NCBI RefSeq assembly: GCF_022539665.2
Contig: NC_081333.1
Coordinates: forward strand, 868,001 to 932,000
DNA length: 64,000 nt
Source: Daphnia carinata
Taxonomy: Eukaryota
Reading direction: 5' to 3'
Part shown: positions 1 to 64,000 of the stretch, in pieces
How the letters are laid out: every line of letters begins with the position of its first letter
How positions within the stretch are numbered: position 1 is the stretch's first letter
Notes under the pieces: model-generated
Database searches by the model: none
What the model was told of the DNA's origin: nothing
What the model saw: the letters and a program-made list of their open reading frames with translations, nothing else
Made by a program: the position numbers and the translations under genes

Positions 1-2415
1 AAACGAACATTCTTGGAGCGCATAATTTAAACCAATCATGTAGAAGACATGGAATAGGCTCGAATCCGAAATAGAATTGACAACTGATTTATTATACCAG
101 ATATTATACAATATACATATACCTGTGCGTGTCGGTCTGGCTTGGTTCCGGTGAAGTCTCAGTAGTAAGCAAACGCCTCCCCCGCCGAGCTGTCCGTACA
201 TAAACGCACACAACAACAACAAAAAAATGATGAAAAAAAAAAGTGGATAGCGCTGCAGGCTATCTAGCCCCAAATATTTTGAATCATAAGGCCTACGAGA
301 ACAACACCTGCGGACCTTTCAGGTCAAAGTACTTAAGAAATGACCACCATCATCTCGTCTTTTCCTATACTACTCTGCAGTAAATGGAGTTTTCAAAAAA
401 ATAAAAAAAAAAGATTTTCTTGAAAAGGAGATGGAGGGCTGTATATCAGAATATATTATCTACAATAGGAAAATTTTTGGCGAAACATGAATAGTAAAAG
501 AGTGCGTAGCGCAGCCAAAAAGCCGCCTATTATTTAAACCACAATCGACGGGTACAATCGAAAGGAATATAAGGCCTGCAGACTATAGACCTGCATTCCA
601 GATCTGGCTTTTGTGTTGATAACCTTTTAGCAAACGGAATGAAAGCTCCTTGTTGTCCAGCCCGAGTGGCGAGACGAAAGAAACCATTGCCGGACATATT
701 CTTTTTAAACATACCGCCTTTTTGTTTACTGTTGGGAAGGCCGAGTTTTGTCTTGTTAGAGCACATGCAATAAGGGAGATACAGTAGCTTTTTGCATTTC
801 ACGTGGTTTGTGGTGATCGATAAGGCTATCTAGTTCAAATGAAAATGACGTGCCTACTGGCTGTTTTGCTTCCGTGTATACATGACGGATGAACAGAGGT
901 GTCAAGTTGACAAGCACTGAGCTGGCCGTTCCGTAAAAACAAACGAAATTCGACGAGCGACGGTGATGTGATGCATCATTTCTTCACTGATTGGATGGCA
1001 CATCCATCAGTCTTAATGTGTACACCGGTGCTTCGAATGATGTGTGTCGTGCAACTAGTTTTTTAAAATTTATTTTATTGATTGACCCTACGCTTGCCAC
1101 ATACAAGAGTCGGTAGTGGGGCTCTAACGTGTAGATATAGAAATTATGGAAGAGCACCTAAAGAAAGAAAAAAAAAATGTTAGTCAGTGGCTGTCAGAGC
1201 TGGCAGCATCTCAATTACCTTGGATGAGTAAACATACTAACAACAGTGAGACGAAGATGAATTCTAAGATTGAATTTGTGAGTAGGCCACAAACTATAAT
1301 GCGTGCCCCTAGAGTCAGGCTTGGTCATCCTTGGAAGGATGTTCTATTATTGTTGTAACAACAACCGAAATGCCACAAGCGTCTTAACGATTTCTCCATC
1401 AAGAAGCTTCACTGATATTGCTGCCACATTCCTCTGTACGCTCTTGTTGATACCACTGGCAGCGTCTAAATGCCCTGGCCATTTAAGCAATCGTGCGTTC
1501 GTTCTCTAGCAATAAATGTGCCGCCGTATAGCCATGCACAGAGAAAGAGAAACAAAAAGATTAACGATCACACTTCCATATACAGGGGGAAGGAAAATAA
1601 CAAGGCAAATGATAAGGAAAATTGCCTTCAGTTATAAGCATAGTAAAAAGAAGCTGGGGATTTTCTGAACTTGTCTTCTACAACTTCCCATAATTATAGC
1701 CTGTGGCTTCAGTTCATCCTTTTCCCTCTCGTTGTCTATTTATTCTGTTAATATCGGTGCTAAAAAAGAAACACGAAAGAACGTTGCGTGGTGCTATTAA
1801 AGGGAGGATGCAACAATCTTCCAACGTGATTCTTTAGACGCCGTACACACAGCCTGTTTAGATGCACTTTTGGTTTTACTATATACCAAGGTTGTAGTTA
1901 ATTTGATTGTGTTAATCTGTTTGACTATAAATGTGTTTTATCGCGTTTGCCACTGGAGGGAAACAGTGCGAAGCCATCCAATGAGCGGAATGGTATAGGC
2001 AGAGTTAGATGTCGTATTAATGATGGCTAGCCTCGTGATCAAACATGCGGCTGTATACGTTTACGTAACGATACAGATAAAATGTGGTGGGTACGCGTTG
2101 GCGTCGCCATTGATCAACACGGAGTCATTCCCACTGTCCAAACAAAAACAATAGCCTGAAATTAGGCTGCGACAGCAAATGGTTCGTATTAAATGTTCGT
2201 TAGTATGCTCCGGGGACAACTTGATCAACGCATTTTATTCACTCATGCATCAACCACTTGAAATTTATAGTTTACGAGTAATTCTAATTCAAAGCAGTTA
2301 CGCAAAATCATTTTGATTCTATTTTATTTTAAAATTTACATAAAAAGACTATTAATATTTTATTTTGAATCAGCGTTCAAATTAGGTTATAAGAGGTTAG
2401 GTTTTATCGGCTGTA

Positions 2416-3539
2416 TCGCGCTAGCGCTGTAGTGTACTGGCGCGCCAGCAATGTGTCAAATATTCAGTGTATTTCAAAAACAATTAACTTAATGAAAAAA
2501 AAGCAATTTTCCCTGAATCAGCATGCAATTTTGACCATATCCTGTGATATTCAACCAATTCCGATGAGTGTCAGTTTTTGCAGAAAAAAATTTTAAGCCC
2601 GACTAAATAAGCCCGACTTCTCTTATTTTTTCGTTTTCTACGTTTAATTAAAAAACCATAAGGCCAATTGAAAAATAAATTTGATTTCCGTGATAAGCAT
2701 TCAATTCTGAATCGAAATCACGTTTTTTAAGCGAAATTTTAAAATTTAGCCAAAAACGAAAAAGTGCAAAGGCTATAGCCTTACCACTTCTGTCAAAATC
2801 GGCCAAAAATGACACCTCTTGGACTTCGATGAAAATCACACAGTATAATCAAAATTTAATGCTGATTTAGAAAAAGCCACTCGTTTTCTTTTGAATTTAA
2901 CCGTTTTTTAATTACCCGGAATATTCGTGCAAAAAGCTCGACTAAATAAGCCCGATTTTTCGTTCGAGTGTATATAGGAAAGTAACTAGAAATTTGACCG
3001 GTAGATGGCGATAGCAGTAAACAGAAAAACGGCCTTTTTTCTGCTTTACGCGCTATAATATTTCTGCTAATAATATTTCTGCTAATAATATTTCTGCTGC
3101 ATCACGCTAGCACTGTAGCGTACTGGCGCGCTAGCATTGCGTCAAAATTAGGTATATTTCATAAACGATTAACTTAATGAGCGTCAAAATTGAAAAAGTG
3201 AGAAGGCTATAGCCTTTTCGGCTTTACTTTTTAGTTTTAGGCTTTATTTTCACTCTTCCAATTTTCTTCAAATCCTAGATTTCATTAAAAATGAATTATT
3301 CCGATTCGAAATTGATCGCTGATCACGAAAATGGGGTATGTTTTTATATCAGGCTCTTACTTTTTGAATTAACCGTAAAAAACAGAAAGTCGGGCTTATT
3401 TAGTCGGGCTTAAAAGATTTTTTCGGTCAGTGTATGTAGAAAATTAACTAGAAACGTGACCGGTAGATGGCGATAGCTGTAAAACAGAAAAAAGCCCAGT
3501 ATTTTTTTTTTTTTATTTTGGGTGAAACGGATTGCCATA
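2416..3539. mobile_element. Mosaic of diverged direct and inverted repeats, probably non-autonomous DNA-transposon terminal remnants, ending in GTGAAACGGATTGCCATA
   Basis: Direct repeats 2416-2495 ~ 3102-3180 and 2969-3029 ~ 3431-3493. AAGCCCGACTAAATAAGCCCGA occurs at ~2595, as a variant at ~2933, and inverted at ~3388-3415. 2586-2730 is a diverged inverted copy of ~3285-3423. No coding capacity recognised. Confidence 0.55.
3055..3098. repeat. Tandem repeat of a 15-bp unit (TAATATTTCTGCTAA), ~3 copies
   Basis: Read directly from sequence. Confidence 0.85.
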
Positions 3540-3590
3540 TGGCCATCTAGCGGCCAGATTCCTATTTAATTTTCTCATTCATTCCTTCAG

Positions 3591-5248
3591 ACATAGATTG
3601 GATATGGTTACTTGAACAATGGATTTGCAAATGCAGTACAGCTGACTTATGTTTCACATGGTAAGTTGGAGATTTCCCAGGCAAAATTTCTAGTAACTCA
3701 GCATTTGGTACCATCTTTACTATAATTTTATACAGTACCCTGCATGTCTCATTAATTAAGATTTAAATCCTTTTATAGATTGTCACATCAGTGAGCAAGG
3801 TTCAGTTTAGGGATTGAGAACCCTCAGCGACTATAACATCTAGCCCATATTCACATTGTAGCACTTGATTGCTGCCACTGATTCTTCAAAATGCCTATCT
3901 TGTATGGGATGCTTGACAGTCAAATGGTACTCCGATGTCACATAAATATCAATTGTTTACTTTATTTACATTTATTAAAAATTTTTGAAGGAATGATTTA
4001 AACAAATGCCAAAGGTGAGACATGCTGGAAAAGCTTGATATGAATGTGTAGACGCAGTTTTGGAATTCAGAGGTGCAGCCGGCTGTTGGGTAAAACTTCA
4101 TTTAAATTTTGTTTCAATTCAATATGTTTTAGTTACTATTTGTGTGATTACACAAAGGATTGTGCCATCCAGGCAATGTGGATGTTCTGCCATGTACATG
4201 ATAAACCAAGGATTCTTCGTCAACAGGCAAAATGTTACTCCCTGGTAATGCTTTTCTGCTGAGTTTGTTTAGTTTTCTAATTTTAATAGTCAATGTTGTA
4301 TTAGTAAACTACTGTTGGCAGAATAGCTGATCCATTGGGAAAACGGTTATGGCAAGTGCGATGAATAAATCACCATAGGTCAGTTGTCTTGCCTTCACAA
4401 TTGCAACGAAGATGAATCATGGAGTCAAAAACATTAAAAGGCGGTACTATTTTAAATTTTTTTAATTGTTGTAATTGGTGTATCGCTAAGTGCTGATACA
4501 TGTGTAGAACATGCTGGAATTCATGTCATCCTGGAGAGGACTAAAAAAAACGAGCTTTATCCACGAAGCAGCTCATTAATCATGTCCCAAACGATTGCCT
4601 GCGTCAGCCAGCAATCTTTCAATGGCTAACAAGCATTTAATAGTTTTGAAAATCGCGGTTTGCACTCCCTAAGGCGACATTCCTTAATCCCACCTGTCAA
4701 AAGATTTGAATGCAACCATTTTCTATTCTGAACTGTCGCCTACGAAATTCTTTTTCCATAAAATGAGGTGATATGAGGTTATAATGGAAATTGTCGTCAA
4801 GACTACCGAGACCATGTACCTTCTTTACTTTCACGTTTAGTGATCAAAACAACCAACTATGTAACCTTTCTTTTTTTTTTTTTTTTAAGGTGCATGGAAC
4901 GCCCAATCGGAAAGCCCATGGAAGGTCTCTGTGGCCAACACGAAAGGTTCTCCCAAACTTTCGTATTCAAGTTTTGGCTATGATGATCATTTGCAACTGC
5001 ATAGCCTTTTAGAAGCTCCTGCCAGGAATCTACAGGAATATGGCAGATGATGAATTTATGTACTATGTAAGCCATATCAATAAGAACGTTTTATGCTTAT
5101 CTATGTTTTATTTTCTTAATTTAGATTAATAGCAATAGTGAGCCTGCAAAGGTTTCTGGTTGGGATGTGATGACGAAAAGTTATAATCATTTAAAGTACG
5201 GAATTGAATTTCCCTCCATCAGTCGCCTGTGTATTCCCGCGTATTACG
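3591..5248 (+). pseudogene. Decayed multi-exon gene of unknown family in the left arm of P1 (mirror copy on - strand in the right arm)
   Basis: Series of ag|exon|gt blocks separated by short AT-rich introns. The last two exons read ...IQVLAMMIICNCIAF*KLLPGIYRNMADDEFMYY|INSNSEPAKVSGWDVMTKSYNHL with an in-frame stop, and are homologous to exons in P2. Confidence 0.6.
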
Positions 5249-5262
5249 GTATTAATTATTTA

Positions 5263-5648
5263 AAAATTGAAGTGCATATCTGGGCTCCCTTCCTTTCCGT
5301 AGCCCCGTTTCCCCTTGACTCGTAATAAGCCCGTAGGGGGTCATGCCCCTACTGTACGGTATATATAAAAATAACATATACCGAGGTTTGGAGGGCTCTG
5401 GCCGGAAAGGGGACGTGGGGGTCCGCTTAGTCCGATGATGTGTTCACGGAGGGCGACGTGGCTACACACAAATCCGAACTAAAGGTTAATCGCTCCAGTA
5501 AAAATGTTCCAAATCTTCGGCTCTTCTTCCGGCTTCTCTTAGCCAATCACCGGGTAATCTCCCCGGTGGGTCAACAAGGCAGTGTCTCCCCCTGCCTGGG
5601 TTGACGGCAACTTTTGAAAGGGCTATTGTGCCTTTTTAAAGTTGCAAA
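5263..5648. other. Conserved GC-rich multi-hairpin core (copies at ~6603-6990 inverted, ~56631-57018, ~57930-58258 inverted)
   Basis: Stems: 5292-5299/5403-5410, 5333-5352, 5357-5383, 5548-5568, 5570-5605, 5607-5645. Near-identical between P1 and the P2 left arm although the outer arms are highly diverged. Confidence 0.75.
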
Positions 5649-5861
5649 AATAATTCTAATGTGCAGAGAATTGTCAATAAAAATTTTTTTATAAAATATT
5701 TTTTCCAAAATTTGTTTCTTTCATTGTCTGTTTTCGCTGTGTTCACACATTACGTTTATCAATTTTTTTTTTTATTTAGCTTGCTGGTGTTGGTAAGCAT
5801 TGAGCCACGTTTGATGGTAAGTAATTTTTCTATTGGTTTATCGTTTATCTGTAAGCATTCA

Positions 5862-5932
5862 TTTATTATCCAGGGATCGAACCTTGAATGTTCGGCCTTC
5901 CGCGCCGATGCTCTACCAATGAGCCATGAATC
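5862..5932 (-). ncRNA. tRNA-like unit 1 in P1 spacer (A/B-box element, not a canonical tRNA)
   Basis: Minus strand GATTCATGGCTCATTGGTAGAGCATCGGCGCGGAAGGCCGAACATTCAAGGTTCGATCCCTGG: D stem GCTC/GAGC, anticodon stem TCGGC/GCCGA, B box GGTTCGATCC; poor acceptor stem. Confidence 0.65.
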
Positions 5933-6047
5933 ATGTGATGTTAAGTTGGCTTTTTTCTAGCAACTTGCGGACTTGCATTTACATTAAGAATAAAACTGAA
6001 ATGCTATACTGCAATATTCTTTTCTACATTTAATCTGCTTCATTTTT

Positions 6048-6119
6048 ATACATCTACTGAGGTTTGAACCCTAGTTAACATGTATCGCAGCTAAAGGCTC
6101 TACCACAGAGCTATCGACC
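6048..6119 (-). ncRNA. tRNA-like unit 2 in P1 spacer
   Basis: Minus strand GGTCGATAGCTCTGTGGTAGAGC...AGGGTTCAAACCTC: A box, D stem and B box present; anticodon arm degenerate. Confidence 0.55.
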
Positions 6120-6217
6120 TTATGAAAGCAATAGACAGATAAACATATAGTTGTGAAAGACTGCATAAACATCCTAGACGATAACATATGATATGCGATA
6201 ATAAAAAAATTAGATAT

Positions 6218-6287
6218 GTCTCGTGGCTCAATGTTAGAGCATCGGCATTGCACGCTGAATGTCTGGGGATCAGTTCCACTACGAGCA
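6218..6287 (+). ncRNA. tRNA-like unit 3 in P1 spacer (TGC in the anticodon loop, degenerate T arm)
   Basis: GTCTCGTGGCTCAATGTTAGAGCATCGGCATTGCACGCTGAATGTCTGGGGATCAGTTCCACTACGAG: CTCGT/ACGAG, GCTC/GAGC and TCGGC/GCTGA stems; inverted homologue of unit 1. Confidence 0.55.
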
Positions 6288-8703
6288 AAATAAAATACAA
6301 ATGTAAATTACTTCAGAAAATCTCGAGGTATTACACGTTGTTCCTTGAATCTAAATTGAAGAATTCAAAGAGTGTAATAAATAACAATTGAATACTTACA
6401 CATAAATGATAAATTTGTGGGAATAATGCATACCTCACGGTGGCAAAAACAATAAAGATGAATTGAGCAAGCTAAATAAAAAAAAAATTGATAAACGTAA
6501 TGTGTAAACACAGCGAAAACAGACAATGAAAGAAACAAATTTTGGAAAAAATATTTTATAAAAAAAATTTTATTGACAATTCTCTGCACATTAGAATTAT
6601 TTTTGCAACTTTAAAAAGGCACAATAGCCCTTTCAAAAGTTGCCGTCAACCCAGGCAGGGGGAGACACTGCCTTGTTGACCCACCGGGGAGATTACCCGG
6701 TGATTGGCTAAGAGAAGCCGGAAGAAGAGCCGAAGATTTGGAACATTTTTACTGGAGCGATTAACCTTTAGTTCGGATTTGTGTGTAGCCACGTCGCCCT
6801 CCGTGAACACATCATCGGACTAAGCGGACCCCCACGTCCCCTTTCCGGCCAGAGCCCTCCAAACCTCGGTATATGTTATTTTTATATATACCGTACAGTA
6901 GGGGCATGACCCCCTACGGGCTTATTACGAGTCAAGGGGAAACGGGGCTACGGAAAGGAAGGGAGCCCAGATATGCACTTCAATTTTTAAATAATTAATA
7001 CCGTAATACGCGGGAATACACAGGCGACTGATGGAGGGAAATTCAATTCCGTACTTTAAATGATTATAACTTTTCGTCATCACATCCCAACCAGAAACCT
7101 TTGCAGGCTCACTATTGCTATTAATCTAAATTAAGAAAATAAAACATAGATAAGCATAAAACGTTCTTATTGATATGGCTTACATAGTACATAAATTCAT
7201 CATCTGCCATATTCCTGTAGATTCCTGGCAGGAGCTTCTAAAAGGCTATGCAGTTGCAAATGATCATCATAGCCAAAACTTGAATACGAAAGTTTGGGAG
7301 AACCTTTCGTGTTGGCCACAGAGACCTTCCATGGGCTTTCCGATTGGGCGTTCCATGCACCTTAAAAAAAAAAAGAAAGGTTACATAGTTGGTTGTTTTG
7401 ATCACTAAACGTGAAAGTAAAGAAGGTACATGGTCTCGGTAGTCTTGACGACAATTTCCATTATAACCTCATATCACCTCATTTTATGGAAAAAGAATTT
7501 CGTAGGCGACAGTTCAGAATAGAAAATGGTTGCATTCAAATCTTTTGACAGGTGGGATTAAGGAATGTCGCCTTAGGGAGTGCAAACCGCGATTTTCAAA
7601 ACTATTAAATGCTTGTTAGCCATTGAAAGATTGCTGGCTGACGCAGGCAATCGTTTGGGACATGATTAATGAGCTGCTTCGTGGATAAAGCTCGTTTTTT
7701 TTAGTCCTCTCCAGGATGACATGAATTCCAGCATGTTCTACACATGTATCAGCACTTAGCGATACACCAATTACAACAATTAAAAAAATTTAAAATAGTA
7801 CCGCCTTTTAATGTTTTTGACTCCATGATTCATCTTCGTTGCAATTGTGAAGGCAAGACAACTGACCTATGGTGATTTATTCATCGCACTTGCCATAACC
7901 GTTTTCCCAATGGATCAGCTATTCTGCCAACAGTAGTTTACTAATACAACATTGACTATTAAAATTAGAAAACTAAACAAACTCAGCAGAAAAGCATTAC
8001 CAGGGAGTAACATTTTGCCTGTTGACGAAGAATCCTTGGTTTATCATGTACATGGCAGAACATCCACATTGCCTGGATGGCACAATCCTTTGTGTAATCA
8101 CACAAATAGTAACTAAAACATATTGAATTGAAACAAAATTTAAATGAAGTTTTACCCAACAGCCGGCTGCACCTCTGAATTCCAAAACTGCGTCTACACA
8201 TTCATATCAAGCTTTTCCAGCATGTCTCACCTTTGGCATTTGTTTAAATCATTCCTTCAAAAATTTTTAATAAATGTAAATAAAGTAAACAATTGATATT
8301 TATGTGACATCGGAGTACCATTTGACTGTCAAGCATCCCATACAAGATAGGCATTTTGAAGAATCAGTGGCAGCAATCAAGTGCTACAATGTGAATATGG
8401 GCTAGATGTTATAGTCGCTGAGGGTTCTCAATCCCTAAACTGAACCTTGCTCACTGATGTGACAATCTATAAAAGGATTTAAATCTTAATTAATGAGACA
8501 TGCAGGGTACTGTATAAAATTATAGTAAAGATGGTACCAAATGCTGAGTTACTAGAAATTTTGCCTGGGAAATCTCCAACTTACCATGTGAAACATAAGT
8601 CAGCTGTACTGCATTTGCAAATCCATTGTTCAAGTAACCATATCCAATCTATGTCTGAAGGAATGAATGAGAAAATTAAATAGGAATCTGGCCGCTAGAT
8701 GGC

Positions 8704-8835
8704 CATAGCTGTAAAAAAGAAAAAAAAGGCCAAAATTTTATTTTTTTTGGGGGGGTAAAACGGATTGCCATACATAGCTGTAAAAAAGAAAAAAAAGGCC
8801 GAAATTTTTTTTTTTAGGGTAATCGGATTGCCATA
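8704..8835 (+). repeat. Two tandem ~65 bp terminal units, each ending CGGATTGCCATA
   Basis: CATAGCTGTAAAAAAGAAAAAAAAGGCC..T-tract..GGGTAA(AA/T)CGGATTGCCATA at ~8704-8772 and ~8773-8835; similar to 3472-3539. Confidence 0.8.
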
Positions 8836-9125
8836 TGCCACAACAATCCATAGTAACCGGCCAATAGCCACCCATAGACATCTATCGGCCAAAAATACTA
8901 ACGGCTGGCAAAGCAAAAATCGTCTGCATCTTGTTTTTTTTTCTCGTGTTCTCTTGATGCTCATATCTTGCTTCTTTTGATGTACTGTATTACCTCTCAC
9001 CGCTTACACCGGCACAGAATTACGTTCCTAAGACTTTGAGTTTCACTTTACCACATTTCTTTCCCAGTCTATGTAAAAAAATAGTGTTTGTAGAAGCCTA
9101 AATACGTATCCAACTCCGTTCCGGT

Positions 9126-9862
9126 ATGGCTGCAGTACAAATTGGTAAACTTGCATCGGTTCTTGCTCGTTGCTTGCCTTCAGACGTGAAGAACGCTACG
9201 AAATTCAAAGTAAAGCTAGTGGAATTTGACCAAAATTTAAATATGGTAAGTTCTTTCATTTATTTCAAAAATTTTATATTTATTTTCAAGCTGATTTATG
9301 TTCATAGCACTTTGCCAAACATGTGACAGTTTATGCAAGTGATCCAACCAATGCATGCAAACCTGGTGATGTTGTTTTGATTGATAAGTTACCTAAAAAG
9401 CTTACAAAGCACATTACCCATCAAGTTAAAAAGGTAATATCATACATATCAAGTAAACAATTATCTGTTTCAGCACCATAACTAATTCTTTGTAGATTGT
9501 TTACACCTTTGGTGATATAACAGACCCAATTACAGGAAAGAAAGTTGTTGTTGGAAAATATCGGTATGCTATTTAATCCTTATAGGTCTTATTTTTGTAC
9601 ATTACAAACAAATTAATAATTTCTCTGTTTACAGTGATGAAATTGAGGCAAAAAATGTTCTGTATGGGAAAAACCCATCTGGATTTGACTATGACAGGTT
9701 ACCTTTACTTCTCCATTACATTATATTGCATTTTGTGTTAACACATATTGATTATTCAGGGCCCAGGACAGGGGATGGCAGGCTGGAAAGAGAGATTTCT
9801 CTGATAAAGAAACTTATAGAAAGTTTCATATGTTTGATCATGATGAGCCATATGCAGTGTAG
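9126..9862 (+). CDS. mRpS17: Mitochondrial ribosomal protein S17 (uS17m), 5 exons: 9126-9245, 9308-9433, 9496-9563, 9635-9697, 9760-9862
   Basis: Spliced translation MAAVQIG...EFDQNLNM|HFAKHVTVYASDPTNACKPGDVVLIDKLPKKLTKHITHQVKK|IVYTFGDITDPITGKKVVVGKYR|DEIE...; CKPGDVVLI and GDITDPITGK are typical of mRpS17; all introns GT-AG and in frame. Confidence 0.92.
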
Positions 9863-10050
9863 TAGAAGATTTTGTGGACATCTTTATGTCAGTTAACATA
9901 ATAAAAACAGTCATGTTGTGTTTTATGTTTATTATTGTAGTATAACAAGTACACAATGATTTCGTCAGGTACATCTCTTCAACCATTCTGTTTTGGCTGA
10001 GATCAGATTAGAATTTCATGGAGAGGCTTTTGAGGGAAGGGAACTAAAAC

Positions 10051-12971
10051 TCAATCTTCTTCACTTAAGAATTCTCGCTCGAGAGCCTGACCAGCTAAAC
10101 ATAGTTCTGAATCTTCTGGTTCTTCATCTGTTTCTAAATCCTCAACTTCTGGCTCGTTGTCGTCTTCGTCGTCAGGATCATCGACGTCAACTTCAAGGTC
10201 AGGAATATCTTCACCTCTTCGAAATTTTGTCATGAGTGAATCGTTTTCTGGACTGTCTTGTTCAATCACTTCACCAATTACTAAATCGTGATCTGCTACT
10301 TCCAGCTTCCGTTTTCGGGAAGGCGATTCATCCCTGTCTATTTTGAAGAATAATATGAATGTACAGTTATGCGTTTACAATTATTATTTTTATGAAGACG
10401 AAACAATTAGGATTCTTACTTGGTACAGTTTCAGTTTTATCGTCGTTCTCTTCCGTTATGAAATTCATAGGCTCTACTTCTTCGTCGGTCTCACCTCCTT
10501 CCATATCTTGCAAGATATCTTCGACTTCACGATCCATGTCAGCAATTTCGTCGGTCGACAGTGAAAGCAGGGGGTTAACAGTTTCGCTAAATCTCTTTTG
10601 AGTCTGAAATAAACGAAACATTTGTGAGAAAATAACAAAACGTATAGGTAAAAGATGAAATACATTTGAATTGCGAGACGTAGCCAACGTTTTCCCTTTA
10701 TCGCTTTTCTTTGGTTGACGAAAAACTCTTTTTCCTGTTACCCGGTCGTAATACGGAACTGCAGCGTCTTGTTCTTCTTTGCCGCTCGCGGCAATTGCCA
10801 ACTGAAAAGCAACATCTGGACTGGTGCAGTGGGCAGGAGGCTTCCGCCGAACTGTTACCAATTCCGAGTTGAGAGGATAAAGTCGCTCTTCCACACGCTC
10901 CCACCGCTCTGCACATGACCACAGCCAATCAGGAGTCACTACTCGAATATGTTTGTACTTCTTGGCTTCAATTAACTATTGAGAAATGCAACTTTTATAA
11001 CAATAAGTAAAGTAAACAAAATCACGAAATTACTTTGGCGGTTCCTAGCCTTGCTGCAATTACGTGAGTAGTAGTTTCAGACACTCTGTCCATGATGATT
11101 GCTCCAAGACTTTTTGCTACCAAATATGGTTTGCTTTTCTCCAAAGAGGTGTTTGTGGGCACAACACCACTGAAAACTATGTGCACATCTTCAAGAACCT
11201 TACGGCGGACATAAGGTAAGACAATTTTCATGTCCGGTACTGCTTTTGTTTCTTTCTTTCTGTTATCGTCGTACAGTTCGTAGTATGCATGATGAATGGT
11301 GCGCAATATGTCTTGTAGATGAAGGAGATAATCGTCTGTGTCACGAATGTGAATTTTATCACTTTCTGATTTTTCTTTTTCCTGATTATCACCCTCATCC
11401 AGCACTTTTTTATCCGTTTCATTCAAAACAGGTTTTTCCGCGTCCTCTGTTCCTTTTGTTTGCGTCTCTGATGCTTCTTTCGTTGCTGTTTCTTTTGGGT
11501 CTTCAGTTAACTCACTCGTACTCACTAGAACTTCGTCATTTAGCTTTGTCTCTTCATAACTGCTTGGGGTTTCGGTAGCGTAATTATCGGGTTTATTCTC
11601 ATCTTCAACAGGGGTTCCACCGTCAACGTTCGAATCATCGGGAGCCGTTTGAGGTTTTTCTTTTTCCTCTTCAGCATTTTTCGGCGCAGAGCCGTTTACT
11701 ACTTTAGGAGTAGATGCCTCGAGCGAATTTTCTCCCGACTTTAAGGAAGCAAAGTCAAAACCTTCCTTATCATCTTTTTCTTGCTTTGCCAATCCTGGGG
11801 GAGCGTTTATGTCTCCAGTGTGTTGAAAAAAATGGTACGGACGGACGTGTATCAAATTCGGCGCAAAATTCCACACGTCTTCTCTATCGTCAATGATGAC
11901 AACCATGTGGTCTCCACAAGGAAACAAAGCTCTAGAAATAAATCAACAAAATTAAACGGGCATGAGTTTCATGAAAAATTATAAAGTTTCCTAATGCTTA
12001 TGGTAATACTTGAGATTCGCAGTTTTGGAGTGCGCACTGAAGCATTCATCTCGAGATAAAATTCGATGGGAAAAGTACCGGCCTTCTTCATCGAGGAAAT
12101 TTGCAATCATGTGGGCGTACGTGCGTGAGCCGAAGGTGCATATGTGAAGCTCATAGAGAGAACTAATGTTTGAGAGTAACTGCTTGGTGAAGGGTCTAAG
12201 ACGCGTGTGATACCACGGTGAAGTAGGTCCATGTAGTTGAAAGTGAAAAACATCCTATAGAAAAAAAACCCTGTTTAGATAACATGAAAGATTCCAGCAA
12301 AGACACTTATACCTCAATATTGGGAGGGATCTCATCATTGGTAGTGTGAATCAGAGTTTGATCCAAATCTACTAGTAAAACTAGTTTTCTGTCTCGAAGA
12401 AGCCGTTCTTCATCTGCTTTACCCAACTGAGTGGCTTCCTATTCAAACAATTCAAAAAATTGAAAATAAATGACTGTTTTAATTTTTTGTTAATCCTACC
12501 TTCATGCTGACCATCAGTTCGGGAATGTTATGAACCATGGCAACAGCAGCGGTCTGGCTTCTCTGATTGGTTTCACGCAAATCTGCTCCACATTCTGCAC
12601 ACATATCTTTCATGACTGTTGGATGACTACAGTTGCTGTATTCCAAAATCTGTGCTCTACGAAAAAATAATGTGTAAAAAAGGCAAACAAAACGGTAGAA
12701 AAAATAAATACCCTTGGTCAATAACATTCCCTTCTTTTATATAGAGCTTTTCCAACAACCCAGCCGAAGTGGCGCGAACAACAAATTTACTGGGGCCATT
12801 GCTAACTGAATTGTTCGCATTTTCATTCTCACGACTACGGATTTCTTCGGGTTCAAATTGAAACAGAATTTGCCCAATAGTAATATGAGAACCTTCTTTA
12901 ACTTTAATTTTTACTACTTTAGCACGATAATTTTCTGAAAAAAATAATGATTCGCGTTGGGTCGCCGCCAT
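10051..12971 (-). CDS. CTDP1: RNA polymerase II CTD phosphatase FCP1, ~8 exons (12971-12712, 12656-12500, 12438-12313, 12254-12010, 11931-11034, 10975-10664, 10603-10420, 10337-10051)
   Basis: CSHPTVMKDMCAECGADL; HAD motif LVDLDQTLIHT; FPCGDHMVVIIDDREDVW; BRCT domain (IVFSGVVP...VTPDWLWSCAERWERVEERLYPL); acidic C-terminus. Splice sites assigned by eye. Confidence 0.95.
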
Positions 12972-13448
12972 TGTTTGTTGATGAAAATATTTCTCCAAGC
13001 TGCCGGCAGGGGTTGGGCAAGAACTAGGAAAGCTATCTGGAAGAAGGCCATAGGGCAAGCTAGGGACAGCCCCGATCGACAGCGATCCGACCCGACCCAA
13101 AAATTAAGAGCCCACACAGCAGACGAAGTTCTGATCGGTTTCCTAGTTTCGGATGTTGAAGTTGACTTGAGTTTCGCGAACCAAGGCTGACGTAACTAAC
13201 TAGCCAACTTCTTTTTTCACAAAACAGGAAAATTGTTAAAAATTTTTTTTTTGTTTCGTTACCAATCCTCCACAATTTTTTGTTCGCTGAAGTCCCCTTC
13301 GACCGTTTGACTATAAGAGTGAAACGAAAGCAACACCTCCCGCTTTTCTAGCGAACCCAAGATCTAGTGAACGAAATAGTATACAATAGAGGTGGTTCAT
13401 CACATAATTACAACACTAAACAAAGCAACGTGAAAACCCCATAAAGGA

Positions 13449-14594
13449 ATGCGTCATTTCTCCTATATGTTCTCGTCCATGCCCCGGTTATCATGCTTTC
13501 TCCGTCAAACAAAATCGACGGCAAGATTATACAGCTCAAACAACCATGTATTTCATATTCCAGTTATGCACAAGGAAGTTCTTACCATATTTGACCCTCA
13601 AGATGGTCAAAAGTTTCTTGATATGACATTTGGTGCTGGAGGACATACCAGAAAGTTGCTAAGTTCATCTAACAATGCAACAATTTATACCTTGGATAGA
13701 GATCCTTTTGCGTACGACCTTGCTATAAAATTAGCGAGTGTAACAACAAATGGCAATATTTTTCCGTTATTAGGAAAATTCAGTGATTTACCGGAACTTA
13801 TGTCAGATACCGAAGTGGACAATTTTTTTGACGGAATACTTATTGATTGTGGTTGCTCATCTATGCAGTATGATATGAAAGAAAGAGGTTTCTCTTTGAG
13901 TAAAGATGGACCGTTGGACATGCGTATGGACCAGGATAGGTTAGCCAATCAACCGTCCGCAAAAGACATTTTAGCACACATCGACGAAGACAGTCTCGCC
14001 CGCGTATTAAAAATCTACGGGGAAGAAAAACAAGCGAAGAAAATTGCGAGAGCCATTGTTGAAGCGAGATATTTATTCACAAGTCTTAATACAACGCATG
14101 AATTGGCGCAACTAGTAGAGAGTGCCTGTGGATTTAGTTCTCGTACGGATAAATTACAACGGTCAAGTCACGTGGCCACCAAAACTTTTCAGGCACTGAG
14201 AATTCTTGTCAACGACGAACTCAATGAGCTCGACTTCGCTGTGAGATTCGCACATCGAGCTCTGAAAATCGGCGGGAAATTAATTACAATCACCTTCCAT
14301 TCGTTGGAAGATCGGTAATTATGTTTGAACTAGTATTGTAATAAAATTTGTTTGCAATGGTTTTCTTATTACAGGATAGTGAAGAATCATCTTCATGACC
14401 TAGATTACTCAACCGACAGTGAACAAAAGTACAAAAACTATGCCAGACATCTTGACCCGTTGGACGTTCAGGTTCTCATGGAACGGCAATGGCTGGCAAT
14501 CAACAAACACGTCCTTACGCCTACTGACGAAGAAATCAATGAAAATCCACGTAGTAGATCCGCAAAACTAAGAGCAGCAATAAAGCTCCGATAA
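13449..14594 (+). CDS. METTL15: Mitochondrial 12S rRNA m4C methyltransferase (RsmH/MraW family), 2 exons 13449-14314 and 14375-14594
   Basis: HIPVM, DMTFGAGGHT, DCGCSSMQ, RGFS..DGPLDMRMD, ATKTFQALRI.VNDEL, ITFHSLEDR|IVK, NPRSRSAKLR; N-terminal basic presequence-like segment. Confidence 0.95.
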
Positions 14595-15035
14595 ACCTGG
14601 ATGGTTTAGTCTAATTTAAGTCCATGAATTTGTTTTTATTTGAATGGAATCGATGGCTGACAACTCATTCGAAAACCACGAAATATATTGAAATGAATAT
14701 CTTTCTTTTAGGTAACTAGTCAATTTAGAAGCATAGACTCCATTCTTTACGCAAATTCGAGGAATAACGGAAACGAAAAAAACTGTATTAAACTTTAATA
14801 GTTGTGCTATGAACGATTTTATAATAATACTTGTGCTGTGAACAATTGTATAATAATACTGGTGTTGTTGCAACACCAGCATGTATACAAGCAAAACAGT
14901 AATTCTTTAAAGAAAAATCCGGCCAGAACGGTTCCAATTTCAGTTGATTATTCGTTTGCGGACAACAGAAAAAAAACCCAAAGATGCTCACGAATATTGA
15001 CCAGTTGGTATGAAGCATTTTTGTCACAATGACTA

Positions 15036-15761
15036 TTAATCGTTTTGGGACGTATTAAAAATTTGGGAATGCTCCAGTATATCTACTGGCTTGTCTGAAA
15101 TAGGCTGGAGAGTGCAATTCACCATGGCTTGCGCAACAGCCTTCGTTGGGATGCTTACTTTTCGCCATCGATCAACTGAACCGATTGTAACTTGAAGTAC
15201 TTTCTCGAGAACACGACTTTCCTACAGTCAATTAATTGTTAAAGTTAGTGTGCATTATAGCAGAGCATAAAATATTCTTACTTGTCTATCACAAAGAAGC
15301 AATCCTGGGCGGTAAATACAAAGTTTGTCAAATTCCATTTCTGCTACTTTTTCTTCCACCTCTCCTTTGGTTCGTGGATATAGAAACCAAGAATTTTTGT
15401 TTGAACCCTGGGCTGTCAGTAAATGAAACTGCTTGCATCCTGCTTGTTTTGCCAGTTGTGCTGACTGTACTACATAGTCACGATCAACCTTAACAAAACC
15501 ACTTGCCCCTGACTTTCCCCTTGTGGTACCAAGGCAACAGTATCCAATACCAAATCCCTCGAACGCTGATCCATAGTCTTCTAGATGTTCAAAGTCAACA
15601 ACATTTTGTTCAACGTTTGCAAACTTTTCTTCGTTTAGCTCAAGTTTCCTCCTTCCAATGACAGCGATCCTAGTAAAAGCCTTGTTGGAGGCAAGAATGT
15701 TAAGTAATTCTTTCCCAGTCTCTCCAGTAGCACCAAGAACGAAGGCCGTAAGTCCGCTCAT
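15036..15761 (-). CDS. HTATIP2: Oxidoreductase HTATIP2/TIP30 (atypical SDR), 2 exons 15761-15282 and 15221-15036
   Basis: AFVLGATGETG Rossmann motif, CCLGTTRGKSGASGFVKVDRDYV, FLYPRTKGEVE, IYRPGLLLCDRQ|ESR...; 60-nt GT-AG intron, in-frame TAA at 15036-15038. Confidence 0.93.
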
Positions 15762-15894
15762 GTTCAGATTATGTAAAGAGTAACGAATTGTTCTTCGATA
15801 TTCAACTGGTTTGCAACATGCTTGTCATGCCGGCATTAAACTATGGGTAGATTGCTTTCTTATCTAGCTTCTAGCCGGGAGTAGCGTTTTGTAT

Positions 15895-16006
15895 CAGTAG
15901 ATGGCGTGGGATAAACAAAATATGAGTAATTTACGAAAAGGACCCTAAATCCATAATGCCTCCCCATTTTCCAGTGAAGTTGTTTGCAACGTCCCATAGA
16001 TGGCAG
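15895..16006 (+). promoter_or_regulatory. Pair of CTCF-like motifs (CAGTAGATGGCG 15895-15906; CCCATAGATGGCAG 15993-16006) upstream of HTATIP2
   Basis: Match to the TAGATGGC(G/A) core of the CTCF consensus; motif match only. Confidence 0.4.
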
Positions 16007-18999
16007 AGAATGAAATTTGTGTTTTTAGGCTTTTAACTCGTCGCCATTATGCGAATTTCTTACGCATAACGTGGGAATGGGCTGTAGACAGTGAATTATA
16101 AATTATATTAATTTGAATTAATATTATATTCTATTAAATTTGAATTATTATTATATTAATTTGAAAAAATGTGCAAACCGTCTCTCAAAATCGCCTTCGG
16201 ATATGGCTCAAAAATATCAATTGGATGAAGGTCTAAATATTATCTGTAACGGGTAAAAGCAGGCACGACCCTATCTCAAGTAAATGATCTACAATTCGCA
16301 AGGAATCGCGAATGGATTATCGACTTAAAAAATTCTCGATACGTTATGATCAAAGTATTAAAAACATAAAAGCTGTATTTGAATGAAGAAACTCTGAAAA
16401 AGTTATTTCTGTAGCTTTAACTTTGATCTCTCGGAAAGGGCATTTTACAGTCTCTTTGCCAGTTCATTTGTTTCCAAACCCGATGTCATCGTGAAACGAA
16501 TTGTTTATTTGGGTTACGCCGTTACAGTTTTCGGCTGAGTGGAAAGATAATAGAATTCATTCTTACGTTACGGCTGAGTTGCTTCATCGCAGATAATTAA
16601 ATTTCGTGCAGTGGTCCTAACACTTGCTGTATTGTTGCAGTTGCGACATAAGATAGCTTGATACCATTTAAGTTTTACATCATGAAATAATATGAAAACT
16701 ACTTTGTAGTATCTTTTCAGCATGCTTTTTCTTCGCAACGAATAACATGTCGCGTTTATTATTACCATACTTGAATCAAAAAAGAAGTTTTCCCTTGAGT
16801 GATCTCTGTCTACGGTATCAGGCAAGTGTTAATAATTGACGTTATTTCGCATTTGTTACTTGACAACGACGTCACCTAACCCAAAATGTAGCAAACATGA
16901 GTTATGCGTCTCTGACTCAGCTATCGAAAACATAACATTTTTGAACAAAGAATTTCGATTGGTTGGACTGCGAGCACAATGGGGTATACTATCCTATGAT
17001 TTCATGGACCAAAGTGCTTTTTTTCTTTTTTTTTTTTTTTTTTTTTTTTTTCCAGGACCTGGAGGTATGACGAAAACATTGGACGTCGACGATCTGCGAG
17101 TATGTAACGATATTAGACACACCCTGAAACGATGAAACGCGCATGGCTGTATATAGTTGGGGGAAAATGTGTTGTAGCTGGATTCCTTTGACTTGCTGAG
17201 ACGGCCCTGCGCATTCAGCGCCAGCCAGTCACAATGAGGGATATTCAAATTCCCAGAACTTTCTGAGCAGATGAATCAACGTCGCAGTGGAATTGACAAG
17301 ATTCTCTCTACCTCACTGGCTGCCTCGAGATGAGCGCTACCTACAGAGGGGATATGGCTATACAAGTGAAGATCAGCAGCGCGGGTGGAAGGGTCATGGC
17401 TGTCAGAAAGACAGTCATACATCATGCGCGCCGTGAGAAGATGGATCACTGCATTTCAACGCGTCACAATTGAGCGTGTATATCCTCTCACAAACCATGA
17501 ACTTCTTTTTGCCTTTTTAACGTACACGTCCCTCTCCTTCTTCTCCTTCTTATACGTATATATATATATTTTTTTTTTTGTGGTTCTCTTCGCGGCCACA
17601 TTTCGTGGAGATAAAGCTCGCGGAATAAAAGCTTCGATTGGTTTTTATTGCGTTGCCGTTTGGCCGTTCTTTGAGTTATCTATGTACAGGATTGCGGGAA
17701 GGGGATTTACTAATTCAGAGATTTCCCTTTTTCTTGGAATTAGATTCGAATTATAAAGGCAACGCTATTCACGAGAGGTACGTGTGGCAGCACCCACAAT
17801 TGCCCTTCCTCAACCAATCCCCGTGCGAGTAATTACAACAACAACAAAAAATGGCAACACACGGATGCAGGATGACCCTACAGCAGGTGTTGGAAATCAA
17901 AGGTTCTGTTTCGTTTTGATTACGAAACCGTACGAAGTTGTTCTCGCAAACAGTGAATTTACATTTCTACATTTTTTGAAATATAGCCCCATTGCGGATG
18001 GCTGAAGCTTGCGTTTTAGACTTAAGAGTTTATGTTAATGTTTCATACTTTCTTTTTTATTCGTGTTTCATTTTCCCGAGATCTTGTCTGAATTTGCGAT
18101 ATCTAAAATGCGTTTAAATGCACTGCGAGATCAGGATGTAAATACGCGTTGCTCATTTGACGTGCTGCAATCCCTTAAAAAGACTTCAGACTTGATTTGA
18201 GGGTGAACTTGAAATAGTCGTTCCACGCAAACCCCTTTTCTAGATCAATATTTGCATTTGTGAAGCAAAGCGGACGACAAGTTCTGTAATGAGTCAGTCA
18301 ATTGTGTTTTTTTAATTTAGTCTTGTCGTCCATACTTGTCTTTATAATTTCTAATCTATGCAAGTTAGTATTCGTGTTCCAGGAAAAATCGTACGTTGCT
18401 CAACTTTTTTTTTTGCTTTTTCGTGTTACGACAATTACGAAATTAATTAAATTCAGAGAAGAAAAACGCTTTAGAATTTTATATTGTTTATGTGCTGTAC
18501 AGTCTTCAATTAAAATCAACTCTGTCCTATCATGTTTATTCAAAATATACGCGTAAACCTTTGTTTTATTCAGCCGCCGTTTGTTTGAAAATTCGATAAA
18601 TTTTTATTTCTTCCTAATCCCAATAATCTGCACAAAAAGATTTAAACTCACTTGCAGCAGTTGGCTATTGCTGACGTGTGTTTCATTTCTTTGCCTATGT
18701 AAGTAATGCCATATTACCTTAATTTTTTCCAGTTCATAATTAATAAAATAGAATAGGCTCGGTATATTGCCATTCAAACGATTAGCTTCTAGATGAAAAC
18801 GAAGTAAGTGTATCACAATGAAGTGTGGAGTTTTTACGCCAATAAAAAAAAAATATTCTCGTCTTTCGTATTCCATTTTTGCGAGTGTGCCAAGTCTCGC
18901 TATAATAAATACAGCACGGCCACCTGTTGTTTCGTACACTTGATTGGATTTTCTCTGTTAATTCTTGCGATTCGCTGGTACATACGCACTACGGCTATA

Positions 19000-21900
19000 G
19001 GTGGTGTATTCAAATAACGGGAAAAGAAAAGAAAAAAAAAAAAAAAGTGGCATCCGGAAGTTGGAGGCGTGTAAAAATGGCCGAAGGGGAATCCATACCT
19101 GCATATAGTTATTCGTTTGTTTATTTATCTCTCTAGACATCGTCTGAAGCATCGGTATGCAAGCGAACATCAATGCAGGCTTGATGTTAATGACAAAACA
19201 CTCGACCAATCCCAATGCCCTCTGCCAACACGACTTTGTAAGTCTTACAAAGGATAATGTTCATGTTTCAGATGACATGTTGAATTATCCTAGGCTTGTG
19301 TATGCCCTATACGTAAGAGACTTGAGTTCTTTTTTTTTTTTTTTTTACTTACAGTAAGTAGATTCATGTTAATTTAGAGCCCATCTGTAAAGGGTTTTGG
19401 TGGCATTAACACGATGATAGGCCTATAAACAATTTCGTGAAAATCTGTTAAGCAACGCCCCCTCCATTTGTGAGTTGGTATAAATTCAACGCCAAAGAAT
19501 TAGGATAATGTGAACGACGTGTTCCTCTTTTCTTTTCTTTTGGCCCTAAAAAAAAAAAAAAAAAGAAATCCCGAAAGGAAAAAGATAATTGGTTGAATCA
19601 TTTAGTTTTTAGACACCGTAAACTTTAAACTGATTGGTACATACAGGAAGGCTGAACGAAACCGCATGAAAAGTGTTGAAGCGTTGTTACGCAATCTCTT
19701 TTCAACATAAACCCGCTCAGTGTGTGAACAGTAGCTACCGGTAAGTGGAAACCTCATCACGTAATCTTCTCATTTTTACAATGAGGTTGCCCGGGGGCAT
19801 TGTTCACAGTTTGTTGCATTTTACGACCTCTGTGAAAAGAAGCGATTTTCATTGCACCTTATTGAAGCATCAATTGGTCAATAACTAAAAAAAAAAAAAA
19901 AAATAAATAATGAAAATGAAAATGAAAAAAAAAAATGATTGATTAGAGTGTCAAACTAAAATCGTGCCTGCGCAGTTACGTGCAACAACGAGCACTCGCC
20001 AAAGACATTGTTCACATTTTATGTACGCGGCAGTAGAAACTCAAATTATTTTGACTCCGACAACCTGTAATTTTGGGCTTGTTATTATACACCCCGCATT
20101 ACCTCCAACCGATGTTTAAAAAAAAAAAAAAAAAGAACTCGGAACAACTTGCGATGTGTTGCTTTTGATCGAGGGGGTTGGAAACGTTTATACTTAAAAA
20201 AAAAAAAAAAAAAATTGAAGTGAACATGAAGAGATATTTGTTTTTGTTTCTGTCATGAATATAACTCTATATTCTTTTTATTTATTTATTTTTTCCCCCT
20301 TAATTATGGCTTGGTTTTTTCTTTACGCTTCTCCTTGACTGAAGCCTTTCTTAGAGCCTCGTTTCCTAGGTGGTCAGTGACTCGAGTGAGATTTTATCGC
20401 CATCCACTTAAGTTGTCAGAAGCGAAGAAAAAAAAAAAAAAAAAAAGGAAAACATTTATTTTTTTTTTCTTCCTTTAACTCTTCGACTAGATTATTATTA
20501 ATTTTTTTTTAAACCTCCTAATGAAAAGTTTTTTTTTTTTTTTTTTCAAATGCCAGACTTATTAGAACGATGATACGTCAGCAATTTTTACATCCGTGGC
20601 GATTTATATTCTTTAAAAATCGTTCAAAGTGCGTGCAGCTTTCCCAAGTCCTACGCATATCGATTTTTATAGGTAAGAAATCGATCAATCCAGTTTTCTC
20701 TTTTTTTTTTATTATTATTCTTGTTTGGTTGTGATTATTATAGATGATCTCGTTTCAATATACAAGAAGAATTTAATTTAAACGTTTTTTTTTTTTTTGT
20801 CGTTGTTGTTTTGTTTTTGTAAATTTCGTTTGAGAATTATTTTGACAACGTCAGTTTCTGATTTGTTCTTTTCGTTGTAGCGTTTAGTCTTGATCATTTA
20901 GGCCGCTACTCTCGCAACTTTGGCTGTCTGCTCTATTTAGTAGTCGACGGCGCTTGTGTTTCCAGAACATGTTTTTTTTTTTGTTTTTTTTACAAACAAC
21001 TTCTCAGTCACGTATTTGTTGTCGCGGCTTGGCTTTGACCGACAATATGTTAGGCGCATTTGCATGTCAATTAAATTCGCATAATATTAATACAATGTTG
21101 CTTGATTTTGTTTTGTTTTTTTGTTTTCATCGACCTTGATACATACAAGACTTGAAAAAAAAAAAACTTGCATTAATGATCATGAAGTCTTTTCTTTTCT
21201 TTCTGTCGGAGTATCACTGCATTTGTCGGTAGATATATATACACATTCCGGGTGGTACTCCCTGTGGGAGCTGAGCCCAACTAATAATAATATTTCGAAA
21301 GAAGAAAAAAAGAAGAAGGAAAACGTCATGGCGCTCCAGTTGTTTTGGAAGATTTAGAATTTCGGCTTCCTTTTGATCAGATATACATATATATATATAT
21401 ATATTTTTTTTAGTTATTAATGTTGTTTTATTTTTTTTTATTTTTTTGTTTGCCTTTGTTTTGATTTTTCGTATCAGATTATAAGGTAAACTCGAGATGA
21501 TTGGGAGTACACTAGTTTACGCAATGTTCATGTTTGAGGCTTCGGTGTGTATTTAATAGGCTAAGTAATGACGAATGTTGAAAAAAGAAATGTAAGCTAT
21601 TATTCGATGTACTATTATTATCACATCGGGCGTAAGATATTGTTTGCCCTAGACGACAATAATCTTCGATATACAAATGGCATTATGTAAATAGGTTACT
21701 GTAGAAATTTTATACTAGAAACACTCTAATGATCTTTAAAACTTATGTCTCAACATAAAGGGGGAACTTTCATAACAGCGAAATGCGTTTAAAATAATTG
21801 TGCAAAGACCATAATGTTTATGGCAAGTAATATTTGCATGCCTAGCATATTAAGCTGAACAAAGCGTCAGATCAAAGACATTTCCATATGAATTCGGTAG

Positions 21901-24900
21901 TTCATTAAGGACTGCTGGAATCTTACTTTAATGTTATTCCTCTCTTATTTCGTAACCTCATACTTTTCTGAAGAAAAAAAAAAAATTAATGGTAGATGTT
22001 ATCAACATTGATTCTTTTGAATTAAAAAACCGACTTAGTTTCATATGGGAGCCATTCTTACCTGTTTTTAATTCGATTCTGTTAAATTCATTAATATGAC
22101 GTTTTATCAAAAAAAACAAAAAAAAAAAAAAAAAAAGGTGAATCACGTGTTTGTGTTCTTGTTTTTTTAGCGCGATTATTTCTTTAATTACATCCAATGG
22201 AACTTGTATAGAGAGTTGAGGGATGTGACCTGCATGTTAGACTACCCAGAAGAGACAGATGACGCTTTGTCCAACAAGCTTCCTGTTTCTTCTCTCTTTC
22301 TCTCCAACTGGTTACGGTTTTTCATAAGTTGTTTTAATGACATTTTGTTCAAAATTTACGTTTATTAATTCGATAGCCTGTGTTTTTTGAGGGCTTTCAA
22401 ACAGTTGTAAAAACTACTGATAAAAGTCAGTTAGAAACATTGAAAAAACAAATTGTTTTTTTTTAATTTTAAATATATCTTCCCACCCCCCTTTCTGTTT
22501 CTTTCTTGTTTGGTTTGTAAGAGCAATGCTACATTTCATTTATGGACACGTACAAATGAAAAGGCACAAAAAGAGAATTGTAGAGGCGTTCCCATTTCAT
22601 ACTGACTCGGTAGTTGAAGAGGGGGGGGGGGGCGAAGTTATTTTTTTTTTTTTTTTTTTTTTTGAAAGCCCGTAATTTAATCGAATTGATAGTTGTTGAT
22701 TCCATCTAGGCAGTTGAAGTTAATTACCTTTCACGACAGGAGGTCCGTCTCTTTTTAGGGGGAAGCTGGCGCTACTTTAACAGATCTATTCTTTTTTTTT
22801 TTTTTTTTCGTATGTGTATACGTACGCGCCCTAACGATTCCGCGAATTTCTTTCGTTTATTTTGTCCAGCCGTCTCGTCTATGATTTCGTGAATTCAGGA
22901 ATTGCGTTTCTTTTCTTTTTTTTTCTTCTCCCCTATAAGTGCGTGATAACAGGATGTATCGCAATCATCATTCGTTCGGTCGTTTTTTTCCTCGAAATTG
23001 TATTCACGTAATGCGCAAAGGGCATCAACGTCCTTTTGTGCTGTGTGCGCGCTATAAAATTCAAGTACAAATCAGTTGATTGTTATCTCATCATTTTCGG
23101 CTACGTCGAATTACTTCCTGAATCATCTCTTTCGCCATGGGTTAACGTGCAATTTGCAAAACGGCAGCGAAGCACATTTTTTTTTTCACATACGTTTTAT
23201 TAAAGAATTGAATTTGATACGTTTAAAAAACAAAAAAAAAAAAAAAAAAAGTTTTTTTTTTTTTTTTTTTTTTTTTTCACAAGACAATTTAATAGCCAGT
23301 TGATGTCTAAGGTCAGCCATCTAGACGTGAGTCGCTATGTTGCTAACCGCTAACCTGACCGAAGGAAGCTATTGGAGTTAAAAACGCAGGTATATAATGT
23401 ATGCCGGGATTTCGACGCAACAATGGTGCCCCAACCGCATTTGCATGAGTATATATATCCATCGAAAATAGTTTATTTCTGAACATATACCTCCCCCCCT
23501 CCCCCAAAAAAAAAAAAACCACTACCATCGGAAATGTAAACCGTCTCTATTTCGAGCGGCAATCAGTTTGCTTTTTTCTTCGTATAACTTGCAACAATCT
23601 GAAAGCATTTATATCTTTCCGATTTTTTCTTTTCTTTTTGAATTTCAAAAAATACATATATCCATCTGTGTGACAATGGCATTCATTTTCTTACAGCATC
23701 TAGGCCCGATAGCCCCGTATACTTAGCATGTGTAACAAGTATTTTCATATTTCTTTTTGCCTATCTTTAAGAAATCGAAAATGCGTACATTTCTTTCTTT
23801 TCTTTTCTTTTTATTATCATTGGAAATAAAACCGTTGGGCTGTCGTCTATTTTTTTTTCTTTTTTTTTTATCTTATAGTAGAGCTGCTACATGAAGGGTA
23901 ATACGATAAGCATTTAGCACCAGACAAGGGGACGCTATTTTCTTTTTAAAAAAAAAATTTCTTCTTTTCTTGTAAACACGGATAGCGGTGAAATCAGTAA
24001 TGGCTCGAGATTAGAGGCAGATCTACGTTAGTTCAATGGCTATAGCAAATTCATGGTGCACATTTTTTTTTCATTGGCTTCTCTACCTGTCGAAAAATAG
24101 CAGCGAAAACTGGGGGAAATGTCTTTTTTTTTATTTTTAAGGAGGGCATAAAATTGCCAAAATTAAACGCCTTGATTTATAGCAGGTGAATGTTTTATGG
24201 GTCGCATGATGTCTCGTGGGAAATAAGATGAGGTCCTCGTGCTATATAAGCCCCACCTGGTTCATAAGAAGAAATCTGTGGGTCAATAGGGGCTGACCGG
24301 GTGTCCTCCTGCATTTAATGCCAGGACTTTTTTCTTTCTTTTTTTTTCTAAAGGAATTGCATTTGGTATCAACTGTCTGTAGGGCTCCTCGGCACAGCAG
24401 GCCACCCAAATGCATTCTGATGAGCCTAGGCCTATACATACAGCCGACAAATTAAAAAATTGTAAAAAAAAAAATTCTTAATGGTAGATTTAGTCATTTT
24501 TTTTTGTGTGTGTGTGTGTCGTTGTCAGCTGCATTGCTAGGCCATCCGATTCAGCCGTCTTTATTATTACTTTTTTTTTTTTCTTTTGTTTCTTTTGTAA
24601 GCTTTACTGACGCACCCAGTGCAGCTGTTGCTGCTGATCACGGCAATTTTCACCCTCTTTTAAAAGGTCATAAAATGTGATGAAGGCAACCGAGAGGCTC
24701 CTCTTTTCTTAAGCCATCCCAGGCCGTTAAAAAATTTAGCTTGCTCGTATGCCAGGCTTTCATAATGAGTTCTCGACAAAATCATGTGGCAAAAAGAAAA
24801 AAAAAAAAAAAAAAAAATGTATAAATATATATATCCATTTTCCTTTATTATTTTTAAAAAGGGAGGAAGGCCGTTAGTTCAACTAGGTGTTCTTGTACCG

Positions 24901-25759
24901 TGCCAATCGTTGATTCCTAACATGTAATTATAGATAGCTTTTTGAAGCTTTACTAAATAGTAACTACGTGTATAGCCTGTCTAATGTTGTGTACGTGTTT
25001 TTTCTTTCGTTTTTGGAGGACAGAAAAGAGAAGGGAACGAGAAGCAGTATATAGAAATATGTAAAGAAACTGAGAAGAAGAAGAAGAAGAAGAAAAATAT
25101 ATATATAGAGATGAAGAGGGAAAAAGAGAGAGAGAGAGAGAGAGGATGAAGAAGAATAATCAAGCTGGCCGAGTTGTTCCTTGACAGAGAAATATATGCG
25201 GAGAAGAAATAGCGCCCGAAGGCTTCTAGTCGGAGAAGGAAGGGGGAAGAAGAAGAAGAAGAAGACGAAGAGGAAAGGTAAAGAAAGAAAAGAAAAAGGC
25301 CGTTCGAATAAAGAAGCAACTAGTAGTCGGGCAGTGGCGTGTTTATGCTAATCTTTACACATCCCGAACAAGTCGATAATAAGAACACGGATGCCTAATT
25401 GTAACGCCGGTTGCGAAATATAATACCATGTTGTGATTCATTCTAAACCCGTTTGCAGACATTTTTTTTGTTTTTGTTTTTTTTTGTTTTTTTTTGCTTT
25501 TCTAAATAGAAATAAAACAAACAAACAAACAAACAAAAAAAAAACGATCACCCCATTAGCACAAATTCGGGTGAAAAGACAAAGACAAAAAATCTGCAAT
25601 CTTTTGACTTGTTATCGACTTGCTCGAAAAAAGAAAAAAACGAATAAAAATAAATGAAATTCAATTCGAATTTGAAATACTAGAAATTCGGTTTTCCTTC
25701 AAAGACTCAAGAGAGCTGGTTCTCGTTTTTGTCTGTGTTGCCCTTTTTATTCTTTTCTC

Positions 25760-25795
<36 letters not shown>

Positions 25796-27580
25796 CCTTG
25801 CCTTTTTGCTCCTCCATATGTTCGTTCTGGTATTTGATGGTGGAATGATAGTGCGCAGTGTCCTGGCCGTAGCCAAGGCCAAATATCCCGCTGAGAAGAT
25901 CATTACGCTACATCTATTGTACACCCTCGGAGCAACAAGGTTTCTCTCTCTCTCTCTTTCTTTGACTACTGAAACATAGCTTTGAAATAAGAAACATTTC
26001 TTCTCTTTTAACTCGAATGTAACTATTTCTATATATTATATATATATATATTTTTTATACATATATATAAGCAGCTGTTGGAGCTTGAACAATGCCAAGA
26101 GACCGATGTGACCGTGCCTGCAACTCCTTGTCTCCCCTCAACAACACACAGACACACACAGAAAAAAAAAAAAAAAAAAAAAAACATTCGTATCTCTCGT
26201 TCTATCTCTTGTGGTGGCTCACAGAGTGTGGTATGTTACGAGACAAGAAGAACAAGAAAAAAAAAAAAAAAAAAAAAAAGAGAAAAGAAGAAGAATCATT
26301 TGATATGACCAAAACGACCATCGGCTGTGAAGTTTGGGGCGAGTTGCGGGACATTTAGGCGCAAATTGTAATCGTAGAAAATGTTGCGTATTCATTTTTT
26401 TTTTGTTGTTGTTGTTGTTTCACGGTGAGGGACTTTTGTGAGCAAAGATTTTCTTTTCTTTTTTTTTCTAGTGGAGGTTGGGGCGGCCCCTTGAGACAAA
26501 GCGAGACAGTTGATCAAGGAGAATCGTCCGACCTTGGCAATCCTACCTTATCTCAAATCCTTTGGCTGTCATTGACTTATGATACTCGACGAATGTGAAT
26601 ATCTGTCATTCACGTTGCCCACTTTCCAGCTTGTCTCCCGCTACTATTATGTATGAATGTTTGGCTGCCTGTCTCGCCGAGCTGTAAACGACCGTAGGCA
26701 AGACACACAGCAAAACAGAAAAAAAAAAAAAAAAAAAATAACGTCAACAAAATAAAAAAGAAAAGAAAAAACAAACAAAACAGAAACGATACGGGTGTTT
26801 AGAGATGTGGCATTTTCAAGTAGCAGACGAGAAAGTTTTGGGGTACAGCGCAAAAAAACATGTATACGAGGATGTTTTTTGTTTTTTTGGGGGGGGGGAT
26901 ACTATTTTCTATATACAAGCATAGAATACATATTCAGAAAATAAATCCCCCCCCCCCCAAAAAAAGAAAAGAAAACGAAATAAATAGAAAGGTAAGAAAG
27001 AAAGAAGAAGAGCCGCCATGAAAATGCTGGAGAGAAGAAGGAACTCGATTGTTTCCGCGTGACGAAGAGTCGCATTTTCGCATGACTCTCTAGCTGACTT
27101 TTTGGGTGATTGCTCTGACATTGACAAACGAGTTGGCCATCGAGTATGCATTCATAGAAGCCTTTTAGGAGTGCTGTTGAAGATGGCCGTGTGTCTTGTT
27201 CGTTTGAAACGTGGCGCTCTCCCCATCGAGGACCTCCTCTTCTCCTCCTCTTTTACCTTTCGTTTCCCCTCCTTCATGTAACTTCTTCTTTTTTTTTTTT
27301 TTCTTTTTACCTACCTCTTTTTCTTTCTTTCTTTCCTCTTCTTTTCATTCCTACCCTTTCTTTGATTCCTTTATAAATATATATATATATATATTTTTTT
27401 TTTTTGTATTTTTATTTCCTACCTCTTTTTCTCTCTCTCTCTCTCTCTCTATCCACGTTTATCAGCGGTTTTTTGTGTGTGTGTGTGTGTGCCGGTAGTA
27501 GAGTCGAAACGATTTCAATGAGAAAAAAAAAAAAAAAAAAAAAATGTTTTCAAAGGTTCAAATTATTCATCCGTTCGTTT

Positions 27581-27611
<31 letters not shown>

Positions 27612-28022
27612 GTTCTTTATCTTGTGTGTGTGTGTGTGTGTGTTGTTGGTCGGCTTGTTGACGGACGGGTTCGCCAGAGCTTTAGAAAGACATTGGGACC
27701 CATTGGGTCTTTTTTCACGTGGCGTAGAGAAGAAAAACAGTAGCCCATTCAAGTTAAGAAGAAGAAAAAAAAAAAAAAAAAGGAAAACAACTCGTAACGA
27801 CTTGTCTTTTAACTTTGGGCTGGTCGTTGTCTACCATTTCAAAAGCCACGCCTCCTTACCCTCCCAAGTGCTTGGCGTTGATATGTGAACGTGGTGGACA
27901 GACAGCTTTTCCTTTTTTTTTTTTTAAATTTTTTATGATGTACCCTATTGGTAAAAGAAATACGGGAATTTGAAGATGGTCAATATGATTCATCATACTA
28001 AAAAAAAAAAAAATTTATATTT

Positions 28023-28057
<35 letters not shown>

Positions 28058-31000
28058 ATCTAGTAAAAATATAAAAAAAAAAAAAAAAAGAGAGGGGACC
28101 GAGATCTGCCAACGACGATGATTTGGAAAACGGGAAGTATAGACATGAAGAAAAAAAAAAGGGGGGGAATTCCGTTATGCCCTGAAACCAATCGAAACAA
28201 AGGCGATCGTTGTATAGTTTGCTATTGTATGTAAAGTAGAGAAGGTTTTTTTTTTTTGTTTTGTTTTTTTTTTTCCAGCGTTTTATTTATTTATTTTTTA
28301 TTTTCTTTTTTTGTGATAACGGTGGATGTTGGTTGCCGGAGAAGAGAATGGATCTCCTTTTGGCGTGCTGCAATAATGACTTGCAATAATGCGCACTGTA
28401 TTGGTCACCACGACCGAACACAATCGGCTACCACACTTGATGCCAAATCTAAAAATACAAAGAATTTATTTGATTTTACTTTTTTTTTTTAGATAATTTA
28501 CACGTGACGCATTTCGTTCTTTTGAATAACAGGGGCGATTGGCATTTTTGACGTGCCATTTTCGGTCTCACTGATAGCGTGAAACGGCTACTAGGCATGG
28601 GCTGATTTTGAAAGCAAAAAAAAAAAAGAAAACAAACAAAAGTAAGAGAGAGATGTGGTGAGGGGAAAAAGGGGCGTCCATCATAAATGAGGGGGGGGGG
28701 GGTAGAAAAGAAATTGTCAACCACACGAGAAAAGTAACAAAAATACTTTGCAAAAGTCGTTGATGTTGTTAAACAACCGGTCTTGTTATAAAAGAAAAAA
28801 ATATATATATTTACAAAAAAAAATAAATAAATAAATAATAAATAAATAAAAAAGAAGAAGAAGAAGAAGAAGAAGAAGGCCGGAAAGTCAACAAAAAAGA
28901 GGGGGACATCATCTTGTTGTTTTCTATAGTTAGACCGGTGGCAAGCCAGCTTGTATGTATATACAAGAAGCATTTTGTGTTAAAAAAGAAAAAGGAAAAG
29001 AAAAAAAAAAAAAAAAAACTACAGCCAATTTGTCGGCTTCTAATCATGTGCCAGCTTTTTACCTTTGTGGGCTACTGTTAAATTGTAGTGCTGGGGCTCT
29101 CTGCAACAAAATGCTGTTATTAGTGGCATTATTAGTGTGGCGGCCTCGAGCGTCCCTCCATCACGTATTCTGTTACATCTGTTACACGGACACGAACTGC
29201 GGAATCCCACTTTTGACCTGTGCTCTCTCTCTCTCTCTCTTTGCCGCGTGTTCTCTGTGTACATACGTGTGATAATTCATAGGTGTCGGTTGCAGTCTAG
29301 CCACCTTATAATTTTCCTCCTTTTTGATCGTGGGTGAAAGCTACCAGTCACGCGAACACAGACCAAATCGCGCGCGCATTCCCTCCCACAACAATTTTGT
29401 ATCTCTATCTCGTTTTTTTTTTAACCTTTTCTTCTCTTCTGTTCTTTTTTTTTTTTTTACCTCCTTCTCTTTCTTCCATGTTTTCTCCTTTTTTTTTCAT
29501 TCTACTGCGCTGCTCTTAACACATACGCAGAATAAGCAAGAAAATTGTGTTTTGCTACAAGAAGAGGAACTCCAAGCCTGCGGGCAACGATGTCGTTCGT
29601 TTTCTGCGACAAACGATTCAATATATTTTTTTTTTTTTTGAACTCTCTCTTGTAATACAGCTTGATTAAATTCATACCAAATAAAAAAAAAACAAAAAAA
29701 AAAACAGTTCGGTATTACGAAAAGGACATTAGTTATTATCAAAGATTTGTTGCCTTTCGTGGTCGACCAGCGACCAATTAAGCGTCGTTTCTTTTTGTGA
29801 ACCTCCTCCCCCTTTTTTTTCTTTTTTTTTTTTGTAAATGCACCAGGTTACCTGTGAACGCAGGCCATTTTGTGTGTGTGTGAGGATAGACTAATTAGAA
29901 GAAAGAAAAAAAAAAGAAGGGAGAAGAAGATAACTATCGCAGCGAGTCTTTTACATCAGTCGTTTGAAATGAACGCGACGCGGCAGTGAATTGGTCATCA
30001 AAGCTAGTTAAAGAGTATTGCACGTCGTTAAAAGAGGTATTCAAACGTAACGTATCTCCGTAATAAAGCCGAGCAATTGCTAGCAGGTAAAGCCGTCAGC
30101 AATTGTTGAGCTCACGCACGCAGCCAACCAGAAAAGGGTAGAACAAACTTATTATTTTTTTTTTTTTTTTTAGGATGCTTCGTTTCACTCGGCAAATTGT
30201 GTTCTCGCTTAGGGCACAGCTGATCGGAAATAACTCAAACGGTACCTATATGGCTACCTGAAAAAAGAAAAAGGAACCACGTGACTTGTGTACTGGGACA
30301 CGAAAAAGGGACACGGGCGTTCATCTTGTCGGGCAGGGACTGTTAGACAACGTTATCGGCATTCGGCGAGATTCGCACGCCAAATTATCGGACACGAACG
30401 ACATCTTGGCCAGTCAATTAGCAATTCATTATACAAAAGGGCGACCAACATCGATAACGTCAAGAACTCGCAACGCTTGATTATGAAAAATAAACAAACG
30501 CGAAGGTTGTTACGAAAGGAAAAAAAGAAAAGAAAACAAAAACAAACTAGAACGTCGCTTGTTGTTTCTTTCGAATTCGTGATCAAGTTCTCAGACGATG
30601 ATGTGATATTTGTTTTCGTTTGGCTTTTCATCACGTGAAAAGAGACGCAGTAGTTTGGTAGCAGCGGTTACCCACCATTCTTAGATGTTTTTCTTCTTTT
30701 CCCCCCGCAACGACGTGTGAAAGCACGAGCTTCTTAATTACGTGAGCAGCCGGTCATTTTTACAGTTCACGCAATGTTGCAGTTATTTCCAATTCGAAGG
30801 CATTTTCCCGAGGATATTTAGACCACCAGCTTTGTTTCGTTACCAGTTGCAACCAAAATCAATTTAACCAAGTATGCACATAGACACACAGACACACGCA
30901 GTGGCTCTGCGTCGGTGTGTGACTCGACTTTCCAAACCGGCTTTGCTTAACAGGCAGAAAAATGTTTACATGATCGATTGGTAAATGTCACTTTGTTTTT

Positions 31001-34000
31001 TGGTTTTTTTTTTTTTTTTTTTTTTTTTTTGCCTCCTCACTATGCATACGTAACGTCTGCACCACATTTTTTGTTTTTTGTTCTTTTCACATCCTAAAAC
31101 AGTACATACGTGTTTTTTTTTTGTTTTTTTTTGTTTTTCATCTGTTGAAGAACGGCTTCAACTTCATCTAATCAAGCAACTCAAATGATTTTTCTTTCCT
31201 TTTTTTTTTTTTTTTGCCTCTTAAAAAGGCAATAGGCTGAGTGGATATGTCGTTAAAGCCCTTCGTTTTCTTCTTCTTCTTTTTTTTTCTCGGAATGTAA
31301 AAGTACATAAAGAAAACAAGAAAAGAGGAGACATTTTCGGGGGGGTATAGAAGAGAAATATGGCTGACTTGGATGTGGGAAATATGGTCGGATGGCAACA
31401 TTTCATTGAAAATTTCGAAAGCGACCAAGGTGGCACTACAGCAAACGTACAATTCCTGACTCGTGTGCATTCTCTCTCTCTCTCTCTCTTAAAAAGTCAA
31501 AGAGGGAGAGCGAGGGAGGAAGAAATGGGACAAGGGTCAATTCTTTTCAAGGGATACAACAGAGAGAAAAAGAGAGAGAGAGAGAAAAGTCAGATGCTTG
31601 CTTTGCACAGCTAGGCGGCTCTGCTAGACATTGTTGCCGGCGGGGATAAGCCTCCTGCAGGCCCCCGCTCCCCTCCACCATCTTTGCCCCATGCTGTGTG
31701 TTCTGCAAGTCGAGGTACCACTATCATAGAAAGTTGTTGAAACCGCAGGATATCCCGCATTTTTGGCTTTCGTCTCGACCTTTTCTCTTCCATCTTCATC
31801 TTTCTTCTGCTCTCTTCCTTTTTTTTTTTTTTTTTTTTTTTAACTAACACAGAGCGAGAGAGAGAGAGAGAGAAAAAGAGAGAGAGAGAGAGAACAAGAA
31901 AAACGAGAGAGGGAGAGAACCCCATTTTTGGATAGCGTCCATAGCCAGCTGGAACCGAACAGCGGGGATTCTGCCGGCTTCTTTTCTTTGCATTCTGATT
32001 TTTTTTTTTTTTTTTTTTTCCCTTTTTTTTTTTTCTTCTTCTTCCTGAAACAATGTGTGCAACAAATCCAACTTTTCTTGTGTGTGTGTCCTATCTATTC
32101 TAGACATCGATCGAAAACTTCCCAATGCCTTCCCATTCAGCCTAGACATACGATCAGTTGTTTTTTTTGTGTGTGTGTGTGTGTGTGTGTGTAAGTTTGG
32201 TAACCCTGTGCGCTATGCAGACACCCAACCAGCTGCATTTCAACTTTTTTCTAGTCCGTCAATAAACCCACGGATATTTACAACATTATCCCTCAACTTA
32301 ATTTTTTTTTCTTCTTTTTCTCTAGTCGCATTTCATATCGTATATTTTGTTATTCATTGAAGGTAGTAACATCATTTGTTTAGTCGTGTTAGAACGCGCG
32401 ATACATATTTGCACGAATTGCGGCCATCTTTTTTTTTTTGGTCGATCAGCTGATTACGAGGATTCCTTGCCCGAAAGAAGAGAAACAAAAAATGAATTGA
32501 TTTAGGAAATGAAATCAAAAAATTGTATACACGACGAACTCTGAAAAGAATTTGTTGTTTCTCTTGGTCTTTATTTTATTTTTCTGTTTCTTTTCTTGTT
32601 GTTTCGTCTTTTGTGTATTTGTGTTTCGGAGAATCGCTGAGTCAGGGTCAGCTGTTAGGAGCCATTATAAATCGGTCGAACTTCCGTTTTTCGTGTAACA
32701 GATAAATCGTGTTCCTTCACGGAGTTGTTTCTCTTTCTTTCTTTTCTTGACGTGACCTCTGTTAACAATTAACAATTGATTAGTCAAAAATGTCAAGTGC
32801 GGTACGTCCCAGTCGTTGCTGGTTTGTTATGAAGTGATTATACAAGAATGAGAGGAAGGAGGGGGGGGGCTCGGCTTTGGTCAAAATACCAAGTCTGAAC
32901 GGTGAGTGCTGATAAGCTTAAGACAAGTCGAGGGGGGAAAGAGAGATAGAATGGGAGTAGCTGAAGCGGCATCGTGAATCACAGCGATGCCTATCTTGGT
33001 CATCGAGTCTATATCGGCAAAGTAAGGTATATATATATATATATATATATATACAACCAGCAGCTAATTAAAAACCAATAAGTCCTAAAAGCCGACATTG
33101 ATTGATCACTAATATCTGGTCCGGTTTTCTTTTGTTTCGTTCTTTTTCGATGTGAGATCACTTCTTTTCGATGTTTGCACCAAACGATTTCGCGTACGTC
33201 GTCTGCACGTATGGCGGTCGTCTTCTATTTCTTTCGATCAGCGGGGACGTGTAGAGAATCGGTTTTTTTTGTTGTTGTTGTCATTCACAAGATTTTTGCA
33301 GCTGCGGCTTTGCTAGACTTCCTGTCGCCGTGTCGAAGAATAGAATGAAAAGAACCACCAAAAAGAAAAAGAAAAAAGAAATACTCGACTATGACTCGTT
33401 AAAAGATATAGCTTGATCTATTCACTTCTTAGAGTGTCACGTTCCGGTCTAGAAATGGAGAAATCCTGTCCGTCACACTTGAAGAAACTTTCAGAAGCAG
33501 AAAGAATGATGAAAACTATTTGTTTGGGAAATGCCGAGTGTTACAGCAACGAGTATTTTCTTCCACCCCCCCCCCCCCCTCCTTCGGAATATCGAAAAAC
33601 TGGAAACTCTTTGTCGTCACTGGGCTGAGCGCAATCCTTTTCTGTTTTTGTGTTGTTTTTTTTTTTTCTTTTTTCGTCTTCTTCTACGAGCTTCGTTTGA
33701 AATATTTCAACTGTAAACCAAGGACATTTTTCATTGGTATTTTTTTTTTGTTTTTTTTTTTTCTTCTTCTTTGGAGATAAAGTATATTACGTTATCCGAT
33801 TCTCATCAAATGTCGCCATCAGTATCTCGCAGGGGGGAATATTGCCAGTCTTGTCACGATTTGTTTCTGGCATTTTAGTACATCGTGTCGTTTTATTTTA
33901 TTTTTTTTTTACTTGGTTTATTTATTTTTGTTTCTTCTTTTTTGTTTACGTACAAAAATCTATTCGAAAACAAAATAAAACAAGAAAACAATGTTTGCCT

Positions 34001-37000
34001 TGCTCATTTCAATTTTGTCGGTTGTTCGTTTTTTTTTTTTACTCAATCGGCTTTCGACATCTGTTGCCAAACCGAACTCTCGGAATAAAAATCGGCTCAT
34101 TGGCGGTGTAGAAGAAAAAAGGGGGGGGGGGGCAATCGAAAAAACAAAACAAAAAAAAAGTACTTCAAAAGAATTCCTTATCCAACATATTTGTGTGGAA
34201 TGAAGAAAAAAAAAAAAAAAAAAAAAAAAAAGAAACGCATTTGTTTGTTAATTGAACGAAGAAAAAACAAAAACAAAAAAAAACTTTAAATAAGGCAGGA
34301 AAGAAAAACAATCGATCAAATTCGTCTGGTGTACGGACCGATAGAAACGTAACAAAAGTAGGTAGCTGGTAGCTACGACACAGGCCAGGCCATTACAGAT
34401 TACTGCTATCATCCACTTTGGTAGCCTAAGAGGTCCTCCCCGTTAAAATTTAAAGAAAAAGCAAAACAAAACAAAAAACAAATTCGGCTTCTTCTTTTTC
34501 CCTTTTTTGAAGAAACGTTGCATTTCTTTGAAACCTGTTTCTCCAACTAGTCGGCCCGTGAAATGAATCCTCATATCTTTCGTGCTTGAATCGTTAGGCT
34601 TTCGTATGTATTGTGTACGTGTGTTTTTTCTTCTACCCTCGTTTCTTCGTGAATCAATTTGAATTTCTGTTAATGTAGATTCTTATAAAATAAGCCCTTT
34701 TCCGGGATTTCATTTTTTTAAACCGAAAAAAAAAACAAAAAAAAACATGAATGCATTTCTTTTGTTCTCACACAAGGGAGAAAAATGAAACATTTTCAAA
34801 GAAGTTGGGTATAGAACGAAAAACGGTTGCCGCTTTATTGGGATATTAGCATTGAACCCATACATAGCTCGAAGACGCACTAAAGATTGCTAAAAATGTC
34901 ATTATCAAAGCTACATTGTAACACTTTTTTTTTTTATATAGCCTAGTAAACTATTAGATTAAAGGCAATAACCGTGTTCTCCTTTTCTTTCTTTTTCGTT
35001 CACAGAAAAATCACGTTTGTTCCCCTTCCCCTGCCCTAACAAAAATCATAATAATAACGCTCTGATTTTAAAGAAAAAGAAACGGAAGCATCTGATTGCG
35101 CGGTGACTCCATTTCTCGCGATGGCCGCTAACAATCAAAGAAAAGAAAAGAAAAGAAAACAATTCTTTTTTTTTTTTATTATTGTGGAAAATCAACGAGA
35201 CTATTTCAGAAATGAAATTCTAAAACAATAAAATGATGGCAACCATTTAAACTTGTAAGCACACACACACACACACAGAGGTGCTACGATGTTCTATGTT
35301 TTCGAACAAAATGGACGTCCGTGCGTAAACTGTACCAATGTGAGATGGGTCACCCGTTTTGATTTTCTTTTGTTACGTTGAATCACGTCCCAAAAATGAA
35401 ATTTCGAGTTGTGTAAACAGTCCACTGTTCGCTCGGTATGTATACGTTATTATTATTATTATTATTTTGGTGATACAGCGGGATCTGTCGGCAATATGAG
35501 AGTTTCATTACGAGAAAAGCGAGGGGAAATAACATTTCTCGAGCGGAATTGATAAGTAGTCGGATGACAAGATATCCAGGGGAGAATGGAATCCCACGAA
35601 TGCTTGGGAATGTTTTTTCAGAAAAGAAAGAAAAGGAGAACTCTCTTTTTTTTTTTTTTTTTTTTTATCTTCAATATGGACCTGGGTTTACTGGCCTTGT
35701 GACCATCAGAGATCTTTTTCTTTCTTTTGCTCCACGGCACAGAAGGTCAAACCTAACCTTTCATTCTTTTGACTATTCGACTGTTCCACCCAAAACCCCT
35801 CGTACACAACCCCTAAAGAAAAAAATTTCCGGTCTTAAGAGACAGAAAAATAGAAATATATGTATATTTTTTTTTCTCTCTCTCTCTCTCTCCTATGTAG
35901 GCTGCCTTATGTGTAAGTCAAAAGGTTCCACGACAGTCAAGTCATCCTTTTGTGTGACTGCAGCACACTCTTCTCAAAACGTCCCCCCCCCCCCTTCAAA
36001 AAAAAAAAATGTTCCACAAAAGACTGGCCATTAGCAAGTAAAGAGAGGAATAAAAAATAATGTATTTAATTTATTTAATTTTTTTTTTTTTCACTACTCT
36101 ATTAGAACAAGGACAAGCTTATATGCTGTTTAAAATGACATCAAATTCTTGGTGGGGACCTGACGAAAAAAAAAAACAAACAAAAAACAACATTCAGAGG
36201 GCTCGTTTCATTGCGATGGCATACATGCAAATTCCGCTTGCAAAGCATCTGCTTTATTAACTTAAAAAATGTTAGTGGATGAAAAATTAAGGATAATGGA
36301 GGTTACTCGTTTTTAGTGCTTGAAAAGGAAGAGAAATCTCGATCTAGTTTTGGGAATGTTAAACATCGTTGAGGTGCTTTGAAAGAAGAACCGATTTCCT
36401 TTCAGTTTATCAATGGAAAATAGCCTCCCTTTTTTTTTTCCAGTTTTGTTGGGGGTTCGTGATGTATTTTTGCATTAGTGAATGTGAATAACAGAAAAAT
36501 TCACTCTGAAATAAATCATAATACATGCGTTGCGCAGTCCGAACGTTTGAATATATAATTCGGCCGTTTTATAGGCGAAGCCTACACGCACAACATGATT
36601 AGCGCCACAGCAAAGTTCCAATGAAAACAAATACAAAATTAACAAGTATCGAAATGATTAATTTGAGCACATTATCGTGTGCATTTGTAGCCTAAAATCA
36701 GTCGTCTAGGCGGGTATAACGTTGGATGTTGTCGTTGCACGGCGAAGTGAATGCCAGTACGTTCCGATTTCAATTCGTTTAATTCATTTAAAAATAAAAA
36801 CGCAGAGTAAAATGTCATCACTGCCGAGTGTTGAAATCTCAATCGAACTCGCAAAGTTTCGAGAAAACGAAAAGAAAAATTCTCAATTTGACCGATTCAT
36901 AGGTGAGATTTCTCAGCCGTCGCCAAAGACAAATGATCCGGTGCCAAAGATGTGCTCCTCCTATTGTAACACTAGACGCGCTAAATATAACAGCCGTTGG

Positions 37001-40000
37001 ATTAGCAAATCCATAATCTCTGGCACAAAGAGAAGTTTCAATTCGTTCGTACTTTTCTCAGCTCAAAACAGGATGTCGTTCACGCTCTTCCCGTATCTCA
37101 GGAAACAAACGCTGTAGGCCCGTAGCAATTACAAAGTACATACAAATCCATAGCGAGTGCCATTTCTCTTTCCCAAGTGACATATCTTTATGTTTTAACC
37201 ATTGCGAAAAAAAAAAAAATAATAATAATAATAAATGAGCAGCTCGATAAGGCTTAAGTAGTTTTTATTGGTAATAAATCCTGAGGCTCAGGAAATCCAA
37301 ATGTAGCAGCCACATAAAAGAAAAAAAAAGGCCACTCTTGCCATTTGGATGCTCGTCCCTTTCCTCGTAGGTACTGCACACACACACATCCTGTAGAGCT
37401 TTTCTTTTAACCACAACATCTACCTAAAAATTCTTTTGTATTATTTTGAAGGTAGAAAGTCGAAAAAAAAAAAAGGCGAGTAGCCAAGAGCCTTTTGTGA
37501 ATATTGGCGAGAGAGAGTACAGATGCTAGGCCAATTCCTTTTTTTTTTTTTTTTTTGGTCGGGAACCTCGGTGTAGTATGCGAAATATATTCACAATGAA
37601 ACCTAATCCCTCATCTTCTCCCATTGGCCAGGTATGGCAAAAACCGAAATGGTTGTGGATTGACCCCTCCCCTCCTCCAAAAAGCCAGGAGACAAGTTGA
37701 CTTGCTTTTGGGATACATTGTTTTGACGAGACGGCAAGAGAGAGAGGACGAAATTCGTTTGCATTTCATCGAACAATGTCTCTCGCTGCACAGGCCATTT
37801 GACTTGTCCAAAAAATAAAAAAGCGTTGGAGCAACACAACGAGAGACTTAAAAAAAACAAACTAACGGCTCTATAAGAAACCAATGAATCGTGAAATTGC
37901 GTCATCAGCTAATGATTCAAATCATTAGAGCTCTGAAATTTTATTTTCCTGTTTCCTGGCCCCGATAACGTTCGAAACATCGCAGAACTTGAAAGTTATT
38001 GCAAGAAAACTTAATAGATCTCATTCAATATTGGTCAATTCAATTCAAAATATATAGATTCTACTTTTGGGATATGGAAAACGAGTCACTATTTTCTCTA
38101 CCCCAAACAGAAAAAAATAAATAAATAAAATAAACGGGTTTTTTTTTTGAGGGGGGGGGGGGGGGACGAGAGGCATGTCAAACGCGACGGACATTTGTCT
38201 AAACAAAACGCAAAACAAGCTGTTTAAAAAAGAAAAAGAAAAAAAAAAAAAACGTAGCCATTTTTCTGGTGTTATCAACGATTTCCCTTCTTTCCTCCGT
38301 TAAACTTAACGCACAAAAAAAAACGAAAAGAAAGAAAATAAAAAAAAAAAAAAAAAAAATTCCGTTTAAGGTCAGAAAAGAAAAAAATTCTTCAACCAGA
38401 AGAAAAACATCGGACAACCCCCCTCCTTCTAAACGGGCAATCCCTCATCGAACCGATAAGCGAATCACGACGCGATGTGCGGTAGTGTATATACAATCGT
38501 ATATACTGGGCCCCAGGAAGCAAAGGAAAAAAAAAAAAAAATGAAAATGGGCAAAGTGGTGGATTGTCTGACTCGAAATGAACGAAAAACATGAAAGGGA
38601 GATATAGCATGTAAAGGGAAAAAAAAAAAAAAAGAAAAGCCGGCCCCGTCTTTTTCCATCTTTCTCTTTTGACCATAGCCCGAGTTTCGCATTCCTAAGA
38701 AGACCGTGACTTCCCCCGCTGTTAGAAATATTTCCTACTTTTTTTTTTTTTTTTTTTTCGAGTCGATGGATGAAGAAGAAAAAAAAAAAAAGGGAGGAAG
38801 GCTGGAAAAGCAGCTGATAGCGGCGTTTTCGAATCTTGAAAGTTCCTTTTTTTTTTTTTTTTTTTTTTGTTAAATTCTCAAAAACATATTCTTGGGCATG
38901 GATAATATACCTTCTACCATTTTTTGTTTTTTTTTTCTTCCCCCTCTCGATTTTTTTTATTTTTTTGACTTTTGCTGTACGAGTTGAAGTAAGTAGTCAA
39001 CCTTTATTCACCTTAATAGGTTCAATCGAGCGAACACCCCCTCAACAGGGTTTAACTCCCCCTAGCTCAAGTTGCAGAATGAAAAAGAACTGGCGGGTTA
39101 TAAACACACACGCACACACGGATTCAATTGAATAGATCGTTTTCAAAAAAAATCCTTTACACCCCGCCCTTTATCTTCGACAACGAGTTTAACTTACGGC
39201 CTTCCTGTATTTTATTTCCCTTTTTTTGAAAACCTATTCTTCTTTAATCGGACATTTTTTCTTGCATGACTTGCGTGGAATGTATTTTCACTTCTTTGAC
39301 GGACTCAATGATCCGAAATGTCAACCCACACACGCACACACACACACACACACAAAAAAAGAAATAATAAATAACTTGGTTGAAAATAATAGTTTAATAC
39401 GTGATTTTCTTAAAAGATAAAGTTAAGCGGGGTTGGGGGGGGGGGGGAATGTTGCGTTTATTTGTTATTTCATTTCGGGAAAAAAAAACGTGCGGAAAGG
39501 CGAATCTGAAGAATGTTTGCGCGACGCATTTATTTTTTTTTTTCTCCCTTGCTTATTCCTCAACTTGTAGTCGTAATGGGAAACATACAAAAAAAAGAAA
39601 AAGAATGAAAGAACTATGTGGGAGGAGGCAACGAGAAGAGGAGGTTTATGCCCGCAGGATTGCCTCTTTAATTTCCAAGTCAAAAGTGTGTACAGTGTCT
39701 ATATATGCTAGGCAAAAACTGCTATACAAGCCAGCTAGCCAAGAAAAAGAAAAAAAAAAACAGGCTGTACGTATATATTCGGGCTGCCTTAGGAGGAGCT
39801 TGACTGTGTATGACGGGGCAGCAGCGATACATCGGTGCGCCAGAGGTGTTTCTCTATACTGTAAAAAGAAAAAGAAAAAAAAAAAAAAGAACAGGGCGAA
39901 AGAGGGGAGGTGCTAGTCGACCGTCTATTGGCTGCAACCGAGCAGGAAACCGAGTCAGGTGACGGCTTACCTGTCCTACTCAAGGCAGAACGAGTCTCGA

Positions 40001-40260
40001 AGTCAGTTAGAGTGGTGTTCTGATAGACTCTCTCTCTCTCTCTCTCTCTCTCGCTACTTACATTTGATTACTCTGTTTTTTGTTTTGTTTTCTGCAGTCC
40101 ACCCCTACACAACAACTGACTTATTGGAGCCGACAAAACGCCAAAGTGACGCAACATTTGATTTTTTTTTTTTCAAAACATCGAAGGCGAGTGTGAATTT
40201 TGAAGGCGAGTGGCATGCGACTAGTGGCCCATTGTTTCGACCAACAGGCATAATCTGAAA
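19000..40260. repeat. Region dense in poly(A)/poly(T), (GT)n, (CT)n, (AT)n, (GAA)n and poly(G)/(C) tracts, with no recognisable gene; probable upstream regulatory region of fj
   Basis: All ORFs are low-complexity poly-F/poly-K translations; no conserved protein motif seen. Boundaries approximate. Confidence 0.7.
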
Positions 40261-40316
40261 AAAAAAAGAGAAAAGAAAAGTGATGTTTGTTTTGTGATTA
40301 TGTGCATCAGCTCCAA

Positions 40317-41897
40317 ATGGTTCGAGAACATGTACTTGAAGCGATGCTCTCACTCCAGTATTTGACTACGAGTTTGCGAATGCGCAGGACTAGCTCACTG
40401 TTTGACATGGAGCCTTCGCTGTCTGTCCAATGCGTGTCACGAGACGCTGCCGTGACGGCTGAGAGCGGTGGCATTTTCGGCGGCCAGCACACGCAAACTG
40501 GCTTTCATCGCGCGTCCAGGTGGCTCTGCTACTTGACCACCTGTCTGGCTTTCATCCTCGGCGTTGGCGTTGGCGTCGCCCTGCCCATGATCTACGCGTC
40601 TTCCGCCGGCAACGAGATCAACAACACGCTGCTCACCTCCTGGCCGATGGCGGCCAAATCGCCAATCATCGTCCACCTGCCTCTCAACGTGACTGCCAAG
40701 ACGACGAATGGCAGCCTAGCAACGCGCCCACCGGCCAAAAGCAAATGGCAGTTGCGCAAGAAGGAGAAGGAAACGCTGACAGCGCAACGTCGAATGTCAC
40801 TCAAGTCCAGTCAGCCGGACGAGGCCGCCCTATCGACGGAAGACGATGCGCAAACGGCCGACGTTGTCAGCTTCGTTCAGCCTCAAACGTCTTGGGTTGC
40901 GACGGCCAGCCAAGAGCCACCACCCAAGACCATCGTGGCTGACGCCGTCAAAGGTATTTTCTGGTCACGTGCCGTCGAGGACGCCCTGCCCACCGGTTTC
41001 GACGAGCAAAACGCCAAAGAGTGGCGCGACTTCAGCCACCAGAAGCCCATCGTGCGCGTCGAGGAAGGCTGCGGTCGCATGCAAAATCGATTGATCACGT
41101 TCGAGAGCGGCCGCCAATCGTGTTGCCGCTACCGCCAAAACTACGATCAAATCCAAGGCGAGATCTTCAGCTTCTATTTGAGCCAATTGATCGGCTTGCG
41201 CAACCTACCGCCCTCCTCGCTCGGCCTCGTCCGTCCGCTCGATCGCCAATGGATTAACGTTCAATCGTCGCTGAGCCAAGCGCAGTGGACGGAGGACCGA
41301 CCGGTCGTGTACACGCAGTTCCTCAACGACCTGGAGCCGGCCTACATCCCCGTTCAGTTTCGCGGCCGCGATCGCCATCTCAATCCGTCGGACGTTCAGC
41401 ATCACAAACTGGAGGACAAGGCGGAGCGCGATGAGCTGATAACGCTTGCCCAATGGTCTGACCTTTTGGTCTTTGACTACCTGACAGCCAACCTGGATAG
41501 AATGGTGAACAACCTTTACAACATGCAGTGGAATCCGACGATGATGGATTCACCTGCTCACAATCTGTCACGCGATTCGCGGACGGGTTTGCTCGTCTTC
41601 CTCGACAACGAGAGCGGCCTACTGCACGGCTATCGGCTCCTGGACAAGTACGAAGTCTATCACAAGAGTCTGCTCGATTCGTTGTGCGTCTTTAGACGAT
41701 CCACCGTCGACTCGCTGCGACAGTTGCAGTCGAACAAGAACGTCGGCAATCTATTGCGCCACATGTTCGAAACGCGCGATCCATCACTGTTGGATTTCTT
41801 ACCTTTCCTGCCGGAGAAGAGCATCAAGACACTCAATTATCGTATTGATCAAGTACTTGATCAAGTGGCCAAATGTCAATCTCTTTACGGTTCTTAA
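40317..41897 (+). CDS. fj: Four-jointed Golgi kinase (Fj/FJX1 family), single coding exon; exact start ATG uncertain (40317, 40344, 40380 or 40408)
   Basis: Type II TM segment (LAFILGVGVGVALPMIY), GIFWS..VE..LP.GF, GCGRMQNRL, CCRYRQNYDQIQGEIFSFYL, QWSDLLVFDYLTANLDR and the LDNESGLLHGY motif; GC-rich codon usage. Confidence 0.95.
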   Translation: MVREHVLEAMLSLQYLTTSLRMRRTSSLFDMEPSLSVQCVSRDAAVTAESGGIFGGQHTQTGFHRASRWLCYLTTCLAFILGVGVGVALPMIYASSAGNEINNTLLTSWPMAAKSPIIVHLPLNVTAKTTNGSLATRPPAKSKWQLRKKEKETLTAQRRMSLKSSQPDEAALSTEDDAQTADVVSFVQPQTSWVATASQEPPPKTIVADAVKGIFWSRAVEDALPTGFDEQNAKEWRDFSHQKPIVRVEEGCGRMQNRLITFESGRQSCCRYRQNYDQIQGEIFSFYLSQLIGLRNLPPSSLGLVRPLDRQWINVQSSLSQAQWTEDRPVVYTQFLNDLEPAYIPVQFRGRDRHLNPSDVQHHKLEDKAERDELITLAQWSDLLVFDYLTANLDRMVNNLYNMQWNPTMMDSPAHNLSRDSRTGLLVFLDNESGLLHGYRLLDKYEVYHKSLLDSLCVFRRSTVDSLRQLQSNKNVGNLLRHMFETRDPSLLDFLPFLPEKSIKTLNYRIDQVLDQVAKCQSLYGS

Positions 41898-44800
41898 AGA
41901 AGAAAAAAAAACAAAAAAAAAAAAAACAAAAACAAAAACTCGAAACTGAAACAAGAAAGTGGTGTGCGCTTTTCAATTTTGTGTGAACCTTGAAATACGT
42001 GATACAGAACTTGAAACGAAACAAGACAAGATCGGGCCAGTTCATGATTGACCTTTACTCGGCTTCGTTCGGTTGTTTTTCGTTTTCACGCGCAACCGAC
42101 TTGTTATTGGCAGATCAAAAGGAAATAAAACAAAAAAAAAAAAAAAACACACACAGATGACGTCGAAAAAAAAAAAAGATGGAGATGATGGATATACTGC
42201 GCATTCCATTCGCAAGAACTAGCTAATTGAAAAATCGTGGTGGACAAAAACAAACAAAAAGACACTACGTTCAGAAACAAGATGCAACTTGATTTCGACT
42301 TGACAGATTTTTTTATTTTCTGCAAGAAGTCAACCCACAGGTGGAACGAAAATCAGAAATCTATTTGCAGCTGTCGTCTTTTGTTCCAAAGAAGAAGAAA
42401 AAAATCATACGCCCATTTTTGTTTTGTTTTTCAATTGGAAAAAAAAAAAACGGTAAAAGAAAAATTCGTTACAGTTTCCGTTTTAAGGAAGAAAGAAAAG
42501 AAAAGAACTGAGACAAGCCATAAATCATCGCGGCCAATCTATTGGAGACAATAGGCCCTGCAAAAGACATCGGAAGAGAAGGAAGGGGAGGTTTCAAAAG
42601 TGAAACGGTCAGCGGAAGGAGCGAGAGAGACAGAGAGGGGCTGCATAGAAAAGGAATGTTGGAACTGTACTACCAACTTTTCAAAAGGGAGGGGACCCGG
42701 CTCTATTTCAACTTTTAAAAAAGAAGAAGAAGAAAAAAGTAAATGGCATTTTATGACGTCTCCCTACGGCCATTTTTCAAACTAAGATTCAGTTTTCCAG
42801 TTTCTCTCCGCATCCATCCTCAACCCAAAAAAAAAAAAAAAAAGGAAATATTTCCCCTCTCTTGTTGAGTCTGATAAATTTTTATGATGGCCACTAGAGA
42901 AGAGGAGGAGGAAAGAAAAAAAAAAAAAAAAAAAAAGGAAGGCAATATTCAACCAAGAAAACTGATGGCATTCAATATTTGAAATGTCATTCAGGTAAAA
43001 AGAAAACGAGCAAAAAAAAAAAAAAAAAAAAAATGGGCATTTTCTTTTATTTTGCCCGTTCTATCAGTAATTAGCTTGAACCTCTTGGAGCTTTCTCTTG
43101 ATTTGCGAACAAGACGGAAAATGAAAACTGGCAAATGGTTTCCCAGCTTTTTTTTTTCATCTTCAACTCCCCCCCCCCACAAGAAATAACTGTTCAAGGC
43201 GATATGCGATCTGTATCGCCGTTGATGACTTGCTATATACATTTTTTTAACGACGTCCAAGTCCTTGAATGGCCCGTGCCTGTTCCGAGATCTTCGATCT
43301 GTATCGAAGCGATACTTCATTTTCTTCTTCTTCTTCTTCCCGTTGCGACCAACTAGTGCAGAGGTTAAGGACTGCATAACGACACTAGTCTGACATTAAA
43401 AAGAACAACGTCGACTGTCTTGTCCAACTCCACATTTGAAATCAGCGCCTTGGACAGTTAAACAAAAAACAAACGAAAAACGATCCTAATTTGTACTTAA
43501 CCATTTTTGCTACTACCAATGTCAACAAGCGTCTATATATATATATATATATATACAGTTTTTTTTTTGTTGTTGTCTGAGCACAAACGCGACAGTCTTT
43601 CTCTCTTGATCTACGTTTTTTTTTTTTTGAGGGGTTCATTATTTTGTATTTGCATCAAGTTTTGTATTTTGTTTCGTCAATTGCTAAAAATCTAGACTGT
43701 ACATTGTAACATATCGGCCAAGTTTCACCACTCCCCAGAATGTTGATGTCTATGTGAAATGTAATATCTGTAAATGACTGTACATAATTGTTATATGCGA
43801 TAATAAAGTAAAATGTCAATAAAAAGAAAATTTCGAAACCCAATCTCTTCGTCTTTTCCTTGAATAGGCCGAAAAACAAAAACAAATTCTATTTCTAAAA
43901 GACAAGAGTAGAGCAGACACGCCAATGCATCGTGTTAAAATGTATTTTTATTGATCTATCTGCCATAAATTCATTCGTAGGCCTAATATAGTGGCCTTTA
44001 TTTTAAGCGTATAAAACAAAACAAAACAAAAAATGAGTAGCTTGTAACAAGACAATAACGCAGCTCATCATTTCTTTCGGGTTGCACCCGAGCAGCGTAT
44101 TATTGAAAAGAAAAAAAAAAAAAAAAAAAGGTGCTGTTTTTATTTTTATTTTTTGTTTAACCCAAGTGAGTATAACTCATCTTTGAAGATAAAAAGGGGG
44201 GGGGGGGCGAAGAAGCCTGCGTTTGGCCGTGAACCCAAAGTCAGTTCCTATACGTGCAAAGTGTGTAGGTTACAATGTCTATATGACTGGCTTCTCAATT
44301 CACACAATGCACCGAAGAAAAAAAAAAACAAAAAAAAAACAAGAGGCCGTTTCTTATATGGTTTACCTTGGCTGTAATTTTCATTACGATGACATTTTTA
44401 TGGCACTCATTTTTAAAGCACCCAACTAAATCGTTAAAACGCGCTATATATACGAGAAGCCTTGCCTGACAGGGAATTCGTTCGGCTGATCTGCTTCCTC
44501 TTCTTCTTGTATTCCTCAGCATATCGAAAGCGTTTTTGAACTCTTCAGGCATACGTACAATGTAGGCCGACTAGGATTTCCCTCTTTTTTTCAGGTTGGC
44601 TTCTGTGAGGTGAGGTTAATTTATGAGAGGGTGGAAAGGAAAGAAAAACGTTGGAATACCGCACAACACGGTGACCAATTGGCATTAACAACTTGAAAAA
44701 AAAAAAAATAAAACGTTGGTTTTTACCTGTGCATATGTACCACACGTCTATACATATATATAGGCCTGTCATAAAATAAAAAATCATTTCTATATTTCGT

Positions 44801-47800
44801 CGCCTCAGAATGATCTACTGAAGAAATAGGTAAAGAATCCAACCAAATTTGGTACCCCTTCTTTTTTTCTTTTTTTATTATTATTATTTCTTGAACTCCC
44901 GTCTACATTGTTTGGACGTTAGGCTTCGCTTGCTACACAAGCTCCCTGTCTTTATTTTTTTTTTCATTTTTTTTTTTTTTTTTCGGTTTTGCCTTCATTT
45001 AGAAGAGACTCGGCCAGGTGTTAGTAATCGACCTGGAAAACTTGGTGGTTTGTCCCAACAGTATACCAGGAATAAATGATAGTGTAATAGTCAAGCCCTC
45101 TTTTTTTTTCCTTTCCTCCTTTTTTTTTAAATCCCAGCACATCAAAAAGTTTTAATTATTACAATTGAACTGTTCGTGCTTAATGATTATATGAATTTAG
45201 GAAAAAAGAGAAGAATAAAAAAATAAAAGGGGGACGGAAGAATACGAAATTCTGGAGATTCTTGCCGTTAAAAGGTCAGGGGTATTCTCGAGGTGGCCAT
45301 TTCAGCTATAAGACTAGTAGTTATTGTCTTTGTCTGCTAAGACAATCTAGGGGAAAAAGAAAAAAGAACAAAAAAACTAGCCACCACGAGGGAAACAAAA
45401 AGGTTTTTTTTTTTAAGGAGCTTATTTTTAATTTGGTATGAAAGCTTTACCTGGTTCCTTTTTAATGTGTAGTAAACCAATTCGTTTATTGAATTAAAAT
45501 TTTTTTTTCCTTTCTTAACTGTGTATTATCTCAATTCACCTGTTCATAGTTGAGCAACAGATTGTCGATACTTCATTAACGGAGAACAAAATGCAAAGTT
45601 CACGTGTTGGCACGAATTGATTCGATGCGCCAATGTTAAACAAACCTTAAAAGACGTTCTTCATCTGCAATTATCAATTGAAATGAGTAAAGAAAGTCGA
45701 ACAAAAGCGTAGGCCTAGTTCGAATTACATGTAACTTCACGTTTAACGAACGAACAACGTCATTTGTTTATAGGAAAAACCACTCCATTTTGAATAAAGA
45801 ATTCTGTGTTTGTGAGACATGACCTAAACGTGTGTTATTTAAGTGTTAACTTTCTCCTTTCCTAATAAGCGGAAACGAACAACTGGTTATTTGGGCTGTA
45901 TGTAAGTCTACGCCAAGACCAGACTATACGATGAATAAGCGATGGCGATCGTCTTTTTTTTTTTTTTTTTTGTATACAACTTATAGTCTGGCAAGCGATC
46001 TGGTTGTAACTGAAAACCACTAAAGAGCCAGACAGAACTAATCGGCTGTCGGTAGGCGGCACCTGAAACTGATACAGGTGATTATTAAAAGACCTACTTG
46101 CCGATAGCGAACATGACATCGCTTGTCCCTGGTGTTTGTCGCAGCAATAGCTATCTCCCGTCTTGTATATGGAGTAGATGGCGGTTAATGATAGTGATTT
46201 ATTTTTTTTAAAAAGGGGATTAAAAATACGATGGATTAAAAAACAAAATGTACATCGAGAGGAGCTCTTGTACGAGATTGAAGAGGAAGGCTATACAAGG
46301 CAAATCATGTTTAGATGACTCTGCGAAGCTACCTAGCTTGAGCGGATGTTGATGACGTACAACACAGGCTGACCGAAAATTTCGTTACACTTGATTGTGT
46401 GTAGAAAAACGTCATTTAAACTGAAAATTGTGTTCGCAAAGTCAACAGCCAGCGAGATAGGTGCATAGATTGAACGTGACTTGGAAAATTGTCCCCCCGC
46501 CCCGCTTAACTTTCAGAGGAAGCAATCAAATAATTAAAGTTCACTATGCATTTAATCGAAATGCTATATAGCGATGCAAGCACCGGCGTTCGGGTTACTG
46601 CTCATTGGTCAATGACGAGGAATTCAAATGCGATTTCAGAGAGGGTCGTAATCCACTCAGAGGAATACGTTATTTAGGACTGGATATACAAACGCATTGA
46701 ACCATAAGATACCTCCTACCGAGAAGAGCAGCGAAGCAGTAGAGGCATAAGAAGTAAGAAAAAAAAAAAAAAAGCGTGGGAAAACCGAATGGCTTTTGAT
46801 ATTCCAGCCAAGCACTATTCCCACCTCCTGCAGTGCATGGGGCTTCGTTGTTCATCACATTTGGAGAGGTTGCTGACGAAGGGCTGATAAGAATGCTCAT
46901 TTAGTTTTCGGATTTCATCAAATCCTGAATAAAAAAGATGATTTTTTTTTTCTTTTTCTTTTTTCAAGTGTACTTCACTTTGTGTACGTGGCTGGATAAG
47001 TTTAAAAGAAAAGAAAATGAAACAGTTACATTGTATACCACGAAAACTATACACATGCCGCTCCTTTACATATGTACGCAATACAAGTTGTCTCCCAGGA
47101 TGTGATTTATCATTGGTAAAAGGGCACATGGTACATCGTTTCGTTGTGTAACAATCCGTTTTTCTTTTTTCATTCTTTGGCCAGCAATATGTGCAAGAAG
47201 ATGACGCAAACGAACTGTTAAACCCACCCATCAATTTAATTTGAACGTGCACAAAATTGCGCAAGTGGAAAACGTATATATACCTCACTGAATGGATGTA
47301 CGGTTTACATATAATATTTAACGCATTTATTTCTGCCCTAGATCAGAACACAATTTAGAACGCAACGTATCTCTTTTACTAACGTGATGTCTTAAAAGAA
47401 AAGAAAATGGTGTTTTCAACATATAATGTTGGGAAAGCAGTGTATAACCTTAAAAGAGGGCATGACGTCATACATCATCGTAAAGGCCATTTGACATATT
47501 CATCAATGTGTACAGCCTTACGACGAAATTGACTTCTTCCTTCGTGGCGTTCCAGTATTTTTCTTTTCTACGCTGCTTCGCTTCCAGTTATGGAAGCTGG
47601 TTTGGACGATGTTCAGTCTCTTTGTCGGATAAGACGAGTGGGCTCGTCTGGCTTTAAAAAAAAAAAAAAATGGCCGATAGTCTAGTAACGATATCAACAT
47701 GAAAACATATATATATTTTTTTTCGTTCTAAAATGCTTTGTAGACCTGTTCCATGTCGACCAGAATAAAGTACGTAGACTACGAAATACGAAGAAAAAAG

Positions 47801-50800
47801 GTCATCCAGAACGAAAGAAAGAAAAATACGCGAATGGCATTGCCATTAGCTTTGCTGGATTGCATTTCTGATTCTCGCTTTAGATATAATCATTTTTTTT
47901 TTCCTTTTTTCAATTACAACATTTCGCTTCGATTAAAAGTCAAGGATGTTGGCCATCAAAGAAGCGAAGGAATTCAGAGGAGCGTGCCTAGCCTCAGTTT
48001 AAGTGAAGACTCCGCTGCGCTTATCGGAAAATATATATATTTCCATTTGGCAGAGTTTAATGCTGTGATTTTTGCGTCTGATCAGAGATACTAACACCAT
48101 ATGGCGTTGACTTTGTACTGCGAGTGCAGTCAGATTTTTATGATGCTTGAAAAATATTATTTCAAGTTTATGAAAGGTTGGCGTCCCAGACGTGCGTGCG
48201 TTGTCTTGATATTTACGGCTTGTTGAACTGCTGTGATGTTGGCGATCATTGGTACGATGAGGGTGTCACAACGGTCCAACTTTAAAACAACAACGAAAAG
48301 AAAAAAATAATAATAAATAAAAACAATTATGTGCGACCCTCTGAATAAAAGCTGATAGCAACCTGATTAAGTCCATCTCACACATGGCTTGAAATCATGA
48401 ATGGTTCGCTCGAACATAGTCGTGCCTTAATGAAATTCATTCTTAGAAATTTCGGGTGGAATCCTGTCAATATGTGACTTGTTTCTGGCTAGTGAATAGG
48501 TTTTAACGAAGATCGGTACCCTTTACGTTTACGTGGCGTAGAAAATATGATGGCTTTTTTTCTTCTTTTTTTTTTTTAGTCAGCAAAAGCTTCGAAACAC
48601 GCTTCTCTTGTCCTCAGTTTTCTTCTCTTTTATACACGAAAAACGAAATCTTATGCAGCGCGACTCCACTATTAACATTTAAGTTTGTTTTTTTCCCCTC
48701 CACGATAGTATAGTAAAGGGTTTTTATTCAACTTCTTATGGATCGAATTTCTTATTTCATTTTTATCGTCAGAATATTCAAATGAAACTCAGCGTGCTTA
48801 GTGGAGAAACTTGTAACAAGCAACTTTGTTACATGCTGCCATGACAATCGTCTATTTTGGTGTTCGGAAGACGCATCCTTTCTAACGTACATCACGGATC
48901 GGGTCAAGATTTTCAAAAAAACACTAGTTTGGAGTGCGCAAAATTCAAAAAAAAAAAAAAAAAAAAAAAAGGATTAGAATTCTGGGCCATACTTGTAAGC
49001 GGCTCCTGATCGGCTTAGACTGATTTCGTGACGAAATCTGATTAGGGCCTGGTTGAGTGCAAAGTCCAGTCTCCTAGTAGTAAGCGGCAGCCTTCTTTTT
49101 TTTTATTTTTATTTTTTTGTGTGATCCCCTTGAAGAAAAAGAATTTCAGAAAACGAACCCAGAGGCATAAAGCTGACCTGATCGATTTAATACGCTGCTC
49201 ATTCATCATATCTTTAGTCATTTCTTTTCCTCGAAAAGTTAAACAGAGGATTTGATTCGATCAAGCAATAATGTTTTAACTTTAATCTGAAAATCGCATT
49301 CAAAACCTTTCGATGACGGCTGTGCTGTAACCGTAAAAATGGGCTTTTAGGGTCACGGTGCGTAAGACTGTGCAGTTCTGTATTGCAAGCAAATGCCGCT
49401 GCACAAGTTCGAGGAATCTTTAGCGTGTAAGACACTAGCAAAATTCGACTTCGTTGCTGAACCATTTCACGTGTACCATACATGTGAACGCAAGAGAATG
49501 AAGCGTTTGTCATTCAAAGTATTATGCAGTTGAATGAAAGAGGAAGAAGAAGAAAAAAAATAAAGTTGGACAGTAGTTGCATGCTCGACTTCGTTCTTAT
49601 TGACGTTTCGTCTAAACAGTTGGCGTGCATTGCACAAATGTGAGAACCAGCTGAAGGAACAGGAATAATAAATAGGTAGTACGGGAGATGTTGAAAACCA
49701 GCAAAGGGGAAAGACAGAGAAATGATCATAGCGCAGTGCGCGCGATGAAATTCGACTTTTTGTTCTCGTGATTAACTATTAAATGCAGAGTTCTGAACCA
49801 TTCCAGGAAAACCAAGGAATGTTTTATTTTTTTTTGGAGCCGGTTTTTTTTTTTTTTTTTTTTTTGAGACAACGAGCGGTTTCTTTGTCCACAGCTGACG
49901 GGTCATTTGTCAAATGCTGCGACAGTCAGCTACCGTTCATTGACAACCAATCCTCGAAGGAAGAAAAGAAGGTCCGAAACTGTAAATTTGCTAGGTTAAA
50001 GAAACAACGACTTAAGAAAACGAATAAAGGTTTGAAAAACACTTACCTTTCTCTTGGAAAATGTCGTTAAGACAATGCACATATCCTGGTGTTTCGAAAT
50101 AACCGCGAACCACGGCTTCGCCTACAGAGGGCAAGGCCGAAAAATACATATTTTTTAAAAACCTATTTGTTTTCAAATTACCGAAGCCGGAAACACAATT
50201 CACATGCGACGTGATTTAAAACGTCGTTTGATCCCATTTTTAAAAAGATCTGCACGATCGCTAGGTCGGTTTCCAGCAATAGGCTTAGATATATCACAGC
50301 ACCATCTATTGACGATGCTACATCCATCGCTATTGGCCATCCCTTCCACGGCGGAATAACTAACGGCGTGTTCACTGTCTTGTATTTTGAAATAACACGT
50401 TTTAAACAACTCGTTTGATCACAACCCTAAAAGCAACATACCAAGTAAATTTACAAGAAAAATTAGCTGCCGTTTATTCCCTAACCAATTCACTAAAGTT
50501 TGTAGTAATTGTCATTTGATGGATAACGTAATGGCGCCACTTGTTTGTATGTCCTATTCTTGTCGAGCTTAGCAGGCACAAAAAAGGACGCTTCATCATG
50601 CATCCCCACACAACAAAATCTGTATTACTAAAATACGGGCTGTTGGATTTGACAGACGAGGTGTTGTTGTTATCCTATCTGTGAATTCATAATTAAAGGC
50701 ATACTTCTCAAGGAGTTTCGATGCACGTACGCTGGCAAATGCTTTACGTTTAAATGCGTGAATACTCAATGTCAGTCAGAACTGTGTATAAAAACGAAAC

Positions 50801-51016
50801 ACCTCAGCAGAAAGCTTATTCAATTTAGGCTGCCGTCGAATTATACGAAATTTCCCTACAAAGACCAAAAGGTTATTTAAATATGCAGCGTAACGTATAC
50901 ACAGAGTTCCGCCCTAAAAAGGGTGGCACCTTAATAAACTCACGGTATTCGGAATAAGTTCCCCAATAGGGATTCATCCGTCTAGATAAAAAGAATTTCC
51001 ATTGCTTCCAAGTTTT

Positions 51017-51031
51017 CCGCTAGATGGCAGC
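51017..51031 (+). promoter_or_regulatory. CTCF-like motif CCGCTAGATGGCAGC
   Basis: Close match to the CTCF consensus; motif match only. Confidence 0.4.
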
Positions 51032-53539
51032 TATAAACCATCGTACAGAATTTATCGCCGATTCGCACACGATGGCGCGCGAATCGATCGCAGTTCAGGA
51101 CAAAACTTCGCGAGTAGAGAGGTGTTTTAGGGGTGTCTTCTGCGTTAGTTATTTATCTAGATGCTTCCAAATATTTCTACGGAATACCAAATCTTTCTGC
51201 TGCTACAGAGAAAAATGTTCCGTTGAAGACAATGAAGACTCATTACATTATACTTTGCATAATGTTTACACGGTTTGTTTTCTTCAAATAGTTGATGGGT
51301 AGATGGTGGGAAAATTGTCTTGGAACATAGCAAAGAAGTGTCTAGGTGGCATTGGGAACGCATCGTGATACACGAGTTTTAGCCGTTGCTGGAAATTTCT
51401 GCTTCTGTTCACACATGTAATTGGTTTACAATCCTTTTCTCTGCCTTAATCCTCTGAATCTAGTTCACATGAAGAGAAATATAACAAGGAGCCTGATAAA
51501 TTTCCAAAGTTAAATGTGATATGGTACTGAAGATCTGAACTGTTTTATTTGGTATCTGCAAGGTGTATTTTTCTCCATCTTAAGAATCTCTATACCAGAT
51601 ACTTCACTATGATACATTAATATGTATATTTTTCATGTAATTTTTAAATTATAAAATTGTGCACTCTTTTTAGTTGCAAATGACCAGATTGCTGGAGACA
51701 ACCACGTATCCAGTCTTGAGCAGCAACATCACACTTTTTTATCTGATGGGACTTACAGTATTAGTAAGTAAACCCATTGCAATGACCCATTGCTGTTTTA
51801 GTTACATCTACACCATCAGTTAACCTGCTTTTGTCTATTTTTTTTTTTATATTTTTCGTTTGTGTAGTTTCTTTCGTATAAACGAGGAACTAGGAAGTTA
51901 AACAAAATAGAAGCATTCCATCAACAAGGTGAATAGGATTTCATTCATATATATTTCAAAATCATGATTCCCTTAATTTTGTTGCTGTGAACATGTTATT
52001 CAGCCAAAAACCTATTTCTTGAGTATGGTTAGTGTAATGCTGTCCTACTGTAAAGTCTTTGGCAGTAACCATTAACTACTTGAATATTGATATTTTCCCT
52101 CATGTCTACCCTTTCCACATGTTCATGTTCACATGTTCAAGTCAGTAAGGGAACTTTCATATCACTCCACATATTCTGTAGCGTGACAGACTCTAGTCAA
52201 TGACGTTCATCTCTTATTGTGCATAAATTGTCGTAGGTGACCCACTTTATAAATCCTTGGGATGACAAAAAAGTAGTTGGCAAACTGCTTCCAAGTCAAG
52301 CTGCTTTGGAATTTCCCTTCCTCACTGTTTCACATGTTGTAAAAGCAAGTCACAAAATGTTCCTCCATCATTCGACTGTGGATAAACCATGATAAGCATA
52401 AGGTAAATGTTGCCAGCACCATGCATGCCAGCACGATTTCCATAAGCTCATTGTTGATTTTTATTTTTTATATATAGATCTGTTTCTTAGATTTGAGGAA
52501 CCTAGAAAGCTTTAGAGACAGTTTCAGTGTTGGTGAATCGCAAAATGTTCCACATCAACGAAATTTGTTTGACAAATCTTGCCAGAAATTTTTTTGCTGG
52601 TAAATATCATTTCCATTACTGAACGTGAATTTAAAAAAAAATGTTGAAGAACATGTTGATGAAGTAGAAAGAATTCGCGTCACACTAGTTGTCATCATCA
52701 ATATTCCTGACGGATAATCATCCGAGAGCACGCCATTCAGTGTAGATCAGGCCAAAGAAGAACTTCTGGAATTAATTTTCAAGATGGAAAAGTATATATT
52801 AATTGAACATTGGTTCCAGAAAAATATAATTGGGTCAAAGGGTGAGATAAATTTTATCAGGTAACAACAACGATGAGAAATACGAATATCTGCAGTCTAC
52901 TAACAGTGTGCAACAATTCACAAGCCAGATTATTTTCCTTGATTCTATCGAGAAGAATGACGTGTTTAAAATACGAAGAGCCAAACAAGACGTTGAGGCC
53001 ACGTACAAAATATTTTTGTAAATTATGCATGAAAGTTACTGGAGTCTTTCGTTTTCCATTGAGGTATTATGGTTAAAGAACAGATTGATTTTGCGATACC
53101 GTCTGTTTTGTTGGGGCAGGTACCTATTTATAAAGAGCTTAAGAAGAATACAATCCGCGAAGGGGAAGCAAATATTCGAAAATTCGCGAAGAACCAGTGC
53201 CCCTATTGATTTACCTCACAAAGGCTTCGCAATGGAATTTTTCATCAGAACACGGGGACAAAAAATTGTAGGAAATCCAAAGCGAACTAGTATGCCCTCA
53301 ATTGTTTTATTTTTTCAGTTTAATTACGCAGTCGTCAATGTTAATTCCCTTTCCACACGGTGAACGTAATCGCCGAAGAAGTTGAAACGACTGTCAACAT
53401 CATCAGTCTTTCATCGGCGGTAGTGGAGAACTCGTACAGTCATTGATGGAAAAATGTGTTATGCATCCCAACCCTCAACTTTCACTACTAATGGCGGTAG
53501 GGGCACTCTGGGAGTAGTAACATGAGTAACCTTTGCTCG

Positions 53540-53730
53540 GAAGAGCTTAGTTCCGCATGTCAAGCTCCATAAAGGGCTTTACGGCTGTTCAGTTCCAAAA
53601 TCGCCAGTGCACTCCGGTATTCGACATTTATCAATTAACAACATTTCAATTTACCAGGGCATTCTGGCGGGCCAAAATTGTTAAACACCCATTGGCGATT
53701 TGGTAAGGCCATCTCTGGAGCTTAAGATGC
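53540..53730 (+). pseudogene. Frameshifted remnant of a trypsin-like (HtrA/Trypsin_2-type) serine peptidase domain
   Basis: 53651-53674 reads LPGHSGGP, followed with small indels by NTH-GDLV-G-I, resembling PGNSGGP(L/V)xNxxGxxxGI; stops and frameshifts nearby. Confidence 0.35.
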
Positions 53731-54760
53731 GTAGCTCAAGTTACTCTGTTGGCGTTACTACTCCCGATATACTCACGGTAGTGTTATGGCCGCGACGGAT
53801 TTTCCATTCACTAAAGAAGCGAGTTTAGATGTCAAATGTGTGCAACAAATACTTCCAAGCGGTTGGTAAAGAATGCATGATGGAAACGTTCGGTTTCTCG
53901 TTGAATTATTTCAATTAATTGGCTAGCCCGTCCCAAAAATAAGATTTTTTTTTTCTTTAAAAACCATTATTAAATTGCATTAAGGGACATGAAATAAATA
54001 TCAATATGATAGTGCTGGCGATTAAATTCGCATATGGTATGAACTAGAGGTATTCTTTCATGAATATACATGTAGTAGGGCTACAGGAACTCATCGCATG
54101 ATTAAAATATCGCCAACGTAAACACGAAGAACGTATTAGACTAAGTACCGTATGGAACTGTCATCCGCGTTTGTTAAAATCCTATATCCTAATACAAATT
54201 ATTAAAGCACGACTTACGTAGTCCCACATTCTTCCGTTAGATGCTTGTGGAATCCATTGTTATTAAAAGTGCTGTCACGTTTAGCCTTCAGCTTCTTCCA
54301 GCTTTTCGTATTATTCCATGTAAGTTACTAAGGCTAAAGATATCAAGAGCGACAAGCTAACGAAGATGTTAAATTTGCGTATTTTGCCTTAAAAATATGA
54401 CTAGTTTTGTTGTAAATAGATGATATTTGAAACCAAGGTATGGGAGTTCCCTATGCCTTAGTTGAAACTACTTTCAAAACTTTTATGAAGCGATTTAACG
54501 TTTGTTTGCAACAGCTTACTTTTACCAATAAGCAAAAATCGTTAACCATGTAAAAGAGCACATAGCTCATTTTTTAGTTTTTTTAAATTCTCATTTCCGG
54601 ATTCATTTTCGGTCTGAAAAAATCGAATAGCTCCTCGACCATTGATCAGCGAGAAAAAAGATTCATATTTTCTTGATCCTCGTGAAATTTGGGGTCGAAT
54701 CCATGTGTCAGCTCTAAATACCCGAAAATCGTCGAAAATCGCAAATTTTCATTTTCAACT

Positions 54761-55154
54761 ACGCGTTATTCTCCATCCACGCTACTGAACTAACTGCGAA
54801 TGGCATCCAATGGACTGAAATTGCCTACGCCAGTAATAACGAGTCTGAGCGGTAGATGGCTACGTGTCGGAAAAAAAGAAAAAAGTGTGATCTTTTTTTT
54901 TTTTTTTTGGCGAAATTTTTTTTTTTTTTTTTTTTTGTGTAAAACTATGGCAATATGGCAATCTATTATGGCAATCCGTTTTACACAAAAAAAAAAAAAA
55001 AATTCCGCCAAAAAAAAAAAAAAATCACACTTTTTTCTTTTTTTCCGACACGTAGCCATCTACCGCTTAGACTCGTTATTACTGGCATAGGCAATTTCAG
55101 TCCATTGGATGCCATTCGCAGTTAGTTCAGTAACGTGGATGGAGAATAACGCGT
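54761..55154. repeat. Small palindrome P0: ~180 bp arms (54761-54945 / 54978-55154) with three TATGGCAA copies in the loop
   Basis: Mirror ORFs 54790-55059(-)/54800-55090(+); a few substitutions between arms; TATGGCAA at 54946, 54954, 54967. Confidence 0.9.
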
Positions 55155-55841
55155 GGCTGGAGGAACAATTGAAAAATGGATAAGATAATACAACAAAAGG
55201 ATGGTAAGTATAAACATTATTATATTGGTTTTCAATTATTAATTATTGTTTATTAGATCAAATTATGAAGCTGTAGGCCCAATTATTGGAACAACCCAAA
55301 ATATTAGATAACAGCAAAGCTAAGGATGGTAAGGCCTAATATGTAATGATTCTATTTATTTGCTTTTATTCATTTGTGTTTTGTAGCTCAAATTTTGAGT
55401 CTACAAGCTCAGCTAGGGGAAAAGAACAAATTGGAACGGAACAGTTTCCAAACAGTGAAGGAGGTTTTTCAAAACTCTTCCCTAACTGAACGTGAGGATG
55501 AATTGGCATTAGGCGAACACAGTCAGGTACCTAAACGTTTCAAATAAGAATTCAAAATAAGTATAGAATTTTAACAAACAATTATTTATTGTTTAGTTAT
55601 TCAGTCTACCACCTGACAGTGTGTTAAAGTTAAATTCTGTTAGTGCTGCAGTAAAAGAATTGTTAGTAATAAGTCCATGCAGCGAAGGAAATGAACAATT
55701 GTGGGACCGTATTTGGGCTGAAAATGGGTGTGGTACGGAAACCCAGAAATAGCATGAGTTCAACATAAAACATGAAGTAGGTACTTTTCGGTTTTTTGTC
55801 TATTGAAAAAGTATTTTTAATGCTATTATTTTGCATTCACA

Positions 55842-56618
55842 GAATTTTAGTGGGGGATCAAGTCAAGTCTGGAAGTGTTACAGGATGGAAGAGTGAGCCT
55901 ACAGTTGAAAAACACTGAAAGTGCATTACCATTAAGGTATGAGGTAAAGTAATAGAGTATGCAAATTGTCGAATGAGAAGTACCATCTTGTGTGAATGAA
56001 TCCTGTGTAACAGCAATCCTTTATAGTTCTGTCACAGCTAGAAGCCTCAAATAATTCTGCCTCTCTTGCTAAAGAACAACTTGTCCTTTACATTCAGAAT
56101 GTTGGTGAAGCTAGGTACTTAAATGGCCCTAAAGATGTTTCATTTCATTGGCATTGCAGCGATGAACATCATACATGGACTTTTTAGGTATGAAAGGAAT
56201 TTTCTTGAAAATATTTTGAATTTATGACAAAGCATTTCTCCTCCTTTTTGCCAACCATGTCTAATCTACAAAAAAAAATTATCCAATAGGAAAGGATTTT
56301 CAGCATACTGGGAACACAACTATCAACAATGCAACATTCTACGGGTGTTATTTTATCATTCAAGAGCCTTGTACAATGATTTTCATCTACAATTTGTATG
56401 GCCTTTCCCAAGCTTCTGTCAGAAGTTGAATCTATGAGTCATGTAAGTCACATGAGCAACAATTGAGATGCTTAATGGTGTTGTTTTTCTTTTCTCAGTG
56501 TAGGTTAATAGTAACATTGGATCTGAAAAAATTCGTGGTTGGGGCATGACACTGAATAAATTATAATGATTGGATGGATGACATGATATTTCTATACTTC
56601 ATTCGGATTCCCGAGACG
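55842..56618 (+). pseudogene. Decayed multi-exon gene in the P2 left arm, homologous to the P1 arm gene (further exon-like blocks at 55155-55780)
   Basis: ...IQEP(C/Y)TMIFI(Y/C)N/CMAFPKLL(S/P)EVESMSH|VNSNIGSEKIRGWGM...; same phase-0 intron position as in P1; frameshifts present. Confidence 0.6.
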
Positions 56619-57213
56619 GTATTTTATATTTAAAAAATTGAAGTGCATATCTGGGCTCCCCTCCTTTCCGTAGCCCCGTTTCCCCTTGACTCGTAATAAG
56701 CCCGTAGGGGGTCATGCCCCTACTGTACGGTATATATAAAAACAACATATACCGAGGTTTGGAGGGCTCTGGCCGGAAAGGGGACGTGGGGTGCCGCTTA
56801 GTCCGATGATGTGTTCACGGAGGGCGACGTGGCTACCCACAAATCCGAACTAAAGGTTAATCGCTCCTGTAAAAATGTTCCAAATCTTCAGCTCTTCTTC
56901 CGGCTTCTCTTAGCCAATCACCGGGTAATCTCCCCGGTGGGTCAACAAGGCAGTGTCTCCCCCTGTCTGGGTTGACGGCAACTTTTGAAAGGGCTATTGT
57001 GCCCTTTTAAAGTTGCAAAAATAATTGTAATGTGCAGAGGATTGTCAATAAAATTTTTTTTATAAAATATTTTTTGCAAAATTTGTTTCTTTCATTGTCT
57101 GTGTTCACACATTACATTTATCAACTTTTTTTTTGCTTTGCTTTATTTGTTTTTGTCACTTTTGATGGTAAGCATTGTTTCCATCGGTTTATCATTTATC
57201 TGTAAGCATTCTA

Positions 57214-57637
57214 TTATTATCCAGGGATCGAACCCTGGATGTTCGGCATACCGCGCCGATGCTCTACCAATGAGCCATGAATCCTGTTACGACAAATTGG
57301 CTTTTTTCTAGTCACTTGTAGACTTGCATTTACACTTAGAATAAAACTGAAATGCAATTCTGCAAAATACTCTTCTACATTTACTCTACTTCATTTTTAC
57401 ACATCTACTGAGGTTTGAACCCTGGGTAACAGGTATCGCAGCTAAAGTCTCTACCACAGAGATAATAACCATATAAAAGCAAAAGAAAGATATACATATA
57501 AATGTGAAAGATTGCATGAACATCCTAGACGATAACATATGATATGCGATAATAAAATGTTAAGATATGTCTCGTGGCTCAATGTTAGAGCATCGGCGTT
57601 GCACGCTGAATGTCTGGGGATCGGTTCCCATACGAGT
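57214..57637. ncRNA. Three tRNA-like units in the P2 spacer (57214-57284 -, ~57400-57470 -, 57569-57637 +)
   Basis: Same order and orientation as the three P1 units, with stems retained. Confidence 0.6.
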
Positions 57638-59464
57638 GAAACAAAATACAAAATTACTTCAAAAAATATCCAGATATTACACGTTGTTCCTTGAATCTAA
57701 GTTGAAGAATTCAAAGAGTGTAATAAATAATAATTGAATGCTGACAGATAAACGATAGACCAATGGAAACAATGTTTACCATCAAAGGTGACAAAAACAA
57801 ATAAAGCAAAGCAAATAAAAAAAAGTTGATAAATGTAATGTGTGAACACAGACAATGAAAGAAACAAATTTTGCAAAAAATATTTTATAAAAAAAATTTT
57901 ATTGACAATCCTCTGCACATTACAATTATTTTTGCAACTTTAAAAGGGCACAATAGCCCTTTCAAAAGTTGCCGTCAACCCAGGCAGGGGGAGACACTGC
58001 CTTGTTGACCCACCGGAGAGATTACCCGGTGATTGGCTAAGAGAAGCCGGAAGAAGAGCTGAAGATTTGGAACATTTTTACAGGAGCGATTAACCTTTAG
58101 TTCGGATTTGTGGGTAGCCAGGTCGCCCTCCGTGAACACATCATCGGACTAAGCGGCACCCCACGGACCAAGCATGACCCCCTACGGCCTTATTAGAAAT
58201 TTAGGGGAAACGGGGCCTCAGAAAGAAGGGAGCCCAGATATGCACTTCAATTTTTTAAATATAAAATACCGTCTCGGGAATCCGAATGAAGTATAGAAAT
58301 GTCATGTTAACCATCCAATCATTGCAATTTATTCAGTGTCTTGCCCCAACCAAGAATCTTTTCAGATCCAATGTTACTATCAACCTATACTGAGAAAAGC
58401 AAAACACCATTAAGCATCTCAATTGTTGCTCATGTGACTTACATGACTCATAGATTCAACTTCTGGCAGAAGCTTGGGAAAGGCCATACAAATTGCAGAT
58501 GAAAATCATTGTATAAGGCTCTTGAATGATAAAATAGCACCCGTAGAATGTTGCATTGTTGATAGCTGTGTTCCCAGTATGCTGAAAATCCTTTCCTATT
58601 GGATAAATTTTTTTTTGTAGATTAGACATGGTTGGCAAAAAGGAGGAGAAATGCTTCGTCATAAATTCAAAAATTTTTCAAGAAAATTTCTTTCATACCT
58701 AAAGAGTCCATGTATGATGTTCATCGCTGCAATGCCAGCGAAGTGAAACATCGGTAGGGCCATTAAAGTACCCAGCTTCACCAACACTCTGAACGTTAAG
58801 GACAAGTTTTTTGTTCTTTAGCAAGAGAAGCAGAATTATTTGAGGCTTCTAGCTGTGACAGAACTATAAAGGATTGCTGTTATACAGGATTCATTCACAC
58901 AAGATGGTACTTCTCATTAGACAATTTGCATACTCTATTACTTTACCTCATACCTTAACGGCAATGCACTCTCAGTGTTTTTTCAACTGTAGGCTCACTC
59001 TTCCATCCTGTAACACTTCCAGACTTGACTTGATCCCCCGCTAAAATTCTGTGAATGTAAAACAATAGCATTAAAAATACTTTTTCGATAGACAAAAAAC
59101 CAAAAAGTACCTAATCCATGTTTGATGTTGAGCTCATGCCGTTTCTGGGTTTCCGTACCACACCCATTTTCGGCAGACTTTATGGCAATATTAATCAAAG
59201 CCACACGTCCCACTATGAAATGGATGTTGAAAAGCAAATAAAAACCTGTTGAGATGGATATCAGGAGAATCAGAATAGATCTCAATCAACTTCAGTTATT
59301 CCCTTCCCTATAGTACTTAGTGACATAGAAGAGAAGACCTAAAATGCAAAGGTAAAAATATTGGGCATAATTGCAGTTTACCAAGCATAGTAGCAAAATA
59401 AAATAATTATCAAAGAAAAACATATGCACACTTGGGTTGCCGAATGGGTAAGTTTGATGCAAAC

Positions 59465-59482
59465 TATGGCAATCCGTTTTAC
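59465..59482 (+). repeat. Terminal motif TATGGCAATCCGTTTTAC
   Basis: Identical to 54967-54984 and the reverse complement of 8755-8772. Confidence 0.85.
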
Positions 59483-59799
59483 ACCCCCCCCCCCCATTGA
59501 CTACGCCAAATGGGTTCTTGCTTATCGGATCCTTTAATCGATTTTCGAAAGGCCAAACGATATTCGTTCCGAAAAAACGCAACTAAAGACGCACTGGTTT
59601 TCCGACATCATCGTTGAATTTCGATTCAAAATCATGGGTTTTTATAGCAATCCAGATTTCTGAGAAAATAAGTAAAGACAAAGTTAAGCTTGTTTTTTGT
59701 TTGAATCTGACTGAACTGGATTTTACCTAGATGGCGACACATGATGTCTTTGAAGAGGAGGAGCCTGTGTCTGTCACATCACGAGTCACGTCACGGGAA

Positions 59800-60505
59800 G
59801 CGAGTGGGTCGACAGGCAGCGCGTGGGCCGACGGGCAGATGAGTGGGTCGACGGGCAGCGAGGGGGCCGACGGGCAGAACGGGGGCTGACGGGCAGAGAG
59901 GTCTACGGGCAATAACAGCGGGCTTCTTAGCGGGCAGAAGCAAAAAATGGATGGACGGACAACTATAGCGGGGGTGTTGACGGGCCGAGACTGTGACGAA
60001 AGGGTGGGCAAATGCAAAAAAAAGGTAGATGTTCCCCCAGTAGGCATTTTTGGGGGCAGAATGGGAGTTGACGGGCAGAGTGTGGGTTGACGGGCAGAGA
60101 GGGGGTCGACGGGTAAAGTGTGGTTGGGCAGAGAAAGTGAGGGGATGGCCGGCAGAAACAATGAGTGGGTCGGCGGGGATGAAAGGGGAACTCTTGATTG
60201 ATGAATAGAATTAAGAGTAGACGGGCAAAAAATAGGCATGGGTCAATTTTCTTAAAAATAGCGTAAAAATACGCTAGCGCCAACTATCCCCCGGCCGTGG
60301 ACGGGCTCAACGTTACTAGTAAATAAATAAAGTGAGAGGGTTTGCGGGCAAAAATAGGGAGTGTTTTAATATGAAAAAAGAATTAAAATTAGACGGCAAA
60401 ATAACGAATAAATTAGGCTCAAATTAACGATTGACCGACTAAAATTAAGAAAAAGAAGCGTTAAAATGCGCTATCCCCAGGTCTTGCACGGGCAAAAGTT
60501 ACTAG
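59800..60505 (+). mobile_element. Probable non-autonomous Helitron-like remnant: degenerate ~20 bp GGGTCGACGGGCAG minisatellite followed by two hairpin+CTAG|T 3' ends
   Basis: CTATCCCCCGGCCGTGGACGGGCTCAACGTTACTAGT (CTAG 60316-60319) and CTATCCCCAGGTCTTGCACGGGCAAAAGTTACTAGT (CTAG 60502-60505) fit the Helitron 3' signature; no 5' TC end or RepHel coding sequence identified. Confidence 0.5.
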
Positions 60506-60549
60506 TGCGTTGCTAAACGTAAAAAAAAATATTAATATAATTATAAAAA

Positions 60550-60608
60550 CATAGAATCGAACCCGTGAAATCAGCATGGTAGCCGTATACTAAGCCATAG
60601 CGCCATAC
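60550..60608 (-). pseudogene. Degenerate tRNA-like element
   Basis: Minus strand GTATGGCGCTATGG...CACGGGTTCGATTCTAT with A- and B-box-like motifs. Confidence 0.4.
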
Positions 60609-60680
60609 TACACTATTCCATTGCTTCATAAGCTACCTATTTCAATGGGTGACACCCAAAGCAAAATTTGTTTGGGATGT

Positions 60681-60753
60681 GCGGTCCTGGCACAGTGGTT
60701 ACCACCTTCGCTTCGCATTCTGAGGGCCCCGGGTTCAAGTCCCGCCACCGCCA
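60681..60753 (+). pseudogene. tRNA pseudogene / tRNA-derived element
   Basis: GCGGTCCTGGCACAGTGGTT...CCGGGTTCAAGTCCCGCCACCGCCA: 73 nt, A and B boxes, 5 of 7 acceptor pairs, broken D and anticodon stems. Confidence 0.6.
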
Positions 60754-60814
60754 ATTTCCCTCCCTCCCTTTCCCTCCAATTCATCATTCAAGATACGCAA
60801 GATTCTACTCATTC

Positions 60815-60950
60815 AAGAAAGAAAAGAAGAAGAAAGAATAAAAGAAGAAAGAAAAAAAGAAGAAAGAATAAAAGAAGAAAGAATAAAAGAAGAAAGAATA
60901 AAAGAAGTGAGAAAAAAAGAAGAAAGAATAAAAGAAGAGAGAAAAGAAGA
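60815..60950. repeat. Purine-rich 15-bp minisatellite (AAAGAAGAAAGAATA, ~9 copies)
   Basis: Read directly; accounts for the spurious KNKRR-repeat ORF. Confidence 0.85.
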
Positions 60951-60983
60951 GCCATGCCTACTATAACGGGGCTAAATGGTACA

Positions 60984-61069
60984 CCAAAAAAGCCTTGCCA
61001 GGCTAAAAATGGCAAAAAAAAGCCTTGCCAGGCTAAAAATGGCAAAAAAAGCCTTGCCAGGCTAAAAAT
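60984..61069. repeat. Tandem ~29-bp repeat x3 (CAAAAAAAGCCTTGCCAGGCTAAAAATGG) with internal dyad AGCCT-TGCC-AGGCT
   Basis: Read directly. Confidence 0.85.
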
Positions 61070-62831
61070 CGATCTGTAGTACTGTTCACTACACGTTAAG
61101 GATCGACCCACAAACTGAAGGGTGGAGAAGAGGGGAACATTGAACGTAGGCTGTTCGTTAGCCTCCCCACGGCCTGAAAGACGGCTCGTGGATGCAGACG
61201 CTTATGATCGGGATATGTGACCCAATTCGATACCTGTAAGTTTTTGTTGTTCCTTTTTGTATCTAACACCATTACGTACAGTAGTACTAGTAGACTATTT
61301 AAAATTGACAAATTTATATAAATTTAAAACTTCTTTCATATTCTTTCACCTACTCCTAAGGAAAATTAGCGCCACTTGGCGGCCGAAGAAAATCTACCTA
61401 TCCCCCGGCGCTTCTGTGTTCATCCAGGCTGCTACTCTTCAAACATGGAGTCTTGCTGTCGCCTCTAAGAACCCCATAGTACTACTTTTTCCAGGTTAGT
61501 TCCATAGTTAGTAATAGTCATCTTAAAAGAAAGAGTTAGTCAGGTGAAGAAATAGAAGTTGAAGTTCTTTTAAGCTCTCTTAGGTATGCAATGGAAGTTT
61601 TTGCATGCTCATAACTTTGTTCTATACGCTCAGAAACGTCTTCAGCGAGCTCGATTTGTTCATAGTTCTGTTTTTGGAATCAACGGCGATATGGAACAAC
61701 AAATATACACAACAGTATGTGGACAACAAGAAAGCTTCTGTTTGAAGAAAAAACTACATCAGTAACCAGTTGCAGGTTCTCATTCATGGTAAAGCTATAT
61801 GATTAACTGACTTTTGCTATTCTTCTTTAGACCACATGTTTAATTCATCATATATACATATTTCTTTTCTTTTTGGGCATGGTTATGTTAGATTTACATA
61901 GAAAACCGATAAGAGTTTTTGGACTACCGTACTGCTTTTCGCATGTTTGACGTTTATCCGTCGATATCCATGTTGCCATGGCTAAAACAACAAAAAGGTT
62001 GGAATCTAGATACTACGTGGTACGTTATTATACAAATATTTATTCATTAATTGTTTTCTTAATTTATTTTTGTTACAGCTTTCACTTTACGCTATGTACT
62101 TCGAGGACTTTGCGTTTAGCTGTGAAAACCTTATTCTTCTATAAGCAAGGCATGTCGTTTTGAGATTCCATTTTAATCATTACTAAAACATTTTCAAAAT
62201 TGTATCACGTTTTCAGTGCGTCTTGTATTGCCAACGCTGCTGATGTCTGAAATAACCATGGCCTAGGTAAGGTTTGAGTCGTATAATTCTTTTATGTGCT
62301 ATATTAATCTGAAGTCTTTCTTATCTGTGAAACGAGAGCAAAGAAAAGGAAGCATTCGTCTTTAAAACAACCGACTACGCAGCAACATGCAACCATGTAT
62401 CTACCATTATCATAAGGGTTTGTTATTAGAAACACAGAGTTAAACATCCGGAATTGGCACAGCAGCAAAGCTTCAACTTCAAAATAGTTGGAAGCCATAC
62501 AAGTAATAGTATTTATTTAAAATTTTACGCTTCTCAATCTGAAGTTGAGTGCTGAGAAGCTCTTCCCGTATTCATATATAATTGAAATGTTCAAGTGATG
62601 TGAACGAGGTAGGACATCCATTTAGATCCAAATCATTCTAACATCTAGATATCTTGCGTAGTTTGTCATAAGTAATCCCTCAATCGTCCTCCATTTTACT
62701 ATACCATTCTATTCCACAAATTCAAAGTTAATTCCAATTACAAAGGGAACGGCCTCCTTGCGGATATTTATTTATTACGTATAAATTTATCTTTGTTTAA
62801 TGTATTTCTTTGAAAGTGAAAATGCAGGCAG

Positions 62832-63280
62832 AACGAAACGGAATCACTAAGAGCCGTTTTGGTCAGTGTGGGAACGGGGTGAAGTTAAATCCGGCTAAGG
62901 TCTAAAGGCGAAGCCTTAAGCACGGGATTTATTTAATAAATTTACAATTCGGGTGATTTTTTTTTCTTATTTCACATCATGTAAACTATATACACACCTT
63001 TTGATTTTATGCTTAATAGGCTTTCTCGAATATACGCGGCGGATGTTTTAAAATTGCATTATGTCTGTATATTGGAGTAGGCCTATCGTAGTTTAAATCC
63101 CAGAAGTGTGTGATTCATTCCTCATCAGGGCAAAACATATAGTTAACAAGATGTCGAATTCAGTTGTCGATCGAGGAAGTTTTCAATGCTTTCTGTTGAT
63201 TTCGTCGAAGGTTTTCGGCCGGATTGCACTCAACTCGTCCCCATACTGACCGAAATGGCTCTGGATGATTTCGTTTGCTT
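62832..63280. repeat. Old diverged inverted repeat (~62832-62900 / ~63212-63280), possible MITE remnant
   Basis: AAACGGAATCACTAAGAGCCGTTTTGGTCAGTGTGGGAACG...AATCCGGC versus reverse complement AAACGAAATCATCCAGAGCCATTTCGGTCAGTATGGGGACG...AATCCGGC. Confidence 0.55.
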
Positions 63281-64000
63281 TCCAACAGACAAACATTCCA
63301 TCTATTTCAAAGCGTGCTTTATACTTGAGAAAACCGAATACGCCTTGATAAGTCTCTGCACGTGAGGCCGTTTCCCCTGTAGGTGGAATGAAATGGTATG
63401 GTAGAATGGATGAAAATTAGATGAACTTGAATTAACAGATATTTTTCTGGATTTTTTTATCGCACACATCACGTACAGTCTACATTTTTCAATAGCAGTG
63501 GTACATATTAATCTGTCCTGATGGTGAATTAATAGAAAATTCTGATGTTCAATAATTCTTGAAATGCACAAAACTTATCTTCAAAGGATTAAGATTTTAG
63601 TTAGTGGTAATCTTAATAGCCATGTTTTTCTTGAATCGTTATAATATTTTTCCCTTCCAGATTACATTAAATCAAGGGATTGCTCTCCTACTATGATTAC
63701 AACAAGGAGTCACATCAATTCCAAACAAGTTAACAATGAAGGTTTTATGGAAAAGCACTAGCACGTAACCTGGATGAGCCCGGCGGATCTCCTTAGCCAA
63801 GGTTTAAAATGTTTTCTCTGTCTGGCTGTTACGCAAAACAAGGGTGCGTGACACATACTAAATCGGGTGAGTAATTAGTAAATAAGACCTATCGAAGTTT
63901 AATTATTCTCGGAACATTAAGAATCATCCTTATTTTCTTCTAATAGAAACTTTCTCTTTCTAGGTTACTAATATTGATGGATTTACATTGCGCCGGAAAA

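Follow-up and report, generated by a model that had tools for sequence, protein, structure and literature searches.

The IS3EU/GingerRoot transposons, of which neither structure nor function has been much explored according to the accessible part of one account on IS3EU (PMC11934779), have termini of the form TA..TA, TAYGG..CCRTA (PMC12730594, PMC10045372). The terminal inverted repeats (TIRs) of GingerRoot span 100–150 bp and, in the portion of that paper available, gene fragments with introns are given for 22 of 77 elements (PMC6839031). Daphnia is listed as a carrier of IS3EU, with a share of 0.05% in D. pulex and 0.00 in D. magna (PMC8594854). In the P superfamily, Galileo of Drosophila willistoni includes a 9021-bp copy that is almost all TIR (TIRs of 4246 and 4680 bp), as well as copies with segments of the transposase repeated in both TIRs (PMC4168063).

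The window considered here is a 64,000-nucleotide stretch of Daphnia carinata DNA, from a host close to D. magna, containing two palindromic elements, P1 and P2. P1 is almost wholly one inverted repeat, as the preliminary description of this DNA had stated: the left arm (3538–5785, + strand) and the right arm (6466–8707, − strand) are 99.6% identical across the 2248 columns of an arm-versus-arm alignment, differ by two substitutions and two homopolymer indels, and flank a 680-bp spacer (5786–6465). P2 is indeed built like P1, with a left arm (55717–57220, +) carrying a decayed gene and a core (about 56633–57021), a 506-bp spacer (57221–57726), and a right arm (57727–59174, −) with a 61-bp deletion in its core. 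The P2 arms are 93% identical in their outer part and 97% in their inner part. The label "whole-element" palindrome is an approximation: in P1 the left arm is without the outer ~65 bp of its terminus and is fused to a neighboring terminus, and in P2 the right arm is truncated and the left side reaches ~750 bp past the palindrome, up to a terminus at 54967. On that left side of P2, the outer stretch of the gene that has no partner in the right arm (55127–55716, +) has exons predicted from GT-AG signals only, and all P2 exons are likewise predictions.

At their outer ends the elements carry the sequence TATGG-CAATCC, which is of the type that terminates IS3EU/GingerRoot transposons. The TATGGCAATCC tip occurs five times in the 64-kb window against 0.03 expected, all five tips agree with the TAYGG..CCRTA definition, and a ~100-bp terminal block is common to four ends within the window. 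The P1 right terminus (8673–8772, −) is a ~100-bp TIR that begins with TATGG, and a second, partial copy stands in tandem outside it (8773–8835, −). The same-family terminus of a degenerate left neighbor (3440–3539, −; 81% alike) is joined tip-first to the P1 left arm. The P2 left terminus (54967–55066, +; TATGG) lies within a tip-to-tip palindrome of two termini (54761–55154), with partial tips reiterated at its center (54946–54966). Six bases past the end of the P2 right arm there is a partial tip (59181–59189, +), and another same-family terminus (59465–59484, +) faces away from P2. Of the P1 ends, the right one is retained whereas the left one survives only in its inner part, and P2 keeps its left end only. 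No terminus in the window has a partner, so the flanks offer no 6-bp duplication to compare.

Two other families were considered for these ends. ISL2EU (PHIS), with GG termini and an AT duplication in A|AT|T (PMC4482050), was rejected, the base before AT being T at five of five full tips. Kolobok, with RR..YY termini and a TTAA duplication (PMC9587614), was set aside, TTAA being absent beside every tip. An autonomous IS3EU copy was also rejected: the integrase-like DDE transposase (PF24764) was not detected, which fits a non-autonomous copy. Profiles of the IS3EU transposase, accessory N-domain and HECT domain had no detectable similarity to arm or core, frameshift-tolerant alignment included, and all sense-strand z values against shuffles were 1.8 or lower. 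One antisense z of 3.1 arose with a single sequence and was gone with a profile, and neither individual transposases nor a 22-sequence profile gave a signal in P1 or P2. A by-eye likeness to IS3EU transposase and accessory motifs was not better than that of shuffles; a tentative by-eye likeness of the arm to Kolobok-like transposase motifs was also noted. Since neither arm nor core has detectable similarity to transposase, accessory or HECT profiles, the IS3EU assignment is drawn from the ends alone. On this sequence evidence, P1 and P2 are likely a non-autonomous fold-back family of IS3EU type.

Several traits of P1 and P2 are shared with IS3EU/GingerRoot elements as described in the accessible parts of three papers, namely TAYGG-type termini, a ~100-bp terminal block, intron-containing gene fragments and many unpaired ends; a conserved hairpin core and a tRNA-like center are not mentioned there (PMC10045372, PMC12730594, PMC6839031). 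P1 and P2 also differ in that no transposase or accessory gene was detected and the arms are mirrored over kilobases. The IS3EU literature on palindromes or Daphnia, in its available portions and with Repbase Reports outside the search, holds no description of this architecture.

A whole-element IS3EU palindrome of 8.9 kb was found in a eukaryote-like contig of G002 (L052, 5663–14531). Chosen for its twin matches, it is one of 12 duplication-flanked elements in 23 regions. Its 4366-bp arms have 2 differences and surround a 137-bp spacer, its ends read TACGG..CCGTA with identical 6-bp flanks, pieces of the PF24764 transposase are present in both arms, each arm holds two genes, and the center is promoter-like. 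Like P1 and P2, L052 is mirrored over the whole element, has its genes duplicated in the two arms, ends of the TAYGG type and a unique center of short length, but it differs in having both ends, a 6-bp duplication, a recognizable transposase and two genes per arm. There is no sequence similarity between them, no shared core and no tRNA call in the L052 center. That a mirrored, duplication-flanked element has transposase in both arms suggests that such palindromes can transpose whole. Galileo is the published precedent for near-all-TIR copies, but it belongs to another superfamily, consists of single copies extended ad hoc, and has no shared structured center reported in the available part of its description (PMC4168063). 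Galileo in Drosophila willistoni and L052 are exceptions to the earlier statement that ordinary TIR transposons do not have their gene duplicated inside the repeats. In the same contigs, an ordinary IS3EU copy (L053) has convergent genes, a layout resembled by the inward convergent genes of P1 and P2, and some further copies (L062, L080) have one end doubled or another copy nested close to an end, like the Daphnia window.

The P1 left arm carries a decayed, inward-pointing gene (3590–5700, +) with a mirror copy in the right arm. Its introns are 58–74 nt long; four have GT..AG joints seen in an independent public run, X1 (3708–3778, 3927–3990, 4090–4157, 4245–4304), and three are inferred at about 4444–4507, 4816–4889 and 5067–5124. 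The comparison, made for P1, covered 4 of 14 listed public runs, none recorded as RNA; X1, DNA by its guessed label, was read as RNA because intron-skipping joints are present, and P1-like arm sequence appears spliced in it. An AATAAA followed by a U-rich tract (5676–5681, +; mirror 6569–6574) is the predicted poly(A) signal of the inward transcript. The inward "gene" had been proposed as such in the preliminary description, yet it has no long reading frame, with 20–34 stops per frame after splicing and a longest open stretch of 84 codons. In the spliced tests the fifth P1 intron was extended by one base in excess (to 4508, the acceptor being 4507) and alignments were frameshift-tolerant. Pfam returned sub-threshold chance matches only for 9 whole frames and 27 plus 24 exon pieces of the arms, and word-based searches and HMMER against 1.84 billion representatives found no relative of the arm protein. 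Nor was the suggested relation of the outer arms of P1 and P2, mainly at the protein level, found: tblastx and sensitive blastn match only the last ~300 bp before the core, a stretch that aligns as DNA, and nothing further out.

The hairpin-rich core is situated in the last exon (5245–5650, +; best conserved 5262–5650), with a mirror copy in the P1 right arm (6600–7005, −). The claim of a near-identical structured core in both elements was borne out. Between P1 and P2, 380 of 389 positions of 5262–5650 are identical (98%), compared to 63–68% in the 300 bp upstream, and the core folds better than shuffles (z of −3.6 and −5.1 for the two strands; −0.2 to −1.2 for arm and spacer controls). It is also present in two other organisms, B and C, in whose runs most of the arm is unmatched. 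The core has no match in Rfam, ribozymes included, and a hammerhead pattern was found on neither strand, which argues against a Penelope-like or retrozyme identity. Exact 20- and 21-mers of the core had no matches in viral, metagenome or prokaryote contigs, and distant blastn found none in phages and plasmids. Shorter patterns occurred at 26 and 2 loci (GC 0.46–0.74); these 28 loci had no BLAST matches to the window and were treated as chance. When the 22 listed differences were compared with the predicted pairs one by one, neither strand gave a clear case of compensation. The ~390 nt of the core, unmatched in Rfam, are a candidate for a new cis-element or structured RNA, and the central module of core and tRNA-like units is the part that the IS3EU-type fold-back reading leaves unexplained.

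The P1 spacer is an old, diverged mirror whose edges are 73% alike and whose outer tRNA-like units are 63–75% alike. It is asymmetric and contains three tRNA-like units in outward orientation: one with A and B boxes (5870–5926, −) that points into the left arm, a second A/B-box unit (6059–6113, −) without an Rfam match, and one (6217–6288, +) that points into the right arm. The P2 spacer has tRNA-like units at 57222–57277 (−) and 57571–57636 (+); between them is a third, and the middle units of the two elements are 88% alike. With 87% identity between the spacers and Rfam matches in both elements, the proposed homology of a tRNA-like spacer stands. The Rfam tRNA scores are 24.9 bits twice in P1 and 30.8 and 22.1 bits in P2; with a cut-off of 29, one of the four matches passes, covering model positions 8–63 only. 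ARAGORN called no tRNA gene, a class defined by a full cloverleaf with acceptor stem. A tRNA-derived SINE spanning the core was rejected, as a Pol III transcript from either outward tRNA-like unit would meet at least three T4/T5 runs before the core.

Each element was symmetrised independently, as first proposed: among aligned ungapped columns, there are 96 in which the two arms of each element agree and the elements differ, and 0 that set left apart from right. At core positions 5372, 5466, 5497 and 5519, the P1 letter is present in both P1 arms, while P2 and other runs differ. The outer tRNA-like units behave otherwise, being 92–94% alike on the same side of the two elements versus 63–71% between sides. 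Thus, the asymmetry of the center is older than the split of P1 and P2, and the arms were levelled afterwards. Together with the transposon-type ends, this levelling per element supports the fold-back mobile element that the preliminary description had offered as one option. It is fairly probable that P1 and P2 are non-autonomous, fold-back derivatives of IS3EU/GingerRoot type in Daphnia, with arms kept alike by repeated arm-onto-arm copying around an old central inverted repeat.

A plausible ancestor would have had two convergent transcription units whose last exons formed an inverted pair flanking a spacer derived from tRNA. If one arm was broken, internally or close by, for example through a transposase cut at clustered ends, this may have let the central repeat fold back or pair and prime synthesis on the intact arm, yielding two copies of one arm. 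In P1 such copying would have happened recently, whereas in P2 it would be of greater age or unfinished. A unit that has two like ends is predicted to be movable by a transposase supplied in trans. Each arm is predicted to be transcribed inward into a non-coding spliced RNA ending at the core, with the outward tRNA-like Pol III units as a putative barrier limiting read-through into long double-stranded RNA. The pair shows levelling between arms at two stages of age, with a single conserved center. In a model genus, this gives a natural test, in multiple copies, of the formation and persistence of long palindromes in animal genomes and of how they avoid or feed RNA silencing.

The core-spacer-core unit itself (5245–7005, 1761 bp) could instead be a fold-back element present in many copies, with TIRs of ~540 bp and with TACGG as a second end of IS3EU type, that entered the last exon of the decayed gene of an outer TATGG element and seeded an inverted duplication of the flank. 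This is unlikely. TACGG stands at 5245 with its mirror at 7005, and five TACGG/CCGTA words fall within 171 bp at the outer edge of the core (5197–5359), a density reached in 0 of 2000 shuffles and compared to a maximum of 2 per 171-bp stretch elsewhere in the window. The core is 98% alike against 66% for the adjoining exon. Matches in three other runs begin close to 5262, where several loose ends differ from one another (agreement 0.65–0.77), and summed contig depth there, which is not a copy number, is far above that of the arm. However, the first T of TACGG is missing in P2 and some loose ends, and the flanks are inverted rather than a direct 6-bp repeat. The core also occupies the same place in the homologous exon and intron of P1 and P2, so that one old event or strict site targeting would be needed.

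A broader version of the favored fold-back reading is rather doubtful. It holds that IS3EU-type transposons routinely move as whole-element palindromes, and that the Daphnia family evolved a dedicated central module, with a structured terminal-exon RNA per arm and tRNA-like Pol III barriers in divergent orientation. This module would seed re-symmetrisation and prevent silencing double-stranded RNA, the core RNA acting in mobility. If true, the family would live as an "insulated palindrome".

Palindromic gene pairs that conversion between the arms maintains are known, as are tDNA chromatin barriers. P1 and P2 resemble these in that the arms of an element are levelled while its spacer diverges, and in that A/B-box units separate the convergent transcripts; unlike palindromic gene pairs, they are bounded by transposon ends and their genes are decayed, and a barrier role is putative. 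Slightly more doubtful still is that the core serves the host as a structured RNA and forms the 3′ end in a multicopy family of non-coding RNAs maintained as such gene pairs, with the transposon ends as mere carriers. The presence of the core in organisms B and C without matches to most of the arm, and its position just upstream of AATAAA in a spliced unit, are in keeping with this, as is the finding that four perfect stems totalling 56 nt contain 0 of the 22 listed differences (P about 0.03). Those 22 are the listed ones, with 83 more outside the list, and many of the 22 break predicted pairs outside the four stems. The lack of an Rfam match and the decay of the P2 right core also count against it. 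In organism C, the last intron region is about as conserved as the core; therefore the identity of the core within the genome can reflect homogenisation and not selection.

Hairpin-ended replicons, such as parvovirus dimers and protelomerase-resolved forms, need an axis that is a perfect palindrome, together with a polymerase, a resolvase or a Rep. The mirror symmetry of the whole unit and the many short perfect hairpins in the core recall their head-to-head replicative forms, but the integrated hairpin replicon first entertained is highly improbable. Instead of a perfect palindrome that could be resolved, the axes hold asymmetric spacers of 680 and 506 bp; spliceosomal introns are present in the arms, the ends are of DDE type, and the core is unmatched in viral contigs, phages and plasmids. 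Arm frames and exon pieces had no Pfam match to Rep/HUH, protelomerase or primed polymerase, a search limited by gene decay. Least probable is an assembly or library artefact from fold-back chimeric reads: although the 99.6% identity of the P1 arms would fit this, and part of it could stem from polishing, the P2 arms differ by 3–7% with a 61-bp deletion, the same asymmetric spacer stands at both axes, and the opposite-strand joint of P1 (5785/6465) is present in 3 contigs of the independent run X1.

P1 (3538-8707) is a single inverted repeat, as the preliminary description held. In a self-BLAST comparison, its arms (3538-5785 and 6466-8707) match at 99.6%, with two substitutions and two homopolymer indels between them. 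P2 (55717-59174) is likewise palindromic, in two blocks of 93% and 97%. The hairpin-rich core that ends each arm (5262-5650 in P1) is nearly identical in the two elements (380/389 positions), and the spacers between the arms are homologous (87%), both as first described. The 300 bp adjoining the core are 63-68% alike in P1 and P2; beyond that stretch the arms show no relationship by blastn or tblastx, and the protein-level relationship that had been proposed for them was not recovered.

When the four arms were aligned, 599 columns were invariant, 96 were shared by the two arms of each element but separated P1 from P2, none distinguished left from right, and 36 were of other kinds. The split by element and not by side bears out the earlier suggestion that each element was symmetrised independently. 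The tRNA-like units of the spacer are 92-94% alike on the same side across elements, compared to 63-71% across sides. On these identities and column counts, the centre is an old palindrome, the arms having been levelled afterwards and separately in each element.

Sequencing runs were compared over 3540-6465 for 4 of 14 listed runs. In X1, a public run of organism A, a P1-like arm skips four stretches of 60-71 nt with GT..AG ends, and looser joints lie close to three further predicted introns. P1-like arms are thus probably transcribed inward and spliced; X1 is labelled DNA by guess, and its contigs give neither strand nor level. The spliced P1 arm is non-coding since each reading frame contains 20-34 stops. 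The core lies in its last exon, and just downstream an AATAAA (5676) with a U-rich tract behind it may direct polyadenylation.

The ends of the elements were traced with the 11-mer TATGGCAATCC, which occurs five times in the window (expected 0.03) with tips at 3539, 8772, 8835, 54967 and 59465. Four of the five head a common 60-100-bp block. The termini are clustered. Two stand in tandem at the right end of P1 and one is fused to its left arm; others form a tip-to-tip palindrome (54761-55154), and incomplete tips occur at 54946-54966 and at 59181. Such clustering is like that of bacterial IS3-family elements, which insert beside existing ends. No terminus in the window has a partner end and hence there is no flank pair for a 6-bp duplication. 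The tips do not obey the target rules of ISL2EU (AT) or Kolobok (TTAA). At 2400-3539, direct and inverted repeats of this terminal family form a degenerate cluster, with a decayed end at 2980-3042. The terminal block also contains the word TAGATGGC (3464-3480, 8696-8712, 54853-54869 and 55046-55062), which presumably resembles a CTCF-like insulator-protein motif. In published work, IS3EU families have TA..TA ends and usually 6-bp duplications (PMC10045372), and fungal IS3EU elements have TAYGG..CCRTA ends (PMC12730594). GingerRoot elements have TIRs of 100-150 bp; many of their ends are unpaired, and 22/77 copies contain gene fragments with introns (PMC6839031). On their termini only, P1 and P2 may be assigned to IS3EU, a group listed for Daphnia (PMC8594854).

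A motif scan led to eukaryote-like contigs in prokaryote bins (G001-G008) that carry PF24764 transposases, the transposase of IS3EU. These genes are partly intron-containing, some of the contigs exceed 1 Mb, and the contigs are likely mis-binned host DNA. The 23 regions fetched from them (L-numbers) hold 12 distinct TAY(G/C)G-ended elements with identical 6-bp flanks, seven with transposase matches. One, at L052:5663-14531 (G002:C16), is assembled as a whole-element palindrome with a 6-bp duplication, 4366-bp arms that differ at two positions, a 137-bp centre, and inward-pointing transposase exons in both arms. This region was picked for its twin matches, and one mirrored element in 12 is therefore not a frequency. 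Each arm also has a second, outward-reading gene, and GC-box-like motifs lie beside the centre. L088 holds a relative that shares these ends but is not mirrored. In the literature, Galileo copies reach 9021 bp with TIRs of 4.2 and 4.7 kb, and in one copy segments of the transposase recur in each TIR (PMC4168063). Other IS3EU-type copies include L062:8085-16472, with a duplicated right end and the same 6-bp flank twice, and L080:2719-12049, in which a 1205-bp copy with identical types of end is nested, 133 bp from the right end. Two IS3EU-rich regions contain transposase pieces between inverted arms of about 1 kb (83%; L055:12502-17015) and a 2.6-kb nearly complete palindrome with no duplication detected (L056:12439-15017). 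The arms and core of P1 and P2 matched neither the PF24764 transposases, the IS3EU accessory N-domain nor the HECT-like domain of L053, using single sequences or profiles with frameshifts allowed. Pfam and protein-sequence searches gave the arm genes no identity either. They may be pieces captured from the host, or accessory genes that have decayed.

P1 and P2 probably represent a non-autonomous family of IS3EU type. At its centre, two terminal exons in inverted orientation would seed repair, so that a broken arm is restored from its partner. Transposase acting in trans would mobilise the mirrored unit. The three A/B-box tRNA-like units all face outward, are separated from the core by T-runs, and may limit read-through. 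The symmetry, the termini, the splicing and the conservation were observed, whereas fold-back repair, mobility, poly(A) use and barrier action are predictions. P1 and P2 would work like fold-back derivatives of TIR transposons. Literature searches, which did not extend to Repbase or to the D. magna library, found no description of mirrored IS3EU elements or of the core and tRNA-like centre.

It is unlikely, though worth weighing, that the 1761-bp core-spacer-core segment is a TACGG-ended fold-back element of its own; it contains five TACGG words, a number reached by none of 2000 shuffles. The core has four perfect hairpins and folding z scores of -3 to -5, a signal lacking in control pieces, and it matched no Rfam family. 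Among the differences listed, 0/22 hit the perfect stems (P about 0.03), but none looked compensatory. Runs of organisms B and C also contain the core, together with portions of the tRNA-like units, and there several unlike sequences are attached before about 5262. A host structured-RNA family is a still more doubtful reading, and a hairpin replicon is very improbable. An artefactual origin of the palindromes is the least credible because the P2 arms have diverged from each other and three X1 contigs carry the opposite-strand joint of arm and spacer.

The window has several other features. A compact host gene cluster lies to the right of P1 (9100-15800), with translations that we take to resemble MRPS17, CTDP1/FCP1, METTL15 and HTATIP2. 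An intronless four-jointed kinase gene is found at 40317-41897, and its protein clusters at 90% identity with Daphnia magna-named proteins, which places the host in Daphnia, near D. magna. Beyond the terminus at 59465 are short GC-rich degenerate tandem repeats (59800-60300) and, by eye, a SINE-like sequence with an A/B-box tRNA-like head and an AAGA-rich tail (60680-60950).

What the first reader, a model, noticed from the sequence alone, without database searches (positions are those of the whole stretch)
4890..5248. Arms of both palindromes carry a homologous protein-coding gene of unknown family with a purifying-selection signature
Seen: P1 atg atg atc att tgc aac tgc ata gcc ttt tag aag ctc ctg cca aligns with P2 (right arm, reverse complement) atg att ttc atc tgc aat(t) tgt atg gcc ttt ccc aag ctt ctg cca, with differences concentrated at third positions (att/atc, aac/aat, tgc/tgt, ctc/ctt). 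A shared phase-0 intron follows, then INSNSEPAKVSGW versus VNSNIGSEKIRGW (agc/agt, aat/aac, aag/aaa synonymous). Both copies are now disrupted by stops or frameshifts. Inference: this is the element's own protein. The terminal GW..x..Y loosely recalls the C-terminal G(H/W)...Y box of tyrosine recombinases, but the spacing is short and no HxxR is evident, so the family is unassigned.
Basis: partly seen in the sequence, partly recalled or inferred. Interest (0 to 1): 0.78.

Follow-up and report, generated by a model that had tools for sequence, protein, structure and literature searches.

The report
Decayed exons in Daphnia palindromic element
Two mirror-image repeat elements in a water-flea genome share a pair of spliced exons that do not read as an intact protein and show no firm sign of selection, so they are likely the decayed tail of a passenger gene on a likely mobile palindromic element, not the enzyme that moves it.

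Summary
The homology is real: the last two exons and their intron align between palindromes P1 and P2 (z 4.9, 10.5, 3.5), and run X1 holds contigs lacking seven P1 introns. The purifying-selection claim is not supported. Third-position changes are 27 of 63 (p 0.04, 0.11 over three frames). Synonymous codons are 7 of 39 (p 0.29). Exons (64-69%) are no better kept than the intron (68%). Simulations reject dN/dS of 0.2 or less and fit about 0.5-1. One residual hint: the P1 frame has one stop in 117 codons (p 0.007-0.02). No protein relative or HxxR was found. The ORF that is intact in relatives lies upstream in P2: a Daphnia carinata family of 84 short proteins that end before these exons. The best-kept part is a non-coding 380-nt core (97.6%), also found beside unrelated DNA in L001. 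Both palindromes share a ~100-nt end starting TATGGCAATCC. Verdict: a likely non-autonomous foldback-type element; the flagged exons are a decayed tail; the mobilising enzyme is unidentified.

The parts
3538..5785 (+). P1 left arm; carries an inward-pointing spliced transcription unit
   Evidence: 99.6% to the right arm; 13 differing columns, mostly in a T-run and at the loop edge
6466..8707 (-). P1 right arm, mirror copy of the left arm
8696..8835 (-). P1 outer end: ~75-nt terminal unit that reads TATGGCAATCC...GCCATCTA inward and ends at 8772, followed by a tandem second copy to 8835
   Evidence: 4 X1 contigs and 1 X2 contig break off at 8772 into other flanks (table 7)
3529..3549 (.). Head-to-head junction: the end of a flanking element and the P1 left arm share one TA; the left arm lacks its outer terminal unit
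   Evidence: sequence
3779..4815 (+). P1 upstream exons 3779-3926, 3991-4089, 4158-4244, 4305-4443, 4508-4815; no open frame; no detectable homology to P2
   Evidence: X1 joints (three of them seen on the mirror arm); 17-20 stops per frame over the whole spliced unit and z -1.2 to 1.4 against P2
4915..5066 (+).
5067..5124 (+).
5125..5262 (+). Flagged last exon, diverged part (68-70% to P2); open in P1 to a double stop at 5323, stopped after 20-21 codons in P2
5263..5640 (.). Conserved non-coding GC-rich core: 369 of 378 identical to P2, 89 of 101 identical to L001 over its first ~100 nt; an AATAAA follows at 5676
   Evidence: folding z -2.2 (+) and -3.6 (-), weaker in L001 (z about -1)
5786..6465 (.). 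Central loop (86% to the P2 loop) with three related tRNA-like units: 5870-5926 (-), about 6050-6125 (-), 6217-6288 (+)
   Evidence: Rfam tRNA at 24.9 bits, below the cut-off of 29, for two of them; 67-70% alike; A/B box pattern at 5926; ARAGORN finds none
54967..57220 (+). P2 left arm, starting with the same terminal unit (120 of 155 aligned bases identical to the P1 end)
55176..55909 (+). P2 short ORF on five exons (N-terminal long helix in a low-confidence model); two premature TAGs here (codons 16, 132); intact in many Daphnia carinata copies; splice sites inferred from the proteins
56297..56622 (+). P2 homologues of the flagged exons and intron, about 390 nt downstream of where the annotated proteins end
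57727..59174 (-). P2 right arm, truncated at its outer end; 73 substitutions in 1444 aligned bases against the left arm
54756..55159 (.). Small palindrome: mirror copy of the first ~190 nt of P2, centred on short repeats of the terminus

Best explanation
The flagged stretch is the last two spliced exons of an inward-pointing transcription unit in each arm of a multi-copy palindromic element; they are likely the decayed, now non-coding tail of a passenger gene, and the element is likely moved in trans by a transposase that would recognise its shared ~100-nt ends. Anatomy of each arm, outside to inside: terminal unit, spliced gene with an exchangeable 5' part, shared tail exons, conserved 380-nt core, and a loop with three tRNA-like units. 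SHOWN: homology, intron removal in X1 contigs, no open spliced frame, shared ends, a sharp boundary at 8772, high copy number. INFERRED: (1) X1 is RNA. (2) The tail was once coding (average dN/dS about 0.5-1). (3) The palindrome arose by fold-back or head-to-head duplication of a one-armed unit, which puts the same end on both sides and makes a transposase substrate. (4) Arms are kept alike by gene conversion or re-formation. (5) The enzyme is a DDE transposase encoded elsewhere; IS3EU/GingerRoot type fits the TA...TA ends best, and a Tc1/mariner type with a TA duplication also fits.
For: Identity is flat across exon, intron and downstream sequence (64, 68, 69, 70%) and jumps to 97.6% in the non-coding core. 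dN/dS of 0.2 or less is rejected (P at most 0.007 on synonymous-codon share, at most 0.045 on third-position share); 0.5-1 fits. X1 variants: 5 of 12 synonymous against a null of 3.0 (p 0.15); 21 variants in the exon upstream split 8/7/6 by position modulo 3; 5 of 7 listed indels are 1 nt. The spliced P1 unit has 17-20 stops per frame. None of 45 fetched proteins holds the flagged peptides. A phmmer search of the P2 frame covering the first flagged exon matched only residues 1-60; the P1 exon found no candidate. Copy number: 84 D. carinata sequences in 12 clusters, on contigs of 9 different lengths. Five of 40 listed sequences belong to two consecutively numbered loci, as two arms would give. 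The terminus recurs 5 times exactly in the window (7 with one mismatch, against 0.69 expected). X1 joints place the terminal unit inverted at the left end of other copies of the flanking element (table 5). TA...TA ends, 100-150-bp inverted repeats and intron-bearing gene fragments are reported for GingerRoot (PMC6839031, passages).
Against: No target-site duplication could be tested, because each copy here has one altered end. No transposase was found in or near the elements. A D. magna survey lists IS3EU at 0.00% (D. pulex 0.05%; PMC8594854, passages). The frame is more open than chance (p 0.007-0.02), and neutrality is mildly disfavoured in the chosen frame (p about 0.03), so an intact master copy is not excluded. 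Only two diverged copies and a cut list of X1 variants (40 of 65 rows shown) were available. The orientation of the paired D. carinata loci was not seen. The role of the core and the tRNA-like loop is unexplained.
Confidence: 0.58

Rival explanations
1. The exons were never coding. They are the spliced 3' untranslated or long non-coding part of the arm transcript, and the codon trend is chance plus frame picking.
For: Synonymous-codon tests p 0.23-0.29, best-of-three p 0.77-0.84. Exon identity equals intron identity. Annotated P2-type proteins all end upstream. No synonymous excess after 5182 (0 of 12).
Against: 1 stop in 117 codons in P1; 1 stop against 9 and 12 in the other frames. Third-position share 0.43 against 0.33-0.34 expected at neutrality (p about 0.03). 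Two introns downstream of a stop are unusual in ordinary mRNAs (own knowledge).
Confidence: 0.2
2. The exons are the worn C-terminal box of a tyrosine recombinase (Crypton-like). The element family moves by site-specific recombination at its TATGG ends, and the head-to-head junctions are recombination or hairpin-resolution products.
For: The ends start TATGG, the majority terminus of CryptonS (PMC3212892 section 7). P1 has an Arg 23 residues before the GW tryptophan and a Tyr 7 after it (the reference spacing is recalled, not tested). The first Atlas hit of the P2-family protein is an oomycete cluster with 63% GCR1_C, the CryptonF C-terminal domain, at 0.77, below the 0.9 bar. End-to-end junctions occur at 3529-3549 and 54756-55159.
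Against: No HxxR: the position reads GIYR and falls in a 21-nt stretch that P2 lacks. No recombinase profile in Pfam, PHROGs or NCBIfam and no PDB sequence match. Pfam finds no GCR1_C. Cryptons are described without terminal inverted repeats, whereas these ends are inverted. In CryptonF the GCR1_C domain is C-terminal; here the candidate lies upstream of the flagged exons. Strong selection is rejected.
Confidence: 0.12
3. Not a transposon: a young host gene family amplified as small palindromes by break-induced fold-back and kept alike by arm-to-arm gene conversion, as on Y chromosomes.
For: Many intact short ORFs in D. carinata. A D. magna protein shares 43 residues (67%) in a different architecture. 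Palindrome-mediated conversion is known (PMC7953838, passages). The TAGATGGC motif in the ends also occurs near a host gene start (15898, 15997).
Against: The same terminus sits on unrelated flanking elements (3529, 59465). There is a sharp boundary with different flanks. Copies are dispersed over many chromosome-sized contigs. Protein C-termini are ragged (16 different endings among 41).
Confidence: 0.1

Closest known systems
Foldback DNA transposons (Drosophila FB, Galileo, Tetris; PMC4079207, passages)
   Same: Very long inverted arms make up most of the element; copies lack a conserved ORF and appear non-autonomous; ends are shared with smaller elements.
   Different: Arms here hold a whole spliced transcription unit, not tandem repeats. 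The best-kept part is an inner non-coding core next to a tRNA-like loop. No target duplication has been shown.
IS3EU/GingerRoot DNA transposons (PMC10045372 and PMC6839031, passages)
   Same: TA...TA termini, inverted repeats of about 100 nt, carriage of intron-containing gene sequence.
   Different: No integrase-like transposase found; the 6-bp duplication is untested; the palindromic body is not described for them in the passages read.
Crypton tyrosine-recombinase transposons, CryptonS and CryptonF (PMC3212892 sections 5-8 and passages; PMC9977147 passages)
   Same: TATGG at the termini (CryptonS); a weak GCR1_C lead in the P2 protein; a GW followed by Tyr.
   Different: No HxxR and no recombinase profile; ends are inverted rather than short direct repeats; CryptonS is reported from stramenopiles.
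D. carinata uncharacterized protein family (e.g. LOC130690270, LOC130703669) and D. magna OUZ56_012804
   Same: The P2 upstream ORF is 83-92% identical over the 60-residue query to the D. carinata family; 43 residues are shared with the D. magna protein.
   Different: None extends into the flagged exons. The D. magna protein continues into a domain whose Atlas look-alikes are unnamed animal proteins, some in HECT-bearing clusters.

Membership tests
Protein-coding gene under purifying selection | Open reading frame after splicing | tested here: not met
   17-20 stops per frame in spliced P1; in P2, three stops precede the flagged exons by codon 144. Local openness of 117 codons with 1 stop in P1.
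Protein-coding gene under purifying selection | dN/dS well below 1 | tested here: not met
   pN/pS 0.59-0.62 uncorrected; synonymous codons p 0.23-0.29; 0.2 or less rejected, 0.5-1 compatible.
Protein-coding gene under purifying selection | Exons better conserved than the adjacent intron | tested here: not met
   64% and 69% against 68%.
Protein-coding gene under purifying selection | Intact copy or relative in protein collections | tested here: not met
   (105-2000 aa only, word-based, weak for distant relatives). No genome was available for tblastn.
Tyrosine recombinase (Crypton/DIRS type) | HxxR of the R-H-R-Y tetrad upstream of the C-terminal box | tested here: not met
   No H..R in the spliced flagged frame; GIYR at W-26 to W-23, in a stretch absent from P2.
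Tyrosine recombinase (Crypton/DIRS type) | Catalytic Tyr shortly after the G(H/W) box | tested here: inconclusive
   Tyr at W+7 in P1; in P2 only in another frame; reference spacing recalled.
Tyrosine recombinase (Crypton/DIRS type) | Match to recombinase profiles or solved structures | tested here: not met
   Pfam, PHROGs, NCBIfam, PDB sequences; exons were scanned separately, so sensitivity is low.
Crypton | Short terminal direct repeats and no terminal inverted repeats | tested here: inconclusive
   Ends are inverted, but they start TATGG and the minus-strand P1 is followed by another element's TATGG at 3539.
Crypton | GCR1_C domain (CryptonF) | tested here: inconclusive
   Atlas 0.77, lead only; Pfam negative; model pLDDT 47.9, not searched.
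IS3EU/GingerRoot | TA...TA termini with inverted repeats of about 100-150 bp | tested here: met
   The TA could instead be a Tc1/mariner-type duplication.
IS3EU/GingerRoot | 6-bp target-site duplication | tested here: inconclusive
   No copy in the window has two unaltered ends.
IS3EU/GingerRoot | Integrase-like DDE transposase in the element or an autonomous partner with the same ends | not testable with these tools
   None in these copies; no whole genome held.
Foldback element | Long inverted arms covering most of a non-autonomous element | tested here: met
   Arms of 2.25 kb around a 0.68-kb loop.
Foldback element | Insertion polymorphism or target duplication showing mobility | not testable with these tools
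   Indirect only: different flanks after 8772; 84 dispersed protein sequences.
Penelope-like retroelement | Reverse transcriptase and hammerhead ribozyme repeats | tested here: not met
   No hammerhead pattern in P1 or P2; no ribozyme among the Rfam hits; no RT in Pfam scans.

The most novel reading that the evidence does not exclude
A new kind of eukaryotic mobile unit. A conserved structured core and a tRNA-like loop are the functional heart, the outer spliced genes are exchangeable cargo, and a tyrosine-recombinase or telomere-resolvase-like enzyme (of which the flagged exons are a relic) processes the TATGG ends. That would give head-to-head junctions at both ends of the unit, as a linear hairpin-ended replicon would.
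Probability: 0.08. Interest if true: 0.82.

Novelty: new variant of a known kind. Interest (0 to 1): 0.4.

Why it matters
The flagged protein claim does not hold up, so it gives no handle on a new enzyme. The element around it does matter. It appears to account for at least 84 'uncharacterized proteins' in the D. carinata annotation, which would inflate gene-family counts. Its best-conserved part is non-coding and survives next to unrelated DNA in a metagenome contig. Gene-bearing palindromes are rare in surveyed parthenogenetic animals (at most 19 per genome; PMC7953838, passages), so a family of dozens would be a natural test system for arm-to-arm gene conversion. I found no description of this element in ten literature searches (result listings only). 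Repbase and Dfam could not be searched, so it may already be catalogued there.

Tried and rejected
No whole genome is held, so tblastn for intact copies was impossible. No RNA holder was listed: X1 is labelled 'DNA?', and its RNA nature is my inference from intron-skipping contigs. X4 (same sample label) laid nothing, and X2 and X3 held only 5 and 3 small pieces. The X1 depth dip at the loop centre (5996-6226) is not used as evidence. Pfam on 21 frames of both arms gave only chance-level hits. L001 frames gave nothing in Pfam and nothing in Rfam. Rfam on the core gave nothing credible. The core pattern was absent from viral contigs and prokaryote genomes; the P2 protein family was absent from viral contigs. 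AlphaFold models were unusable: P0045 pLDDT 37.2, A1 47.9; no fold search was run on them. PDB sequence searches were empty or chance-level. Consensus folds of three core sequences gave 5 of 64 (minus strand) and 2 of 68 (plus strand) doubly changed pairs, too few sequences to judge. A polymerase III transcript of the whole core is doubtful: several runs of 4-5 T lie between the tRNA-like units and the core. The sigma-70 scan is irrelevant for an animal. An HSLRR in the upstream exon (about 4665-4680) lies over 100 codons from the GW, in a frame with stops, and was rejected as the HxxR. Whole-length homology of P1 and P2 was rejected. The giant-microRNA paper (PMC12553114, passages) and the Hydractinia paper (PMC11934779, passages) did not bear on this element. 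Earlier findings of the scan: nothing relevant. No supplements were read; the Crypton and IS481EU supplements hold termini and alignments that may bear on the family assignment.

Full report
Setting. The window is gene-rich animal DNA with short introns. An exon of palindrome P2 is 83-92% identical to Daphnia carinata proteins, so the host is that species or a close relative. No whole genome is held. P1 has arms 3538-5785 and 6466-8707 (99.6%). P2 has a left arm from 54967 to 57220 and a truncated right arm 57727-59174 (93-97%).

Checking the observation. The quoted codons and the shared phase-0 intron are there. Against 500 shuffles, exon 4915-5066 scores z 4.9, exon 5125-5250 z 10.5 and the intron core z 3.5; the five upstream exon pairs score -1.2 to 1.4. 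Run X1 holds contigs that skip seven P1 introns, including the flagged one. The tool labels X1 'DNA?'. I infer RNA because the skips follow splice sites and a contig starts near the 5' end of the neighbouring host gene with no difference over 254 nt.

Testing the selection claim. Over 178 aligned sites the 63 mismatches fall 17/19/27 on codon positions (p 0.04 in the chosen frame, 0.11 for best of three). Uncorrected pN/pS is 0.59-0.62, against 0.85-1.13 in the other frames. A simple codon simulation rejects dN/dS of 0.2 or less, fits about 0.5-1, and mildly disfavours 1 in the chosen frame (p about 0.03). Identity is flat across exon, intron, exon and downstream (64, 68, 69, 70%). Among X1 variants, 5 of the 12 listed in these exons are synonymous (p 0.15), and 5 of 7 listed indels over 4500-5270 are 1 nt (40 of 65 variant rows were shown). 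In favour of past coding, the P1 frame has one stop in 117 codons (p 0.007, 0.022 for best of three, end point chosen after the fact), and the aligned codons hold 1 stop against 9 and 12 in the other frames. So a vestigial ORF is plausible, but a selection signature is not shown.

Looking for the protein. The P1 exon found no candidate among proteins of 105-2000 residues. A phmmer search of a 281-residue P2 frame that includes the first flagged exon matched one protein, at residues 1-60 only. Pfam, PHROGs, NCBIfam and PDB sequences gave nothing. The ORF that is intact in relatives lies upstream in P2: 84 D. carinata sequences in 12 clusters, 114-179 residues among those fetched, on contigs of nine lengths. 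Five of 40 listed sequences are shared by two consecutively numbered loci; I infer that these are the two arms of other palindromes. All end by about 55909, some 390 nt before the flagged exons, and none of 45 fetched proteins holds the flagged peptides. A profile of the family matches spliced P2 (E 5e-91) and not spliced P1. One D. magna protein shares 43 residues and continues into another domain.

What the element is. P1 and P2 differ in their 5' gene parts but share, outside to inside: a terminal unit starting TATGGCAATCC (120 of 155 aligned bases), the tail exons, a non-coding core (369 of 378) and a loop (86%) with three related tRNA-like units. The first 100 nt of the core also occur in metagenome contig L001 (89 of 101) beside DNA with no detectable similarity to P1 or P2, so the constraint acts on the core at nucleotide level. 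The terminus occurs 5 times exactly in the window, also on unrelated flanking elements. X1 contigs break off at its last base into different flanks, and other joints place it inverted at the far end of the flanking element. End-to-end junctions occur at 3529-3549 and 54756-55159.

How it most likely works (inferred). A one-armed unit was duplicated head to head around the imperfectly self-complementary loop. That gave a 5-kb palindrome with the same end on both sides, which a transposase encoded elsewhere could move. Arms stay alike by conversion or re-formation. Each arm is transcribed inward and spliced, probably ending near the AATAAA at 5676. Outer gene parts are exchanged or decay, and the flagged exons are a shared, decayed tail. 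TA...TA ends, inverted repeats near 100 bp and intron-bearing cargo match GingerRoot/IS3EU, and the body matches foldback elements. No target duplication could be tested, no transposase was found, and IS3EU is listed at 0.00% in D. magna. Confidence 0.58.

Rivals. Never coding (0.20). Relic tyrosine recombinase (0.12): CryptonS ends are mostly TATGG, P1 has Arg at W-23 and Tyr at W+7 (reference spacing recalled), and the P2 protein's first Atlas hit is a GCR1_C cluster at 0.77. Against this, HxxR is missing, that stretch is absent from P2, profiles are negative, and Cryptons lack inverted ends. Host gene family in conversion-maintained palindromes (0.10).

Literature seen: passages of PMC10045372, PMC6839031, PMC4079207, PMC7953838, PMC8594854, PMC9977147, PMC11934779 and PMC12553114; passages and sections 5-8 of PMC3212892; no supplements. 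Ten searches (listings only) showed no description of this element; Repbase and Dfam were not searchable.

Verdict. The flagged gene is a decayed tail without demonstrated selection or family. The surrounding palindromic element is an apparently undescribed variant of non-autonomous foldback-type elements, and its conserved core and tRNA-like loop are the part worth following. Interest 0.40.

Noticed in passing
window 5263-5640 and L001 about 740-1150: The non-coding core is the most conserved part of the element and recurs in a metagenome contig next to unrelated, possibly spliced DNA; no Rfam family; strand and function unknown.
   Followed up: partly
window 5786-6465 and 57140-57830: Each loop holds three related tRNA-like units; two of them (5870-5926 and 6217-6288) point outward into opposite arms, and the first matches an A/B box pattern. 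The P2 copies of these two fold more stably than the P1 copies.
   Followed up: partly
window 2400-3539: Two nested or tandem small elements with internal inverted modules; the second ends in the same terminus as P1. X1 joints suggest other copies have that terminus inverted at both ends.
   Followed up: partly
window 59465-61070: Another element starts with the same terminus and carries short GC-rich repeats (59800-60300), a tRNA-like unit at 60688 and a three-copy tandem repeat near 60970-61070.
   Followed up: no
window 54756-55159: Small palindrome at the P2 outer end whose centre is a run of partial copies of the terminus, like a repair or hairpin-opening scar.
   Followed up: partly
window 15898, 15997, 23316, 46175, 51021: TAGATGGC occurs 12 times against 0.8 expected, in the element ends and just upstream of at least one host gene; possibly a Daphnia promoter or insulator motif.
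   Followed up: no
window 9128-15800 and 40284-41897: Ordinary host genes flank the elements. Names from my own recognition of the translations, untested: mitochondrial ribosomal protein S17, CTD phosphatase FCP1, METTL15/RsmH, TIP30, four-jointed. P1 ends about 300 nt upstream of the first.
   Followed up: no
protein P0045 (D. magna), residues 55-215: Unnamed domain with Atlas look-alikes in cnidarians, sponges and chordates (0.92-0.93), some in HECT-bearing clusters, with weaker ubiquitin-like fold matches; fused to a segment shared with the P2 ORF.
   Followed up: partly
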